Source of the DNA: Chitinophaga pinensis
GTDB taxonomy: Bacteria; Bacteroidota; Bacteroidia; NS11-12g; UBA9320
Direction of reading: 5' to 3'
Assembly (NCBI GenBank): GCA_945889315.1
Contig: CAMDBP010000001.1
Location: forward strand, 45,005-109,004
Length of the DNA stretch: 64,000 nt
Part shown: one piece after another, positions 1 through 64,000 of the stretch
How the letters are laid out: the number at the start of each line of letters is the position of its first letter
Position numbering within the stretch: position 1 is the first letter of the stretch
Translations under genes and position numbers: made by a program
The notes under the pieces: generated by a model
Databases searched by the model: none
Told to the model about the DNA's origin: nothing
The model's input: only the letters and a program-made list of their open reading frames with translations

Positions 1-93
1 TTCATGTGTTTCGGGATGAATTTTACCTTTTTTGGGTGTACAAGACACTACTAAAACCAAAAGTATCAAAATACCATAATTTCTTGCATTCAT
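1..93 (-). CDS. Partial CDS, N-terminus of a lipoprotein; the gene runs off the window start
   Basis: Reverse complement of 1-93 reads ATG AAT GCA AGA AAT TAT GGT ATT TTG ATA CTT TTG GTT TTA GTA GTG TCT TGT ... = MNARNYGILILLVLVVSCTPKKGKIHPETHE. This is a signal peptide with an LVVSC lipobox. It is absent from the ORF track because it has no stop in the window. Confidence 0.35.
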   Translation of the reverse strand, partial: MNARNYGILILLVLVVSCTPKKGKIHPETHE

Positions 94-142
94 AAAACGA
101 AAATACACATGTTAAGGTAAGATCACAATTTTAGGCAGTTAC

Positions 143-1147
143 CTAAAGCCCAAGTAAGGGAATCTCCCTTGGTTTTTCGCTTTGAACACGATCAATAATC
201 GCCTTGAGGTGTTCTGGGGTTGTTCCGCAGCATCCTCCAACTATATTTAAAAATCCGCTGCTCGCAAATTCTCCTACCACCTTACTCATACTTTCTGGTG
301 TTTCATCGTATTCGCCAAATTCATTTGGTAAGCCTGCATTAGGATGTGCGGATACTCTACACCATGCCTTATCACTCAATTCCTTGATAAATGGTCTCAT
401 TTGATCTGCACCCAAGGCGCAATTAAGACCAATACTTAGCGGTTTCGCATGACTAACACTATACCAAAACGCTTCCACAGTTTGACCGCTTAAGGTTCTT
501 CCGCTCGCGTCTGTTATTGTACCACTAATCATAATGGGTGTATCTAAACCCATTTCTTCTTTAACTTCTAGTATGGCGAAGATGGCTGCTTTACAGTTTA
601 GGGTGTCAAAGACCGTTTCAATTAAAAAAATATCTACGCCACCTTTTGCCAATGCGATGGTTTGCTGTCTATAGGTAGCAACTAAATCGTCGAAACTGAC
701 TGCTCTATAGCCCGGATTATTGACATCAGGAGATAGACTTGCGGTCTTATTAGTTGGTCCAATGCTTCCCGCTACGAAACGTGGCTTGTCTGGATTTTTA
801 GCGGTATACGTATCAGCTGCATTTCTAGCTAGTTTCGCAGAAGTTACATTTAACTCATCAACTAAAAATTCCATGTGATAATCGGCCATAGAAACCGCTG
901 TACTATTGAAACTATTTGTTTCAATAATATCGGCTCCAGCTTCTAAGAACTGATTATGAATTTCTGTAATGATATGAGGCTGAGTTATGGATAGCAAGTC
1001 ATTATTCCCTTTGAGATTATGTTGATAATCCGCAAATCGTTGCCCACGATATTGTTCTTCGGAGAGTTTGTGTTTTTGGATCATAGTACCCATTGCACCA
1101 TCCAAAAAAAGAATTCTGTCTTGTAATAATCGCTCTATTTTATGCAT
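143..1147 (-). CDS. Homocysteine S-methyltransferase domain protein (N-terminal Hcy-binding module of a split cobalamin-dependent methionine synthase)
   Basis: 334 aa. '[13 protein letters not shown]' aligns with the MetH N-terminus (E. coli 'ILVLDGGMGTMIQ'). C-terminal '[11 protein letters not shown]' is the Zn-binding cysteine triad region of the Hcy-methyltransferase fold. The protein ends where full-length MetH continues into the pterin-binding module. Confidence 0.85.
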
Positions 1148-1191
1148 CTCGGCAAAGATAAGGAGATTAAGCGAGCTTGCATTTCAAACTC

Positions 1192-1231
1192 AAATAAAAT
1201 TAACAAAAATGGCCAGACATAAAGTCTGGCC
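1192..1231 (-). terminator. Leader hairpin plus U-tract (candidate attenuator) about 45-85 nt upstream of the metH-N start
   Basis: Minus-strand RNA reads GGCCAGAC-UUUAU-GUCUGGCC (perfect 8-bp GC-rich stem, 1211-1231) followed by AUUUUUGUUAAUUUUAUUU. No minus-strand gene lies upstream, so it sits in the 5' leader rather than at a gene end. Confidence 0.45.
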
Positions 1232-1624
1232 ACATATACTAAAAGCTAAGTATTTCAACTTTAGAAAAGCTGAAAAATTTTTCTGCGTTATTGATTTAGA
1301 TTTTAAGAATATTTTTACTGGTTATGTTTGGTAAATTGCATACATACACGTCTACCCTATTTTAAAACTTATATTTACTCTATGCTTGATTTTATGGCAC
1401 AAACTTACTTAAAATTACCTAGCCGTCAACCACAATTCCCTTCATTCTATTTACAGTAAAGAATTAACGACAAAGGTAACATTACTCTAAATCGATATAG
1501 CCAGAAAAAAAAATGTCATTTAAAAATATTCATCTAAGTCAAATGTGGGAGTATGAGATGAAGTAGTTATTATTCCTGCAAGAATGAGCGCATTATTATT
1601 ATTTTTGCCCCTTGTAAAAAAGAA

Positions 1625-2608
1625 ATGGCAAGACAACTGCAAATACGCGAGGCCCTTCGTGAGGCAATGAACGAAGAAATGAGAAAAGATCCATCTGTGT
1701 TTCTTATTGGTGAAGAAGTAGCAGAATACAATGGCGCTTACAAGGTAAGTCAAGGTATGCTTGATGAGTTCGGACCAAAGCGGGTAATCGATACTCCTAT
1801 TGCGGAACTTGGATTTGCCGGTATAGCTACGGGGGCTGCAAGTAATGGACTCAAACCAATTGTAGAATTCATGACATTTAACTTTAGTCTTGTTGCAATT
1901 GACCAAGTAATAAATGCAGCAGCAAAAATGAATAGCATGAGTGGCGGTCAATTTACTTGCCCTATGGTATTTAGAGGACCAACCGGTAGCGCAGGACAAT
2001 TGGGTGCTCAGCACTCTCAAGCTTTTGAAAACTGGTACGCAAACTGCCCTGGACTCAAAGTTGTGGTTTTGTCTAATGCTTATAATGCAAAAGGTCTTTT
2101 GAAATCTGCTATTATAGATCCAGATCCAGTTATTTTTATGGAGAGTGAACAAATGTATGGCCTAAAGCACGATGTTCCTGAAGAAGAGTATTATATCCCT
2201 ATTGGACAAGCCAACATACAAAAAGCGGGCACAGACGTAACACTTGTATCATTTGGTAAAATGATGCGTGTTGCTGAAGACGCTGTTGTAGCATTAGCTG
2301 AAAAAGGAATAGATGTAGAACTTATCGACTTACAATCCGTAAGACCGATTGACTACCATACAATTGCTGAAAGTATAAAGAAAACAAATAGATGCGTTGT
2401 TTTAGAAGAAGCTTGGCCACTTGCGTCAATCTCATCTGAAATTAGTTACATGATGAGCCAAATGGTATTTGATCATTTGGACGCGCCGATAAAACGTGTA
2501 ACTACGCGTGATACACCGTTACCTTATGCTGCTACGCTAGTTGACGCGTGGTTACCCAACGTGCAACGTGTGGTTGAAGCGGTGGATGCTGTAATGTATA
2601 GAAAATAA
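1625..2608 (+). CDS. pdhB: Pyruvate dehydrogenase E1 component, beta subunit (transketolase-like)
   Basis: 327 aa with full-length similarity to E1-beta / transketolase C-terminal family: 'VFLIGEEVAEYNGAYKVSQGMLDEFGPKRVIDTPIAE', 'GFAGIATGAASNGLKPIVEFMTFNF'. Confidence 0.85.
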   Translation: MARQLQIREALREAMNEEMRKDPSVFLIGEEVAEYNGAYKVSQGMLDEFGPKRVIDTPIAELGFAGIATGAASNGLKPIVEFMTFNFSLVAIDQVINAAAKMNSMSGGQFTCPMVFRGPTGSAGQLGAQHSQAFENWYANCPGLKVVVLSNAYNAKGLLKSAIIDPDPVIFMESEQMYGLKHDVPEEEYYIPIGQANIQKAGTDVTLVSFGKMMRVAEDAVVALAEKGIDVELIDLQSVRPIDYHTIAESIKKTNRCVVLEEAWPLASISSEISYMMSQMVFDHLDAPIKRVTTRDTPLPYAATLVDAWLPNVQRVVEAVDAVMYRK

Positions 2609-2624
2609 TACCACTACATAAAAT

Positions 2625-2661
2625 AAAAAAGCCTCGTACCTCTGGTTTGGGGCTTTTTTAT
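2625..2661. terminator. Bidirectional rho-independent terminator between pdhB and trhO
   Basis: AAAAAAGCC-tcgtACCtctGGTttgg-GGCTTTTTTATTT. A-run before and T-run after. The T-run overlaps the trhO stop codon (2658-2660). Confidence 0.6.
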
Positions 2662-3668
2662 TTAAATCGACCTTTACTGAAAATACGAACGCCTGTATCT
2701 TTCCCTTTACGCAATGCACGTTGCTCTTCCTCTGGCAATGCAGCGATTGTTTGACATTCGACCGAACACGTACTACTATATTTTTGAGCACATTTAGGAC
2801 ATTGAATAAAGAGCAGATTACATGCTTTGTTTTTACAATTACTATGATCGTCAAAAGGTTCTCCGCACTGATGACAACTGGCAATTATATCATCTGTAAT
2901 TCGTTCATTGAGTCGTTCGTCAAAAACAAAATTTTTCCCAATAAATTTGTTAGGAAGTCCTTTTTCTTTGGCATCTCTTGAATATTTAATGATTCCTCCT
3001 TCTAAGTGGTAAACATCTTTAAACCCTTCATGCTTAAGATAAGCACTTGCTTTCTCGCACCTTATGCCGCCCGTGCAGTACATCACTACGGTTTTATCTT
3101 TTTGCTCTTGTAGCTCATGCACAACTAAAGGGAGTTGCTCCCTAAAGGTATCTACGTCAGGGCACCATGCTCCATCGAAATGTCCCACTTCACTCTCATA
3201 ATGATTACGCATATCAATAAGCAAGGTGTTTTCATCATCTATAAGCTTGTTAAATTCTTCCACATTTAAGTAGTTGCCTGGCTTGCTTACATCAAAAAGG
3301 TCATCTTCAAGTCCGTCTGCTACTATCTTAGATCTTACTTTTATAGCAAGTTTAAAGAACGATTTTCCATCATCATCTACAGCAAAATTTAACCTAATCC
3401 CTTTCAAAAAGGTAATGTTCTCCAACTCTGCTTTATACGCTTCCAACTTATTATTAGGCACGCTAAGTTGCGCATTGATTCCTTCGTGAGCTACGTATAT
3501 TCTTCCTAGCACCCCGAGTTGATCCCAATGGAAGAACAGATGATCTCTAAACAATTGGGGGTTGCCTATTTTGGCATACTTATAAAAGGAGATAGTAGTG
3601 CGTTTTTCGTCACTTGTTTTGATTTTCTTCTTTAATTCTTCCCCATTAATAGTATTATGCAATTTCAT
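2658..3668 (-). CDS. trhO: Rhodanese-domain protein of the YceA/UPF0176 family (tRNA U34 hydroxylase TrhO)
   Basis: 336 aa. Central rhodanese fold with active-site region 'VVMYCTGGIRCEKASAYL' and the family-typical C-terminal Cys cluster (CHQCGEP...CKNKACN...CPKC...CSVEC). Confidence 0.7.
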   Translation of the reverse strand: MKLHNTINGEELKKKIKTSDEKRTTISFYKYAKIGNPQLFRDHLFFHWDQLGVLGRIYVAHEGINAQLSVPNNKLEAYKAELENITFLKGIRLNFAVDDDGKSFFKLAIKVRSKIVADGLEDDLFDVSKPGNYLNVEEFNKLIDDENTLLIDMRNHYESEVGHFDGAWCPDVDTFREQLPLVVHELQEQKDKTVVMYCTGGIRCEKASAYLKHEGFKDVYHLEGGIIKYSRDAKEKGLPNKFIGKNFVFDERLNERITDDIIASCHQCGEPFDDHSNCKNKACNLLFIQCPKCAQKYSSTCSVECQTIAALPEEEQRALRKGKDTGVRIFSKGRFK

Positions 3669-3727
3669 GTTACACCCTTTTTAACGGTAGTACAAATGTA
3701 AAAAAAAGAAAAGGTAATTACTTTATG

Positions 3728-5134
3728 CTATTCCGAAGTAACTTTTGCGTTCTTGTTCATCTTGGTTACCTCCATGTACAACCAAATCCCTGCCCACAGG
3801 CCGGCCAATATCTCTCCTACTGGCATTGAAAACCAAACACCATCCAGGCCTGCAAAATGCGCAAAAACAAACATTAGAGGAATCATAAATATTCCTTGCC
3901 TAGCTAGGGTAAGAACTAATGCTGGCATTGGCTTCCCTATGGCTTGAAAATAGGCGCCTCCAATAAACCCTACACCCATGAGTGGTAAGGATATAAAAAT
4001 CCACTTCAGAACTCTAGGCGTATGGGCCAATAATTCTTTGTCTTCCGTAAAAATTTGTATTAGCGGCTTCGGGAACAAAAATAGAATCCCAAGCATTAGG
4101 ACAGATATACTAAAGGTCCATTTCAAGCCTAGAATTATAGTATCGCTTACTCTCGTCCAATTTTTAGCGCCATAATTATAACTTATAATAGGCATAAGTC
4201 CTTGCATTACCCCAATGATAGGAAACGCAATAAATAAGGTGTATCCTCTAATTAATCCAAAAATAGCTAAAGCATGTGAACCCCCTTTGTCTCCCAGGGT
4301 TGATGCATATTCAATATTACCCCATATATTAAGTTGACTGTTTAACACAATAGCCAATAAGCTAAACATCCCTTGCCGCACAAGTGTAATAGAACCGATT
4401 GAAGCAATTTCAGCGGTAACAGGAAGGTCTAGCTTAACATTGCTTTTGGTTAATTTCAATTCACTTCTACCCGATAAGAAAAACCACAAGGTATATCCGC
4501 CACTTAAACAATATCCTGCAGTAGTAGCCCATGCAGCACCGCTTATCCCCATGTCGAAATGATAGATAAGTATATAATCTAAAAAAATATTAGAAATAGC
4601 AGGGATAATCATGGTTAACATCGCCACTTTAGGTTTTCCTTCTGCTCGTATAACATTATTAGTCATCATAGCCCATCCTAGAAAAGGAAGACCTATGAGC
4701 AAAATATTAAAGTACTTCTTAGCATAAGGCAGAATTTCATAATTAGCACCAAACAACGTTAATATCTGATCCTGAAAAATAAAGCCAAGTAATACAAAAA
4801 CACCCACAAAAAACAACGTTAATATTATTTGATTCCCGAACGTTTTCTGAGCTTTCTTGGCGTCTCCTTCACCCAGAGCACGGGCTAAAACCGACGCCCC
4901 GCCTACTCCTATTGCCATACCAAAAGAAGAGATGAGAAATGTTATAGGAAGCACCACTGTAATGGCAGCTATTGCCACTTCACCTTCTGCGTAATGACTT
5001 ACAAACCAAACATCTACCATCTGGTATAATGACATCACCAAAAAGCCGCAAGCAGCAGGCAGTGATTGTTTCAGCAACAAAGACCCTATTTTGTCAGTCC
5101 CAAGTCTATCGGAGGATTTACTTTGCTTTTCCAA
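3728..5134 (-). CDS. MATE family efflux transporter
   Basis: 468 aa, about 12 predicted TM helices, internal two-fold repeat typical of NorM/DinF MATE pumps. Confidence 0.75.
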   Translation of the reverse strand: MEKQSKSSDRLGTDKIGSLLLKQSLPAACGFLVMSLYQMVDVWFVSHYAEGEVAIAAITVVLPITFLISSFGMAIGVGGASVLARALGEGDAKKAQKTFGNQIILTLFFVGVFVLLGFIFQDQILTLFGANYEILPYAKKYFNILLIGLPFLGWAMMTNNVIRAEGKPKVAMLTMIIPAISNIFLDYILIYHFDMGISGAAWATTAGYCLSGGYTLWFFLSGRSELKLTKSNVKLDLPVTAEIASIGSITLVRQGMFSLLAIVLNSQLNIWGNIEYASTLGDKGGSHALAIFGLIRGYTLFIAFPIIGVMQGLMPIISYNYGAKNWTRVSDTIILGLKWTFSISVLMLGILFLFPKPLIQIFTEDKELLAHTPRVLKWIFISLPLMGVGFIGGAYFQAIGKPMPALVLTLARQGIFMIPLMFVFAHFAGLDGVWFSMPVGEILAGLWAGIWLYMEVTKMNKNAKVTSE

Positions 5135-5268
5135 AGGGGCAAATGTAATGCTTTAGCTTTTGAGAATTTAACCTTTGAATTTTTGTAGGTTACCGATTTG
5201 CTATCCTTTATTAATCTCATTATTAATACTATGCTATTAATTGAATACATTTCATTTTCTTTGCACTA

Positions 5269-5925
5269 GTGAATTATTTAAGTCATTATTATTTCGACCA
5301 AGACGAGGAGAATAAGTATTACAACATTGGACTAATACTGCCAGACCTTGCTAGAGCGCATATTTCAAAGCTCAGAATAAATCCATACAAGAATATCACC
5401 TTCACTACTAAGGAGATATCAAGTATGAATGATGGGACAAATAGACACTTTGCCAGTGATCGTAAATTTCATAACTGGATGACGTTTGTAGATTTAACAA
5501 ACAAAGCTACAGACATGATCAGAGAAAGTGGCGACAAAGACATTAACCGCGATTATTTTATAACTCACATAATGGTTGAAGTATTACTTGACAAAATACT
5601 CTTAGATAAAAACCCGAGTTTAGCGGACGACTTTTACAACATGATAGACAGTGTGGAACAAGATTGGGTACTTAAATTCATGCGATATGCTGGGTTACAA
5701 GATGACGAGTTATGGAAAGGGCAACATCGCCGATTTATGAAAGCTCGTTTCTTAGCCAACTATACCAGTTTAGAAAATGTGGTTGCGGCCGTTGAGGGAG
5801 TTTGCGCTAAACTAGGCATGATAGAACTTAATGACGACCAACGTCAATTACTAGTTGATATTTGTGAAACAATAGAACCTGAATTAGAACGTTCTATTGG
5901 TGCCCTCGAGATTCAACTCCTGTAA
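5269..5925 (+). CDS. Acyl carrier protein phosphodiesterase (AcpH)-like protein
   Basis: 218 aa, GTG start. N-terminus 'MNYLSHYYFD...GLILPDLARA' parallels E. coli AcpH 'MNFLAHLHLA...GNLLADFVRG'. A downstream H..H..D pattern (GTNRHFASDRKFHN) parallels 'GIHMHRRIDVLTDN'. Confidence 0.5.
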   Translation: MNYLSHYYFDQDEENKYYNIGLILPDLARAHISKLRINPYKNITFTTKEISSMNDGTNRHFASDRKFHNWMTFVDLTNKATDMIRESGDKDINRDYFITHIMVEVLLDKILLDKNPSLADDFYNMIDSVEQDWVLKFMRYAGLQDDELWKGQHRRFMKARFLANYTSLENVVAAVEGVCAKLGMIELNDDQRQLLVDICETIEPELERSIGALEIQLL

Positions 5926-5929
5926 AAAT

Positions 5930-7063
5930 ATGCTATCTCATACGAAACAAGTCCTTGCATTACTATCCGTTTTACTTTTTGCAGGTACCAATTTGTATGC
6001 ACAATCCGCTCCTAAATACAGTAACGAATTTTTATCAATAGGCTTAGGCGCTCGAGCTTTTGGTATGTCCAACTCCGTAATAGCATCTGTAGAAGATGTA
6101 ACTGCAGGATATTGGAACCCTTCGGCCCTCGTAAAGCAAGAGGATAAAATACAACTATCTTTTATGCACTCTGCTTTATTTAGCGGAATTGCCAATTATG
6201 ATTATTTAGGCATTAGTACAAAAGTTAATGAGAATGCAGCTCTCAGCTTTTCGATGATTCGATTTGGGGTAGACGGCATTCCTAATACCTTAGACCTTGT
6301 TCGAAATGGTCAGATAGACTACAATAGAGTAACAGAGTTTAGTGCCGTAGATTACGCTTTTATCGTCAGTTATGCTCAAAAAGCCATCAAAAATGGATTA
6401 AGCATTGGCGGAAGTGCGAAAATCATAAATCGTAAAGCAGGTGAATTTACGACCGCTTGGGGATTTGGAATAGACGCAAGTGCTCTTTATGAAACTCAGA
6501 ATAAATGGATTTTTGCAGCTGTGGCTCGTGACGTGACTACCACTTTTAATGCATGGAAATATAATTTCACAGACGCTGAGATTCAAACTTTTCAAAGCAC
6601 AGGAAATGAGGTTCCCATAAACTCCCTAGAATTTACCTTCCCAAAGCTACTTTTAGGAGTTTCTAAAAAAATCAACTTTAATGACGATTACACTTTCTTA
6701 ACAGAATTGAACATGGATTTAAATACCGACGGTAGACGTAATACATTGCTTCGAACCAACTTAGTTAGTGGAGACCCACATTTAGGTGTGGAAGCTGGCT
6801 ACAAAGACATCATCTTTTTACGAGGTGGACTAGGCAACGTGCAGCAGGTTAAAACCGAAGATATATTGAACACTGAGATTATAGACGGTAAGACTATTAC
6901 GAACTATAAATCTGAATGGACGTTTATGCCTAACATAGGCGTTGGGTTAAAACTCAAAAATTTAAGTATAGACTACGCACTTACTGACGTAAGTAACCAA
7001 AGCGCAGCCCTATTGTCTCACGTATTTAGTATACGTGCAGCTGTAAATGCTCCAAAAAAGTAA
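5930..7063 (+). CDS. PorV/PorQ-family (FadL-like) outer-membrane beta-barrel protein, T9SS-associated
   Basis: Signal peptide MLSHTKQVLALLSVLLFAGTNLYAQ; the track ORF starts at TTG 5897, but ATG 5930 gives the signal peptide. N-terminal 'LSIGLGARAFGMSNSVIASVEDVTAGYWNPSAL' has the NPAG/NPSA-type motif of FadL/PorV hatch regions. About 380 aa, beta-rich, C-terminal aromatic-rich strands. Confidence 0.45.
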   Translation: MLSHTKQVLALLSVLLFAGTNLYAQSAPKYSNEFLSIGLGARAFGMSNSVIASVEDVTAGYWNPSALVKQEDKIQLSFMHSALFSGIANYDYLGISTKVNENAALSFSMIRFGVDGIPNTLDLVRNGQIDYNRVTEFSAVDYAFIVSYAQKAIKNGLSIGGSAKIINRKAGEFTTAWGFGIDASALYETQNKWIFAAVARDVTTTFNAWKYNFTDAEIQTFQSTGNEVPINSLEFTFPKLLLGVSKKINFNDDYTFLTELNMDLNTDGRRNTLLRTNLVSGDPHLGVEAGYKDIIFLRGGLGNVQQVKTEDILNTEIIDGKTITNYKSEWTFMPNIGVGLKLKNLSIDYALTDVSNQSAALLSHVFSIRAAVNAPKK

Positions 7064-7101
7064 GCAATCCACTACTTTTCGTAGCGTCTTAACTTTCAAA
7101 T

Positions 7102-7785
7102 TTGTACATTTCGTGTACTAAAATGAACTTCGAACAAGCAATTCTAAATCAACTCGAGGCAAACGCTAATACACAACAAGCGGTTAAAATGGCTGACTAC
7201 ATGAAAAACAAGTTTGTTTTTTATGGTATTAATAGCCCTACACGAAAACTCATTTGTAAAGAACTATACAACGAATACGGCGTTCCCGAAAATGCTATTG
7301 AAGTAGCCAAAGTACTCTTTTTACGACCGCATCGGGAGTGTCACTACATAGCGCAAGAACTACTTCTTATGGCAAAAAATCAATGGAAGGAGCATCACAT
7401 AGAAGACATAGAATGGTTTATTTTACAAAATAGTTGGTGGGATACTGTAGACTTTTTAGCTAGTAATGTGGTCGGAGCCTATTTTAAAAAATGGCCAGAG
7501 AATAAAGCCGACATTATACATCATTGGAATGTAAGTGAAGACATATGGCTAATTAGAACCTCTATTCTATTTCAACTAAAATACAAATCAAAAGTGGATA
7601 CAATCCTATTGGCAAATAGCATTTTACCTCATACCCAAAACAAAGCGTTTTTCATTCGAAAAGCAATTGGCTGGGCACTTCGGAGTTATGCCGATGTAAA
7701 TCCATCATGGGTGATTTCTTTTACAGAAAACAACGAATTACAGCCACTAAGCATCAAAGAAGCACTTCGAAAACTCCCTAAGTAA
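7102..7785 (+). CDS. DNA alkylation repair protein (AlkC/AlkD-like HEAT-repeat glycosylase family)
   Basis: About 220 aa, helical repeat protein with a family-typical C-terminus 'FIRKAIGWALRSYADVNPSWV'. True start may be ATG 7123 (MNFEQAIL...). Confidence 0.65.
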   Translation: MYISCTKMNFEQAILNQLEANANTQQAVKMADYMKNKFVFYGINSPTRKLICKELYNEYGVPENAIEVAKVLFLRPHRECHYIAQELLLMAKNQWKEHHIEDIEWFILQNSWWDTVDFLASNVVGAYFKKWPENKADIIHHWNVSEDIWLIRTSILFQLKYKSKVDTILLANSILPHTQNKAFFIRKAIGWALRSYADVNPSWVISFTENNELQPLSIKEALRKLPK

Positions 7786-7789
7786 GTCA

Positions 7790-8137
7790 TTATCCATTAA
7801 CCCATGTTTTTCTGCGATAGCTAAATAATGCGCCAGAAAGTCCAAAAAAGCCTGCTACTAATCCCCCTAAACATGCGCTAAGAATGGGCGTAGACCAGTT
7901 GGGCAGTAAAAGCAACTTACCCATTAATTCAGCTACTACGCCATTGTCTTTGAGGTAAATAGCCAACAGCCAAGTACCAAATACTGCTAGAAAAGGAACA
8001 CCAAAACCCGCTGCTGATTTCATTCTACCTAGGTATGCCACAACAAAGGAAATAGGCGCTATTACCCACCAAGGCGCAACCAGTGAGCACAAAACAGTTA
8101 GTATACTTATGGAGACAAAGAGAATACTATTTTTCAT
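7790..8137 (-). CDS. Small integral membrane protein (3-4 TM), translationally coupled to the upstream acylase
   Basis: 115 aa, hydrophobic. Start overlaps the last 11 nt of the 8127-10535 gene. Confidence 0.5.
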   Translation of the reverse strand: MKNSILFVSISILTVLCSLVAPWWVIAPISFVVAYLGRMKSAAGFGVPFLAVFGTWLLAIYLKDNGVVAELMGKLLLLPNWSTPILSACLGGLVAGFFGLSGALFSYRRKTWVNG

Positions 8138-10535
8138 GATTTATGTGAATGGTAAAAAGTGATGTAGATATTTCTGAAGATTTCCGGGCTAAGACAAGTC
8201 TATCATATTCTCCTTTTGCCCAGGTGGAAATTCGGTTTTTGTAGAAAGGGCTTGCAGGATTCCCACTTTGGCCTCCTGGATATGTTCCATACGCTTCAGG
8301 GGTCTTGCCCAACAAGACAATCATGCGCCAACTGGGTCCGAACTTCTGTTGCATCGCATTCAAACTATACTTGGTACCGCCCAAGGCTAGTTCCATTTCT
8401 GAGAATGCAGGTAAGCGAGTAAGATGCAGTATTTGAGCGTCCTTAGACTCGCTCAATGTGCGTCTATCTAACCCCATAACAACCCTAAACGATTGATTTA
8501 TGAGGTCGTCCAAGGATTCTACTTTTGAAGTGGATGCTACATCGTAAAATTTACTAGTATTGATGCTTTCCATCATATTAACCGTAACCCAATAGTCCGG
8601 TTCGGGAAGAGCAACTTTTTTATTTTGTGCATATACTTCATCCCACAGCATTTCATGAAAAGTACTGAACCATCGGTCAAACAAAACTGCAGCTACAGAT
8701 GAAGCGTCATAATGATAATCCCACTTAGCTAATTCCGTAGCATAGGCGTGCATCGAAGCTTTCCCGTTGAGTCTTGGCAGCATAACGGCAAGTGCTTCTT
8801 CTGCCAACATACTATACGTACTATTTTGCATGGCTTTCATATAGGTTAAGTCTACGACCTTTTTATCGGCTAAATATTTGTGTACTGTTCTGCCTCTATA
8901 AGGTTCAAAATTCCCGTTGTAATAATAAGGGTAATCTTCAGTGGCACTGTATTGGTTTGCACTGCTAACATATCCTCTTTTAGGATTACGTTCTTGAGGG
9001 TTGGCGTTGCGTGGTATAAACCCTGACCATCCATTTTCAGAACGGGAACCATCGGTAATGGTAACTCCTTGCATATATTTTTTTATAGGTAGTGAACCGT
9101 TTATCCGTATCCCTATTTCATTTTTATTATCTGCATAAATAAAGTTTTGTGCAGGCGCATAAAATGCCGCAGTCGACTTTAAATAATCGTCATAATTATC
9201 ACACTGCATTCCATTTACAAAAGCCAGAAACTCAGGTGTAGGTGCCGCATCATGCGCTATCCAACGCAGGGCTAAATTGGCCTCATCATCTACTACTGGG
9301 CCCCACACAGTGTACCTAACCGTATCAAATACCACCTTCTCACCTTTGACCAAGATCTTTTCTATTTTGAGACCTGCCTTTTTTTGCTGACCGTCTAGCA
9401 TATACCTGGTTTTACTTTTATCGGTCCATTTTACTGTATAGTAGTCTGATACATCATGACCAACATTCGTCTCACCCCATGCTATGTTTTCGTTAAACCC
9501 AATCATAATACCTGGCATACCGAGTAAGGTTACTCCTTGTGCAGAAAATTCGGGAGTGGTAATAGCTATCTCATACCATACCGATGGCAGGCTCAACCCT
9601 AAATGCGGATCATTGGCAAGCATGGGCAAACCTGTAGCACTCATAGAACCGCTCACCGCCCAGTTATTGCTGCCTACACCGTCAGGAGAACGCGGCCTTT
9701 GGATGCTAGGCAAATTAAGACTCGTAATAGCGCCCTTAAAAGAATCTGTACGTTCATTAGCGTAGTTATAAGGTCCTTCAGCAATTGGAATGTCTTTTGG
9801 ATTCCTATCCGGATAAATTAAACTAAAATCTTCTTTACCAAATACCCGAAGCGCATTGCTCATTTCAATATCATTCTCGTAACCGGCCAGTGTTTGCGTC
9901 ATTGCCTTAAATAGTAAGGCAGAGTGTCTATTGGTCCATGAACTTGGCTTAAAATCTAAGAGTTTGTATTCTATTGGATAATCTTTTGGAGCTAGGTTAT
10001 CTATAAAATGGTTGACGCCAGCAGTATACGCATCTATATTTTTTAGCTCCTCGGGGAAATTATTCCACCCTTTAAGTGCATTATCTGCCGCAAAACCAAG
10101 TCCTAATCTACGTTGTTTCTTATCATACTCTACCAGATTCGGTCCGAGAATTTCAGCCAACTTACCGTCAGGTGAGCGAGTAGATATATCCATTTGAAAT
10201 AACCGATGATAGGCTTCTACATAGCCTTGTGCAAACAGAGCATCTTGTAAATTTTTTGCATAAATGTGAGGCACCATTCGGTCGTCAAAAACGATAGTGA
10301 CCTCTTCTTTAATAAGCTCACTTGTAAGCTTAAAGTCTGAATAATCTGTACTTTTTTCGGAGTTTTGCCATGCTCCTGTAAACGGATTTAACAGTTTACC
10401 AATAGGCGGAATAGGCTTCTCACCTAGGGTATGTGAGTTATTAAAGAAATAAACTAAGCCGAGCCCAATAATTAATGATATGATTCCAAGTACTTTTTGC
10501 ATTGTTAAGATGACGAAGTTACTAAAAAAATACAT
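8127..10535 (-). CDS. Penicillin acylase family protein (Ntn-hydrolase; possible N-acyl-homoserine-lactone acylase)
   Basis: 802 aa with signal anchor. Canonical autoproteolytic site 'GSNNWAVSGSMSATGLPMLANDPHLGL' (Ser nucleophile of the beta subunit) and alpha-subunit motifs (YAQGYVEAYHRLFQMD). Confidence 0.85.
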   Translation of the reverse strand: MYFFSNFVILTMQKVLGIISLIIGLGLVYFFNNSHTLGEKPIPPIGKLLNPFTGAWQNSEKSTDYSDFKLTSELIKEEVTIVFDDRMVPHIYAKNLQDALFAQGYVEAYHRLFQMDISTRSPDGKLAEILGPNLVEYDKKQRRLGLGFAADNALKGWNNFPEELKNIDAYTAGVNHFIDNLAPKDYPIEYKLLDFKPSSWTNRHSALLFKAMTQTLAGYENDIEMSNALRVFGKEDFSLIYPDRNPKDIPIAEGPYNYANERTDSFKGAITSLNLPSIQRPRSPDGVGSNNWAVSGSMSATGLPMLANDPHLGLSLPSVWYEIAITTPEFSAQGVTLLGMPGIMIGFNENIAWGETNVGHDVSDYYTVKWTDKSKTRYMLDGQQKKAGLKIEKILVKGEKVVFDTVRYTVWGPVVDDEANLALRWIAHDAAPTPEFLAFVNGMQCDNYDDYLKSTAAFYAPAQNFIYADNKNEIGIRINGSLPIKKYMQGVTITDGSRSENGWSGFIPRNANPQERNPKRGYVSSANQYSATEDYPYYYNGNFEPYRGRTVHKYLADKKVVDLTYMKAMQNSTYSMLAEEALAVMLPRLNGKASMHAYATELAKWDYHYDASSVAAVLFDRWFSTFHEMLWDEVYAQNKKVALPEPDYWVTVNMMESINTSKFYDVASTSKVESLDDLINQSFRVVMGLDRRTLSESKDAQILHLTRLPAFSEMELALGGTKYSLNAMQQKFGPSWRMIVLLGKTPEAYGTYPGGQSGNPASPFYKNRISTWAKGEYDRLVLARKSSEISTSLFTIHINHEK

Positions 10536-10583
10536 TGGTATTCGAATGAACTAAATTGAGATTCTCATGTTTGTAAAGTTGTA

Positions 10584-10856
10584 ATGAGTAGAACACCGTT
10601 AGACTTAAATCGTATTATAGAAATGGCGTGGGAAGACCGCACTAGTTTTGATACCATTAAACTACAATTCGGTATAACGGAGCACGAGGTGATTCAAATC
10701 ATGCGCAGAGAATTAAAACCCAGCAGTTTTAGACTTTGGCGAGAGCGAGTACAAGGAAGAGTAACCAAGCATAATAAATTGAGAGGCTGGATAGAAGGTA
10801 GACATAAGTGCAATCTTCAACGAACCATTTCAAATAATAAAATTAGCAAACGATAA
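10584..10856 (+). CDS. TIGR03643/DUF2805 family protein
   Basis: 90 aa. 'MAWEDRTSFDTIKLQFGITEHEVIQIMRRELKPSSFRLWRERV' matches the conserved core of this small family. Confidence 0.6.
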   Translation: MSRTPLDLNRIIEMAWEDRTSFDTIKLQFGITEHEVIQIMRRELKPSSFRLWRERVQGRVTKHNKLRGWIEGRHKCNLQRTISNNKISKR

Positions 10857-10903
10857 TATTACGGTTAATTCCATCCCCATCTCACTGGGCAACGGTATAA
10901 AGT

Positions 10904-11137
10904 CTATTTATTACGCAACAAACCGAACAATGCGACTATCGCCCAAAACACATTCACGACTAAAAAAGGGTATGCATTAAGGTGATATGCATTTAATGCT
11001 AAAAGCAATGCGCTACCAACGTTTATCCAAATATAGGATTTCGTAGTCGTGCTCATTTTTCCAGTTGAGTTTAAAAAAAATGCCGTGAGTAAACCAATAG
11101 CTCCTACCCAACCGATGAGTTGATTAACTAATCCCAT
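10904..11137 (-). CDS. CBU_0592-like small membrane protein
   Basis: 77 aa, two TM helices. Pattern 'GWVGAIGLLTAFFLNSTGKM...NVGSALLLALNAYHLNAYPFLVVNVFWAIVALFGL' is typical of the family. Confidence 0.5.
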   Translation of the reverse strand: MGLVNQLIGWVGAIGLLTAFFLNSTGKMSTTTKSYIWINVGSALLLALNAYHLNAYPFLVVNVFWAIVALFGLLRNK

Positions 11138-11232
11138 GATTCAAATATAGAATTTTCGTTACGTTCGTGTACCCTATCTTGAAAAAGTATCGTGTCGCGT
11201 TTCTAATACTACCTACATAAATTTGTAGCCGA

Positions 11233-12270
11233 CTATTCTTTTATTAAGTCTTTATACTTCAACTGAAACTTCACCACCTTAGGACCAATTACAGCATTGC
11301 AATACCCGTTGGTTTCTTTATTTAAGTTGTAATAGTTTTGGTGGTACTGCTCTGCGGTGCTATAATTCCGAATAGGTTCTATAGCTGTAACAACAGGATT
11401 ATTCCAAAGATCGCTGGCATCAATGCGCTTGAACACTTCACTTGCAATGGCCTTTTGCTCATCGTTATGATAAAAAATTACTGATCGATATTGTGTTCCA
11501 TGATCACCTCCTTGTTGATTAAGCGTAGTAGGGTCGTGCACATGGAAGAGAATGTCTACCAGTTTTTCGTAGGTGATAATGCTTGGGTCAAATACAATTT
11601 GAGCTACTTCCACACTTCCTGTATTGCCCTCGCAAACCATTTTATAGGTCGGATTTTTTAATTTTCCAGCGGCATAGCCACTTTCTACATGATGCACGCC
11701 TTTTAGTTTTTGAAAAAGAACTTCTACGCACCAAAAACAACCTGCTCCAAAAGTTGCTGTATCTAGTTTACTCATGTCTACAGGTTCGTTTTTTATAATG
11801 GCGGGTATGGTTTCTCCACCTTCCACAAAGTTCATTGATATTCCATTTACACAATGACGCGTATTTTTGGGTGTCATCATTTCACCTTCAAAAACGTGGC
11901 CCAAGTGACCTTGGCAATTAGAGCAAACGATTTCTGTTCTGCGTCCATCAGCATCTCGCAATCGGGTTACCGCTCCAGTTATCTCGTCATCAAAGGATGG
12001 CCAACCACAGTGACTATTAAATTTAGTTTCTGAAGTATAAAGTGGCTGATTGCATTGCTTACAGATATAAGTTCCTTTGGCTTCGCTGTCGGTAAACTCG
12101 CTGGTGCCTGGATACTCTGTTCCTTTGTTTAGAATAACCCGCTGTTCTGCTTCTGTTAATACGTTAAATTTCATTTCGCTGTTTTGAGATTTGCTTGGTT
12201 TATGGGTACTCGTTTGTGCATTGCATGCTACTACAAAGAATAAACAAATAAGATAATAAATTAACTTCAT
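11233..12270 (-). CDS. Bifunctional peptide-methionine sulfoxide reductase, MsrB-MsrA fusion; predicted lipoprotein
   Basis: MsrB CxxC...CxxC zinc site and catalytic 'HLGHVFEGE' are in the N-terminal half. MsrA active site 'ATFGAGCFWCVE' is in the C-terminal half. N-terminal signal with lipobox (FFVVAC). Confidence 0.9.
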   Translation of the reverse strand: MKLIYYLICLFFVVACNAQTSTHKPSKSQNSEMKFNVLTEAEQRVILNKGTEYPGTSEFTDSEAKGTYICKQCNQPLYTSETKFNSHCGWPSFDDEITGAVTRLRDADGRRTEIVCSNCQGHLGHVFEGEMMTPKNTRHCVNGISMNFVEGGETIPAIIKNEPVDMSKLDTATFGAGCFWCVEVLFQKLKGVHHVESGYAAGKLKNPTYKMVCEGNTGSVEVAQIVFDPSIITYEKLVDILFHVHDPTTLNQQGGDHGTQYRSVIFYHNDEQKAIASEVFKRIDASDLWNNPVVTAIEPIRNYSTAEQYHQNYYNLNKETNGYCNAVIGPKVVKFQLKYKDLIKE

Positions 12271-12469
12271 CTATATTAAAAACCATTAAGGTGTCCTTTT
12301 TGATTTTATAGTTATCCATTTTTCTATGAAAGATATCAAGAGCGGGATAAACGACGCTAATAATCATTTATTTATAATTTGATTAAATACGAATAAATCT
12401 TGGCTGCCTGAGCCTTGTGCACTTTTAAACTAAATCGTGGCACGCAATTTTTCTTAGTTTTGCCACAGA

Positions 12470-13237
12470 ATGAATGCAATAGATCAAGGTGATGTAAACT
12501 ACACCATAGAAAATGGAATTGCTACCGTACAATTTCACCACCCTTTAAGCAACTCTTTACCCGGCAAGGTACTTGCTAAACTTGCAAATACGATTACTGC
12601 TATTGGATCGAATAACGATGCGGTAGTCATTATCGTGAGAAGTGAAGGTGATCGTGCCTTTTGTGCAGGTGCCAGTTTTGATGAGCTCGTAGCAATAGAA
12701 AATTTAGCTAAAGGCGCCGTATTCTTTTCTGGATTTGCCAATGTGATAAATGCGTGTCGTAAATGCCCTAAACTTATTATTGGTCGGGTGCAAGGCAAGG
12801 CGGTAGGCGGCGGAGTTGGACTAGCAGCTGCATTCGATTATACACTTGCCACGACTCAAGCTTCTGTAAAACTGAGCGAATTGGCTGTAGGGATTGGCCC
12901 TTTTGTAGTTGGCCCAGCAGTAGAACGCAAAATTGGCTTGTCCGCTATGAGTCAACTTGCAATAGATGCTACCGAATGGCAATCAGCAAAATGGGCTCAA
13001 GACAAGGGTCTATATACCAATGTGTATGATACCTTAGAAGAGATGGACGCTGCTATTGACAGCTTAGCTCAAAAACTAAAAAATAGCAATCCGGAAGCAA
13101 TGCGATTACTCAAAGAAGTATTTTGGAGAGGAACAGAAGACTGGGATACCTTACTTTCAGAACGCGCTTCCATCAGTGGACAATTGGTGCTTTCTGACTT
13201 TACTAAAAACGCGATTAACAGCTTTAAAGCTAAGTAA
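12470..13237 (+). CDS. Enoyl-CoA hydratase/isomerase (crotonase) family protein
   Basis: 255 aa. 'VVIIVRSEGDRAFCAGASFDELV' oxyanion-hole region and 'GRVQGKAVGGGVGLAAAFDYTLAT' second helix of the crotonase fold. Confidence 0.8.
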   Translation: MNAIDQGDVNYTIENGIATVQFHHPLSNSLPGKVLAKLANTITAIGSNNDAVVIIVRSEGDRAFCAGASFDELVAIENLAKGAVFFSGFANVINACRKCPKLIIGRVQGKAVGGGVGLAAAFDYTLATTQASVKLSELAVGIGPFVVGPAVERKIGLSAMSQLAIDATEWQSAKWAQDKGLYTNVYDTLEEMDAAIDSLAQKLKNSNPEAMRLLKEVFWRGTEDWDTLLSERASISGQLVLSDFTKNAINSFKAK

Positions 13238-13264
13238 AGGATGAACGCTAGCAGAAAATCTAGT

Positions 13265-13840
13265 TTAGATTTTCTTGACGTATTTGGTAATAATAACCAC
13301 CGTTTGGCCATCTACCTTGCCTTCTATGTACTCTTCGTTATCGGGGTCTAATCGAATATTTCTCACCGCAGCACCTCGCTTAGCGGTAAGACTACTGCCT
13401 TTTACATCTAAGTCTTTAATAAGCACTACAGCATCGCCAGTAGATAGAACTACGCCATTACTATCTCTATGAATAATACCGCTGGTAGGTGCAGCTTCCA
13501 CACCTTCTTTTGCCCACAATGTAGTTTCCTCATCCATATACATCATATCCAATAAGTCATTGGGCCAACCTTGTCCTTTTAGTTGGGTTAACATGCGCCA
13601 CGCTACTACTTTAACAGCATTTACTTCAGACCACATGCTATCATTCAAACATCTCCAATGATTAGCATCTACCTTCGTTTCATCCCCTAACTGATCATAA
13701 CATGTTTCACAGGTCATAACACAATTATCTGCTAGTTTACCGTCTTTCGGCGCAACAGTATAGACAGTAAGTCCTTCTTTGCCGCCACATAGCTCGCAAC
13801 TATCATTCCCTCTATCTCTCAAATCTTGTTCTACACTCAT
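13265..13840 (-). CDS. phnA: PhnA protein (zinc-ribbon plus PhnA C-terminal domain)
   Basis: 191 aa. N-terminal CELCGG...CETC zinc ribbon. C-terminal 'GDAVVLIKDLDVKGSSLTAKRGAAVRNIRL...IEGKVDGQTVVI' matches the PhnA domain. Confidence 0.85.
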   Translation of the reverse strand: MSVEQDLRDRGNDSCELCGGKEGLTVYTVAPKDGKLADNCVMTCETCYDQLGDETKVDANHWRCLNDSMWSEVNAVKVVAWRMLTQLKGQGWPNDLLDMMYMDEETTLWAKEGVEAAPTSGIIHRDSNGVVLSTGDAVVLIKDLDVKGSSLTAKRGAAVRNIRLDPDNEEYIEGKVDGQTVVIITKYVKKI

Positions 13841-13947
13841 CGTATTTTATTAAAGCGCGCAAAGTAGCAATTTGGTTACTGTAAACTCATACAGCTTAGA
13901 TATAAAATGCCAACTTAATAAAGATTTGCTTTCGCCAAGAACCTATT

Positions 13948-14331
13948 ATGTATCCTAAATTAGTTACATACCTTTGCCTCATGCTTATGCAACAGTTACG
14001 CGCATTTGGTTACGCATTAAATGGTATTGTATTGTTTTTTTTGAAAGAACGCCATGCTAAAATACACGCCGTAGCCGCTTTATTTATTATTACACTGAGT
14101 TTTTATCTCCATATAACCTCCTCAGAATGGCTTTGGGTGCTTCTGTGTATTACCTTAGTCATCGCAACTGAAATGATTAATACCGCCATTGAGCGCCTTT
14201 GTAACAAGCTGACCACAGAATTAGATTCTGACATTAAAATTATAAAAGACGTAAGTGCCGGTTTCGTGCTAATAAGTTCATTGTTTTCTGTGGCCGTTGC
14301 TGCAATCATTTTTTCTCGTTATTTGTTGTAA
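13948..14331 (+). CDS. dgkA: Diacylglycerol kinase (prokaryotic DgkA family)
   Basis: 127 aa, 3 TM. 'LRAFGYALNGIVLFF' and the catalytic 'EMINTAIERL' (E..NSAIE in E. coli DgkA). Confidence 0.8.
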   Translation: MYPKLVTYLCLMLMQQLRAFGYALNGIVLFFLKERHAKIHAVAALFIITLSFYLHITSSEWLWVLLCITLVIATEMINTAIERLCNKLTTELDSDIKIIKDVSAGFVLISSLFSVAVAAIIFSRYLL

Positions 14332-14336
14332 TAATC

Positions 14337-14960
14337 ATGGATGCACAAGCACTTTACGATGCCGGAAAATTTGAGCAGGTAATCTCCTTACTTAAAAAAG
14401 GAAAACCAAGCCCACTTTTGGCTTTTGCTTATCAAAAAAGTAAATTATGGGACGAGGCAATGAATACGTGGACCACACTTATTGCTCTATATCCAGATGC
14501 CGCAGAGTATTATGTAGAGCGTGGAGTTTGCAAGTTTAATTTACGATTTAAACACGCTATACAGGACTTTGATTACGCCATAGAACTAGTAGATGACAAT
14601 GCTTATTTTTATAGCTGCCGGGCCTACATCCGAGATAAAATAGGAGACTCTGAGGGTGCAATCGCAGATTATAGCAAAGCACTGGAATTAGATCCTGAAG
14701 ATGCTATCATACTTAACAATCTTGGTCTTGCCGAGCAAAAGTTGGGGTATACCGCAAGAGCACGTGAGCGTTTCAAAAACAGCGATGATTTGCTGGGTAT
14801 AAAAACCATAGACTCTCGTGAGGATATTACGGAAAATGGCACCGGATTTACCCCAAATGTTAAAAATACTGCTCCGGCAAAACCATCCATTTGGTTAGAA
14901 TTTAGGAAGATGTTGAGCATAGTTGGGTTTAAAGAATTTCTAAAGGATTTGCGGAAATAA
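14337..14960 (+). CDS. Tetratricopeptide-repeat protein
   Basis: 207 aa. Repeated 34-aa TPR-like units (AEYYVERGVCKFNLRFKHAIQDFDYAIEL; AYFYSCRAYIRDKIGDSEGAIADYSKALELDP). Confidence 0.6.
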   Translation: MDAQALYDAGKFEQVISLLKKGKPSPLLAFAYQKSKLWDEAMNTWTTLIALYPDAAEYYVERGVCKFNLRFKHAIQDFDYAIELVDDNAYFYSCRAYIRDKIGDSEGAIADYSKALELDPEDAIILNNLGLAEQKLGYTARARERFKNSDDLLGIKTIDSREDITENGTGFTPNVKNTAPAKPSIWLEFRKMLSIVGFKEFLKDLRK

Positions 14961-15112
14961 CGTTTGATTACATCTTTTCCAACATTTAAAAAGCATAACG
15001 AGTAACATCCCAACTTTAAAACGACACCTTAACGCCTTTTTTGGAAACCGACATAACGTTCACCAAATCTCGCTACCACATTGATTAAATAATTTTGTTA
15101 ATTTGCACCTCA

Positions 15113-16042
15113 ATGATTTCAATCATTTTACCAATTTATAATGAACAAGAAGGCCTTGCAGCATTTATGCAATCGCTTGAAAATGAATTAACTAAATTAA
15201 AGGAAGATGTTGAAGTCATTTTTATAAACGATGGCAGTACGGACGATTCATTGGTTCTGATTAAAAACTACTGTGACTCGAATAACCGTTACAAGTACCT
15301 TGATTTAAGTAGAAATTTTGGGCATCAGATAGCAGTAACTGCCGGCATAGATCACGCACTAGGCGACACCATAGTGCTTATGGACGCCGATGGTCAAGAT
15401 CCACCATCTGTAATCCCTGAAATGTTAGCTAAAATGGCAGAAGGATATGACGTAGTATACGCCAAGCGCATTAAACGTCAAGATGAATCGGTCATCAAGA
15501 AAATGACCGCCTCTTTCTTTTACAAACTGCTCAATAAAATCACTTCCATAGAGATCCCCGTAAATACCGGCGATTTTAGAATTATGAATCGTAAGATTGT
15601 AGAAGGCTTAAAAAAAATGCCCGAAAAACAACGGTACTTGCGCGGTCAAATTGCATGGCTAGGATACAAACAAACAAGCGTGAGCTATGAGCGACACGGC
15701 AGGAATGCAGGCACCACAGGATATACCTATCGTAAAATGATTCACTTAGCCCTAGATGCAATCACTTCGTTTTCTAATCTACCACTTAGACTCGCTACAA
15801 TCTCGGGTTTTGTGTGTGCATTAATCGGGTTTTTACTTATTCTTTATACCCTCTATTCTAGATTTATACTGCAAGTTTATGAACCAGGTTGGTCATCGCT
15901 TATGATAACCATCGTTTTTTTGGGAGGAATACAATTGATGGGCATTGGCATCATTGGCGAGTACATAAGTCGCATAAATGATAATGTAAAAAACAGGCCT
16001 TTGTACTTAATTGCTGAAACCAACATTTCATTGAATGCATAA
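15113..16042 (+). CDS. Family-2 glycosyltransferase, polyprenyl-phosphate sugar transferase type (DPM1/ArnC/GtrB-like)
   Basis: 'ISIILPIYNEQ', 'FINDGSTDDS', 'LMDADGQDPP' (DxD). Two C-terminal TM helices as in GtrB/ArnC. The track ORF starts at TTG 15095; ATG 15113 gives the canonical N-terminus. Confidence 0.85.
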   Translation: MISIILPIYNEQEGLAAFMQSLENELTKLKEDVEVIFINDGSTDDSLVLIKNYCDSNNRYKYLDLSRNFGHQIAVTAGIDHALGDTIVLMDADGQDPPSVIPEMLAKMAEGYDVVYAKRIKRQDESVIKKMTASFFYKLLNKITSIEIPVNTGDFRIMNRKIVEGLKKMPEKQRYLRGQIAWLGYKQTSVSYERHGRNAGTTGYTYRKMIHLALDAITSFSNLPLRLATISGFVCALIGFLLILYTLYSRFILQVYEPGWSSLMITIVFLGGIQLMGIGIIGEYISRINDNVKNRPLYLIAETNISLNA

Positions 16043-16592
16043 CATCGAGCCTTTTTACCTTTGGCGAGACCTGTACAGTTCTGACCAAGATCCCAATGCG
16101 TTAAACTATAACCAAGAGTATTCTGAATTTCATTATACCAATAAAGTGTACAACTACTTATTGCATCCACAGTGGGACGATTTTGGTAGCGAAACTCTTT
16201 TTTATAAACTACTGTTTGCCGACTACGAAGAAGGTTTTTGCATAATAGAACTTATAGGAGAATGGAATGATGCCATTAACAATGACATTATGCAGCTCAA
16301 AGTTGAGCTCATTGACCACTTGATAAACTGTGGGATTCAAAATTTTGCAATTATCATGGAGAATGTACTCAATTTTCATGGAGATACTGATGATTACTAT
16401 CAAGAATGGAAGGAGGACATAGAAGGAGCCGTCTATTTCCTTAATGCTTTACCACACGTTCTCCATGAGTTAGGAAAGCATCACTTAAAGTACAGCATAA
16501 ATTTTGGAGATCACTTGAACGATATTAATTGGAGAAGTACTAAGCCTGATGAGCTATTAGAATTGCTTGAGACACGTTATTTAGATCTTTAA
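16035..16592 (+). CDS. Hypothetical acidic cytoplasmic protein, overlapping (coupled to) the GT2 gene
   Basis: 185 aa, no TM and no recognizable motif. 8-nt overlap with the GT2 stop. Confidence 0.4.
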   Translation: MHNIEPFYLWRDLYSSDQDPNALNYNQEYSEFHYTNKVYNYLLHPQWDDFGSETLFYKLLFADYEEGFCIIELIGEWNDAINNDIMQLKVELIDHLINCGIQNFAIIMENVLNFHGDTDDYYQEWKEDIEGAVYFLNALPHVLHELGKHHLKYSINFGDHLNDINWRSTKPDELLELLETRYLDL

Positions 16593-16758
16593 AACGTAAA
16601 AGCCATCGATAAATTATGGTCTAACTCTATGTCTTATTCCTTTTAGAAATAGCATCCAACCTGTACACAGTTTAGCATTTTCACCAGCACTCGTATATTG
16701 CACCATTTTTTAGGTTCATCTTTAAGTGAGAGTTAATAATCAACAAGGATATAAATTA

Positions 16759-19581
16759 ATGTTTAGTATTTCGGTACATCCTCAATTAGGTGTGCTAATA
16801 CATCCCTATGTTGTTGCTTTATCTATCCACCAAACACTTACACTTACCTATCAAAAAGTATTTTCGGGTAACGCCGCACATTACCATAAATTAACTGCCG
16901 AAGACTTAAAACTAATCGCTAGTCTTGACGATTTGATGGAAGAATCTGTTGTACGTAAGTTTTCACCTGAAAAAAAAATACGCCCTAAAGAATATTTCAA
17001 AAAGTATCACACTGAATTATTGCAAGCCGATGTAATTAGGCCATGGTTAGAAAAACAAATTGCAAATTTTCTAGCCATTTTACCATTGAATGCAGACCAT
17101 CTTTATGTGGCTGACGAAATAAACCCCGCAGCATTCCCGATAGAAATCAACCGAGATTTCACTAAAGTTCTTTTCCATTTTCATAAGACCGAACTAGGTA
17201 CGAACTATTTTGTAACCCTTAAGCATAATGAAGAGCGTATTCCGTTTATGAAAATTGGAGGCCTAATGCTCACTAAAAAACCAGCTAGAATGGTCGTTAA
17301 CGGTCAACTTTACCGGTTTTACGACTTTGTAGATGGGGCAAAACTGGCGGTATTCCTGAATAAAAAACTGGTCTTTATCCCTAAAACCAGTGAAAAAAAA
17401 TATTACACTAACTTTATAAAACCGTTACTTGAAACTTCACCTGTTTTTACTAAAGGTTTTGAAATTATTACGTTAAAAGAAGAGGCTAAACCCAAGCTCT
17501 CATTAGCCTTAAAAAATGGAAAATACGGCTTTAATGTAATGATTGACTATGGCGGCCTGAGTTTCCCTTTTCACCAAGACAAACTCTTCCACGTAAAACT
17601 AGAATGGAACAGAGATCAGCCCATATTTACCAAATATAAACGATCTCAAATATGGGAAGCCAATAGAATAAATGCCCTCAGTGAACTTGGCCTTACCTTA
17701 GTTTCAGGCTCATTTTTTAGTTTAATAGCTAAAGACTTACAATCATGCATTGACTGGATCAGAACCCATAACGAAGTGCTGGCAGCTAGCCATTTTGATG
17801 TATCGTCTACGATTGATGAAAAATACTGTATTTCACCCTATCAACTTCATTATAACATAGCAGATAAAATTGATTGGTTTGATCTAAACGCGCAAATTAT
17901 CATTGGCGAGGAGACCATCCCTTTTAGCCAGGTTGTAAATGAAATACGAAAAGGTAACGATCGAATAATACTGCCAAACCATGAAGTTTTTCTATTCCCA
18001 AAAGAATGGTTCGCGCTAGGTGAAGCATTAGCTGGGCAAAGCACTAAGAGCAATACCTACAGTATAAAAAAATACCAAGTCGATATTTTGGGACTCATAC
18101 AGTCCAAAGAAATCAAACAACATCTTACCAAGCTGGTTGCCATACAAGCTGAAAAACCTCATTCTAACTTTGTAGGCACTTTAAGAAACTACCAACTAGA
18201 TGGTCTAAGTTGGCTGATGTTTTTAAAAAACAACAACTTTGGAGGTGTATTGGCAGATGACATGGGCTTAGGAAAAACAGTGCAAACCATTTCATTCATG
18301 CAACGTGTGAAGTACGATATGTTAAAAAGTTCTGAGAGAAAAGCTAAGTTTCTACTTGTTGCTCCGACCTCATTACTTTATAACTGGGTGTATGAATGTA
18401 AGCAATTTAGTCCTGACCTCTCAACCGTAATTCACTCGGGCACCAAAAGAGCTAAATCGCCAGTTGAATTAGAAAAGTACGACGTAGTCATCACTACATA
18501 TGGGCTCATTCGAAATGACGAGTCTCTTTTTACGCAACTGCATTATGACGTGCTTGTTTTAGATGAAAGTCAAAATATAAAAAATCACACCGCAAAAACG
18601 ACTCAAAGTATAGCTAAACTAAATGCTGCATGTAAGATAGCGCTTACTGGCACGCCAATAGAAAATAGTATACGCGATTTATGGAGCCAGATGAATGTGC
18701 TTAACAAAGGATTATTAGGCACTTTAAAGCAATTTGAAACCCGATACGCTAAGCCCATTGAAAAAGAGGGAGATGAAGTAAAAGCAGAAGAACTTAGAAA
18801 AATCATAAAACCATTCTTACTCAGGAGAACAAAGGAAGAAGTGGCCAAAGAACTTCCTCGTCTCACCGAAAAAATCATCTATTGCGACATGACAGAAGAG
18901 CAAGCGGAGTATTATGAAACCATCAAATCTGAATACCGAAATAATATACTCGACCTAGTAGATCTGAAAGGATTTGAAAAGTCAAAATTCTCGATCTTAC
19001 AAGGATTATCAAAACTACGTCAATTGGCAAATCACCCGTCATTAATAGACGAACAATATACTGCTAAGAGCGGTAAACATGATATTTTACTTGAAAAAAT
19101 CGCGTCAGCAATTTCTGATGGGCATAAGCTCTTGGTGTTTTCTCAATTTGTGAGATACTTAGAAATTATTGAAAAAGAATTACAACGATTGGGGCTATCT
19201 TATTATAAACTTACAGGTGCAACAAGTAAGGAAAATAGAGCAAAACGGGTAAAGGAATTCCAAACTCAACTAAATCCTGCTGTTTTTCTTATTTCACTAA
19301 AAGCGGGAGGAACTGGCTTGAATCTTACCTCTGCCGATTATGTATTTATAGTGGACCCGTGGTGGAACCCTGCTTCAGAAGCCCAAGCAAGAGATAGAAC
19401 ACATCGAATAGGACAAAAAAACAGTGTATTCAGTTACAAGTTTATCTCGAGAGATACTATTGAAGAGAAAATATCCTTGCTACAGCAAAAAAAACAAGGT
19501 TTCTCAAAAAACATTATCGTGTCAGAAAACAATGTTTTAGCTAATCTTGACATGAATGAGATACAATATTTATTGAGCTGA
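16759..19581 (+). CDS. SNF2-family helicase/ATPase with a long N-terminal SNF2-associated region
   Basis: C-terminal half has SNF2_N and Helicase_C motifs: Walker A 'ADDMGLGKTVQT', DEAH-like 'LVLDESQNIKN', motif VI 'QARDRTHRIGQKNSV'. The N-terminal ~450 aa lack known catalytic motifs. The track ORF starts at GTG 16726; the first ATG is 16759. Confidence 0.8.
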   Translation: MFSISVHPQLGVLIHPYVVALSIHQTLTLTYQKVFSGNAAHYHKLTAEDLKLIASLDDLMEESVVRKFSPEKKIRPKEYFKKYHTELLQADVIRPWLEKQIANFLAILPLNADHLYVADEINPAAFPIEINRDFTKVLFHFHKTELGTNYFVTLKHNEERIPFMKIGGLMLTKKPARMVVNGQLYRFYDFVDGAKLAVFLNKKLVFIPKTSEKKYYTNFIKPLLETSPVFTKGFEIITLKEEAKPKLSLALKNGKYGFNVMIDYGGLSFPFHQDKLFHVKLEWNRDQPIFTKYKRSQIWEANRINALSELGLTLVSGSFFSLIAKDLQSCIDWIRTHNEVLAASHFDVSSTIDEKYCISPYQLHYNIADKIDWFDLNAQIIIGEETIPFSQVVNEIRKGNDRIILPNHEVFLFPKEWFALGEALAGQSTKSNTYSIKKYQVDILGLIQSKEIKQHLTKLVAIQAEKPHSNFVGTLRNYQLDGLSWLMFLKNNNFGGVLADDMGLGKTVQTISFMQRVKYDMLKSSERKAKFLLVAPTSLLYNWVYECKQFSPDLSTVIHSGTKRAKSPVELEKYDVVITTYGLIRNDESLFTQLHYDVLVLDESQNIKNHTAKTTQSIAKLNAACKIALTGTPIENSIRDLWSQMNVLNKGLLGTLKQFETRYAKPIEKEGDEVKAEELRKIIKPFLLRRTKEEVAKELPRLTEKIIYCDMTEEQAEYYETIKSEYRNNILDLVDLKGFEKSKFSILQGLSKLRQLANHPSLIDEQYTAKSGKHDILLEKIASAISDGHKLLVFSQFVRYLEIIEKELQRLGLSYYKLTGATSKENRAKRVKEFQTQLNPAVFLISLKAGGTGLNLTSADYVFIVDPWWNPASEAQARDRTHRIGQKNSVFSYKFISRDTIEEKISLLQQKKQGFSKNIIVSENNVLANLDMNEIQYLLS

Positions 19582-19625
19582 GCTACAATAGTTTAAATTT
19601 GCCAGACAAAATAAAAACACAATAA

Positions 19626-20363
19626 ATGAAAAAAACCTTTACAATTCTCTTAAGTATTATTTCAACTATGTCTATTGCGCAACTAGACTGGGCCGTTAAA
19701 AGCATAGACAAACCTGTAGATTTATACACCAATGATGACGGAACGACGGAAGTTGTTGCGCAAGTAACATTAGAAAATCTGGGTGAAACCATCCCTGCAG
19801 GCGATACGTTCACCATTGCTTTAGCCATTTTTAGAGGAGGGGATGGAGCTCTTTTAGTTGCTTCACCAAACTATACTCTTTTAAACCCAAGTGAATCTGT
19901 AAAAGGAAGCATATTAACTACAGCAGAAATTAGCTTTAAAATTAATGCAGGGATTACAGGTTCAGTTGATATGCCTATTTTTATGGGTGCATTGAGTTAT
20001 CATAGAAATAGAACTAGTCCAAAAGAAGACATCGATTCTAACAACAATTTTCTTTTGAAGGAGATGAAATGGAAATCTATTGGCAAATTATCATTGAATA
20101 CGGTTGCTTTTGAAAACAATATTTCGGCATACCCTAACCCTGCAAATGCTACCATAAACGTTGCCTTAAATTATGTACAGCAGGGAGCTACTACTATTGA
20201 ACTTATAAACTTAAATGGACAAGTAGTAGTAAGCCAAAATGCGACCGATATGTTCAATACCAGCAATTCAATGGATGTTTCAAATCTGGAGAAAGGACTT
20301 TACATCTTAACAATAACGAATGGAGATGCTACGTATACTCGAAAAGTTAGTGTTACTCACTAA
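19626..20363 (+). CDS. T9SS type-A sorting-domain protein (secreted, function unknown)
   Basis: Signal peptide. C-terminal ~80 aa 'AYPNPANATINVALNY...IELINLNGQVVVSQN...LEKGLYILTITNGDATYTRKVSV' matches the Por-secretion C-terminal domain. Confidence 0.75.
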   Translation: MKKTFTILLSIISTMSIAQLDWAVKSIDKPVDLYTNDDGTTEVVAQVTLENLGETIPAGDTFTIALAIFRGGDGALLVASPNYTLLNPSESVKGSILTTAEISFKINAGITGSVDMPIFMGALSYHRNRTSPKEDIDSNNNFLLKEMKWKSIGKLSLNTVAFENNISAYPNPANATINVALNYVQQGATTIELINLNGQVVVSQNATDMFNTSNSMDVSNLEKGLYILTITNGDATYTRKVSVTH

Positions 20364-20386
20364 TTTTAACAGTTAAATTATCTTCT

Positions 20387-20425
20387 AAAAAGCCGCATTC
20401 TTAGCTGAATGCGGCTTTTTATTTA
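20387..20425 (+). terminator. Rho-independent terminator
   Basis: AAAAAGCCGCATTC-ttagct-GAATGCGGCTTTTTATTTATT: perfect 11-bp stem plus T-tract, 24 nt after the stop. Confidence 0.8.
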
Positions 20426-20524
20426 TTAAAAAACATACGATTAACCTTAATATTGTACTCGTCTAGGAGAAAGCATGCTCACACAATTAAGTGCTTCTGT
20501 TGGATATTAGAATATACCGCATTA

Positions 20525-22063
20525 ATGAATAAACGAAATATACTTACCCAAAAACTTGCTGCAGCTAAATTAGGTGGCGGTCAACATAGAATAGACGCTC
20601 AACACACTAAGAAAAAGCTAACAGCACGCGAAAGGCTGGATTTACTCTTAGACCGCAACTCATTTGAAGAAATTGGGGCGCTTGTTAAGCATAGAAGTAC
20701 CGACTTTGGCATGGAGAAAATGCACTATCCTGGCGATGGGGTGGTTACAGGTTACGGTACAATTCACGGCCGATTAGTATATGTTTTTTCGCAAGATTTT
20801 ACTGTTTTTGGAGGTTCTTTATCTGAAACGCATGCTGAGAAAATATGCAAGATTATGGATATGGCGATGCGCAATGGCGCTCCTGTTATTGGACTCAATG
20901 ATAGTGGCGGCGCACGTATTCAAGAAGGAGTTGTTTCCCTTGGAGGTTATGCAGACATATTTTACAGAAATACATTGGCTAGTGGTGTAATTCCTCAACT
21001 TTCTGCAATCATGGGCCCTTGTGCCGGCGGAGCAGTATACTCACCTGCCATAACAGACTTTATTCTCATGGTAGAAGATACAAGTTACATGTTTGTAACC
21101 GGCCCAAATGTGGTTAAAACAGTTACCAATGAAGAAGTATCTTCAGAAGATTTAGGCGGTGCTTCTGTACACAGTGAAAAGAGTGGAGTAGCTCACCTTA
21201 CTGCCGCAAATGATCTTGAAGCAATAGAAGACATCAAAACACTTCTTAGCTATATGCCTCAGAACTGCGAAGAAAAAGCACCGAGAATTGCATATGATCT
21301 GGGGGACGAAATACGTCACGAGCTAGAAAAAATTGTGCCCGATAGTGCAAACCAACCTTATGACATGAGAGATGTTATTCACGGTATTATTGACCGAGAA
21401 TCATTTTTTGAAATACACACCAACTTTGCACCCAATATAGTTGTTGGATTTGCTAGACTAGCAGGCAGAAGTATAGGTATAATTGCTAACCAACCTGCAT
21501 ATCTTGCTGGTGTTTTAGATGTGCAATCTTCTCAAAAAGGAGCTCGTTTTGTAAGATTCTGTGACTGCTTTAATATTCCACTTCTCGTTTTAGAAGATGT
21601 ACCAGGATTCTTACCTGGCACAGATCAAGAGTGGAATGCCATTATTACCAACGGAGCAAAATTACTGTACGCGTTTAGTGAAGCGACCGTGCCTAGAATA
21701 ACGGTTATTACCCGAAAAGCCTATGGCGGAGCGTATGACGTTATGAATAGTAAACACATTGGGGCAGACCTAAATTTTGCGTGGCCAAGTGCCGAGATCG
21801 CTGTTATGGGTGCAAAAGGAGCTGCCGAAATTATATTCAAAGGCGAAATAAGTGCCGCTGCTGATCCAGCTGCAGCATTGCTTGAAAAGGAGAAAGAATA
21901 TGCAGAAATATTTGCAAACCCTTATCGCGCAGCAGAAAGAGGCTTTGTGGATGAAGTAATACTCCCGGAAGAAACAAGAGTTAAACTGATTAAGGCTTAC
22001 GCAATGCTGGAAAATAAAGTTGCCACCTTACCCAAAAAGAAACACGGAAATATACCACTGTAA
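20525..22063 (+). CDS. Acyl-CoA carboxylase carboxyltransferase subunit (propionyl-CoA carboxylase beta / methylmalonyl-CoA decarboxylase alpha family)
   Basis: Full-length similarity: 'RERLDLLLD', '[40 protein letters not shown]', '[13 protein letters not shown]'. The track ORF starts at 20453, but the conserved N-terminus begins at ATG 20525. Confidence 0.85.
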
Positions 22064-22097
22064 TATCATTTGTATAATTATGATATTAATCATAGAG

Positions 22098-22141
22098 TTT
22101 GAACCTAATTTAAGTTAACTTTGAACCTAAATTAAGTTAAT
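22098..22141 (+). repeat. Tandem direct repeat, 2 x 22 bp (20/22 identical), immediately upstream of and overlapping the start of the 22140 gene; contains a TAnnTTTG-type promoter -7 box
   Basis: TTTGAACCTAATTTAAGTTAAC / TTTGAACCTAAATTAAGTTAAT. The junction reads TAACTTTG (22116-22123), matching the Bacteroidota sigma-A -7 consensus TAnnTTTG. The first copy is preceded by TAGAGTTTG. Confidence 0.55.
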
Positions 22142-22844
22142 GAAGAACATAATTTCTGCTTCAGTATTCATCCTAATTTTATTAGCAATGATTAGCTCCC
22201 AAGCGTGTAAGCATCAACCTGATGTTACTCCTAATAACAACCCAACAAGTCCTACTAACAGTGTAAGCTGCGATCCCGATAGTGTATATTTTGAAAATTC
22301 AATACTTCCTTTACTCGTATCATCTTGTGCAAAAAGCGGATGCCACGATGCCGCTACCCAAGAAGATGGTGTCATTTTGGATAATTACACGAATATTATG
22401 AAAACTGGCCGCGTTAAGGCTGGGAATCCAAGTGGCAGTGAACTATACGAAGTTATTATAGAAACACGTTCTAGTAAAGTAATGCCTCCCCCACCAGACA
22501 ACCCCTTGAGCGCCGAACAACAAGCGCTAATCAAAAAATGGATTGATCAAGGTGCTAAAAACAATAAATGTATCGAATGCGACAGCGTTAACGTTACTTT
22601 TTCAAAACAAGTAACTTCCACACTTAATGCAAATTGTGTTTCTTGTCACAATGCTTCATCAACCAGTGGAGGTGTAAGCTTACATAATTACGCAGCGGTA
22701 AAAACCAACGTAGACAATGGTAAATTAATAGGTTCAATTAACCATAGAATTGGGTTTGTAACTATGCCCCCCAGCGGAAAGTTAGATAATTGTAACCTCA
22801 CAATAATTAATAAATGGATAAATGATGGAGCACCAAATAATTAA
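22140..22844 (+). CDS. Lipoprotein with two Planctomycete-cytochrome-C-like (PSCyt1-like) modules carrying C(x)nCH motifs
   Basis: Lipobox (SSQAC). Two ~95-aa repeats. Repeat 1 'SCAKSGCH...YEVI...MPPPPDNPLSAEQQALIKKWIDQGAKNN' (CX4CH). Repeat 2 'NCVSCHNAS...GKLIGSINHRIGFVTMPPSGKLDNCNLTIINKWINDGAPNN' (CXXCH). Pattern C..CH...L..Y..v...G.L.G.v.H...MP......I..WI..GA.NN. Confidence 0.55.
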   Translation: MKNIISASVFILILLAMISSQACKHQPDVTPNNNPTSPTNSVSCDPDSVYFENSILPLLVSSCAKSGCHDAATQEDGVILDNYTNIMKTGRVKAGNPSGSELYEVIIETRSSKVMPPPPDNPLSAEQQALIKKWIDQGAKNNKCIECDSVNVTFSKQVTSTLNANCVSCHNASSTSGGVSLHNYAAVKTNVDNGKLIGSINHRIGFVTMPPSGKLDNCNLTIINKWINDGAPNN

Positions 22845-23208
22845 GGTTAAGACCTTAATCGTAGGTTTGATAGGATTGCTTTTTGTGGGTTGTTATTACG
22901 ACGTAGAAGAAGAGCTTTATCCTACCGTTAACTGCAATACTACCAACATTTCTTATGCCACAGACGTTGTTACTGTACTTACCAATAACAGCTGTATTTC
23001 ATGTCATAACAACACAAACCCACAAGGCAGTATCAAGCTAGACACCTATGCCGATGTGAAAATTAATGTAGATAATGGAAGACTTTTTGGAAGTGTAAAC
23101 CACGACGCTGGTTTTAAATCAATGCCTCAAGGAAGTACCACTAAAATAAATCAATGCTCGATAGACCAATTGCAAGCTTGGATTAAAGACGGAGCATTAA
23201 ATAATTAA
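22822..23208 (+). CDS. Lipoprotein with one PSCyt1-like CXXCH module (third copy of the repeat)
   Basis: Own signal and lipobox (LLFVGC). 'SCISCHNNTNPQGSIKLDTYADVKINVDNGRLFGSVNHDAGFKSMPQGSTTKINQCSIDQLQAWIKDGALNN'. Different frame from the upstream gene, with a 23-nt overlap. Confidence 0.55.
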   Translation: MMEHQIIKVKTLIVGLIGLLFVGCYYDVEEELYPTVNCNTTNISYATDVVTVLTNNSCISCHNNTNPQGSIKLDTYADVKINVDNGRLFGSVNHDAGFKSMPQGSTTKINQCSIDQLQAWIKDGALNN

Positions 23209-23220
23209 GCACACTAAAAT

Positions 23221-23667
23221 ATGATCAGACCAATTATAATCTTAATCGTAGCACTCGCAATAGGCGCAGCCTTCTATGGTTACAACACGTACAATAAACC
23301 TCATACAAATGTGGGTGAAAGTGAAGCAGCTGAGACATTACTCGCCAGTGAAATCTTTGTTGCATTTGACACCAACGAGCAAGCCGCAATGGCCCTCTAT
23401 TCTGACAAAGTAATTCAAGTAGAAGGAGAATTGTTAAGTAAAGACCTATCCAACGACAAAGAACCTCAGATACTCTTAAAAGGAAATGGAGATGAAGGTT
23501 TTGTGCGATGCGGATTTAAACCAACTGAATTAAGCAAAGTTCTGGCACTAACCGACAGTTCTACGGTAAAAATTAAAGGAATATGTATGGGTTGTAATGG
23601 TTCTGAAGAACTTGACCTACTCGGAAGCAAAGACGTCGTATTATCCAATTGTATCATAATCAACTAA
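23221..23667 (+). CDS. OB-fold protein of the tRNA_anti-like family (exported, N-terminal anchor)
   Basis: 148 aa, N-terminal hydrophobic segment. 'YNKPHTNV...LLASEIFVAFDTNEQAAMALYSDKVIQVEGEL...KGNGDEGFVRCGF' matches the family's conserved layout. Confidence 0.5.
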   Translation: MIRPIIILIVALAIGAAFYGYNTYNKPHTNVGESEAAETLLASEIFVAFDTNEQAAMALYSDKVIQVEGELLSKDLSNDKEPQILLKGNGDEGFVRCGFKPTELSKVLALTDSSTVKIKGICMGCNGSEELDLLGSKDVVLSNCIIIN

Positions 23668-23681
23668 TAACAAAATAACTC

Positions 23682-24245
23682 ATGAATAAAAAAATCATTC
23701 TTTTCGCTGCCATTACAACACTTGGTTTTATGGCATTTACAAACCACAGCGGTGGTGTTTACAAAACAAATACTGGAAATATCAACTTCTTTAGCCACAC
23801 CGCTGTAGAGGATATTACGGCTGATAATCATAAAGTAAAAACAGCTTTTGATGCCGAAACAGGCAAACTACAGTTTAGTGTGTTAATTAAGGATTTTGAA
23901 TTTCCTAAAGCGCTAATGCAAGAACACTTTAACGAAAATTACATGGAAAGCACTACCTATCCCAAATCAACTTTTACGGGTACTATTGATAAAATGAGTG
24001 CTGTGAATTTAGCAAAAGATGGAACATATAAATCTCCAATTACAGGCAAACTTACAATGAAAGATGTGACAAAAGACGTTAGTACGATAGCTACCTTCGT
24101 GGTTAAAGGAGGAATTGTAAATGCCAAAGCAACATTCACGGTAAACCCTACAGACTACCACATTGCAATACCAAAAACAGTGGCTGCTAAAATTTCCAAT
24201 GAAATTAAAGTAAGTGTTGACGCTGATTACACGCACGTACACTAG
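23682..24245 (+). CDS. YceI-like periplasmic (polyisoprenoid-binding) protein
   Basis: 187 aa with signal peptide. 'YKTNTGNINFFSHTAVEDITADNHKVKTAFDAETGKLQFSVLIKDFEF...STFTG' is the typical YceI lipocalin-like beta-barrel. Confidence 0.8.
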   Translation: MNKKIILFAAITTLGFMAFTNHSGGVYKTNTGNINFFSHTAVEDITADNHKVKTAFDAETGKLQFSVLIKDFEFPKALMQEHFNENYMESTTYPKSTFTGTIDKMSAVNLAKDGTYKSPITGKLTMKDVTKDVSTIATFVVKGGIVNAKATFTVNPTDYHIAIPKTVAAKISNEIKVSVDADYTHVH

Positions 24246-24255
24246 CCCAAGAACA

Positions 24256-24292
24256 TAAAAAAACCTTTTGAAATAGTTCAAAAGGTTTTTTC
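24256..24292 (+). terminator. Rho-independent terminator closing the 22140-24245 operon
   Basis: AAAAAAACCTTTTGAA-atag-TTCAAAAGGTTTTTTC: 13-bp stem plus T-tract. Confidence 0.8.
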
Positions 24293-24322
24293 AATTAACA
24301 CGTCTAATAATCAATCTCATAA

Positions 24323-25186
24323 ATGAAAAAAAGCCTTTTCTTTTTTATCCTTTTAGCAACTACTAAGTTATGCCTAGCTCAAGACGTTGATTTGTTAGAT
24401 GAGCCAGAATTAGAAACTACAGATTATGCTACCGCCACATTTAAAACCAATAGAGTGGTAAATGGGCACAGCATCGAAACCGTAGCTAAAAATGAATTCG
24501 ATTTTAAAATCTCTCATCGATTCGGATTTTTAAGCGGGGGACCATATGATATGTTTGGACTTGATCAAGCCACTATGCGTATAGGCGGAGACTATGGAAT
24601 AACGGATAACTTAAACGTAGGACTAGGTAGAAGTACAGTAGACAAAACCTATGATGGATTCATAAAATACAAATTCCTGAAACAAAGCACTGGACTAAAA
24701 ACAATGCCCTTAACCGCCACTTGGATAAGTCATATGGGCATAACCACTTTAAAATGGCCGCAACCAAATCGTGAAAATTACTTTTCTAGTAGATTACATT
24801 ACACGCACCAACTATTAATTGCGCGAAAATTTACGGAAGGATTAAGTATTCAATTAAGCCCTACATTGGTGCATAAAAATATTGTCGATTCCACTAAATT
24901 TAAGAATGACATCTTATCGCTAGGAGTGGGTGTTAGACAGAAGCTTACCAAACGTACTACACTAAACGTGGAGTATTATTATGTACTGCCTAATCAATTG
25001 GAAGAAGATAAAACAAATGTGCTATCAGTAGGTTTTGACATAGAAACAGGGGGGCACGTTTTTCAACTATTTTTCACCAACTCAAGCGGACCCTTTGAAA
25101 AAGCATTTATTACAGATACAAAAGCAAAATGGCTTGATGGGAACATACGATTCGGATTTAATATTGCCAGAGTTTTTGATTTTTAG
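24323..25186 (+). CDS. DUF5777-like outer-membrane beta-barrel protein
   Basis: Signal peptide. 'FKTNRVVNGHSIETVAKNEFDFKISHRFG' N-terminal motif. Alternating amphipathic strands. Ends in aromatic residues (RVFDF). Confidence 0.45.
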   Translation: MKKSLFFFILLATTKLCLAQDVDLLDEPELETTDYATATFKTNRVVNGHSIETVAKNEFDFKISHRFGFLSGGPYDMFGLDQATMRIGGDYGITDNLNVGLGRSTVDKTYDGFIKYKFLKQSTGLKTMPLTATWISHMGITTLKWPQPNRENYFSSRLHYTHQLLIARKFTEGLSIQLSPTLVHKNIVDSTKFKNDILSLGVGVRQKLTKRTTLNVEYYYVLPNQLEEDKTNVLSVGFDIETGGHVFQLFFTNSSGPFEKAFITDTKAKWLDGNIRFGFNIARVFDF

Positions 25187-25241
25187 TATGTTTGATAGAA
25201 TATTTCCGACTGTTTTAACAGGACCCTAACTTAAAGAACGT

Positions 25242-27746
25242 ATTAAAAAGCTACTAATCATAACACTTACCTTGCTGTCAACTGTAGTCGTTGAAGCTAC
25301 CCACATTGTAGGAGGTGAGATATATTATCAGTTATTAAATGCAAACACTAATTCTTACAGAGTAACCGTCAATGTGTATTTTGATTGCTATAATGGCGAT
25401 CCAGACGCTATAGATTCTGATAAAACTATTTTCATTAGTACTTGGGACGCCAAAACCAATAACTTTATTTCCGATTTTACCTTAACAGGATCTGCCCCTA
25501 ATCGACTTAAAAGTACAAACTACGAATGCGTGAAACAGCCAAGTGGCATCTGTACAGACGCTTATGTATACACAGCTATTCGAACTATAAATCCAGGGAG
25601 CAATGGTGTAATTCTGGCATGGCAACGTTGCTGCAGAAATAACACCATAGACAATATTGTTAGTCCAGAAGCATCTGGTTTTACCGCATGGACTATCATA
25701 CCGCCAAAAGCTACAGCCAATTCAAGTGCATATTTTACAACAGTACCTCCGGTCTATATTTGCGTAGACGCTCCACTTACGCTTCAGCAACCGGCTACAG
25801 ATCCAAATGGGGACTCCTTAGTATATCTTCTAACAACTCCATATTTAGGTGCCAATCAAAATAGCCCAAGACCTAGTGCCGCAGGAGCATATGACAAACC
25901 CCCTTTCGCTGAATTAAATTGGAGCTCTAGTTATTCTAAATTTCTACAAATGAAGGGGAGCCCTTCTCTCAACATGAATTCATCAACGGGAGAAATAACC
26001 ATTACGCCTTCTGAAATAGGGCAATTCGTTGTTGGATTCACGGTTCAAGAATATAGAAATGGGAAACTTATTGGGGAAACCCGCCGCGACTACCAGTTTA
26101 ATGTAATACAATGTGAATTTGACATTCTTGCTAATTTTGATATACCTAACGGCACAACAGTAGGTGGAGCATACACCTTTGAATGCGGGGATACTGTTTG
26201 CATTCGAAATAAAAGTTATACTAAATTCCCCGCTAAAACTAAGTACTTTTGGGACTTTGGTGATCCTACAACTACACGTGATACGCTTACTACGTTTAGC
26301 TTAGCCGGCAATTTATGCTATACCTACCCCGGAAATGGAAATTACACCATAAGTTTAAAAGCCACTACGTCTATTTGTGAATCCAATTACAAATATGACG
26401 TGCGAATACGTTCTACCAAATCATTTGACTTAGGTCCTGACCTTATTTTTTGTGACGACTTTTCAATTCGATTAGACACTAAAACTGCAGACGCAGTCTC
26501 TGTAAAGTGGAATACCGGCCAAAGTGGATACCGTATAAATGTAAGTGATACCGGAAAATATGTTGCTACTGTTTCGTATGGAAATTGCAGTTACCTGGAT
26601 TCTGTTCACTTACGCTATAATAAAGTTCCTCCCCTTTCTATAACCAGAGATACACTTTTATGTGATACCGTAAATGTGCTTCTAGATGTAGGTGTGCCAG
26701 GACTTTTTTACCAATGGAGCACTAGCCCTCTAGACAACAAGCAAACTTTAAATGTGCGAGATACCGGAGAATATTCGGTTATCGTAAGAAACATAAACTG
26801 TTTTTCGTACGATACCGTTAGAATTTGGACCGCGACTGAACCAAAAATCGATGACCAGTTTTATTGCAATGAATTTACGTACGAAGCGGACGCTACCGCC
26901 ATAGAAGAAGCAGAATATAAATGGTCTACAGGAGAAACTACCCAAAAGGTTACGCTTACTCGAGCTGACAATTATTGGGTTGAAGTAAAACAAAGGCATT
27001 GTGTTAAAACAGATTCCTTTAGCATAACCAATCCCATAATTAATCTTGAGTTAGGCGTGGACAAACATTTCTGTGATAACATAAATGCAGAGCTGGATGC
27101 AGGACCTGACGGAATAACATACGACTGGAACACAGGAGCTACTACTCAAAAAATAAAAGTGAACCAGCCTGATACATTCAAAGTAACGGTGTATGATGAA
27201 TATGGATGTGAAGCCACAGATTCTGTGATTATATCTGTATCTCAATCACCAGAAGTTGACTTAGGTGACGACCTTACCATTTGCGTAAATAGCCCAACCA
27301 AAATTGAAGGACCCGCAGGATATGCGTATCAATGGAATACCGGATCTAAAGACCAGAGCATTTCCACTATTGACCAAGGCAAGTACTCACTCAAAATAAT
27401 AGATCAATTTGGCTGTATGGCTACAGATAGCTTGTATATCACGGTAGATCCTGAAGCGCTACCCAACGAACTTAATGTGCCTAGCGCCTTTAGTCCCAAT
27501 GACGACGGGCTTAATGAATTATTCCCGTTTACCCTACCAGTCTCTCAACCTTCTTATTACATTACTGTATTTTCTAGATGGGGAGAAAAAGTGTTTGATT
27601 CACGAGACGATAGTACTAAACCCAATTGGGACGGTTATTACCAAGGAGAAAGAGTGCCAAATCAATTGTACATCTATTTCATGTACTACCGAGGCTGTGA
27701 CGGCAATGCTCGCACCGCAAAAGGCAACGTATATCCGCTACGTTAA
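25242..27746 (+). CDS. T9SS type-B sorting-domain ('gliding motility-associated C-terminal domain', CHU_C-like) surface protein with five internal ~68-aa tandem repeats; start codon uncertain (ATT/ATA/TTG)
   Basis: C-terminus 'VPSAFSPNDDGLNELFPF...ITVFSRWGEKVFDS...WDGYYQGERVPNQLYIYFMYY...GNVYPLR' matches the type-B CTD. Five degenerate repeats (about 26424-27445) with pattern LG.D...C...L.....Y.W.TG..Q.I.V...G.Y.V.V....C...DS..I. The track ORF starts at TTG 25272, but the in-frame codons upstream (after stop 25227-25229) read 'ATT AAA AAG CTA CTA ATC ATA ACA CTT ACC TTG...' = (M)KKLLIITLTLLSTVVVEA, a textbook signal peptide. Confidence 0.7.
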   Translation: MKKLLIITLTLLSTVVVEATHIVGGEIYYQLLNANTNSYRVTVNVYFDCYNGDPDAIDSDKTIFISTWDAKTNNFISDFTLTGSAPNRLKSTNYECVKQPSGICTDAYVYTAIRTINPGSNGVILAWQRCCRNNTIDNIVSPEASGFTAWTIIPPKATANSSAYFTTVPPVYICVDAPLTLQQPATDPNGDSLVYLLTTPYLGANQNSPRPSAAGAYDKPPFAELNWSSSYSKFLQMKGSPSLNMNSSTGEITITPSEIGQFVVGFTVQEYRNGKLIGETRRDYQFNVIQCEFDILANFDIPNGTTVGGAYTFECGDTVCIRNKSYTKFPAKTKYFWDFGDPTTTRDTLTTFSLAGNLCYTYPGNGNYTISLKATTSICESNYKYDVRIRSTKSFDLGPDLIFCDDFSIRLDTKTADAVSVKWNTGQSGYRINVSDTGKYVATVSYGNCSYLDSVHLRYNKVPPLSITRDTLLCDTVNVLLDVGVPGLFYQWSTSPLDNKQTLNVRDTGEYSVIVRNINCFSYDTVRIWTATEPKIDDQFYCNEFTYEADATAIEEAEYKWSTGETTQKVTLTRADNYWVEVKQRHCVKTDSFSITNPIINLELGVDKHFCDNINAELDAGPDGITYDWNTGATTQKIKVNQPDTFKVTVYDEYGCEATDSVIISVSQSPEVDLGDDLTICVNSPTKIEGPAGYAYQWNTGSKDQSISTIDQGKYSLKIIDQFGCMATDSLYITVDPEALPNELNVPSAFSPNDDGLNELFPFTLPVSQPSYYITVFSRWGEKVFDSRDDSTKPNWDGYYQGERVPNQLYIYFMYYRGCDGNARTAKGNVYPLR

Positions 27747-28178
27747 CTCCGACAAAGCCTGCTTGTCCATGTCAAAAGTAAGTTCAGTTAGTAATAGCTG
27801 ATCAAGTGTTCGCCATTCAAATAGATGTGTATTATCTCCCCCAAGCTTAGTAGGCTGAACGGTATGCATCCTTTCTAGTGCTTCGGCGCAACTTACTCTG
27901 TAATGTACAGCTATAATTTGCTCATCTTTTCTAAATGCACTTTGAATAAAATTTTCGGTCACGTGCAGGAGTTGCTCTATTTTTACGGTGACATTCAATT
28001 CTTCCATAAACTCTCTTATTAGACATTCTCTCGTCCCTTCACCATACTCCAAACCTCCACCTGGTAATTTCAGCATCTTAAAACCATTGATATTTTCATT
28101 GCTGACTAAAATTTTACCTTCTTTTATCCAAATACCATAGACGCGTACATTAAATTTGCTGACCATATATGCCTTCAA
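27738..28178 (-). CDS. NUDIX hydrolase
   Basis: Nudix box 'GGGLEYGEGTRECLIREFMEELNV' (GX5EX7REUXEEXGU). Start may be the Met at 28166, which avoids overlap with pyrC. Confidence 0.8.
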   Translation of the reverse strand: MKAYMVSKFNVRVYGIWIKEGKILVSNENINGFKMLKLPGGGLEYGEGTRECLIREFMEELNVTVKIEQLLHVTENFIQSAFRKDEQIIAVHYRVSCAEALERMHTVQPTKLGGDNTHLFEWRTLDQLLLTELTFDMDKQALSELT

Positions 28179-29506
28179 TTTTAATCAAAAACGGACTGCT
28201 TATTAACGAAAACCAACAATTTATAGCTGACATCTATATCGAAAACGGTTTAATAGCAGAAATATCAAAAAATGGAATTAGCCGCATTGCGGACAAAACC
28301 ATCGACGCATCAGGAAAATGGGTAGTCCCAGGCGTAATAGATGACCAAGTGCATTTTCGTGAACCGGGGCTCACCCATAAAGCAGAAATATACACCGAAG
28401 CAAAGGCTGCTGTGGCAGGAGGTACTACTTCCTATATGGAAATGCCAAACACCGTGCCCCAAGCCACCACACAGGAAGAACTGGCTAAAAAATACGCAAG
28501 AGCAAACGATTGTTCTCTTGCCAATTATTCATTCTTTATGGGCGGCACCAATGACAATATAGAAGAGGTCCTAAAAACGGATCCCAAAACAGTATGCGGT
28601 GTAAAATTATTCATGGGAAGTAGCACTGGAGACATGCTCGTAGATAATGAAGATACGTTACGGAGCATTTTTTCGCAAACCCCAATGCTTATTGCAACAC
28701 ATTGCGAAGACGAAGAAACGATACGTAGAAATACCGCAACGTTTGTGGCTAAGTACGGTGAAAACATTCCTATGGAAGCACACCCAATAATTCGTGATGA
28801 GGAAGCTTGTTATCTAAGCAGTAAATTGGCAAGGGACTTGGCAAGAGAATACAATGCTCGTCTTCACATACTACACATATCCACTGCCAAAGAAATCGCG
28901 CTTTTTACCAACGCTATTCCTCTGTCTCAAAAAAGAATAACCGCAGAAGTATGTGTGCACCATCTCTCTTTTAATGATACTCATTATGCTCAAAAAGGGA
29001 GTCTAATAAAATGTAACCCCGCTATAAAATCAGAAGCAGACCAAAACGCACTATGGCATGCATTAAATAATGATTATTTTGACATTATTGCAACCGACCA
29101 CGCACCGCATACATGGGAAGAAAAACAGAATACGTACACAAAAGCACCAAGTGGTTTACCCTTAGTGCAGCACAGCTTACAACTGATGTTGGAGCACGCT
29201 AAGACAGGCAAAATAGCCGTAAACAAAGTCATAGAGAAAATGTGTCACGCTCCCGCCAAGTTATTTGGAATCCAAAAAAGAGGCTACTTAAGGGAGGGAT
29301 ATTATGCAGACATTGTAATCCTAAATCCTGAAACACAAGTAACAGTGAGCAAAAATAACATCTTGTACAAGTGTGGATGGAGCCCGCTAGAGGGCGATAC
29401 ATTTACAACCGCTATCGAACAAACAATTGTCTCTGGACACCTAGCTTATTCCTTTGGCAAATTTGACGAAAGTAAAAAGGGCGAAAGGCTTATCTTCAAC
29501 CCATAA
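28169..29506 (+). CDS. pyrC: Dihydroorotase (cyclic amidohydrolase superfamily, multifunctional-complex type)
   Basis: 445 aa. 'VPGVIDDQVHFREPGLTHKAEIYTEAKAAVAGGTTSYMEMPNT' (metal-binding HxH), 'DHAPHT' motif, overall amidohydrolase layout. Confidence 0.75.
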   Translation: MPSILIKNGLLINENQQFIADIYIENGLIAEISKNGISRIADKTIDASGKWVVPGVIDDQVHFREPGLTHKAEIYTEAKAAVAGGTTSYMEMPNTVPQATTQEELAKKYARANDCSLANYSFFMGGTNDNIEEVLKTDPKTVCGVKLFMGSSTGDMLVDNEDTLRSIFSQTPMLIATHCEDEETIRRNTATFVAKYGENIPMEAHPIIRDEEACYLSSKLARDLAREYNARLHILHISTAKEIALFTNAIPLSQKRITAEVCVHHLSFNDTHYAQKGSLIKCNPAIKSEADQNALWHALNNDYFDIIATDHAPHTWEEKQNTYTKAPSGLPLVQHSLQLMLEHAKTGKIAVNKVIEKMCHAPAKLFGIQKRGYLREGYYADIVILNPETQVTVSKNNILYKCGWSPLEGDTFTTAIEQTIVSGHLAYSFGKFDESKKGERLIFNP

Positions 29507-29890
29507 AATATGAATTTTATCAAGATAAGCTAACTGCTCCTATTCGTTATTTTTTCTCAGATTTGTTTAGCATAAACAGACTCTACAACATCAGAAAAAC
29601 CTATTTTAAAAGATTATTACAAGACGCGTGCAGAGTTCCCCGGTGGCAAGGTAGTTTAAACTGGTTTATTATGTAGAATATAGAACATCCCAAAGTTTAT
29701 TTCTATCCAAGAAGAATACTGCCGATTCAAATGCAAATTCACCAAGGTGGATACCTGCTACGCAAAAAGGTAAAAACGTAAATATTCGATACCGCATACC
29801 TATATAACACGATGTATATATGTTAGACTCCGAAGCGAACATCATTTTTCTTAGAATTAAACTAATACTTTCTCAGTGTATATTCGCCAA

Positions 29891-32719
29891 ATGCACAGAA
29901 AGACATTCGCATTAAGCGTTATACTATTATGTTATTTTACGTCCTTGGCTCAATATCCCTCTAATCCAGTAAATCCAACTAGTGAAAAGGAGCGCTTAGA
30001 TGCCGTTCAAAAACGTGAAGAGCTGCAAAAAAAATCGAGCTATTTAGGTATTGAAGCGACCAATATAGGTCCAACTATAATGAGTGGACGGGTAGTCGAC
30101 ATGGCCATAGACCCTTACGATAACAAGCACTTTTTTGTAGCGTATGCCACAGGCGGTGTATGGGAAACCAAAAACAACGGACAAAGCTTTACTTCGGTTT
30201 TTGATGACAATGGATATACGATACATTGTGGGGCACTTGCTGTAAATTGGGTAGAGAAAGTAATATATGTGGGAACGGGCGAGGCCAACTCCAGCCGATC
30301 TAGTTATGCTGGTTTTGGGGTTTTTAAATGTGATTTTAGCATAAACGACCCCCAAGTATGGAAGTTTTGGGAGTACCTCGGACTTGCTGCCACCCAGCAC
30401 ATTAGCCGAATTATTCTTCATCCTACCAAGACCCATATTATTTACGTTGCAAGTATGGGCAGCCTTTTTTCTCCCAATAAAGAACGCGGAATATATAAAA
30501 CGATAGATGGTGGTAAAACCTGGAAACAAACACTTTTTGTTGATGAAAATACCAGTGCTATTGATTTGGAAATCGACCCCAAAAATTCGAATAGACTCTA
30601 TGCCGCCATGTGGCAAAAAGAACGAAGAGCTTGGAATTTTTGGGAGGGAGGCAAAAATAGCGGAGTACACATTTCTGAAGACGGTGGCGACACTTGGAGC
30701 AAATCTGCATCTTTCCCGTCAGGTGAAAACGTGGGAAGAATTGGGCTTAGCGCAAGTGGGAATTCTATTTACGCTTTACTTGATAATCAAGAGCAATACA
30801 AAAAAGAAGAAGCTCCCAGTGAAGGATTAACCAAGAAATCATTTCAAACGATGACACTGGATTCATTTCAAAATTTGAGTGACTCCTCATTAAATACCTT
30901 CCTAAAACAGAATCGATTTCCAGACAAATACAAAGCAAAAGACATCCAAAAGATGGCAAAAAAAGGCAAACTAAAGCCTTATGATTTTTATGAATATCTG
31001 CACGATGAAAATGCCGTAATGTTTGAAGATCCCGTGAAAGGCCCCGAACTCTATCGTAGCACAGATGCCGGCAAAACATGGACTAAAACACACGATAATG
31101 TTCTCGAAAATGTTTGCTATTCCTACGGTTACTACTTTGGGGTGATTACGGCAAGCCAGAAAGATGAAAATCATGTTTTTATAGCGGGCGTCCCTCTCTT
31201 GCAATCATATAATGGTGGAGGTAGTTTTACATTTTCGGGTGGCGATAATGTACACGTAGATCATCATTACATCTGGGTAAATCCTGACAATCCTCTTCAT
31301 CTTATTAATGGTAACGATGGAGGGGTAAACATTAGTTATGATGGCGGAAACCATTGGATTAAGTGCAACTCTCCAGCAGTTGGGCAGTTTTACACCATTG
31401 CAGTTGACAATCAAAAATATTATAATGTTTACGGTGGATTGCAAGATAATGGCGTTTGGAAAGGTCCAAATAATTATAATTATAGTACCTCGTGGCATCA
31501 AGAAGGCAAATATCCCTATCAGCGCATTGCCGGCGGAGATGGTATGCAAATCCAGATAGACAATAGAGACCAAACAGTGTATACAGGTTCTCAATTTGGG
31601 CACTATTACCGCAGAGATGCTAACGGAGGCTATACCTACATACATCCTATGCACGACCTGAAAACGGAGAAACTGCGTTGGAATTGGCAGACGCCTATCC
31701 TGTTATCCATGCACAATCAAGATATTCTGTATATGGCGAGCAACAAGTTGCATCGCAGTATGAATAAAGGCAAAACTTTTGAGGAGATTAGCCCAGACTT
31801 GAGTAATGGCAGAAAAGATGGGGATGTAAGCTATGGCACTATTTCGTGTATATCCGAGAGTAAATTCAAATGTGGATTAATCTATGCAGGCACAGATGAT
31901 GGCAACATTCAACTTACCAAAAATGAAGGCAAAACTTGGAACAACATATCCCAAAAACTCCCCCAACACCTTTGGGTACGAAAAATTGTAGCTAGCGAAC
32001 ATAAAAAAGAACGTGTGTATGCCCTATTGAATGGTCATACATGGGATCACTTTAACTCCTACATTTACATCTCTGAAGATTATGGCACCACCTGGACTCA
32101 AGTAGGCGCTAATTTACCCGCAGAATGCTTGAATGCACTGAAAGAAGATTCAACTTCGGAAGATATTTTATACGTAGGATCTGACGCAGGCTTATATATT
32201 TCAACAGATAGAGGAACTACCTTTCAAGCGTTTAGTAATTTGCCTCCTGTGGCGATACATGACTTGGCGATACAACAAGAGCAAAGAGACTTATTAGTGG
32301 GCACCCATGGCAGAAGTATTTATAAGATTCAACTTGAACCTGTTTACCAATCTGCCACCTACCTAGATTCAGGCTTTGTGTTTTTAAGAATGGATCCGTT
32401 AAAATACCGTGAAAACTGGGGTACACTCAGCTATGAATGGGAAGAAACCACTCCCAGAAAAGAGGTGGTTTTTTATCTTAGTGAGCCATCTAATATAATC
32501 TTAGCAATTACAGATGAAAAAGGAAATCTATTACTTGAAAAAGAGATTAACGGTAAAAATGGATTCAATACACATTCTATCGAGCTTAAATTTCAAGAAA
32601 ATACAAGTAACGACCTTAAAAAAGGAGAGCTTGGCAAATACTATCCAGTAAAAGGCAAGTATACCATCTCCATAAATAACGGATCTCAAACCTTAGAAAA
32701 TAGCTTTATGATTCAATAA
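29891..32719 (+). CDS. Secreted BNR/Asp-box repeat protein (sortilin/VPS10- or GH74-like beta-propeller)
   Basis: Signal peptide. Multiple S-x-D-x-G-x-T-W motifs: 'IDGGKTW', 'SEDGGDTW', 'STDAGKTW', 'TKNEGKTW', 'SEDYGTTW', 'STDRGTTF'. The track ORF starts at 29876; ATG 29891 begins the signal peptide. Confidence 0.7.
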   Translation: MHRKTFALSVILLCYFTSLAQYPSNPVNPTSEKERLDAVQKREELQKKSSYLGIEATNIGPTIMSGRVVDMAIDPYDNKHFFVAYATGGVWETKNNGQSFTSVFDDNGYTIHCGALAVNWVEKVIYVGTGEANSSRSSYAGFGVFKCDFSINDPQVWKFWEYLGLAATQHISRIILHPTKTHIIYVASMGSLFSPNKERGIYKTIDGGKTWKQTLFVDENTSAIDLEIDPKNSNRLYAAMWQKERRAWNFWEGGKNSGVHISEDGGDTWSKSASFPSGENVGRIGLSASGNSIYALLDNQEQYKKEEAPSEGLTKKSFQTMTLDSFQNLSDSSLNTFLKQNRFPDKYKAKDIQKMAKKGKLKPYDFYEYLHDENAVMFEDPVKGPELYRSTDAGKTWTKTHDNVLENVCYSYGYYFGVITASQKDENHVFIAGVPLLQSYNGGGSFTFSGGDNVHVDHHYIWVNPDNPLHLINGNDGGVNISYDGGNHWIKCNSPAVGQFYTIAVDNQKYYNVYGGLQDNGVWKGPNNYNYSTSWHQEGKYPYQRIAGGDGMQIQIDNRDQTVYTGSQFGHYYRRDANGGYTYIHPMHDLKTEKLRWNWQTPILLSMHNQDILYMASNKLHRSMNKGKTFEEISPDLSNGRKDGDVSYGTISCISESKFKCGLIYAGTDDGNIQLTKNEGKTWNNISQKLPQHLWVRKIVASEHKKERVYALLNGHTWDHFNSYIYISEDYGTTWTQVGANLPAECLNALKEDSTSEDILYVGSDAGLYISTDRGTTFQAFSNLPPVAIHDLAIQQEQRDLLVGTHGRSIYKIQLEPVYQSATYLDSGFVFLRMDPLKYRENWGTLSYEWEETTPRKEVVFYLSEPSNIILAITDEKGNLLLEKEINGKNGFNTHSIELKFQENTSNDLKKGELGKYYPVKGKYTISINNGSQTLENSFMIQ

Positions 32720-32777
32720 TTAGAAAGCTACCTGCTATTAACCTATTACTAACCTTATTTTTGCGCTTTATACCATC

Positions 32778-33242
32778 ATGCAAGTTACAGAGGCCATATC
32801 GATATTCGAAAAAGTAGTTAAAGAACACTTAAACCTGACGCCAGAACAAATTCGTTGTGAGAACGACGGCGAATACTTAATACAACGAGGGGATGAAACG
32901 GAGCTGTACGTAGATATATGGCAACCTACCGAAACTACGCAATGGCAATACTTTGACCGACAAAAGATTGCAGGTATTTTTCAAATTGTTGCACCTATAT
33001 GCGAATATCCTGCCGATGAGCACTTAGCAATGTTTATGGAAGAATTGGCACACCTTAATTTTCATCTCTTTTCGGCATCCTTTATTGCTAATTCAGAACA
33101 ACGCGTAGTAAGCATTCAATTTAAACGTGTTCTTGAAGGCCTAAACGAAACCGAAGTGATAGAACCATTAGAAGCAGTAGGTTACTATGCAGAGAATCTG
33201 AAAGAATACCTTTCAGAAAAGTATCACGTAAAAAAAATCTAA
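32778..33242 (+). CDS. Hypothetical cytoplasmic protein (weak YbjN-like / chaperone-like pattern)
   Basis: 154 aa, acidic, no TM. Low-confidence resemblance to the YbjN 'sensory transduction regulator' family. Confidence 0.35.
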   Translation: MQVTEAISIFEKVVKEHLNLTPEQIRCENDGEYLIQRGDETELYVDIWQPTETTQWQYFDRQKIAGIFQIVAPICEYPADEHLAMFMEELAHLNFHLFSASFIANSEQRVVSIQFKRVLEGLNETEVIEPLEAVGYYAENLKEYLSEKYHVKKI

Positions 33243-33293
33243 CTCTCGGGCAACCTCCCTGAATCTGATTACATCTAAAACATATCCAGCGCA

Positions 33294-33836
33294 ATGAGCC
33301 CTAGTGAATCACACGATGAAATATCTTTGATTAAAGCTTGCAGCAATGGAGACCATAACGCTTTTAAAAAAATTTACGATATACACTCAGGAAACATGTA
33401 CAGCATTTGCTTACGATATATGACCAACGAAGACGAAGCCAAAGATGCTTTGCAAGAAGGCTTTATCAAGGTTTTTAACGGCATTAGCAAGTTCCAATTT
33501 ACGGGTAGTTTCGAGGGTTGGATGAAGCGTATTTTTGTAAATACCAGCATAGAACAAATTCGCAAACGTAAGTTACATTTTGACGTGTCTGAATTAAATA
33601 CGAATGAGCTTCCGCTTACCTCCCGTATTGAAACAGGTACCATGGACGCAGAAAAAATGATGCGTTTAGTACAACAACTACCATTGGGCTATCGCACGGT
33701 TTTTAACATGTTTGTAATTGACGGATATAGCCACAAAGAAATAAGCGACTATCTCAATATTAATGAGAATACTTCTAAGTCTCAATTGTTTAAAGCCCGC
33801 AAGCAATTACAGATTTGGTTAAAAGACTGGTTTTAA
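33294..33836 (+). CDS. ECF-subfamily RNA polymerase sigma-70 factor
   Basis: Region 2 'EDEAKDALQEGFIKVFNGISKF...FEGWMKRIFVNTSIEQIRKRK'. Region 4 HTH 'YSHKEISDYLNINENTSKSQLFKARKQLQIWL'. Confidence 0.9.
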   Translation: MSPSESHDEISLIKACSNGDHNAFKKIYDIHSGNMYSICLRYMTNEDEAKDALQEGFIKVFNGISKFQFTGSFEGWMKRIFVNTSIEQIRKRKLHFDVSELNTNELPLTSRIETGTMDAEKMMRLVQQLPLGYRTVFNMFVIDGYSHKEISDYLNINENTSKSQLFKARKQLQIWLKDWF

Positions 33837-33839
33837 ACA

Positions 33840-35066
33840 ATGCCGAAATTCAACGACATATCTGATTTTGAACAGTTGCTCAAAGAGCAAATGTCAGGAC
33901 ATAGTACGCCACCGCCAACAGACGCTTGGACGGCTATTTCGTCGTCTACAGCTCAAGTGGGAGGAATCATTAATTCGCTTTCAACCTATTTCAATGCCAG
34001 TGTAACACTTGTAAAAACTGGCTTAATCGCAGGTAGTATTATAGCTCTAGGCACTGTTAGCTATTTTTCAATTATCAATTCAACGGATATTCCGAATAAT
34101 AAGCAAGAAAACAATGATAGCATACAAAAAGCTAACTCCAATGATTCACAACCAACTTTCGAAACAATAGAATCATCGGATAATGAGAGAAAGTCACTCA
34201 CTCAAAATATAGCCAGTGGACGTATCGATTCTAAAACAAATCATACTAGTGCTGTAAGCTCTCTTGTAACTTCTGATACTTCGTCTCCCGCAACTAAAAA
34301 ATACACAACTCAACCGAGCAAAATCGTTGAAAACAAAGGGGGAAACGAATTCCGAATCACTGCAACTAATTATAACCCATGTGTTGGAGAAACGGTAGTT
34401 CTTAAATCATCAGAAAAGGGAAATTGGTTTTTAAACGAAATTAAAGTCGCCAGCAACACGGCCGCTTATAATGTCCAATGTCGAGCGACAGGTAGTTATG
34501 TGTATCACTTCAAAACGGCAGATAGAACCATTCACACCACATTGAATATTTCTGAATTTAATGGAAATATCGTAAAGGAACAATTGGAAGACGGGCATTA
34601 TTCATTTAGCTTGAGTAATCAAAATCTAATTGCGAACTGGTATATCAATGGCAAATTATACAGCACCAATGCTCCGTTCATTCATGTTGCCCTCGAAACG
34701 GTCGGTAAACATGAGATTAAAGCGGCAATAATTAATCATCCTTGTGCTAAAACATTAACTTTTGATGTTCAATTAGCTCCCATCGGTCACTTTGAAGCTA
34801 TAAATATTTTTACCGTAGGAAACGATGGTTTGAATGATACCTACAGAGTGAAAATTTCGGGTTACGATAATTTTTCTATACAGATTTTTAATAGTAATTC
34901 TAATCTAGTATTCAGCACTTTAGATCCAGAAGAAGGTTGGGATGGGCGAATAAATAACACAGGAATAGAATGCCCTCAAGGAGAATATTTTGCTCGCGTT
35001 AGCTACAAGCTTAAAGGCGAATTACCGCAACTAAAAAATATAAAATTAACACTATTACGTCCATAA
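33840..35066 (+). CDS. Anti-sigma-factor-like single-pass membrane protein whose extracytoplasmic part ends in a T9SS type-B (CHU_C-like) sorting domain
   Basis: Starts 4 nt after the ECF sigma stop. N-terminal ~50 aa 'DFEQLLKEQMSGHSTPPPTDAWTAISS' resembles the P..AW..I cytoplasmic N-domains of Bacteroidota ECF partner proteins. One TM helix (LVKTGLIAGSIIALGTVSYFSII). Ser/Thr-rich linker, Ig/PKD-like middle. C-terminus 'INIFTVGNDGLNDTYRV...IQIFNSNSNLVFST...WDGRINNTGIECPQGEYFARVSYKL' matches the type-B CTD of the neighbouring adhesins. Confidence 0.6.
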   Translation: MPKFNDISDFEQLLKEQMSGHSTPPPTDAWTAISSSTAQVGGIINSLSTYFNASVTLVKTGLIAGSIIALGTVSYFSIINSTDIPNNKQENNDSIQKANSNDSQPTFETIESSDNERKSLTQNIASGRIDSKTNHTSAVSSLVTSDTSSPATKKYTTQPSKIVENKGGNEFRITATNYNPCVGETVVLKSSEKGNWFLNEIKVASNTAAYNVQCRATGSYVYHFKTADRTIHTTLNISEFNGNIVKEQLEDGHYSFSLSNQNLIANWYINGKLYSTNAPFIHVALETVGKHEIKAAIINHPCAKTLTFDVQLAPIGHFEAINIFTVGNDGLNDTYRVKISGYDNFSIQIFNSNSNLVFSTLDPEEGWDGRINNTGIECPQGEYFARVSYKLKGELPQLKNIKLTLLRP

Positions 35067-35145
35067 TTTGAAAATTAACATGAACCTCATTAAATTTACC
35101 AACTTTTTGGATTTTAAAAACAAGAATAACAAACCGTATAAACGT

Positions 35146-38100
35146 ATGAATAAATCATTCAATTCAGCTAGCCTTACCAGGTATTTAGCCTCATTTGTGT
35201 TACTGGTGACAAGCTTTCTGGCTTACTCACAGTGTAACCCTAAAGTCATGTACAATGGAAATTGGTCCTCAACAGGGGTGTTTTGTTTAGGAGAAATTAT
35301 AAGTTTCGATGCAAACTCTCCAGGTTACAACAGTACAACTGTTTGGGATTTTGGCGATGCTGGACCAGGTACAAGTACGTCAGAAAAACCATCTTACAGC
35401 TTCGCCCAAGCAGGAACGTACACTGTAAAATATACGGGTACAGGAGGTGCAGGAACATGCACAGGCAACGTGACGGTAATTGTAAGGCCTTCACCTGAAA
35501 TACACGTTCGCCAACTCACAAACGACACACAGTGTTACTCTGGCAACAGCTTTTGCTTTAGAGACTCAATTGTAGCGCCAGACGGTTCTATTGAGCGACT
35601 TGTAATGCTATTTAGTGACGGTACTAAAGTGGATACCACTTTTACTGGAGGCGCTGGTAAACTAAAAATATTTGACTTTTGTGTTACCATAAACGATCCT
35701 GCAGGGGGATTCTTTGACATGGTAATTGAAGCATATGACACCAGTGGATGTTTAACCAAATACACTTTTACTGATTATATCTATGTTCATCCAAAGTTAG
35801 GAATTAAGTTTGATAATATTACGCCTAAGCCCAACCCAGGTTGTGACTCCACGCTTGGGGTGTTTCTAAATACATCACTTATCGCATTAGCAGATATTGA
35901 TACCTTCATGTGGGATTTTGGGGATGGTAATATTCAAAGAGGTTCTTCTACAGTTAATACGCAATGGTGGTTTGGCATTGACGGGAAAGACACGATAAAA
36001 CATATGTATACTATCAATGGTACCTTTAACGGAACATTGTCTGTTTCTGCCTATGGATGTAGTGAGACCTTTACTTGGAAAAATGCAGTTACCAACTTTG
36101 TGGTAGATCCTAAAATTGTATCTACACCTAATCCTGCATGTGTCGCCGATAACCCCATCGAGTTTTCGGTAACCAATTTTAATACTGCAGGTATGTCTGC
36201 ATTCTTATGGAACTTTGGTGATCCTCCATCGGGACCTGCCAATTTTGATAAAGATAATTTTAGTCCGACAGCGCACGGCTACGGACCTGGACCATGGATG
36301 ATTAGTTTACGTATTCAGCAAGGCCCATGTGATGTAACTATTTATGATACTATTCAGGTTATAGGTCCAATCTCAACTATTGGTGTTCCCAATGACCAAG
36401 TTGCTTATAATCAAACCTATCAGTGTTTGATTACCGACTCTGTTCAAATGGTGAATAACTCCAGTTATTATCAAAATGATTACAATCAATTAGATGAGGA
36501 TTCTATCGTTTTTTATTTTGATTATAGTTTTGATTACAACTTTGACAACACCACTGGAATTACTAAATTTATTGTAAGGAAATGGAAAGAAGATAAAAAT
36601 GGCAATAAAATATTGTCGGCCGATACGTTCCCGAAAACAGATACACTATCTTTTATGGGCTACAAAGCTTATTTTGATACGGCCAAAGACTCTATTGCTG
36701 TAATAAATGGTAAAGATACCGTTTGGCAAAAATACTACTACAACGCCACTAGTTATAGAGGCGGCATTAACGGCCGTAAGCGTTGGGTTTTTAGATACGT
36801 TCCACCTCCTGGAGGAAAAGGAGTAGGAACTGGTAATCAAACTGCCATCGATCCCACTCTTAACGTTCGAGATTATAACCCTAATGTTTGGAGAGTATGG
36901 ACTATGGATGACAGATATGCTCCACAATGTACTACAGACAGTAGACCCTGGGTAAATAGAAATGTTGGCATTAATTGTAATTGGAGTATTGATAGTGTTC
37001 CTATACACTGGTATACCCCTTGGGATGAAGTTTACAGAACGCTTAATAATGGACAAAACTATAGAAGACCAAAAGTTGACAAACGCTTGTTCAAAGCAGA
37101 TACGATCTGTTATGAGGTGAATGTTTACTCTGATTCCTTCATGGTTGTACCTAGATTTATTTATATCAATGTTCCTGCAGATTCTGCATACACCTACTTC
37201 TTGCCGTATGACGGACTAAACCCAGCGGTGAATGGTTATAGAGACACCATCGTTTTGACAGCATCGTCACTTGGTCGAAAAATACACTATATGGATAGCT
37301 CTCACTTGAGTGTTTTTCAACAAGAAACGTATATCGTAATCAATAGACCTCCAAGTAGATTTATCGGAACTGAGTTTTACTATGATGCTGCTGTAGATTC
37401 TTTTTATGCAGTAAATAATTTAACCGATACCACCGTACTTGCTGCCGATCCATTAGGACGATGGAACAAAACTGCTGGCAACGGAACTACCAGATGGTCT
37501 ACCACCACTAGCGAAATGAGTTTCTACGTTCCGGATGGTGTAACCATCACCACTATAAATCTTCCAGCACCGGGTGGTGGAGGTGGAGTGCCTACTCCAG
37601 GCCCTTCGTACACCGGACCTAAGACCATTATTTTACCTGCAAATACGCAATTTACATTGCAATCTAAAGATTCATTGTTTAGTTTAAAGCACATACAAAC
37701 CGTGGCTAGAACCACCACAAATGCGCTTCCATCTTCATATCCATACAAAGATATGTTTGGTAAAACTAGATTTGGTTCAGCCATTTTTGTGGATTCTGCA
37801 TTACATAGAGAAGATTGGTTTGATAATAATGCTGTTTGTTTCAATGTAATATTGTGGCAAAAAGACACTATTCATCCGTTACTTTGTGAGTCTCAAGCAA
37901 CTAAATCATTAGCACTTGTTCCGCCTAATGCAAAAGGATTAGAGTGGGCAGATGGCACCCCATGTCCATTTACGGGTAACTTCCAATACATATTAGGATT
38001 TGATATGGCAGATACTAAACCAGGTTGTACACAATCGTGGTTTGCCGTAAACTACGATACCTTCCAATTGCCAACCAATCAGACAGGTTCTTGGGCCGTG

Positions 38101-41100
38101 TATAACGGTGGGGGTGTATTAGCACCAAGTAGACCAGGAAGTGCACTTCCATTCCAATTACCGTATAGCATAGTAGGAAATACCGGGACACAATTCTTAA
38201 AAGGATATACTCCTGGACAAATTGGTACAGGACAACGTTCACCTGCAGGATCATTTACCGTTGGTTTAATTGTAGGAAATGGTGTACCTCAAGCAAATGG
38301 ATTGCCTGCTTGCTTAGATACCGCTTACTATCCTGATATGTTCAGAATTCTATATATGAATCCTGCATTTACTCTATTAAACAGCTCACCACACATGTGT
38401 GCCGGCGCAACTGCTTATTTCCAACTAGAAGATCCTATACAAGATAGTATTACAGCACTTAGATGGAACTGGGGTTACCCAGGTAATGTTGGCCGTGGAC
38501 CTCAACAAGGTGGTTATTCTGAAGAGTTTTATTACTACAAAGAATACAACGGACCACAAGCTAATAGAAATGACGCTGGTATCGCTTATAATGGTGAAAA
38601 ATGGTTGTATAATTTTATCGTTAGATATAATATAGATGACCTTTCGGGTACTAAACTGATCGATACTATTGTGGTAAACATTATCAAGAAATGGGAAGTA
38701 GTCGCTTCTAAAAAGCAAGTTAGTAAGGAAGTAATAGACCTTTTCCTTCGTGAAAACTTAATTTATCAAGACATCCCAGCGGAAGACATTCCATTTTACT
38801 TAGGTGATGGTTCTAACAATTGTGTTGATACTACTAGTTTTGGCTCATTCTTCCAATTTGGAATTAAAGCATACCATCAAAAATCTGATCCAGATGTATG
38901 GCAAGTTGGTAACAAACGTTACTTATGTAACACTTATAACCCAGCTATAGTATCTGACACCACATTCTTCCTGAATGGCTCTGGCAATAGAGTTCCTTCA
39001 TTACAATATCCAAGTATAGATTCATTTACAATTGTTCAAAACGTAACAAATCGTAACAAGGCTAATTGTACCAGTTCTGTTGAAGTTACTCAAATTCTTC
39101 ACTTCAGAGATTCTTCTCTTAAAGGGTATGATACGTATGAAAGAGATTACGATAATGACGGGGTGATAGATGAAGTAATTACCGGCGTATATAAACATAC
39201 TTACAGATATCCTGTGGTGCGAGCAATTGATCCGTGTGATCCTTCGGTAAAAGATACCATTTGGGTTGCCGCAAATGCACCTATGACACCTAACTTTAGA
39301 TTAAACAACACCACGGGTTGTGGTGGATTTGGTGCAATATCTATGAATGTTGGATTCTACAATGACTTCTGGATGGATTCAACGGCTATTTGCCAAGGAT
39401 TGACATTATTTGTTGAAGATTCTATTAGATACTACCAATTAGGTGAGCAGGATCCTCCTACTTACCCAATTCACGATTTTGCACTATGGCAAGATCCTGC
39501 TAGATTTATTCCTAACATTGAAACCGTTTATTATGATTGGGACAGTACCGACGGTGTGTGGGATAATTACCAGTCTATTGTACCGAATCATTTCTACCCA
39601 GACCCAGGAAAATATACCATTACGATCATACCTAAAGATAGTACCGGCTGTAGAGATACCTCGTATATTGATGTAACCATTTCTAAAGTAAACCCTGTTA
39701 TTTCATTTGCCACATCAATCGTTAATTGTGCTTCGATAGTTGATTTCAAAGATTCTACCTGGTTTGTAGATCCTTGCGACACATTATGTCCAAATGGAAA
39801 CAACGTATCGTGTGAAAAATTACTTACCTGGAATTGGGATTTCGGAGACGGCACGCGAAACAGTAAACTTCAAAATCCTTCGCATAACTTTACTTCGAGT
39901 GGTAGCTATGACATTACACTCACGGTTACGTCTAAGCTAGGTTGTGAAGAAACTATTATCCGAACAATCTATATACCTGGTCCACAGCCTGATTTTGAAT
40001 TTGACTTAGATGAGTTTAATTTAAACGATACAGCTACTATATGCGTTGGCGATTCGCTGCTACTCGTGAACTTAAGCAAAGGAGACATTTCTGCACCTAA
40101 GTTTATAATGGACTGGGGAGATAAGACCTTTTCTCAACCAACTAATACAACGGGTAAATACGGACACACGTATACTACTGCTGGAACATACTTATTATTC
40201 TTAACACAAGAAGACGTAATACCCGGTACTAGCAATCGTTGTCAAAGAATGTTCCCGGATACCAATCCTGATATTCAAAATCAGCGACGTATAGTTGTGA
40301 TTGTAAAACCATTGCCAGAAGTAAATATTACAGCATCAAAAGACACTGTTTGTTTAGGCGAAGAAATCACCTTTAGTGGAACACTTGATCCAAGATACAC
40401 CCGAGTTAAATGGGATATGGCTAAGTTAGACACTATAAACGGAATTGTTCCTCAGGATACAGTAGTTAAATATATCTTTAAACAGCCTGGAACATTCACC
40501 GTAGTGCTAAGACCAGAGTATGATTTAAAACCTCGTTGTTGGGCAACCGATTCAATCGATGTATTTGTACAATCTGTAACTGCAGCATTTGATATTGTTC
40601 CTGACGGAGCACCTAACTTCTGCTTTACAAATACTTCTACAACTAGTCCATCTGGCAATGTCTTGACCTATGAATGGACGTTTGAAGATGAGACTCCTCC
40701 AGGACCAGGAAGTAGCACGGATACAGATCCTTGTTACAATTGGAACGAGCACGTAGGTATTTATGAGATTTGTCTTATCGCTACGGATGCTTTAGGTTGT
40801 AAAGACACGGTATGCCAAGATATCGAAAATGTATTCCAAACAAAACTTGTTCCTTACAATGTGTTTACGCCAGATGGTAAAGGTCTAAACGAAACATTTG
40901 TAATTGAAGGAGAAAGCTTACAGGAGTATCATATCAAAATCTACAATCGTTGGGGAGAATTAGTATTTGAAACTGAAGATGTGAAAAATTCTTGGAATGG
41001 TAAAGTTAAGAATAGTGGTAACGATTGTCCAGAAGGCACATACTTCTACGTAATTAAATACATGTTTGAATTTGACGACAAGTCGGAAACAATCGAAGGA

Positions 41101-41121
41101 ACCGTTGACATTATCCGATAA
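35146..41121 (+). CDS. Giant (about 1990-2017 aa) PKD-repeat cell-surface protein with a T9SS type-B sorting domain (SprB-like adhesin class)
   Basis: Signal peptide MNKSFNSASLTRYLASFVLLVTSFLAYSQ; the track start 35068 adds 26 aa before it. Many PKD-type 'WDFGDG/WNFGD' motifs. Gly/Pro linker 'PAPGGGGGVPTPGPS'. C-terminus 'YNVFTPDGKGLNETFVIEG...IKIYNRWGELVFE...WNGKVKNSGNDCPEGTYFYVIKY' is the type-B CTD. Confidence 0.85.
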   Translation: MNKSFNSASLTRYLASFVLLVTSFLAYSQCNPKVMYNGNWSSTGVFCLGEIISFDANSPGYNSTTVWDFGDAGPGTSTSEKPSYSFAQAGTYTVKYTGTGGAGTCTGNVTVIVRPSPEIHVRQLTNDTQCYSGNSFCFRDSIVAPDGSIERLVMLFSDGTKVDTTFTGGAGKLKIFDFCVTINDPAGGFFDMVIEAYDTSGCLTKYTFTDYIYVHPKLGIKFDNITPKPNPGCDSTLGVFLNTSLIALADIDTFMWDFGDGNIQRGSSTVNTQWWFGIDGKDTIKHMYTINGTFNGTLSVSAYGCSETFTWKNAVTNFVVDPKIVSTPNPACVADNPIEFSVTNFNTAGMSAFLWNFGDPPSGPANFDKDNFSPTAHGYGPGPWMISLRIQQGPCDVTIYDTIQVIGPISTIGVPNDQVAYNQTYQCLITDSVQMVNNSSYYQNDYNQLDEDSIVFYFDYSFDYNFDNTTGITKFIVRKWKEDKNGNKILSADTFPKTDTLSFMGYKAYFDTAKDSIAVINGKDTVWQKYYYNATSYRGGINGRKRWVFRYVPPPGGKGVGTGNQTAIDPTLNVRDYNPNVWRVWTMDDRYAPQCTTDSRPWVNRNVGINCNWSIDSVPIHWYTPWDEVYRTLNNGQNYRRPKVDKRLFKADTICYEVNVYSDSFMVVPRFIYINVPADSAYTYFLPYDGLNPAVNGYRDTIVLTASSLGRKIHYMDSSHLSVFQQETYIVINRPPSRFIGTEFYYDAAVDSFYAVNNLTDTTVLAADPLGRWNKTAGNGTTRWSTTTSEMSFYVPDGVTITTINLPAPGGGGGVPTPGPSYTGPKTIILPANTQFTLQSKDSLFSLKHIQTVARTTTNALPSSYPYKDMFGKTRFGSAIFVDSALHREDWFDNNAVCFNVILWQKDTIHPLLCESQATKSLALVPPNAKGLEWADGTPCPFTGNFQYILGFDMADTKPGCTQSWFAVNYDTFQLPTNQTGSWAVYNGGGVLAPSRPGSALPFQLPYSIVGNTGTQFLKGYTPGQIGTGQRSPAGSFTVGLIVGNGVPQANGLPACLDTAYYPDMFRILYMNPAFTLLNSSPHMCAGATAYFQLEDPIQDSITALRWNWGYPGNVGRGPQQGGYSEEFYYYKEYNGPQANRNDAGIAYNGEKWLYNFIVRYNIDDLSGTKLIDTIVVNIIKKWEVVASKKQVSKEVIDLFLRENLIYQDIPAEDIPFYLGDGSNNCVDTTSFGSFFQFGIKAYHQKSDPDVWQVGNKRYLCNTYNPAIVSDTTFFLNGSGNRVPSLQYPSIDSFTIVQNVTNRNKANCTSSVEVTQILHFRDSSLKGYDTYERDYDNDGVIDEVITGVYKHTYRYPVVRAIDPCDPSVKDTIWVAANAPMTPNFRLNNTTGCGGFGAISMNVGFYNDFWMDSTAICQGLTLFVEDSIRYYQLGEQDPPTYPIHDFALWQDPARFIPNIETVYYDWDSTDGVWDNYQSIVPNHFYPDPGKYTITIIPKDSTGCRDTSYIDVTISKVNPVISFATSIVNCASIVDFKDSTWFVDPCDTLCPNGNNVSCEKLLTWNWDFGDGTRNSKLQNPSHNFTSSGSYDITLTVTSKLGCEETIIRTIYIPGPQPDFEFDLDEFNLNDTATICVGDSLLLVNLSKGDISAPKFIMDWGDKTFSQPTNTTGKYGHTYTTAGTYLLFLTQEDVIPGTSNRCQRMFPDTNPDIQNQRRIVVIVKPLPEVNITASKDTVCLGEEITFSGTLDPRYTRVKWDMAKLDTINGIVPQDTVVKYIFKQPGTFTVVLRPEYDLKPRCWATDSIDVFVQSVTAAFDIVPDGAPNFCFTNTSTTSPSGNVLTYEWTFEDETPPGPGSSTDTDPCYNWNEHVGIYEICLIATDALGCKDTVCQDIENVFQTKLVPYNVFTPDGKGLNETFVIEGESLQEYHIKIYNRWGELVFETEDVKNSWNGKVKNSGNDCPEGTYFYVIKYMFEFDDKSETIEGTVDIIR

Positions 41122-41151
41122 GATAAGCTAAAACAAAACTTAGCATACCAT

Positions 41152-41188
41152 AAACTGCCTTGACGAATAACGTCAAGGCAGTTTTTTT
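41152..41188 (+). terminator. Rho-independent terminator after the giant adhesin gene
   Basis: AAACTGCCTTGACG-aataa-CGTCAAGGCAGTTTTTTTAT: 14-bp perfect stem plus T7. Confidence 0.85.
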
Positions 41189-41210
41189 ATGTTCAAAAAA
41201 TAATAACTTT

Positions 41211-41340
41211 GCGTCGCTTATAAAGAAAGACTGAGGGATTAGGCCCGGAGAAGTCTTAGCAACCTGAAAGCCATACTTTTTGCTATTCAAGGTGCTACAT
41301 CCTATCAAGACGTACAAATCTTGAGCAGATAAGCTTCTCA
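41211..41340 (+). promoter_or_regulatory. SAM-I (S-box) riboswitch in the leader of the metH C-terminal-half gene
   Basis: GCUUAUAAAGAAAGACUGAGGGAUUAGGCCCGGAGAAGUCUUAGCAACC...AAGGUGCUACAUCC...CAAGACGUACAAAUCUUGAGCAGAUAAGC. Compare the SAM-I consensus CUCUUAUCAAGAGAGGUGGAGGGACUGGCCCGAUGAAACCCGGCAACC...GGUGCCAAUUCC...AGAUGAG. P1 (GCUUAU/AUAAGC), P2 (AAGACU/AGUCUU), the GGUGC P3 motif and P4 (CAAGA/UCUUG) are all present. It lies 30 nt upstream of ATG 41369. Confidence 0.85.
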
Positions 41341-41368
41341 ACTCTCCTAACTCTTCAGCACAAAGTAA

Positions 41369-44023
41369 ATGGGAAAATCAATACATAATTATTTGCGCTT
41401 GAGCGGTTTAGAGCCGATGGTTCAAACTCCAAATATTAATTTTATTAATATTGGAGAGCGCACAAATGTTACAGGTTCTAAGGCTTTTGCGAATCTTATC
41501 CTCAATAATAAATATGACGAAGCACTCTCTGTAGCTCGATCTCAAGTAGAAAATGGTGCACAGGTCATAGATGTGAATATGGACGAAGGAATGCTGGATG
41601 GCAAAGCCGCTATGGTTAAATTTCTAAACTTAATAGCCGCTGAACCAGACATTAGTCGAGTACCTGTGATGATTGACTCTAGCAAGTGGGATATTATTGA
41701 GGCCGGACTTAAAGTTATCCAAGGCAAAGGAATTGTAAATTCTATCAGCCTAAAAGATGGAGAAGAGGCATTTATTGCCAGAGCCGAAAAAATAAAACGC
41801 TATGGGGCTGCCACAGTTGTGATGGCATTTGACGAAAATGGCCAAGCAGATTCATACGAAAAACGAATTGCTATCTGTGAAAGATGCTATCACATACTCA
41901 CTCAGAAAGTAAACTTCCCTCCATCCGACATCATTTTTGACCCTAACATTTTAACTGTCGCTACAGGTATTGAAGAACATAATAATTATGCGGTTGACTT
42001 TATAAAAGCAACCAAATGGATTAAAGAAAATTTGCCATATGCTAAAGTAAGTGGCGGGGTAAGCAATATATCATTCAGTTTTAGGGGGAATAACATCGTG
42101 CGGGAAGCAATGCACTCTGCCTTCTTATATCATGCTATTCAAGCGGGATTAGACATGGGTATCGTGAATGCTGGGATGATAGAAGTTTATGAAGAGATCC
42201 CAAAAGAACTATTAATAAGGGTAGAAGATGTTTTGCTTAATCGCAGAGATGACGCCACTGAACGATTAGTAGATTTTGCCGAGACAGTAAAAGGTGATGG
42301 CAAAAAGATAGTACTTGACTTAAGCTGGAGAGATCAAAGTGTTGAAGAACGACTTAAACACTCCCTTATAAAAGGTATTACAGATTACATAGATGAAGAT
42401 ACGGAAGAAGCACGTCTAAACTATGCTAAACCCTTACACGTCATTGAAGGACCGCTAATGGCCGGCATGAACGTAGTAGGCGACTTATTTGGTGCGGGCA
42501 AAATGTTCTTACCACAGGTAGTGAAAAGTGCCCGTGTGATGAAAAAATCCGTAGCGTATCTAAATCCTTACCTTGAAGCAGACAAAAGTGAAGGCGATAC
42601 GCAAGGTAAAATACTAATGGCCACCGTTAAGGGAGACGTTCATGACATTGGAAAAAACATTGTAGGTGTTGTATTGGCTTGCAACAATTATGAAATAATT
42701 GACTTAGGCGTTATGGTTCCCGCAAATAAGATCTTGGATGAAGCTATAAAGCATAATGTAGACGTGATTGGGCTCAGTGGACTCATCACTCCCAGCTTAG
42801 ACGAGATGGTAGACGTAGCCGCTGAAATGGAACGTAGAGGCATGAAATTACCTTTACTTATTGGCGGAGCAACTACGAGCAGAGTACATACTGCTGTAAA
42901 GGTGGCACCTCATTATAGCGGACCGGTGGTACACGTGCTGGATGCATCGCGGTCTGTTCCTGTAGCAGGTAAACTTATCGGGCAAAGTACCCGAGAATTA
43001 TTTCAAGCTGAGATAAAAGCAGAGTATACTGAGTTAGCTATACAGCATGCTGCTCGTCAAGCGGATAAAGTAATTTTACCATGGGGCGAAGCCAATGCTA
43101 ATAAGTTAAAATTAGATTGGGATACCTTTACTCCTGTACCCCCGCCACAACTTGGAATAACTGTTTTTGATGACGTTGATTTAAATGAAATTAGGGGCTT
43201 TATAGATTGGACGCCATTCTTCTCGACTTGGGAATTACGCGGGAAATATCCTAACATTTTCCAAGATGAATATGTGGGTGATGAAGCTAAGAAACTTTTT
43301 GCGGATGCAGTGGTCATGTTAGATGACATAATAACTCACAAAAAACTTCAAGCAAAGGCTGTATTAGGCGTATTCGAAGCAAATGAAGAAAATGGCGATG
43401 TACTGCTTACAAATGGGACTAAATTTAATTTCCTAAGACAGCAACGCAAAATGGGAAATGACATTCCTAACATCTCACTTGCCGACTATATAGCACCCAA
43501 AAACAGTGGCAAAAAAGATTACCTCGGAGCCTTTGCGGTAACCGCAGGCATTGGCATAGAGTCACTTATTGACGCATTTGAAGCAGACCATGATGATTAC
43601 AACTCCATAATGGTGAAGGCAATTGCCGATAGGCTCGCAGAAGCAATGGCTGAATTCATGCATCAAAAAATGCGAAAAGAAATTTGGGGCTACGCTGCAG
43701 AAGAAACACTAACCAACGAAGAGCTCATATACGAAAAATACCAAGGTATTCGTCCCGCAGCTGGTTATCCCGCAAGTCCGGATCATACCGAAAAAGAAAC
43801 GTTATGGAAACTGTTAGATGTGGAGAATAAAACAGGAATCAGCCTTACTGAAAGCTATGCAATGTACCCTACAGCTTCAGTTTCTGGATTATATTTTGCT
43901 CATCCAGAAGCTAAATACTTTGCCGTAGGCAAGATAGATACAACTCAAGTAGCAGATTATGCAGAACGAAAAGGTGCTGATTTCAATGCTACCAAAAAAT
44001 GGCTCGGTCCTAATTTATTTTAG
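41369..44023 (+). CDS. metH: Methionine synthase, B12-dependent: pterin-binding, cobalamin-binding and AdoMet-reactivation modules (C-terminal ~3/4 of MetH; Hcy module encoded separately)
   Basis: 884 aa. Begins at the MetH linker ('LRLSGLEP'). Pterin-binding barrel. B12-binding '[25 protein letters not shown]' (DxHxxG...S...GG). C-terminal activation domain '[12 protein letters not shown]...'. Confidence 0.9.
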
Positions 44024-44181
44024 AACTAGAACTTTACTACCGCACTCTATTTTGTCTGCACTTACATACTATTATGTTGCTGCAGGTATACATATGATAG
44101 ACTGGTCTGTTTAACACGATTTTTTATCTTATTATTTTAGTTTAGAAACACTTATACATACATCTTTGTAGACTTAATTAG

Positions 44182-45285
44182 ATGAATATAGGAATAGTAT
44201 GTTACCCCACGTATGGAGGCAGTGGTGTGGTTGCCACTGAACTAGGTAAGGCATTGGCAGTTAAAGGAAATAACGTACATTTTATATCGTATGATCAACC
44301 TGTTAGATTGGATGCATTTGCTCAAAATATTTACTATCACGAAGTAAGCATTAACAACTATCCATTATTTAAATATGCCCCATACGAGATAGCGCTAACC
44401 AGCAAAATAGTCGACATTGTAAAGGCCCATAAAATAGAAGTATTGCATGTTCACTATGCTATTCCGCATGCTGCTGCAGCTGTTACAGCCAAACATATAT
44501 TAGCACGTGAAGGAATACAGATTAAAATAATAACAACACTGCACGGAACAGATATTACGTTAGTTGGTAAAGACAAGTCTTACGAACCCGTAGTAACCTA
44601 TTCCCTTCAAGAGAGCGATGTAGTTACTGCCGTTTCAGAAAGTTTAAAGAAAGACACCTACTCGTTTTTTAACTACAGTGGAGAGATTCACGTGGTACCC
44701 AACTTTATCGACTTTGAGCGATTCAATAAGCAACCGAAAGATCACTTCAAAAAAGGGATTGCTCCGAATGGAGAAAAAATTTTGGTGCACACCTCTAATT
44801 TTAGAAGAGTAAAAAGAGTACCAGATGTGCTTGACATTTATAGAAGAGTCGCTTCCAAAATACCCGCAAAACTTCTTTTAATTGGCGATGGTCCAGAAAG
44901 GGCCAGCATTGAGGAAGAATGTCGTAATTGTGATATATGTTCAGACGTTATTTTTCTTGGAAAACAAGAAGCAGTTGAAGAAATATTAAGTGTAGCAGAC
45001 CTATTTCTTATACCGTCAGAAACTGAAAGTTTTGGTCTAGCAGCACTCGAAGCTATGGCGTGTGAAGTCCCCGTAATAAGTACAAACACCGGAGGTTTAC
45101 CAGAAGTCAATATTGACGGAGTAACCGGCTTTACAAGCAACATTGGAGATACAGAAAAAATGGCTGCGGATGCACTAACCATCCTGCACGATTATAACCT
45201 TGCTCTGTTCAAAGCGAGAGCAAAAGAGCATTCACTAAATTACAAATTAAAAAATATACTCCCTTTGTACGAGGCACTATACTAA
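44182..45285 (+). CDS. bshA: N-acetyl-alpha-D-glucosaminyl L-malate synthase BshA (GT4 glycosyltransferase, bacillithiol biosynthesis)
   Basis: '[37 protein letters not shown]' is the characteristic BshA N-terminus. C-terminal GT4 '[28 protein letters not shown]' region. Confidence 0.8.
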   Translation: [367 protein letters not shown]

Positions 45286-45323
45286 AAAAACGATACGTTA
45301 TGTTAATCACATAACCTTTCACC

Positions 45324-45845
45324 ATGAGATTTACGCTACTTATATTATGCTGCTCCTTCATAGGAACTCTTGTTGCCCAAACAGATTCTATAGATAACGC
45401 AAAATCCAGGTATTCCGATAGTACTGAAATAAAAAACATTTGTTCAAAGCTCCAAATACCTGCCAATCTTGAAGCAAGTAATGATATATTAAACTTTATC
45501 ACAGATTGGATTGGCACCCCTTATTGTTATGGCGGAAAGACAAAAAAATGTACGGATTGTTCAGGTTTCACGACTAATCTATACATGACAATCTTTAAAA
45601 AAAATATACCTCGAAGCTCTCGAGAAATATTTAATAATTGTTTACCCCTTTCCCAACACGCCTTGTATGAAGGGGATTTAGTCTTTTTTGCAACCTCTGG
45701 TGGAAATGTTATATCACATGTTGGAGTCTATCTTTGGGACGGGTTTTTTGTACATTCAAGTACTAGTCAAGGGGTCATTATTAGCAACTTAAAACAAGGC
45801 TATTACCAGAAAACATATGTCAGTGGAGGTGCTTGGCTTGATTAA
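45324..45845 (+). CDS. NlpC/P60 (C40) family cell-wall peptidase, secreted
   Basis: Signal peptide. Catalytic Cys 'GKTKKCTDCSGFTTNLY' and His 'ISHVGVYLWDGFFVHSS'. Confidence 0.8.
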   Translation: MRFTLLILCCSFIGTLVAQTDSIDNAKSRYSDSTEIKNICSKLQIPANLEASNDILNFITDWIGTPYCYGGKTKKCTDCSGFTTNLYMTIFKKNIPRSSREIFNNCLPLSQHALYEGDLVFFATSGGNVISHVGVYLWDGFFVHSSTSQGVIISNLKQGYYQKTYVSGGAWLD

Positions 45846-45953
45846 AAACAACTAGGCTCCAGAACAAATAATAACTAAACTATAGGCTTAGACTTGCGCT
45901 CCAAAACTGTTGTAGTCAACTAAATAAGATTACTATTTTAATTTGATTCTTGT

Positions 45954-46508
45954 CTACTTAGTGATGGTAAACTCTACATCCGAAGTAGCATCGATGGTAA
46001 AGAATTGAACTGGAATTTGTGTCGTAAAACTACCTGAGAATACTATTTTACTGCTTGTACTACTCAAAACGGCTATCGATTTTCCACCGTCATCTGTCAA
46101 CGTAATTTTCCCATTCGTTTCTACCCAAGTGCCTGCAGAAGTTTGTTTATTAACCGGCGCCGTTTGTGCTTGACTTTGTCCGCCGAAAACAGCATCAATA
46201 TTGGCTGTAAATGCAACCTCTGTCGTGTATCTATTTGGTTTTTCTGTAATCACAACTTTGCCTACTATTTCTGAACCTTTACCGGTAAAAGTTCCTACAT
46301 CATTGCCCATAACATTTAAAATTCCATTCTTCAAATCTATGTTTGTGTAGTTCCATGTACCAACATACGGACTAACTTTAACCTCGCTTCCACCTGTTCC
46401 AGTGGTATCTGTTGTAGTATCATCTACTATCGGCAATGGCGGTTTTTTACAACTTTGAGATCCAAAAACAAATAAAGTTACGGCGATGATTAGAAATATA
46501 TTTTTCAT
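45954..46508 (-). CDS. Hypothetical lipoprotein (beta-rich, lipocalin-like)
   Basis: 184 aa, lipobox (FGSQSC), Thr/Gly-rich linker, then alternating-strand beta-rich domain (lipocalin-like). Confidence 0.45.
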   Translation of the reverse strand: MKNIFLIIAVTLFVFGSQSCKKPPLPIVDDTTTDTTGTGGSEVKVSPYVGTWNYTNIDLKNGILNVMGNDVGTFTGKGSEIVGKVVITEKPNRYTTEVAFTANIDAVFGGQSQAQTAPVNKQTSAGTWVETNGKITLTDDGGKSIAVLSSTSSKIVFSGSFTTQIPVQFFTIDATSDVEFTITK

Positions 46509-46534
46509 TTAAGTAGGGCTAAAATAATACATTT

Positions 46535-47260
46535 TTACGTATTCCAAATATCCCAGGATTTATCCGCTTGTATTTCAAGCATTTCCAATCCATTTTCAAT
46601 TTTAGCTCCTTGCTCTTTTGCCCTTTGGAGGAATACGGTTTCCGCTGGCGTATATATCAAATCAAAACAAACATGTTTTTTAGAAATGGCAGAGTAAGGT
46701 ATATTCACACACTCATCCATCTTCGCAAGACTACCTAGCGGAGTAGTGTTGATTAGCAGGTTGTGTTCTTTGATATCCTCTTCTGCTAAGTCACTGTAGG
46801 AGTAGTCTACCAGATTACCGCGCGACACCGTCGCATGAGGTATTCCGAGTTGCTTTAGCGCGTATCTTACCGCATTTGAGCTGCCACCCGTACCAAAAAT
46901 AAGTGCATAGTTAAAATAAGGATGCAAGTGCTTTCTGATACTATTCCTAAAACCTATAAAATCTGTATTATCGCCTATCCAACCATTATCCGTTACTGTA
47001 ACGGTGTTCACAGCCTTCATAGCTTTAGCCGCTTCGCTCATTCCCGAAAGGAAGGGTATTATCTCTTGTTTAAAGGGTATCGTAACATTAAAACCCAGCA
47101 AATTTTCATCCTTTACTAAGTCCTTAATACCCGATAAGTTCTCCATTTCATAAGCCTTGTAGTGACAATCTGAAAGTCCGAGTGCTTCAAATTTTTGTTC
47201 GAAGTAACGGGGAGAAAAAGAATGCTTTACAGGAAATCCGATTACACCATAATTTCTCAT
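46535..47260 (-). CDS. aroE: Shikimate 5-dehydrogenase
   Basis: 'YGVIGFPVKHSFSPRYFEQKF' substrate-binding N-terminus. NADP Rossmann 'IFGTGGSSNAVRYAL'. Confidence 0.85.
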   Translation of the reverse strand: MRNYGVIGFPVKHSFSPRYFEQKFEALGLSDCHYKAYEMENLSGIKDLVKDENLLGFNVTIPFKQEIIPFLSGMSEAAKAMKAVNTVTVTDNGWIGDNTDFIGFRNSIRKHLHPYFNYALIFGTGGSSNAVRYALKQLGIPHATVSRGNLVDYSYSDLAEEDIKEHNLLINTTPLGSLAKMDECVNIPYSAISKKHVCFDLIYTPAETVFLQRAKEQGAKIENGLEMLEIQADKSWDIWNT

Positions 47261-48213
47261 GATTCTGCTACACTGTACTTATCCATGAGGTAAATAATCC
47301 CAATGGCAATACACATAAGCGCAATAGCACCCCCTAAATGGGGATCGTTTCCATACAAAAAATTTTCTGATAGCTCAGCAAAAGTGGAAGGAAGTACACT
47401 TTCTGAAAACAACACTTGTTCTACCCCTTTGCTATTCAATCTGGTTTCCAACACCTGTTGCCAAGGCCATACTTTGTTAAGCGAACCTATTAAAAATCCT
47501 GTAAGTAAAGCCATTGTAGGATTTGGATATTTTTTAAACGTAAAGGTAAGCACGCGTGCAAAGCTCAGAAGTCCTACAATCATTCCCACTCCAAATACGA
47601 TTACAACTATAGTACTTGGCCCAAAAGGGTGATGGGTAGTTTCCTCTACCGCAGGCATTATGATGGTATACATTCCCATAAGCAAAAGCACAAAACTCCC
47701 TGATATACCAGGTAACATAAGCGCAGAAACACCAATTATACCAGCCACAAAAACCATAAGTAAATGCTCACTTCCTTGTGAAGGTGCCGCAACAGTTACC
47801 CAATAAACTACCACTGTGCCCACTATCGCAAGCATTATTTCCAATAATCCCCATTTTTTCACTTCCTTACCTATCATTGGGATGCTGGCCAAAATTAAAC
47901 CAAAGAAAAAGCTCCAAATAAGTACAGGATGTGTTTCCAGCAGACCTACTATTATTTTAAGCCCCAGTATAAAACCCATGGCCATACCCGAGAGTAACTT
48001 GACTAAAAAAGCGCCATCCATTTTTTGCCACACTGCTTTGACACCTCCATCCTTAAAAACATCTATCAAATCTACATTGATAGCACTGATCGCATTGAGC
48101 AATCGCTCATAAATTCCGGTGATAAATGCTAATGTTCCTCCAGATACTCCTGGAATAACCTCTGCGACACCCATAGCCGCACCCTTTAGCATTGTTTGAA
48201 TGGTTTCTTTCAT
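47257..48213 (-). CDS. DUF368 family membrane protein
   Basis: 'GAAMGVAEVIPGVSGGTLAFITGIYERL' signature. Two homologous halves, multi-TM. 4-nt ATGA overlap with aroE. Confidence 0.8.
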   Translation of the reverse strand: MKETIQTMLKGAAMGVAEVIPGVSGGTLAFITGIYERLLNAISAINVDLIDVFKDGGVKAVWQKMDGAFLVKLLSGMAMGFILGLKIIVGLLETHPVLIWSFFFGLILASIPMIGKEVKKWGLLEIMLAIVGTVVVYWVTVAAPSQGSEHLLMVFVAGIIGVSALMLPGISGSFVLLLMGMYTIIMPAVEETTHHPFGPSTIVVIVFGVGMIVGLLSFARVLTFTFKKYPNPTMALLTGFLIGSLNKVWPWQQVLETRLNSKGVEQVLFSESVLPSTFAELSENFLYGNDPHLGGAIALMCIAIGIIYLMDKYSVAES

Positions 48214-48271
48214 AAAATTTGGACAAATGTACTAACTCATTGTCAGTTCCGTTTTACTTTTGCGATACCGA

Positions 48272-48400
48272 ATGAAAAAAACCTTTGCTATTCTTTTATT
48301 AGGCTTGAGCCTTATCTTAATTTTTGACAGCTGTAAAGCTAAAAAAAGGTACAGATATAAAGGCCCGAGCAGAGGTTGCGATTGCCCCACGGGCCGTTGA
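48272..48400 (+). CDS. Small ORF (42 aa): putative lipoprotein-type signal peptide plus a short basic Cys-containing peptide
   Basis: ATG...TGA: MKKTFAILLLGLSLILIFDSCKAKKRYRYKGPSRGCDCPTGR. Below the ORF-track size cutoff. Sits in the 190-bp gap between the DUF368 start and the OMP stop. Confidence 0.3.
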   Translation: MKKTFAILLLGLSLILIFDSCKAKKRYRYKGPSRGCDCPTGR

Positions 48401-48402
48401 TG

Positions 48403-49527
48403 CTAGCCTAGATTCAACTTACGCTTTCCCGAAGTAAAATGCCATCTTAGGTAGTTTTCCATGGTAACATCCACCTTATTGGGTTGTACGTTGTAGTTAA
48501 ATCCTAGTCGGTTTAAAAACACCAAGTGTTTCCCAATAGTTACCTCATAACCCACTCTCGCTCCTATCATCTTTCGATAATTATGGATTACCGGAAAACT
48601 TTTATTGCCAACCGAATGATAAAGCTGCTCTCCCCACGGCGCTTGAAATTGGTAACTATCCCAATAGTTAAGGACAAACTGATATTCTTTATGGGTTAAT
48701 CTAAGTACTCCTAACTGACCTACCCCGTCTATAATCCCATGTACTTTGTCATTGCTTCTGTCTTCATAAAAAGCAGCGTGACCAGCTACAAATAAGTTTG
48801 TATGTTCATTAAAAAAGTGCGTGTATTCTAGTCCATAGGCGAAATTATATTCTACAGAATTTGGGGTACTATTTACGTCTATTTCACCTGCGCTGTGCAC
48901 TGTCATTCCTTGTGCGTTTAAGCTTAATTTATTTTTTGCATTATGTATAGGATTAAGATAAACGTTATACCCCGCCACAAAACGCTCATTTTTTGTGTCT
49001 TTATCGTAAATCATGTCGTGCCAATCAATCCAAGCGTCATATGTCAGTACTTTCCCTGGTTTGGTGATTTGTAATCCTTGTTCAAAACGGTCTGTAATCA
49101 CTTTCTCATAATCATACAGCGGCTCTATCATTTTGTGCTGCAAGGTTCCATTCAAACTACCGAAAACAATATTGTGCTTTAGCACCCCTTCATACGTAAA
49201 TTTAAAATACGGTTCAATGCTCTTAATCTCCGGATTACCAAAATCATATCGCATGTTAAAACCCCCGTAAATTTGAGCTTTTTCATTAAATGAATATTGA
49301 ACATACGGCAATATTTGAAACCCAATGTACGTAGACCCTTTATCTATTTGCGAGAGATACTCTGCATTGCGGAAGTAACTCATTTGGTCTACATGCACCA
49401 ACATGTGTGAAGAATCAATGCTATGTTCGTACTTGTCATTATCAAAAAATGAATTTTCATATTGAGCGAACACATTGGTGCACACTATCAAACTAACTAG
49501 AACAGCCGAGAATTTATTAAATAACAT
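48403..49527 (-). CDS. Hypothetical outer-membrane beta-barrel protein
   Basis: Signal peptide (LIVCTNVFAQ). Aromatic-rich alternating strands. Ends '...KRKLNLG'. Confidence 0.45.
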   Translation of the reverse strand: MLFNKFSAVLVSLIVCTNVFAQYENSFFDNDKYEHSIDSSHMLVHVDQMSYFRNAEYLSQIDKGSTYIGFQILPYVQYSFNEKAQIYGGFNMRYDFGNPEIKSIEPYFKFTYEGVLKHNIVFGSLNGTLQHKMIEPLYDYEKVITDRFEQGLQITKPGKVLTYDAWIDWHDMIYDKDTKNERFVAGYNVYLNPIHNAKNKLSLNAQGMTVHSAGEIDVNSTPNSVEYNFAYGLEYTHFFNEHTNLFVAGHAAFYEDRSNDKVHGIIDGVGQLGVLRLTHKEYQFVLNYWDSYQFQAPWGEQLYHSVGNKSFPVIHNYRKMIGARVGYEVTIGKHLVFLNRLGFNYNVQPNKVDVTMENYLRWHFTSGKRKLNLG

Positions 49528-49632
49528 TAAAATTTAACAGAATTAGATGCAAATAAGCAACTTTGTAGCGTTATATCATAGCAATACGTCTAATGGCATA
49601 TTAATTGTAAGCCTAGCTAGACACAAAGTAAG

Positions 49633-50427
49633 ATGAACCAACTAAAATTTTTATCACTTCTCTCTCTCCTCGTACTAAGCAGCTCTTATACTTCAGAGAG
49701 TACTCAATATACTCAACTACGTGTTACTAAAAACATTGCCTTTAACTATGGGGAAGAACTAAAGTATAGGGTACACTATGGGTGGATAAACGCCGCAGAT
49801 GTAAGCGTTACCGTAGATGCTAAACCCACTATGATCAAAGGAAGACCTACTTTTAAAGTATCTGCCTTTGGCAAAACCTACAAATCCTTTGATTGGGCCT
49901 TTAAAGTACGCGATAACTTTGTAAGCTATATTGACAGTCAGAGTGTTGCACCGCTCAAGTACTGGAAAAAAGTGCAAGAAGACAACTATAAAGACGAAGA
50001 CTTGGTGTATTATGACCATGAAAAAAAATGGTTAACCGGCAAAAAAAAGAATATGGAGATGCCAGCCTACTTGCAAGATATTGTAAGTGGTATTTTCTAC
50101 GCACGTACCATTGATTTTAGCAAGGCTACCGTGGGACAATCATTCCCATTAGACATTTATCTGGATCAACAGATATACAATCTACAGTTTAAATATATGG
50201 GTACCGAAACCATCAAAACAGATTTAGGCAAAATAAACTGTTACAAGCTAAGACCACAGCTGGTCGTAGATCGTGTTTTCAAAGACGAGGACGACATGAC
50301 CATTTGGGTGAGTGCCGATGCCAACAAGATACCCGTGCGTGTAGAAGCAGCCATCTATGTGGGCAGTGTAAAGATAGATATTACAAGTGCTAGCGGTTTG
50401 AAGAATGCTTTTACAAGTAAGCGATAA
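49633..50427 (+). CDS. DUF3108 domain protein (secreted)
   Basis: Signal peptide. 'FNYGEELKYRVHYGWINAADVSVTVD' matches the DUF3108 N-terminal core. Confidence 0.55.
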   Translation: MNQLKFLSLLSLLVLSSSYTSESTQYTQLRVTKNIAFNYGEELKYRVHYGWINAADVSVTVDAKPTMIKGRPTFKVSAFGKTYKSFDWAFKVRDNFVSYIDSQSVAPLKYWKKVQEDNYKDEDLVYYDHEKKWLTGKKKNMEMPAYLQDIVSGIFYARTIDFSKATVGQSFPLDIYLDQQIYNLQFKYMGTETIKTDLGKINCYKLRPQLVVDRVFKDEDDMTIWVSADANKIPVRVEAAIYVGSVKIDITSASGLKNAFTSKR

Positions 50428-50517
50428 TTTAAATTTAACAGTCTAAAAGGATACAAAAAGTCTGCAATCATAAAATTGTGGACTTTTCTTATTTACATAC
50501 CTTTACCGCTTTAAATA

Positions 50518-52404
50518 ATGAACTACTTAAACGGCGAAAACCTGAGCAAAGACCTTGGCGAGCGCATACTCTTCAAAGACCTAGATATCAGTATTAATAA
50601 AGGTGATAAAATAGCGCTAGTTGCCAATAACGGCACAGGTAAAAGTTCGTTACTGAAAATATTGGCTCACGCTGAGCAACCCGATAATGGGATAGTACGA
50701 TTGAGAAAAGGACTGCGGTCTGCCTACTTACCTCAAGAACCTATTTTTGACGAAGGAACAATTCAAAACCTCATAGACCATAGCAGTTCGCATATAATGG
50801 CAACCATACGGGCGTATGAGGCTTCTCTAGAAGCACAAACTGAAGATTACAATACAGAAACCCAAAGAGCCTTTGAGCACGCTTCTGCGGCTATGGATGA
50901 GGCCGATGCGTGGGATTTTGAGCGGAAACTAAAAGAACTGCTTACCCGTTTTACTATTACCAACTATGACCAGCAAATAAGTTCGCTAAGTGGCGGACAA
51001 AAAAAACGACTCGCCATCAGTTTGGCCATACTCCAAAATCCCGATTTACTGCTACTTGATGAGCCTACCAATCACCTAGACTTGGACATGATAGAATGGC
51101 TAGAGAAATACTTGAGCAATTCTAACATGAGTATCTTAATGGTAAGTCACGACCGCTACTTTCTAGACTCGGTGTGCAACCAAATCGTAGAAATGGTAGA
51201 CGGCAGATTGCAATATTATACAGGCAATTACGCTTATTACTTAGAGAAAAAAGCCGAAATGGAAGCTGCAAATGCTTCTGAAATAGGAAAGGCTCAACAG
51301 CTCATGAATAAAGAGTTGGAATGGATGCGCAGAAGCCCAAAGGCGCGAACTACTAAATCTAAATCGCGAATTTCGGCTTATTACGAAACCGAAGCAAAAG
51401 CCAAAAGCGGCAAAAAGACACAAGACCTAGAACTGGCCGTAAAAATGACACGCATTGGCGGCAAAATACTCGAACTCAAAAAAGTACATAAAAGCTATGG
51501 TGATAATGTCATTTTAAAAGGACTGGACTACACCTTTAAAAAAGGAGAACGTATTGGCATAGTAGGTAAAAATGGCTGTGGCAAGTCTACTTTCCTGAAT
51601 ATGATAATGGACTTAGAACAGCCAGATAGTGGGAAGATAAACAGAGGCGATACCATCGTGTTTGGCTATTACAGCCAAGATGGGATGAAGCACCTTAAAC
51701 CTGAAAAAAGGGTTATAGACGTGCTCAAAGATGTAGCCGAGGTAATCACACTTGCAGACGGAGCAACTGTTACCGCAAGCCAAATGTTGAACCTATTCCT
51801 TTTTCCACCGCAAATGCAACATCAGTTTGTAGAGAAACTGAGTGGTGGAGAGAAGAGACGTTTGTATTTACTCACTGTGCTTATGCTAAATCCAAATTTT
51901 CTTATTTTGGATGAGCCTACCAATGATTTAGACATTTTGACGCTCAATAAGTTAGAGGATTTTCTAGCGGATTTTGGAGGTTGTATTTTACTGGTAAGTC
52001 ACGACAGGTATTTCTTAGATCGTATAGTGGAGCATATATTTGTGTTCGAGGGTCAAGGAGAAATAAAAGACTATAACGGCAGCTACACCGAGTACAGATT
52101 AGAACAAGAAGAACAAGCCAAGCAAGATAAGAAAGACGCTAAAGCGGCACCCTTAGTGTTAGAAAAATCCAAGACTGAAGCGCCTAAGCTTAAACTTAGT
52201 TTTAAAGAAAAATACGAATTGGAAACCTTGGAAAAAGAATTGGAAGATTTAGAAACCGAGAAAGAGCAATTAGAATCTCAACTAGCTAATAATCCTTCAG
52301 ATTTTGACATCATCGCTAAAGCAAGCGAACGATTGGGAACAATACTCCAAGAAATCACCACTAAATCTGACCGGTGGCTGATTTTAAGTGAATACGAAAG
52401 CTAG
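50518..52404 (+). CDS. ABC-F family ATPase (tandem ABC domains, no TMD; EttA/Uup/YheS class)
   Basis: Two Walker A (GANGTGKSSL; GKNGCGKST). Two signatures (LSGGQKKRL; LSGGEKRRL). Two Walker B (LLLDEPTNHLD; LILDEPTNDLD). C-terminal coiled-coil. Confidence 0.9.
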   Translation: MNYLNGENLSKDLGERILFKDLDISINKGDKIALVANNGTGKSSLLKILAHAEQPDNGIVRLRKGLRSAYLPQEPIFDEGTIQNLIDHSSSHIMATIRAYEASLEAQTEDYNTETQRAFEHASAAMDEADAWDFERKLKELLTRFTITNYDQQISSLSGGQKKRLAISLAILQNPDLLLLDEPTNHLDLDMIEWLEKYLSNSNMSILMVSHDRYFLDSVCNQIVEMVDGRLQYYTGNYAYYLEKKAEMEAANASEIGKAQQLMNKELEWMRRSPKARTTKSKSRISAYYETEAKAKSGKKTQDLELAVKMTRIGGKILELKKVHKSYGDNVILKGLDYTFKKGERIGIVGKNGCGKSTFLNMIMDLEQPDSGKINRGDTIVFGYYSQDGMKHLKPEKRVIDVLKDVAEVITLADGATVTASQMLNLFLFPPQMQHQFVEKLSGGEKRRLYLLTVLMLNPNFLILDEPTNDLDILTLNKLEDFLADFGGCILLVSHDRYFLDRIVEHIFVFEGQGEIKDYNGSYTEYRLEQEEQAKQDKKDAKAAPLVLEKSKTEAPKLKLSFKEKYELETLEKELEDLETEKEQLESQLANNPSDFDIIAKASERLGTILQEITTKSDRWLILSEYES

Positions 52405-52448
52405 CCATCAAATAATCATTCAATGAGCAAAGTAACTACCTGCTCCTT

Positions 52449-52487
52449 GAAGCTTAGTCCTTTCTAAGCTTACGTCTTTTTCTGATA
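52449..52487 (+). terminator. Probable terminator after the ABC-F gene
   Basis: GAAGCTTAG-tccttt-CTAAGCTTAC then GTCTTTTTCTG: 8-9-bp stem, T-run offset by 3 nt. Confidence 0.5.
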
Positions 52488-52520
52488 TACTTGATGACAA
52501 GTAATACGATAAGTGGCATG

Positions 52521-55334
52521 TTATAATTTAAAGCTAACGCCGAATAGTATTTGTCTAGGAGCGGTATAACGAGCAGGATTGTTAGGAGGTGTCCCGCTTT
52601 CCTCTGGTCCAAGGTAGCGATCATCTCGCTGGTTATTAGGCAAATCGTCTCCTGGTTCCCAAGCTCTGCCTGTCACGGGATTAATAACCTGCGCATTTTT
52701 ATAGTTAAATAAATTTCTTGCTTCCACACTCAGTGTAACCCCTTTACCCTTTCCTTGTGCAAATGTCTTTGTGACTTTAATATCACTGTTTATCCATGGC
52801 GTAGCTCGTTCAGCTAAATAATTATTCAGATCTGAAACATACAGCGGTCTACCTAAATCATTATATCCTTCTAAAAGCATTGGTGTATATCTAAATCCAC
52901 TCTGGTACGATGAGCTAAAGTAGATTTGCGTTCCTTTCATCCATTTTCGATAGATGCTTAAATTAGTATCTGGGGCAAAGACCACCCCAAGATTAATATT
53001 CCAAGGTCTGTCCCAAGCCAAGTACTGCTCTGTGCTTAACGGTACTTCCCCATTTTGCTCTATTTGCAAACTGCTTTCTCTCGCACTGTTACTTTTACCT
53101 TTGGCGAGCTGATAGGCAACGTTGGTAAACGTTCGCAAGTAGGACGTCATTCGCCAGATAACATTAGCCTCGGCACCTTGCACTTTCGCATAATCCTGGT
53201 TAATGTACATGGTCTTGCTTACTGGTCTTCCCGTTTGATCCGTTACAATAACCTTGCGGCTTACGATGTAGTCAAAACGATTGTTATTATAGGCTGATAA
53301 TGTTAGGCCTAAATTTTTCTTAATCTGAGATTTAAAGCCTATTTCGTATGCTACATTTACCTCTGGATTTAAGTCTGGATTACCCAAAAACGAAAGAAAA
53401 CTTCTATCCTGATACTCTGGATCTAGGCCTGCATATACAAAACGAGGATGCGGTAAACGCATACTATGGCTATAGTTAAAGTACAGCACGTTATTATTGG
53501 TTACCGGAAACGACACATTTATTTTAGGCAATATTCTAGCCTTATAACGAAGTCCAAATACCTTCACTGTATGGCTTTTGTAGTCTTCCCTTACTTGATT
53601 GATAACAGGTGCAGTTGGATTATTAACCGCATCATCCGCAAACTTACCCGGCGCCCAATAATTGAAACGCGCTCCTAAATTGGCGATTATCCCTTTGTAT
53701 AGTATTTTATCACTAAAAAATAGACCTCCATTATTTGGTTTTACACGCCAAATGTCATTACTAGAACCAATGCTAATACTCGGAGTACTTATACTATCAT
53801 TGATTTGTATAGGTGCCCCAACCCAAGGTCTTGTCACATCTACCCACTGATATTCATTGAGCTTATGCTCCCAACCGAAATTCATCTGATGGGTTTTATC
53901 CTTTGGATAATATTTAAAACTCGTTTTAATAGTGTGCTCACTGGCAAAGTGATCGTGCCACGTAGAACTTATACCGCCGTTATTTATTAAACCTGGACCA
54001 GGCAGTACATATTGAATAAAGCCATTGGGGTTAAAAACTTGCACTGGATTCGTTACTATGCTTTGCTCGTCATACACTTGGTCTACTGAATTAGTTCTAA
54101 AAGGTCTTCCGTTGGCATCTGCTCTCAGGTTGGTAAAAAGTCGACCCAAGGTAAGTGTACCGACTAATTTTTCGTTGATGGTGCGTCTTATATTTATAGC
54201 AGTAATATTAGAGGAATGGGTGTAGGTAGTAGCGTTATCTAAATTTAAACTTCTATCAAACTGATAACCTGGTGCTAGAATCGCATCAAATCCCACAATT
54301 TGGAGTGACCGAGTACTTTGATTTACGGTTAAACTGTGTTGGTTGGTTATCGATATTTTCGTTTTTTGATTAAGCTCGTGCGAGAGTTTTAAGGTGTGTG
54401 TAAATTGATTGGATTGTCTTGGCGCCCAAAAACTATCGTTTTCCGTTAGTAATGAACTATGCAACTGCTTTGCAGTAGGACCAAAATAATCGTCGGTAAG
54501 ATTTAGGGTAACATTATTGAAGAAATAAAATTTTCTCTTCTTCACTTTAATTTTACCGCCGAATGAAAATTCGCCTATATCTGTATTCCAACCCGAATTT
54601 GCACTTCCTCCAAGATTATCTCTTTGCCAACTTCCCGCAACTTGAAATTCATCTGAACCTTCTTTGATAGATGTACTAATAACACCAGCTGTACCACCAT
54701 CGTGCTCTGCTCCTGCGCCACCTGTAATCAACTCTAATTCACCTATTGAACCACTGGATACTTGTACCCCGAAGCCAGTACCGGCCAGAGGATCTTGTGC
54801 GCTTATGTTATCTATATTAAAAGAAGTTTCATACACACGAGCTCCTCTAATTTGGATACCATCTGGAGATTTAGATACACCTGCTTGAATCGCAACCACC
54901 TCTTGAACGTCTCGCACATTCATCTCTTCGATGTCTTTTTTGTTTAACGTTATGGTGCTTTTTGCATCATCTAATTCAACAACTTTTTTCTTCCCTACTA
55001 TTTTAACGGTTTCAAAGGAATTGGTTTGCGCCGTCATTTTCACATTGAGTAGCGTTGATTTATCCGCTTGAATCTCTATATCATTATAGATTTTTTGCTG
55101 GTACCCCATAAATGAAATATTTATAGTGTACGACCCTGGTTTTATGCTGGCAATTTTAAAAGATCCATCTGCTTCTGATATGGTTGCTCCATAAGTACCT
55201 ACTATTCTTACATAAGCACCTACCAGCTTTTCACCGCTTTCTTGATCGGTAAGAACCCCTTTAAGCGTGCCGTTTTGAGCAATGCTAAACAGTGTAACTA
55301 ATATGCCTAGTATACTACCAGTTAAACGCTTCAT
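52521..55334 (-). CDS. TonB-dependent outer-membrane receptor with N-terminal carboxypeptidase-regulatory-like (CarbopepD_reg) domain
   Basis: 'GTLKGVLTDQESGEKLVGAYVRIVGTYGATISEADGSFKI...GSYTINISFMGY' is the CarbopepD_reg domain. Plug domain (VKIVGKK...ITLNKKDIEEM...VQEVVAIQAGV). Then a ~600-aa barrel. Confidence 0.8.
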   Translation of the reverse strand: MKRLTGSILGILVTLFSIAQNGTLKGVLTDQESGEKLVGAYVRIVGTYGATISEADGSFKIASIKPGSYTINISFMGYQQKIYNDIEIQADKSTLLNVKMTAQTNSFETVKIVGKKKVVELDDAKSTITLNKKDIEEMNVRDVQEVVAIQAGVSKSPDGIQIRGARVYETSFNIDNISAQDPLAGTGFGVQVSSGSIGELELITGGAGAEHDGGTAGVISTSIKEGSDEFQVAGSWQRDNLGGSANSGWNTDIGEFSFGGKIKVKKRKFYFFNNVTLNLTDDYFGPTAKQLHSSLLTENDSFWAPRQSNQFTHTLKLSHELNQKTKISITNQHSLTVNQSTRSLQIVGFDAILAPGYQFDRSLNLDNATTYTHSSNITAINIRRTINEKLVGTLTLGRLFTNLRADANGRPFRTNSVDQVYDEQSIVTNPVQVFNPNGFIQYVLPGPGLINNGGISSTWHDHFASEHTIKTSFKYYPKDKTHQMNFGWEHKLNEYQWVDVTRPWVGAPIQINDSISTPSISIGSSNDIWRVKPNNGGLFFSDKILYKGIIANLGARFNYWAPGKFADDAVNNPTAPVINQVREDYKSHTVKVFGLRYKARILPKINVSFPVTNNNVLYFNYSHSMRLPHPRFVYAGLDPEYQDRSFLSFLGNPDLNPEVNVAYEIGFKSQIKKNLGLTLSAYNNNRFDYIVSRKVIVTDQTGRPVSKTMYINQDYAKVQGAEANVIWRMTSYLRTFTNVAYQLAKGKSNSARESSLQIEQNGEVPLSTEQYLAWDRPWNINLGVVFAPDTNLSIYRKWMKGTQIYFSSSYQSGFRYTPMLLEGYNDLGRPLYVSDLNNYLAERATPWINSDIKVTKTFAQGKGKGVTLSVEARNLFNYKNAQVINPVTGRAWEPGDDLPNNQRDDRYLGPEESGTPPNNPARYTAPRQILFGVSFKL

Positions 55335-56772
55335 TTAGTATTTTAGAGATTAATTGATTTTGGTTAATACTATTTTTATTAAGCTTATGCAGTTCAACAG
55401 AAAAGAGCACTAAATTCACTTGATTTTTATTATTTCTTCTTCTAATAGCAATGCACCTTGGACCACTCCAGCCACCGCTAGGTGTAAGTTGAGCAGTGTA
55501 AAACACTTCTGCATTTACTCCTGGGTAAAAAGGATCTGCAGCGAGTAGAAAATTAGCAGGTTGTACCACAGGGTATCCGGCATCTTTACTTATCGCAGCA
55601 CTGTCGTTGGTAAAAAAAGCTTGACCTCTAGCCGAGCTAAAACTATCAATTGATAGCACATCTCCAATTATGCTTAAATCGGCTCCGTTAGAGAACGACG
55701 AGGAAACCAGTACTTTTTTATTATTGTCAATTAGTTGTTGAATGACAGGTGCCGCAAAATCCAATAAAGTGCCATCAAGACCAGAGAAAGGATTACTTGT
55801 CGTGCCTTCTTCGGTATGAAAGAAAATTTTATCGTATTCCATTGCAAGAAGTCGGAAGGTAGGATCCCAAAACTTAGGTTGGTATTTGCCGCCATCTCGA
55901 GCATAATCTACTACGTCTAGATTTTTATAATTGGTTGTAATAAGGGCATTGTATATAGCAGACAGACTTTGATTGTGTCCACCTACTGCCAGTAAATCAC
56001 TTGTTTTAGATCTGGTGTAAATATTTATGGTACTATCTACTTTACTTTCTGAATTAGCAATGTCGGATACTTTAAGTTGGATTATATTATTCCCCCCATT
56101 TACAAAACCATCAATAATAATCCTGGCATTTTTTTCAATTCCGTAATACAGTTTCGCATTGCCTTTGCCTAAAGCAGAGGTGTTTTCTGCGATGAGTGAA
56201 ATTAATTTTTGATTGAGATCAATCTCAGACCACGCTCCGTCATTGGCGCGTATAAAGCCTTTTTTTAGCGTAGCATCTCCATCTGGATCACTGGCACGGT
56301 AGCGAAAAGATATAACTAGATTTGTAGTGTCCTCAGTTACACTTGCTTTGTCAAATGACACTACAGGAGGACTATTTTTAAGTGGCACTTTTATGAAAGC
56401 AGGAGTCGGATCAGCAACGTTTTCATCGTCCACCGCTCTCACGTAAAACTCAATATCTGTTGAGTCTGCGTCTGGATTAATATCAAATAAAAATGTACTA
56501 TCTTGTGATTGAGTTTTAAACCACTCACCTTCATTTATTTTGATTTCGTAATGCTGAACGTAGCCATCTACATCTGTACCAAACCATGTGAGGTTAACTG
56601 TGCTATTTAGCCGTTTGTCTCCAGAAAGGTTTATGTTTTCTACAGATAATTTAGTTTCGGGAGCCATGTTTGGCAACTCCTCTCCCGTTTTACAGGAAAA
56701 AGTAAAAACAAGAAGACCGAGCACGAAAGTGCTCAGTCCTTTTGTTGAATAAGATAAGATACTATTTATCAT
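55315..56772 (-). CDS. Hypothetical lipoprotein (485 aa) in the T9SS-cargo / TonB-receptor operon
   Basis: Lipobox LVFTFSC. No recognizable catalytic motifs. 1-nt TAATG overlap with the upstream gene and 20-nt overlap with the TonB receptor start. Confidence 0.5.
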   Translation of the reverse strand: MINSILSYSTKGLSTFVLGLLVFTFSCKTGEELPNMAPETKLSVENINLSGDKRLNSTVNLTWFGTDVDGYVQHYEIKINEGEWFKTQSQDSTFLFDINPDADSTDIEFYVRAVDDENVADPTPAFIKVPLKNSPPVVSFDKASVTEDTTNLVISFRYRASDPDGDATLKKGFIRANDGAWSEIDLNQKLISLIAENTSALGKGNAKLYYGIEKNARIIIDGFVNGGNNIIQLKVSDIANSESKVDSTINIYTRSKTSDLLAVGGHNQSLSAIYNALITTNYKNLDVVDYARDGGKYQPKFWDPTFRLLAMEYDKIFFHTEEGTTSNPFSGLDGTLLDFAAPVIQQLIDNNKKVLVSSSFSNGADLSIIGDVLSIDSFSSARGQAFFTNDSAAISKDAGYPVVQPANFLLAADPFYPGVNAEVFYTAQLTPSGGWSGPRCIAIRRRNNKNQVNLVLFSVELHKLNKNSINQNQLISKILNEAFNW

Positions 56773-58985
56773 TAAATTTTCACAAACTTAGCAGAAGCTC
56801 TCTGCCCAGTTGCGTTGGTATATTCTAGGAAATAAACACCACATAATAATGAACTTATATTCACAGAGGTGCTCCCAAGTATTTCAGTTTGACTCACTAA
56901 TCTTCCTTCAAGACTGCGTATTGCAAGTGTGCCATGACCATTGTTTCCTATCTGAATAGTTAACACATTATTCGCAGGATTTGGGTAAAAAGAAACACCT
57001 AAATCGGTAAGTTCTACAACGCTATTTTTAGCGGTATCGCTCGCATATTTTGCAGGTGCTAATGTTTGGCTAAAACCTATGATATCGTTGTTATTTCTTG
57101 GCTTAAGTGCAAATTGGCTGAATCCATAATAAATCACTCCAACCATAGCGTCCATATCCATGTCTTTGGTAGCTTCCACTGCTGCTACTTCCATGATACC
57201 ATCTATGTTAGCAAAAGTATCGTTAGACACTAAAGACACCCAAAGTGAAGAATTATTGTTGCTGTTTTTTACACCGGATTGAACCTTAGTACTATTGGCA
57301 AAATTAGCTGCAGTATCATTAGAGATCATGAACTCACCAAATGGATTTAAACGTGGGTTAGCTATTTTTACTTTACCTCCTGCATTAACCATTTTTACCA
57401 GCATAGATTCGTATTTTTCCATTCCTCCATTTGCTCTTCCTGTACTATCGCTTACGGGTAATTCTAAAGGTGCTACGTCAAATGTTTTACCTGTTTTGGA
57501 TACTGAAGTTACTTCTAGTTGGGTGTTTCCGAAGGATTCTACCACTTTACCAGTTACCTGAACCTCTTCGGTTCTCCACAAGTCTAACAAGTCAGCGTTA
57601 CCTGTTAATTTTATCCCTGCAAACTCTGTTGCGTCTTTATCTTGAATATAAATATCTTCTAGGTCGTAAGGCTTAGCGCTGGCGATAACATAGCCTTTTA
57701 CGGTAACTGTTTGATCTTTATACGGACTCGCATCTTGAAGCGGGTTTAATACTTTTTGAAGGTCAACAATACTTAAGCCATTATCTCTAACGGTATAAAA
57801 AGAGGTTGAACCCGATGCTTTTGCTGCACTAAAAGGTTCGTAGCTTTTATTACCATCGTTATCATCGGCAGTGATGTAGTATCTAACTATTGTACCATCT
57901 GCAAAAGCTGGAATTGTCGCTTGAAATTCATCTGTTGAACCGGACTTTAATGTCATCGATACTGAAGTAAAAGCAGTATTATCCTGATTTAAGTTTGTTG
58001 AGTAAAATAATTTTTGGTCTACTACAGTACCATTAAAATCAACAATTTTAGCTGTAAGCGTTACCACATTACCGCTAGCAGGAACCAATGGACTTCTGCT
58101 TACTTGTGTAATACTTGGAGGTGTATCTCCTACTTTGTAATGACTAGCCAAAAATGGATTTAATTCATACCCTCTACCTGTTCCACCTGAACAACCATTT
58201 TGTGAATGAAGTACAATTCCTGACAAAGACTCGTATTTAGTACCTACAACCGGCGGTACAAATTGTCCTTTAGACTGAGGAGAGGAAACATTTAGTGCAG
58301 TCCAACTTGCTTGTTTTTGAGCAATAAATCTATCCGAAACGTTAATTAAATTGCCGTTAACATCACTCACATCAAAACTAACTCTATTGCCACTAAATAT
58401 AGAAACCGCAACAACGGTTACGTTTTCAAAGGTCACTAAAGAACCTTCATATTCTTCTCCCGTAGTGTATACATTACTTCTTGAGTTATCATTTAGTATG
58501 CCCAAGTTGATCACTTTTGGTGTAGGGGCTGAGGTTGTTCCTATAACCGTTACCGATGAGTTATCTTTAGGATAGATTTGTGTTTCACCGCTAAAGTTAT
58601 TTACCGTTCCTACGATTTCTACAATCATACCTGCAACTAGATTATTAAGCGCTGTTACGGGTTGAGTGAGTTGTCCTGAGTATACCCCGTGAATCTGAAT
58701 TCCTGCAAAATTTCCCATTACGCCGCCAGCAGCGGTATCCATAATGTGAACACCAGGTCTATATCCACCTGTTACTGATCCAGAAGCCAACTCCGTAAGA
58801 CCCCCATCGTGCATCACTACACCAACAGTTTTAACTACTTGGTTGTTATACGCACTTAAATCTTTACAACTTGCTAAGTCACTAGGACTTACATACTGTA
58901 TATCGTGCACCGATAAAGCCGTTTGAGCAGACGCAAATAGGATACTGAATATTCCCAATGCTAGTGTTAGAACTTGTTTTTTCAT
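56772..58985 (-). CDS. T9SS type-A sorting-domain protein (737 aa), function unknown
   Basis: Signal peptide. N-terminal 'SVHDIQYVSPSDL' region. C-terminus 'SFYPNPANNVLTIQIGNNGHGTLAIRSLEGRLVSQTEI...LCGVYFLEYTNATGQRASAKFVKI' is the type-A CTD. Confidence 0.7.
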   Translation of the reverse strand: MKKQVLTLALGIFSILFASAQTALSVHDIQYVSPSDLASCKDLSAYNNQVVKTVGVVMHDGGLTELASGSVTGGYRPGVHIMDTAAGGVMGNFAGIQIHGVYSGQLTQPVTALNNLVAGMIVEIVGTVNNFSGETQIYPKDNSSVTVIGTTSAPTPKVINLGILNDNSRSNVYTTGEEYEGSLVTFENVTVVAVSIFSGNRVSFDVSDVNGNLINVSDRFIAQKQASWTALNVSSPQSKGQFVPPVVGTKYESLSGIVLHSQNGCSGGTGRGYELNPFLASHYKVGDTPPSITQVSRSPLVPASGNVVTLTAKIVDFNGTVVDQKLFYSTNLNQDNTAFTSVSMTLKSGSTDEFQATIPAFADGTIVRYYITADDNDGNKSYEPFSAAKASGSTSFYTVRDNGLSIVDLQKVLNPLQDASPYKDQTVTVKGYVIASAKPYDLEDIYIQDKDATEFAGIKLTGNADLLDLWRTEEVQVTGKVVESFGNTQLEVTSVSKTGKTFDVAPLELPVSDSTGRANGGMEKYESMLVKMVNAGGKVKIANPRLNPFGEFMISNDTAANFANSTKVQSGVKNSNNNSSLWVSLVSNDTFANIDGIMEVAAVEATKDMDMDAMVGVIYYGFSQFALKPRNNNDIIGFSQTLAPAKYASDTAKNSVVELTDLGVSFYPNPANNVLTIQIGNNGHGTLAIRSLEGRLVSQTEILGSTSVNISSLLCGVYFLEYTNATGQRASAKFVKI

Positions 58986-59004
58986 TTTATTCTTTTTTAA
59001 TTCT

Positions 59005-61128
59005 TTATTTTATTATGGCAAATTTGCTTTTGTACAACTTGCCTGTGTCTAAATCTTTTACGGTAAAGATATATAACCCTCGGGCTATAATTTGTGTGTT
59101 CTCTGTAAGCAAGTCCCATGCATGCTCTCCTCCTGCAAATACATTTTGGTCTGCATTCTCAGCTCCAAAAGTTTGATTCCAGCGGATATCGCTGCCATCG
59201 TATTGAGCATTGTGTGTTATCTTATCTAAAAAATCTCCTGCCGCTGTGTAAACATATATTTCACAATTAGCGGGTAGATTAGCAAAGTATAACTTACGAC
59301 TTTGTTCTTGAAATGAACTTTTACCTTCCCAACTTGCTCCTGCTATGTAGGGGTTGGGATATGCATATGGTTCATTCATACTTAAGTTCTTATTAGCTGG
59401 CTTCCCAGCGTAGGCTCTATAATTATTCGCAAGCGGACTACTTTCTAAACTCTCTAAGTTACTTGCCGCGTTTCCTCTATCAAAAGCGGTTACCGATATC
59501 GCGTATTGCCAACCGTTTAACACATTATTAATGGTGTATTTATACCAATATTCGGTATCATCTCCTTCAAACTTAAAAGGCTGATCTAGTCTTACTGCAC
59601 CAAATCCTGTTTCGTAATCGTAGCCATTAGCAGCAATATCATATTCCGCTATTTTCACCAAGTCGCGTTGTAAGTTAGGAACAGTGCTTACATCAAAACC
59701 TAACTTAGTCATATATACTCTGTACCCTTCAAAATCCATGGTTTGACTTATAGGGTCAATACTAGATTCTGCATTCTGTGACCAATAAATCTCTATTTTA
59801 TTTTCGGACGTTACTACCTTAGTTTCTGGAATCTCTGGTGGAGCGGGAAGTATGAAGCGCGTAAGTTTTCCATTGCCGTCTAAATCTTCACCAGCATCTA
59901 AAAGCCCATTTGCATTAATATCTTCACCATTATAAGCGGTTTGCGCCCAAGAAGCATTGCCCAAGAAAATACTTTGTTGTTGTAAATTATTGGCACTATT
60001 GGGATTGCCATCTTGTTTCTTTCTGCCAAAAATGAAGGCATAACTAACCTTTATCTTTTCTCCAGGTTTGAAATCTCTAAATGGACCAACGGAAACTAAA
60101 TCTGAACGATTACCTGCTTCGTTCAACTGCTGCTGATAACTTTTAGTTCCGCAACTTGAATTAGTAGTGTTATTCTGATCCCAACAGGGGTGCTGGTTTA
60201 ATCCTCGGGTTAATTTTTGATACCGAGTGTTATCGTTGGTAGGTTGGAAGTATATAGGATCTGTGGTACTATTAAACTGCCAAGCGTTGTAATTAGCCTT
60301 AAATGAAGCTGCAGTAGAAGGATGATGAAAGCCATTTTTATCTTCTGCACCTAAAAATTTTTGTCCCACATAGCTATCGGTAAAACCAACATCCCCCGCA
60401 TTATCGTAACAGTAGGCCATTTGTAAGCTATCCAAATAACCATTACCCCCTTTATTATAGAAAGAGGCACCGCCACTTCCCGCAGGAGTAATATTGATGT
60501 TTCGAACAACGGTATTAGACCATAGACCAAAAAAAGCACTGTCTATGGTGTTCGTACCGATATTTTCTAGTTCATAATCTAAAATAACAAAAAAATCACT
60601 GAAGCTGTAATTCCAATTATATGACTTTGCGGTTATTTGAACAAAAAGAGGATCGAGATGTGCTCCTATTTGAGTGTTCGTACCTGGCACTTTTACATTT
60701 TTATCAGAAAATGAGGCTACAAAATCTTGGTGAGAAACCGCGGATGTATTGTAATAGGGACTATTTCGAAGTGATGAGATTTCTTTAAGTGTAGCTCCTT
60801 GTTCCGGATAAAACTCAAATCCGGCAGAACCCGTACTGTATCCTTGGGGAGCATCTACTGCTGCCGTGCTAACTGCCACGGTAGATCCATTTATTAATCC
60901 GCCAAACCAAATGCCACTTTCAAAAAGATGTTCTACGCCACTTCCTGCGGGATATTCGCCAGAAGGGTTACCCGAACCATCGCGATAACCTCGAAATGCA
61001 TTGCCAAACGTACCTGAGTTGGACACATTTAGACGTACATTGGAGGCAGTGGTAGTTTTCTCACTAAAGGTTTGCGCAGATACACAAAATGAAAACAAGA
61101 GGGAAACTATAAAAGCACTTAACTTCAT
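59005..61128 (-). CDS. T9SS C-terminal sorting-domain protein (707 aa) with a Ca-binding-like Asp/Gly loop, function unknown
   Basis: Signal peptide. 'DINANGLLDAGEDLDGNGKLT' (EF-hand/dockerin-like loop). C-terminus 'YAYPNPYIAG...CEIYVYTAAGDFLDKI...GLYIFTVKDLDTGKLYKSKFAIIK' resembles the type-A CTD. Confidence 0.6.
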   Translation of the reverse strand: MKLSAFIVSLLFSFCVSAQTFSEKTTTASNVRLNVSNSGTFGNAFRGYRDGSGNPSGEYPAGSGVEHLFESGIWFGGLINGSTVAVSTAAVDAPQGYSTGSAGFEFYPEQGATLKEISSLRNSPYYNTSAVSHQDFVASFSDKNVKVPGTNTQIGAHLDPLFVQITAKSYNWNYSFSDFFVILDYELENIGTNTIDSAFFGLWSNTVVRNINITPAGSGGASFYNKGGNGYLDSLQMAYCYDNAGDVGFTDSYVGQKFLGAEDKNGFHHPSTAASFKANYNAWQFNSTTDPIYFQPTNDNTRYQKLTRGLNQHPCWDQNNTTNSSCGTKSYQQQLNEAGNRSDLVSVGPFRDFKPGEKIKVSYAFIFGRKKQDGNPNSANNLQQQSIFLGNASWAQTAYNGEDINANGLLDAGEDLDGNGKLTRFILPAPPEIPETKVVTSENKIEIYWSQNAESSIDPISQTMDFEGYRVYMTKLGFDVSTVPNLQRDLVKIAEYDIAANGYDYETGFGAVRLDQPFKFEGDDTEYWYKYTINNVLNGWQYAISVTAFDRGNAASNLESLESSPLANNYRAYAGKPANKNLSMNEPYAYPNPYIAGASWEGKSSFQEQSRKLYFANLPANCEIYVYTAAGDFLDKITHNAQYDGSDIRWNQTFGAENADQNVFAGGEHAWDLLTENTQIIARGLYIFTVKDLDTGKLYKSKFAIIK

Positions 61129-61181
61129 GTATTAAAGTTGCAAATATAAGAGGTGAACTGTAGTCTCGTGTAACCCTATCA

Positions 61182-61862
61182 TTAAACTTTAGGCTTGGGT
61201 TTTGTCACAAAAACTGATTTAATATAATTGGGCTCATAATACGCCACACTCTCTAGCTCACCCGCTTCCCACTTTTTAAGGGCTTCAGGAAGTAAATCTC
61301 GAGCATAAATACCTGTAAGTGAATTAATTAAAATGTTTTCAGGATTAAATTCTTGAACCCATTTTAAAGCTCCAGATCCACAAGCAATTGTCTCTCCATG
61401 GGTATAATCAAACGCTAGTTGAGCATCTATTGTGATAAACTGCTCATCAGCAATAGAATTTAGTTTTTTATCAAATACGCCCAAATAGGCATCCATTCTA
61501 CGTGCATCTATCAATGAGATAAAACGATCCGCTTTAGGAAATTCTAATTGAGCTGAAGCTGCAAAAGCGGCTAATGTAGAGCATGCAATAAGTGGTAAAT
61601 CTGACCCGAAACAAAGGCCTTTGGCCAAACTGCACCCAATACGCAATCCGGTATAAGAACCAGGGCCTCCACCAATAACAATTGCATCGAGTTCAGTTAT
61701 TTTTATCCCACTTTCTTTTAAAACCTCACTTACAAATTGTGCTAAATAAATAGAATGTGAGTTGGGTTCTTGAATAGATTTTTCAGCCATAATCTGATTG
61801 CCATTAGACACCGCAGCTGAGCAAATATCCCCAGAAGATTCTATCAAAATAAATTTAGGCAC
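61182..61862 (-). CDS. tsaB: tRNA threonylcarbamoyladenosine biosynthesis protein TsaB (YeaZ)
   Basis: 'ILIESSGDICSAAV', 'ELDAIVIGGGPGSYTGLRIGCSLAKGL', 'LIDARRMDAYLG'. About 225 aa, the inactive Kae1/TsaD paralog. Confidence 0.85.
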   Translation of the reverse strand: MPKFILIESSGDICSAAVSNGNQIMAEKSIQEPNSHSIYLAQFVSEVLKESGIKITELDAIVIGGGPGSYTGLRIGCSLAKGLCFGSDLPLIACSTLAAFAASAQLEFPKADRFISLIDARRMDAYLGVFDKKLNSIADEQFITIDAQLAFDYTHGETIACGSGALKWVQEFNPENILINSLTGIYARDLLPEALKKWEAGELESVAYYEPNYIKSVFVTKPKPKV

Positions 61863-61883
61863 TTAATGACTTAATTAGCTGAT

Positions 61884-62366
61884 TTATAGCGATTTTACTC
61901 TTTTAAACGCCCAAGATTTTTCAAAAGGAACTTGCCATCTTGTACGTAAATCAGAAAGCACTCCCAGCGTATTATCTAGAAACGTAGAATTAGCATGAAT
62001 AATACCTACACGAAATGCTTGTGTTATCTCCGAAAGCTGCACTAAGCGAATCTTATCGTCTTCTAAGAAGGTGAGATTCATTCTGTTAAAAAGATCCAAG
62101 TTCATCTCCTTATCAATTTGTCTAAATATTGCAGAAGTCTGATCTATGCTGCACCCCGACGCTAATTCTATCTCCTCATCTACCCCTAATACCAAGAGTT
62201 GGTTGTGAAAAATAGCAAATTCAGCTGTAAGTTGATTACCATGAGCTGCCCAGTTTTTGCAAAATATAGAAAGCCTTTCTTCTATGATTAATGATTCTGC
62301 TGATGTAAGAGGTCTATTGGCTACATAAATCCAAATTCGTCCATTTCCTGTAAGTCTTGGGAACAT
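61884..62366 (-). CDS. Hypothetical protein (160 aa), conserved-looking, upstream of tsaB
   Basis: 160 aa, no TM, no recognizable motif. Same strand as tsaB with a 21-nt gap. Confidence 0.4.
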   Translation of the reverse strand: MFPRLTGNGRIWIYVANRPLTSAESLIIEERLSIFCKNWAAHGNQLTAEFAIFHNQLLVLGVDEEIELASGCSIDQTSAIFRQIDKEMNLDLFNRMNLTFLEDDKIRLVQLSEITQAFRVGIIHANSTFLDNTLGVLSDLRTRWQVPFEKSWAFKRVKSL

Positions 62367-62655
62367 GGTGCGAAGATAGCGGGAAACCTATGCAACTAGC
62401 AAATGAAAAAGTTGGTTACAATCCCCCATTAGAACGTTACAAAAGTTTTACCTCTATAAGAGTTCCCCAAAAACAGGCTGATAGATAAAAAATGTTATTC
62501 ATTTAATTTTAAATGTATTTCAAATGACCAATCTGATTCTCTAAAAGCCTCATATCCTTATAGTATATTTTACCACAAGTTATTTCGATTTTTCTTTTTC
62601 TTTTCAATTTGGTATGTATATTCGTTTCTAATGTGAACCGCTTTTTTAACTAAAA

Positions 62656-64000
62656 CATGACCAAAACCAACTATCCAGCGCTGTATACGCTAATTACCGT
62701 ATTTTTCTTTTGGGGCTTTATTGCTGCAGGAAATAGCATATTTATTCCCTTTTGTAAATCGTACTTCTCGTTGGACCAATTTCAGTCGCAACTTGTAGAT
62801 TTTGCATTTTACACCGCCTACTATTTAGGTGCTCTTTTACTATTTGCATTCGGGACTTTAGGAGGTACTGACATCGTAGGTAAGTGGGGTTATAAAAAAA
62901 GTATCGTCTACGGATTACTTTTTTCAGCACTTGGCGCCGGGGCTATGATTGTAGCAGTGCAGGCTAATTTATATGCAGGAATGCTGGTAGGGCTATTTAT
63001 TGTAGCATTAGGCTTTTCACTACAACAAACAGCAGCTAATCCGTTTGCCATCTTACTTGGCGACCCAAAAACTGGCGCAAGCCGCGTTAATTTAGGAGGT
63101 GGAATAAATTCTTTGGGAACCACGATTGGCCCAATAGTAGTCGCATTAGCTTTATTTGGTACTGCAGCAAGTATTACGGACGAGCAAATAAAAATGTTAG
63201 AACTTAGCAAGGTTATATACTTATACGTTGGAGTTGGATTATTATTTATTTTAGCGGCTGGACTTTTCTTTTTCTCCAAAAAAGTACCTGATGGTATTAC
63301 AACAGAGCCTGTAGAAAAAGCAAACAAAGCGCTTATCACGTTGACCGTTATGACTGTATTATTGGCCATTATGTTTGTTCCCGTATTTAGCAGTTATAAA
63401 AGCGCTGAAGCTGCGGAAATATTAACCTTAGGGAATGAAATAGTTGAACTTAACGCGGCAAATCTAGAAACCATTAATCTTGATTTAATTTCATCCAAAC
63501 AGACCAAATTGGCAGAAATAAGTGAAGGATTGGAAAACTATAGAATGGCTTGGTTGATAGGCGCTTTACTTACGGTTGTGGGAGGTTTACTATTTTCATA
63601 TACTTCCGCTAAGAAGAAACAAGATGGATGGGGAGCAATGCAATACCCTCAATTGGTGCTTGGGATGCTTGCCATTTTTACGTACGTTGGCGTAGAGGTT
63701 GCCATAGGTTCTAATCTGGGTGAACTCTTAAAATTAGATTCCTTTGGCGGATTACAATCATCGGAGATTGCTCCATATATATCCATGTATTGGGGCAGTT
63801 TAATGATAGGACGCTGGGCAGGAGCCATTAGTGTTTTTAACCTAAGCGGAATTAAAAGAACTATTGCCCTGATTGTTGTTCCAATCGTTGCGTTTGGGCT
63901 TATCCTTGGAGTTAATATACTTTCAGGTAAAGACATGACGCCTCTTTATTACTATGTAGTGTGTGTTTTCTTGCAAATTGGAGCTTTCTTTTTCAGCAAG
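62656..64000 (+). CDS. Partial CDS: L-fucose/glucose-galactose:H+ symporter-type MFS permease (FucP/GluP family); runs off the window end
   Basis: ATG 62656: MTKTNYPALYTLITVFFFWGFIAAGNSIFIPFCKSYFSLDQFQSQLVDFAFYTAYYLGALLLF... This is the classic FucP N-terminus (LFFLWGF...N.IL.P). At least 10 TM segments are visible and there is no stop before 64000. It is absent from the ORF track for that reason. Confidence 0.7.

Follow-up and report, generated by a model that had tools for sequence, protein, structure and literature searches.

The 64-kb window (the whole stretch of 64,000 nucleotides that was analysed) contains a unit of four conserved minus-strand genes, referred to here as A, B, C, and D, in which B encodes a T9SS cargo protein, C a lipoprotein, and D a TonB-dependent transporter (TBDT) that does not belong to the SusC type, as the original prediction had largely anticipated. 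Judged from sequence, these four genes are the reduced version of a larger, hitherto undescribed module of six genes (A-F), an ancient one of the FCB superphylum that occurs throughout Bacteroidota and in related phyla. Tentatively, the module may be read as a system, built around D, that captures extracellular nucleic acid at the cell surface and imports it.

The four ORFs and their three junctions, taken from the ORF list and read directly from the sequence, were exactly as predicted, with a 19-nt gap between A and B, a 1-nt overlap (TAATG) between B and C, and a 20-nt overlap between C and D (Table 1). The two genes upstream of A, tsaB and a 160-aa ORF without family match, lie on the same strand as expected, but they fall outside the unit and adjoin A only in the closest clade. 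A has its own putative Bacteroidetes -7 box. The last base of TATATTTG is located 12 nt upstream of the ATG of A and the motif starts at -20. TAnnTTTG was not enriched across the window (89 sites versus 82 expected). Among 83 related loci, a -7 box occurred within -80 to -12 in 41, mostly with a motif start at -14 to -27 from the ATG, and its recurrence upstream of A was independent of the nature of the upstream gene.

The genes had been described as tightly coupled, which holds for their packing, but a covarying terminator-like hairpin was found at the B/C junction. In eight orthologous loci, all ten pairs tested were formed, three of them with changes on both sides, compared with 24-32% pairing once the partner was slid. 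In the six-gene clades, the B-C spacer contains hairpins of unrelated sequence, followed by T-runs. This stem-loop is a candidate attenuator between A-B and C-D, and its conservation and covariation suggest that A-B and C-D may differ in expression level. At the other end of the cassette, where D and the ABC-F ATPase gene converge, a hairpin in the spacer may mark the end of the transcription unit.

Table 1. Features of the A-D cassette and its flanks, with positions in the window and residues of the encoded proteins.
Feature	Position	Residues	Strand	Remark
ABC-F ATPase gene	50518-52404		+	convergent with D
Hairpin in D/ABC-F spacer	52450..52471		.	116-nt convergent spacer; terminator-like site on + strand
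Gene D	52521-55334		minus	ORF, 937 aa; TonB-dependent transporter
D, beta-barrel		to 937	minus	TonB_dep_Rec_b-barrel, 83 bits (cut-off 27)
D, plug	54684-54965	124-217	minus	Pfam Plug, 26.1 bits (cut-off 23.9)
D, CarboxypepD_reg extension	55005-55268	23-110	minus	Pfam, 53 bits
Gene C	55315-56772		minus	ORF, 485 aa; lipoprotein
C, alpha/beta domain		260-485	minus	
C, two FN3/Ig-like domains		38-250	minus	
C, lipobox Cys27	56692-56694	27	minus	...LLVFTFSC27
Terminator-like stem-loop and U-run	56703..56740		minus	12 bp, 6 GC; begins 32 nt inside gene C
Gene B	56772-58985		minus	ORF, 737 aa
B, T9SS type-A CTD	56787-56987	667-733	minus	
B, OB-fold module 2	57036-57785	401-650	minus	
B, Ig-like domain		286-400	minus	
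B, OB-fold module 1	58131-58922	22-285	minus	
B, signal peptide		N-terminus	minus	...FASAQ|T; type I, read from sequence
Gene A	59005-61128		minus	ORF, 707 aa
A, conserved C-terminal beta-sandwich	59008-59376	585-707	minus	
A, FN3-like domain		about 428-580	minus	
A, D/N/G-rich Ca-like loop	59854-59928	401-425	minus	
A, N-terminal beta-sandwich domain		about 20-400	minus	
A, signal peptide		N-terminus	minus	...VSAQ|T
Putative Bacteroidetes -7 box (TAnnTTTG) of A	61141..61148		minus	TATATTTG; in 53-nt tsaB-A spacer
tsaB	61182-61862		minus	upstream of A; TIGR03725, 150 bits

Conservation of the gene order had been proposed as a check on the unit. The order A-B-C-D was colinear in all 67 Flavobacteriales loci that were long enough to show it (67/67), with differing flanks, which decisively contradicts an arrangement confined to this strain. 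A and D are about 60% identical across families. Furthermore, in 35 Flavobacteriales loci D is followed by E, a barrel of the PorV/PorQ family, and F, an NHL beta-propeller lipoprotein, and both genes also follow D in Ignavibacteria, Marinimicrobia, Eisenbacteria, and high-GC soil contigs. Both are missing from the clade of the window, in which E is not found beside D. In other phyla, the families of the module stay linked at about 30% identity, in two orders (A-B-C-D-E-F and D-E-F-A-C-B). Overlap of unrelated genes is frequent in compact bacterial genomes and the hairpin mentioned above parts A-B from C-D, which would both be in keeping with unrelated neighbours packed together by chance; yet a linkage that occurs in every informative locus and persists through a change of order across phyla effectively refutes this explanation. 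Across 164 loci, no seventh conserved gene was found, nuclease genes and tonB/exbBD were not linked to the module, and no glycoside hydrolase, lyase, peptidase, or CBM was consistently linked. Likewise, no nuclease domain was present in A-D.

Domain analysis of D bore out its prediction as a TonB-dependent receptor with a CarboxypepD_reg extension, as extension, plug, and barrel were all found by Pfam. The plug was present in 18 of 18 members of the D family (best E 2.6e-14), and a candidate TonB box (ETVKIVG, residues 107-113) was read from the sequence between extension and plug. Assignment of D to the SusC/RagA subfamily was rejected, the TIGR04056 score being 54.2 bits versus a cut-off of 368.25, with a match confined to the N-terminal extension. 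Consistent with the original prediction, neither Pfam nor NCBIfam detected a SusD-like protein among A, B, C, and the products of the adjacent genes. A search of the PDB with the D family profile returned XusA as the top match (9gbc_A; E 2e-21), followed by Cir, PhuR, and PirA, and the profile matched the plugs of XusA, Cir, and PirA. The nearest solved relatives of D are importers, which supports import; the foremost of them, XusA, acts together with a lipoprotein lid. One member of the D family matched OMP_b-brl_4.

The leading guess as to the substrate, extracellular DNA, stems from the likeness of B to the DNA-binding part of secreted nucleases. By homology, the N-terminal region of the extracellular ExeM/NucH nucleases, which has an OB fold and is not catalytic, is present twice in B and is followed by a genuine type-A CTD. 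The latter, which had been predicted, was retrieved with TIGR04183 (47.5 bits; cut-off 23) and Pfam Por_Secre_tail (E 1.7e-12), and it occurs in 25 of 25 B family members, the family profile of which matches solved CTDs. B matched the ExeM_NucH_DNase model (NF033681) over positions 34-223 of 546 (E 3.6e-17), at 62 bits versus a cut-off of 300. Taken singly, the modules matched it over about positions 16-215 (module 1, E 4.8e-6; module 2, E 1.7e-11), and B orthologues gave E values from 2e-24 to 7e-13. [quoted passage not shown] An OB tRNA_anti-codon domain was found in 11 of the 25 family members, and YhaM matched the modules weakly. DUF5689 stayed below threshold in B of the window and was found in one of the 25 close family members (E 2.8e-4). 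Distant B orthologues reached 57 and 67.8 bits for DUF5689 (cut-off 28.6), in the part that corresponds to module 2 of B in the alignment, and they also exceeded the LTD cut-off and scored for OB. The modules of B are homologous to the pre-catalytic region of the ExeM/NucH/Xds nucleases (LTD, OB, and EEP), the distant orthologues sharing the LTD as well, but B differs from these nucleases in the absence of the EEP domain and in its route, which is the T9SS instead of the T2SS or GlyGly-CTERM sorting. In Xds, the OB domain is required for nuclease activity (PMC6746945).

A DUF5689 protein partners a TBDT-like protein in two known Bacteroidota DNA-uptake systems, namely ddbABCDEF of B. thetaiotaomicron, involved in DNA utilisation (PMC12478041), and the natural transformation system of Riemerella (PMC8459023), which supports the nucleic-acid reading. 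By domain content, DdbC-DdbD and RA0C_RS04915/RA0C_RS04920 of R. anatipestifer resemble the module in having a non-SusC CarboxypepD_reg barrel beside a surface protein of the DUF5689/OB type; in the module, it is orthologues of B that score as DUF5689, and B itself matches the same N-terminal region of ExeM/NucH. They differ in that the DUF5689-type partner of the module, B, is a T9SS type-A cargo instead of a lipoprotein lid, that C lies between B and D, that the module has additional subunits (A and C, joined in the ancestral form by E and F), and that B of the window is under the DUF5689 cut-off. Moreover, nucleases of the ddbA/B/F type are not linked to the module. Several observations argue against DNA: B of the window does not itself reach the DUF5689 threshold; unlike the ddb locus, none of the 164 loci has a linked nuclease; B is not a lipoprotein lid as DdbD is; and the proteins of the B family have a median pI of 4.28, with a net negative charge on both OB modules, an acidity that is unusual in a DNA binder. 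The lack of a linked nuclease is more in line with intact DNA being taken up than with its digestion, so that the module might serve natural transformation instead of nutrition, taking DNA across the outer membrane as RA0C_RS04915/04920 do in Riemerella, where both the CarboxypepD_reg-bearing TBDT-like protein and the DUF5689 protein are needed (PMC8459023). Further in favour of this, the Riemerella-type TBDT reportedly occurs only in Flavobacteriaceae, and the best 80 of the 497 genome matches obtained here are to other Flavobacteriales families. This reading is nevertheless improbable, as the competence genes comEC, dprA, and comF were not seen in the linked set of the 164 loci, and six deeply conserved components, with the identity of A and D across families given above, look like a constitutively useful acquisition system.

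The lipoprotein nature of C was upheld by a signal peptide and a lipobox cysteine, Cys27, that is invariant in 43 homologues and directly followed by KTGEEL. C has no profile relative in Pfam, NCBIfam, or the PDB, and Foldseek with its AF2 model (pLDDT 87) returned tandem FN3 matches only. In some distant loci, C is fused to BNR/Ycf48-like (BNR/Sortilin-like) propellers. The lids BtuG and XusB are beta-propellers. The module shares with BtuG-BtuB, XusB-XusA, and HmuY-HmuR (bioRxiv 10.1101/2023.03.17.533168) a lipoprotein gene beside a TBDT (C, and in the full module also F), and the extension and plug of D are closest to those of XusA. However, C, with its two FN3 domains and alpha/beta domain, and F, with its NHL propeller, match no such lid family by sequence, the module also has a T9SS cargo and a FadL-family barrel, and the window lacks the propeller. 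SusCD utilisomes and PULs resemble the module in the presence of a CarboxypepD_reg TBDT and surface accessory proteins in one co-oriented cluster, with presumed capture followed by import; in contrast to these, D falls outside SusC/RagA, the module is devoid of SusD, glycoside hydrolases, a hybrid two-component system, and an ECF/anti-sigma regulator, and at least one partner is delivered by the T9SS and not as a lipoprotein.

For A, no relative was found in Pfam, NCBIfam, or the PDB. Its homologues number at least 1898, every one of them annotated as hypothetical, and its relatives comprise 3472 representative protein clusters at E<=1e-3 and are present in 497 species-representative genomes. 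The predicted Ca-binding-like loop does exist; it is rich in D/N/G, invariant within the family of A itself, and missing from distant relatives. As expected from the original prediction, profile and structure-relative searches gave no sign of a catalytic domain in any of A, B, and C. The AF2 model of A (pLDDT 63) gave weak Foldseek matches only (TM about 0.22), to FN3 domains and the N-terminal beta-sandwiches of GH94 and GH116. Together with the propeller fusions of C and a B-like paralogue that carries a pullulanase-type X25 domain and a weak CBM56 match, the matches of A to N-terminal domains of glycoside hydrolases and phosphorylases hint at glycans instead of DNA. It is indeed possible, although on balance doubtful, that the same architecture handles another cargo (a glycan, another polyanion, a peptide, or a metal complex) that is bound by the OB folds. 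The ligands of OB folds are not confined to nucleic acids, the acidity of B is strong, a linked nuclease is missing, the nearest solved relatives of D import siderophores, haem, and PQQ, and the N-domain of A also weakly resembles that of dextran dextrinase. Conversely, all profiles that match the modules of B (ExeM/NucH, DUF5689, tRNA_anti-codon, LTD, and weakly YhaM) are associated with nucleases or nucleic acids, carbohydrate- or peptide-degrading genes and CBMs are never consistently linked, and the fold matches of A come at the low TM and pLDDT values given above. The original prediction assigned no substrate; the OB modules of B now point to nucleic acid as a candidate.

The claim that A carries a T9SS type-A CTD was not confirmed, since no Pfam or NCBIfam sorting domain of type A or type B matched A, even with the isolated C-terminus at E<=10. 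A comparison of this C-terminus with the CTD family of B by hhalign was not significant (probability 5.9%), and the resemblance to T9SS CTDs is at motif level only (YPNPY ... GLYIFTV ... KFAIIK). Unlike the CTD of B, the C-terminal domain of A is the best-conserved part of the protein (72%). The A orthologue in locus L049 gave a weak match to the CTD of PorZ (E 0.0078), to which A is otherwise unrelated, and distant relatives of the N-domain of A bear canonical T9SS CTDs. By these searches, A cannot be counted as an established type-A cargo. The cassette is still most economically read as a capture system that is centred on the TBDT and has partners delivered by the T9SS.

In the full module, the dedicated FadL-like barrel E is encoded next to proteins with C-termini of the CTD type, which recalls the PorQ-PorZ and PorV-PorU attachment complex of the T9SS and the BamG platform of Bacteroidota BAM. 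E (L049:18769-19773) scored 171.6 bits against the PorV/PorQ family model (PorV_fam; cut-off 90) and did not reach the equivalog cut-offs of PorQ, PorV, or PorV2, being nearer to the general family model; in this it differs from the known pairs, as does the window, from which it is missing. In all lineages F is a lipoprotein, and in Bacteroidota its cysteine is followed by acidic residues. The 64-kb window itself encodes PorV2 (NF052325, 444.8 bits; cut-off 325) and another type-A cargo (19626-20363), and the T9SS core genes gldKLMN and sprA are not within it. The TBDT Oar bears a CarboxypepD_reg extension. FadL-family barrels such as PorV and BamG are platforms for surface proteins beside a large barrel in Bacteroidota (PMC12578637), and Oar is a TBDT that secretes PopC in Myxococcus, a precedent for a TBDT needed in protein export (PMC6434023). 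Hence, D could be an outward or assembly platform like Oar, or the six proteins could form a surface structure, for instance an adhesin or coat, in which E, as an attachment platform of the PorQ/PorV/BamG type, anchors the CTD-bearing subunits. The non-canonical, highly conserved C-terminal domain of A that T9SS profiles do not recognise, the OMP_b-brl_4 match in the D family, and the richness of A, B, and C in FN3/Ig domains, typical of surface structures, would suit such a role. It is improbable all the same, given that every D member has a full plug and the solved relatives import, that B has an ordinary T9SS signal and would not need D for its export, that distant A-domain relatives bear canonical CTDs, and that the nuclease-type binding modules of B would be left unexplained.

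The preferred reading, capture and import of nucleic acid, draws on gene structure, domain homologies, and cross-phylum linkage, from which surface localisation, complex formation, substrate identity, and transport direction were all inferred. In a first step, B would leave the cell through the T9SS and be presented at its surface. Secondly, its two OB modules would bind an extracellular polymer, most likely nucleic acid (DNA), as they are the counterparts of DUF5689 and of the region of ExeM/NucH/Xds nucleases that binds the substrate without being catalytic. Thirdly, the substrate would pass from B to D, which would import it whole or as fragments at the expense of TonB energy. Fourthly, C may be an accessory or lid-like subunit, as probably is the surface lipoprotein propeller F in the full module. 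Lastly, A would be a further surface subunit, the conserved CTD-like domain of which is probably retained on the mature protein, where it probably serves for docking to D or to a barrel of the PorV/PorQ family; the missing processing activity may also reside in A. In the window, from which E and F are absent, this docking would have no dedicated partner. A wider proposal, less likely than not, is that A-F constitutes an ancient, FCB-wide outer-membrane machine, uniting two systems that tend to be studied separately, in which T9SS subunits held by a dedicated PorV/PorQ-type barrel feed DNA or another polymer to the TBDT in the absence of a SusD-like lid. The CTD-like domain of A would then be a permanent anchor, like PorZ on PorQ, A and C would found two new families, and the machine would still work in the clade of the window after loss of barrel and propeller.

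Bacteroidota feed through TonB-dependent transporters with surface partners, and the known partners of this kind (SusD, BtuG, XusB, HmuY, and DdbD) are lipoproteins. In the present case, the T9SS supplies at least one partner as its cargo. The full module moreover has a PorV/PorQ-type barrel hard-wired beside the transporter, which would join secretion and uptake in one machine. The module is widespread, with a range from marine Flavobacteriales to Ignavibacteria, Marinimicrobia, Eisenbacteria, and high-GC soil bacteria. A and C, without annotated family or structural relative, are among its most conserved proteins. As cultured carriers exist, namely Phaeocystidibacter luteus and Owenweeksia hongkongensis, the DNA idea is directly testable. 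If the cargo is DNA, the module would represent a major unrecognised route by which oceans and soils turn over extracellular DNA, and with it phosphorus and nitrogen, or else a route of gene uptake.

Four genes of the window's minus strand, referred to here as A, B, C and D, were recovered in the six-frame ORF list with exactly the coordinates that had been claimed for them. Their spacing was read at each junction, confirming a 19-nt gap between A and B, a TAATG overlap of B and C, and a 20-nt overlap of C and D. Upstream of A, on the same strand, are located tsaB (TIGR03725, 150 bits) and a 160-aa ORF without family match in domain scans; downstream of D lies a convergent ABC-F ATPase gene. 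Both upstream genes were considered as operon members and rejected, because they travel with the cassette in the closest clade only, namely where A shares 74% identity or more with that of the window.

Features of the cassette, its candidate regulatory elements and the PorV2 gene in the window
Feature	Position	Strand	Basis or remark
Gene A	59005-61128	minus	707 aa; six-frame ORF list
Gene B	56772-58985	minus	737 aa; six-frame ORF list
Gene C	55315-56772	minus	485 aa; six-frame ORF list
Gene D	52521-55334	minus	937 aa; six-frame ORF list
PorV2, 'putative type IX sorting system protein'	5930-7063	plus	NF052325, 444.8 bits vs 325
Bacteroidetes -7 box TAnnTTTG, here TATATTTG	61141-61148	minus	12 nt from last base to ATG of A
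Stem-loop (12 bp) followed by U-run	56703-56740	minus	terminator-like; 32 nt inside gene C

At least 1898 homologues of A (62-95% identity) were found, every one annotated as 'hypothetical', and a scan with one genome per species retrieved relatives of A in 497 genomes. The best 80 of these 497 genome matches were Flavobacteriales other than Flavobacteriaceae, representing the families Crocinitomicaceae, Salibacteraceae, Schleiferiaceae, Vicingaceae, and Cryomorphaceae, with Owenweeksia and Phaeocystidibacter luteus among them. Conservation of the gene order beyond this strain, proposed as a check in the original prediction, was found without exception: tblastn and HMM mapping placed A, B, C, and D in this order on a single strand in 67 of 84 loci, the remaining 17 being truncated by contig ends. 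The flanking genes vary from clade to clade. Across the loci, A and D are much more conserved than B and C: relative to the window, A has 57-95% identity and D 55-98%, while B has 37-94% and C 33-94%. At greater distance, a profile of the A family matched 3472 representative clusters (E ≤ 1e-3), with named members from Ignavibacteria, Marinimicrobia/Neomarinimicrobiota, and Eisenbacteria. When 80 metagenomic loci around A relatives of about 30% identity were mapped by means of family-specific HMMs for A to D, the four families proved to remain linked there, in the order A-B-C-D-E-F in low-GC contigs and D-E-F-A-C-B in high-GC (0.66-0.71) soil and sediment contigs. As this linkage is both deep and independent of gene order, the four proteins probably work together around D; that their genes are neighbours by mere chance is hardly credible.

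The two additional genes define a larger module. The product of E is a FadL-like, PorV/PorQ-family barrel (Pfam PorV, E 1e-11; NCBIfam PorV_fam, 171.6 bits with a cut-off of 90) that scores under the PorQ, PorV, and PorV2 equivalog cut-offs. F encodes a lipoprotein in all lineages, an NHL-repeat beta-propeller with a length of approximately 400 aa (NHL, E 5e-16); in Bacteroidota, acidic residues follow its Cys (SCEDYFGDKTD…). The D-E-F succession was present in 35 Flavobacteriales loci, including that of P. luteus, and E and F occurred in all distant loci with sufficient sequence beyond D. Eighteen loci with at least 2.5 kb after D yet without E and F all belong to the branch of the window, the cassette of which is a reduced form of the six-gene module. 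No NHL-type ORF was found within the 64-kb window. Its sole PorV-family gene, PorV2, flanked by two ORFs without family match (5269-5925 and 7102-7785), was rejected as the missing barrel E, being unlinked and belonging to a different equivalog. In the close relative L005 (approximately 93% DNA identity) PorV2 lies 7 kb from A, but this proximity is due to an inversion and is not real linkage. Indeed, L005 positions 1-6715 match window positions 4258-10980 directly and positions 7132-22119 match 64000-49010, and these opposite directions imply that more than 53 kb is inverted in one genome relative to the other, one of the breakpoints lying close to window position 10980. Clustering of all ORFs of 164 loci yielded no seventh conserved family and no conserved family of regulator or TonB/ExbBD genes. 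In one low-GC metagenomic locus (L122:14049-16248), a DNA methylase gene (N6_N4_Mtase and HTH_17) and a 352-aa ORF are located between B and C, apparently through insertion of a mobile or restriction-modification element into the module.

In keeping with its original description as a CarbopepD_reg TonB-dependent receptor, D combines CarboxypepD_reg, Plug, and TonB-dependent barrel domains according to domain scans. With the plug present in 18 out of 18 family members, it is in all appearance a complete TonB-dependent transporter (TBDT). The best solved relative of the D-family profile was XusA (9gbc), the Bacteroides enterobactin transporter with XusB as partner lipoprotein, followed by Cir, PhuR, PqqU/YncD, and PirA. 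The defining traits of a Sus system are lacking, as D falls outside the SusC/RagA subfamily (54 bits; cut-off 368) and domain scans found no SusD-like protein in the cassette, in agreement with the original prediction. The assignment of C as a lipoprotein was corroborated by its lipobox, with Cys27 invariant in 43 homologues. Single-sequence and profile searches of the PDB found nothing for C; its AF2 model was good (pLDDT 87) and displayed two FN3/Ig domains and an alpha/beta domain, for which Foldseek returned generic FN3 matches, the FN3 pair alone finding matches. In some distant loci, C-like proteins carry a BNR/Ycf48-like (Sortilin-Vps10-like) beta-propeller extension (L141:12111-14771, L147:14098-16389, and L161:16057-18528).

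[quoted passage not shown] This label was dropped, because no profile matched a T9SS CTD in A, not even in a Pfam scan of its last 131 residues alone at E ≤ 10, and a profile-profile comparison (hhalign) of its C-terminus with the family of the C-terminal domain (CTD) of B was not significant. Canonical T9SS CTDs do occur on distant proteins sharing the N-domain of A, and one distant protein (P0454) joins an A-type N-domain and such a CTD to a BNR/Ycf48-like propeller. The whole architecture of A is kept superfamily-wide, including a C-terminal 'PNPY…W…GxY…F' domain that is its most conserved part (72% identity versus 66-68% for the rest), whereas the genuine CTD of B is the least conserved part of that protein (34% versus 53-58%); hence, the C-terminus of A is unlike a disposable sorting tag. 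By analogy with the CTD of PorZ on PorQ, this domain would be retained on the protein and used for docking. Single-sequence and profile searches of the PDB found nothing for A either, and the AF2 model was mediocre (pLDDT 63); in it, a beta-sandwich at the N-terminus is followed by an FN3-like domain and a C-terminal sandwich of seven strands. Foldseek gave weak matches only for this model (TM ~0.22), to N-terminal sandwiches of GH94/GH116 enzymes and to FN3 domains. A was also considered as a hydrolase, and no catalytic claim is made, since the polar residues conserved superfamily-wide (E105, S132, D135, D142, H157, and N189) match no recognised motif. A and C each constitute an unannotated protein family.

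B did possess the type-A sorting domain expected of it (TIGR04183, 47.5 bits vs 23; Pfam, E 1.7e-12). In addition, it matched the NCBIfam ExeM/NucH nuclease model (E 3.6e-17) over model positions 34-223 of 546 only; each half of B matches this model separately, the catalytic part never being reached. The nucleic-acid-binding OB-fold family tRNA_anti-codon was matched by 11 of 25 B-family members, and the B-family profile weakly matched the OB domain of exoribonuclease YhaM. Orthologues of B from distant loci scored above cut-off for Pfam DUF5689 (57 and 67.8 bits vs 28.6) and LTD and ended in FlgD_ig/Por_Secre_tail CTDs, the number of OB modules per protein varying from two to four. Based on these ExeM/NucH, OB, and DUF5689/LTD matches, B is to be read as an ExeM/NucH/Xds-type nuclease reduced to its LTD/OB front end, which lacks the nuclease domain, is duplicated and carries a signal for the T9SS. 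Xds needs its OB domain for activity (PMC6746945). A B-like paralogue carried an X25 domain. The window itself encodes another protein with a clear type-A sorting domain of the T9SS (TIGR04183, 57 bits), which is small (245 aa; 19626-20363, plus strand) and devoid of any further known domain.

The surface capture and import system proposed originally remains the most economical model, and a cargo can now be proposed for it. Nucleic acid would be this cargo and B its receptor, and nucleic-acid uptake for nutrition is tentatively the leading reading of the module. Of the two described roles of DUF5689 proteins, one belongs to the DNA-utilisation locus of B. thetaiotaomicron, where the DUF5689 protein DdbD has been proposed as a DNA-binding lid for the TBDT DdbC (PMC12478041); the module shares with this type the DUF5689/OB resemblance alone, and only through orthologues of B. 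Against nucleic acid as cargo, members of the B family are acidic, with a median pI of 4.28 and a net negative charge on both modules, the B of the window is below the DUF5689 threshold, and no nuclease family was linked in the 164 loci. The same D-centred machine importing another cargo is an alternative that is only somewhat less likely, with a few hints of a glycan in the weak fold matches of A, the BNR/Ycf48-like propeller fusions of C in certain loci, and the X25 domain of the B-like paralogue. In Riemerella, a DUF5689 protein (RA0C_RS04920) and a CarboxypepD_reg-bearing outer-membrane protein are essential for natural transformation (PMC8459023), which is the second described role. DNA uptake for natural transformation is an unlikely reading of the module. 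Export or a surface-structure role, with Oar as precedent (PMC6434023), seems equally improbable. In its mode of working, the capture and import system would resemble Bacteroidota TBDTs with surface partners, such as SusCD, BtuBG, XusAB, and DdbCD.

The -7 box preceding A recurs no more than 80 nt from its ATG in 41 of 83 related loci regardless of the upstream gene, mostly at -14 to -27. The motif is not enriched window-wide, so that only the constancy of its position makes it meaningful; a sigma-70 promoter scan performed no better than chance (30 sites vs 31.4 in shuffled sequence). The ten tested pairs of the stem-loop inside gene C formed in all eight orthologous loci, with three pairs changed on both sides, and sliding the partner columns reduced pairing to 24-32%. 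In six-gene clades, the B-C spacer holds hairpins of unrelated sequence and T-runs. The stem-loop looks like a conserved attenuator, through which A and B would be produced in greater amounts than C and D. Hence, of the tight coupling predicted originally, the functional linkage stays intact, while the levels of A-B and C-D may be uncoupled at the B/C boundary. One six-gene subclade (L045, L053-L056, L059, L064, L066, L081, and L082; for instance L055:9801-10003) displays, in approximately 200 nt upstream of A and in this succession, a conserved palindromic box AAAAGTTAATAAAGATTTAACATT, a -7-like box CAATTTTGC, and a leader of about 100 nt, the conserved arms of which (AGUCAAGGCACCUAU … UGAUAAACGGCGGAC) flank a variable hairpin with four of six pairs covarying. 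This set, absent from the window, is a candidate operator and cis-regulatory leader; an Rfam search of the leader matched no family.

Two other ORFs of the window deserve mention. A 951-aa Snf2-family helicase (16726-19581, plus strand) gave partial matches to pilus-regulating Snf2, ZorD (Zorya), and DrmD (DISARM), all below cut-off. A 153-aa ORF (62908-63369, minus strand) without family match and with an odd Ala/Pro/Ser/Ile-rich composition may be spurious and antisense to a real gene.

No description of the gene set A-F was found in the literature. Similarly, T9SS delivery of a TBDT partner, a dedicated PorV/PorQ-type barrel, a NHL lipoprotein, and the families A and C are undescribed as far as found. 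The breadth of the module, its conservation, and its cultured carriers, among them Phaeocystidibacter luteus LMG 25704 and Owenweeksia hongkongensis DSM 17368, make it worth attention.
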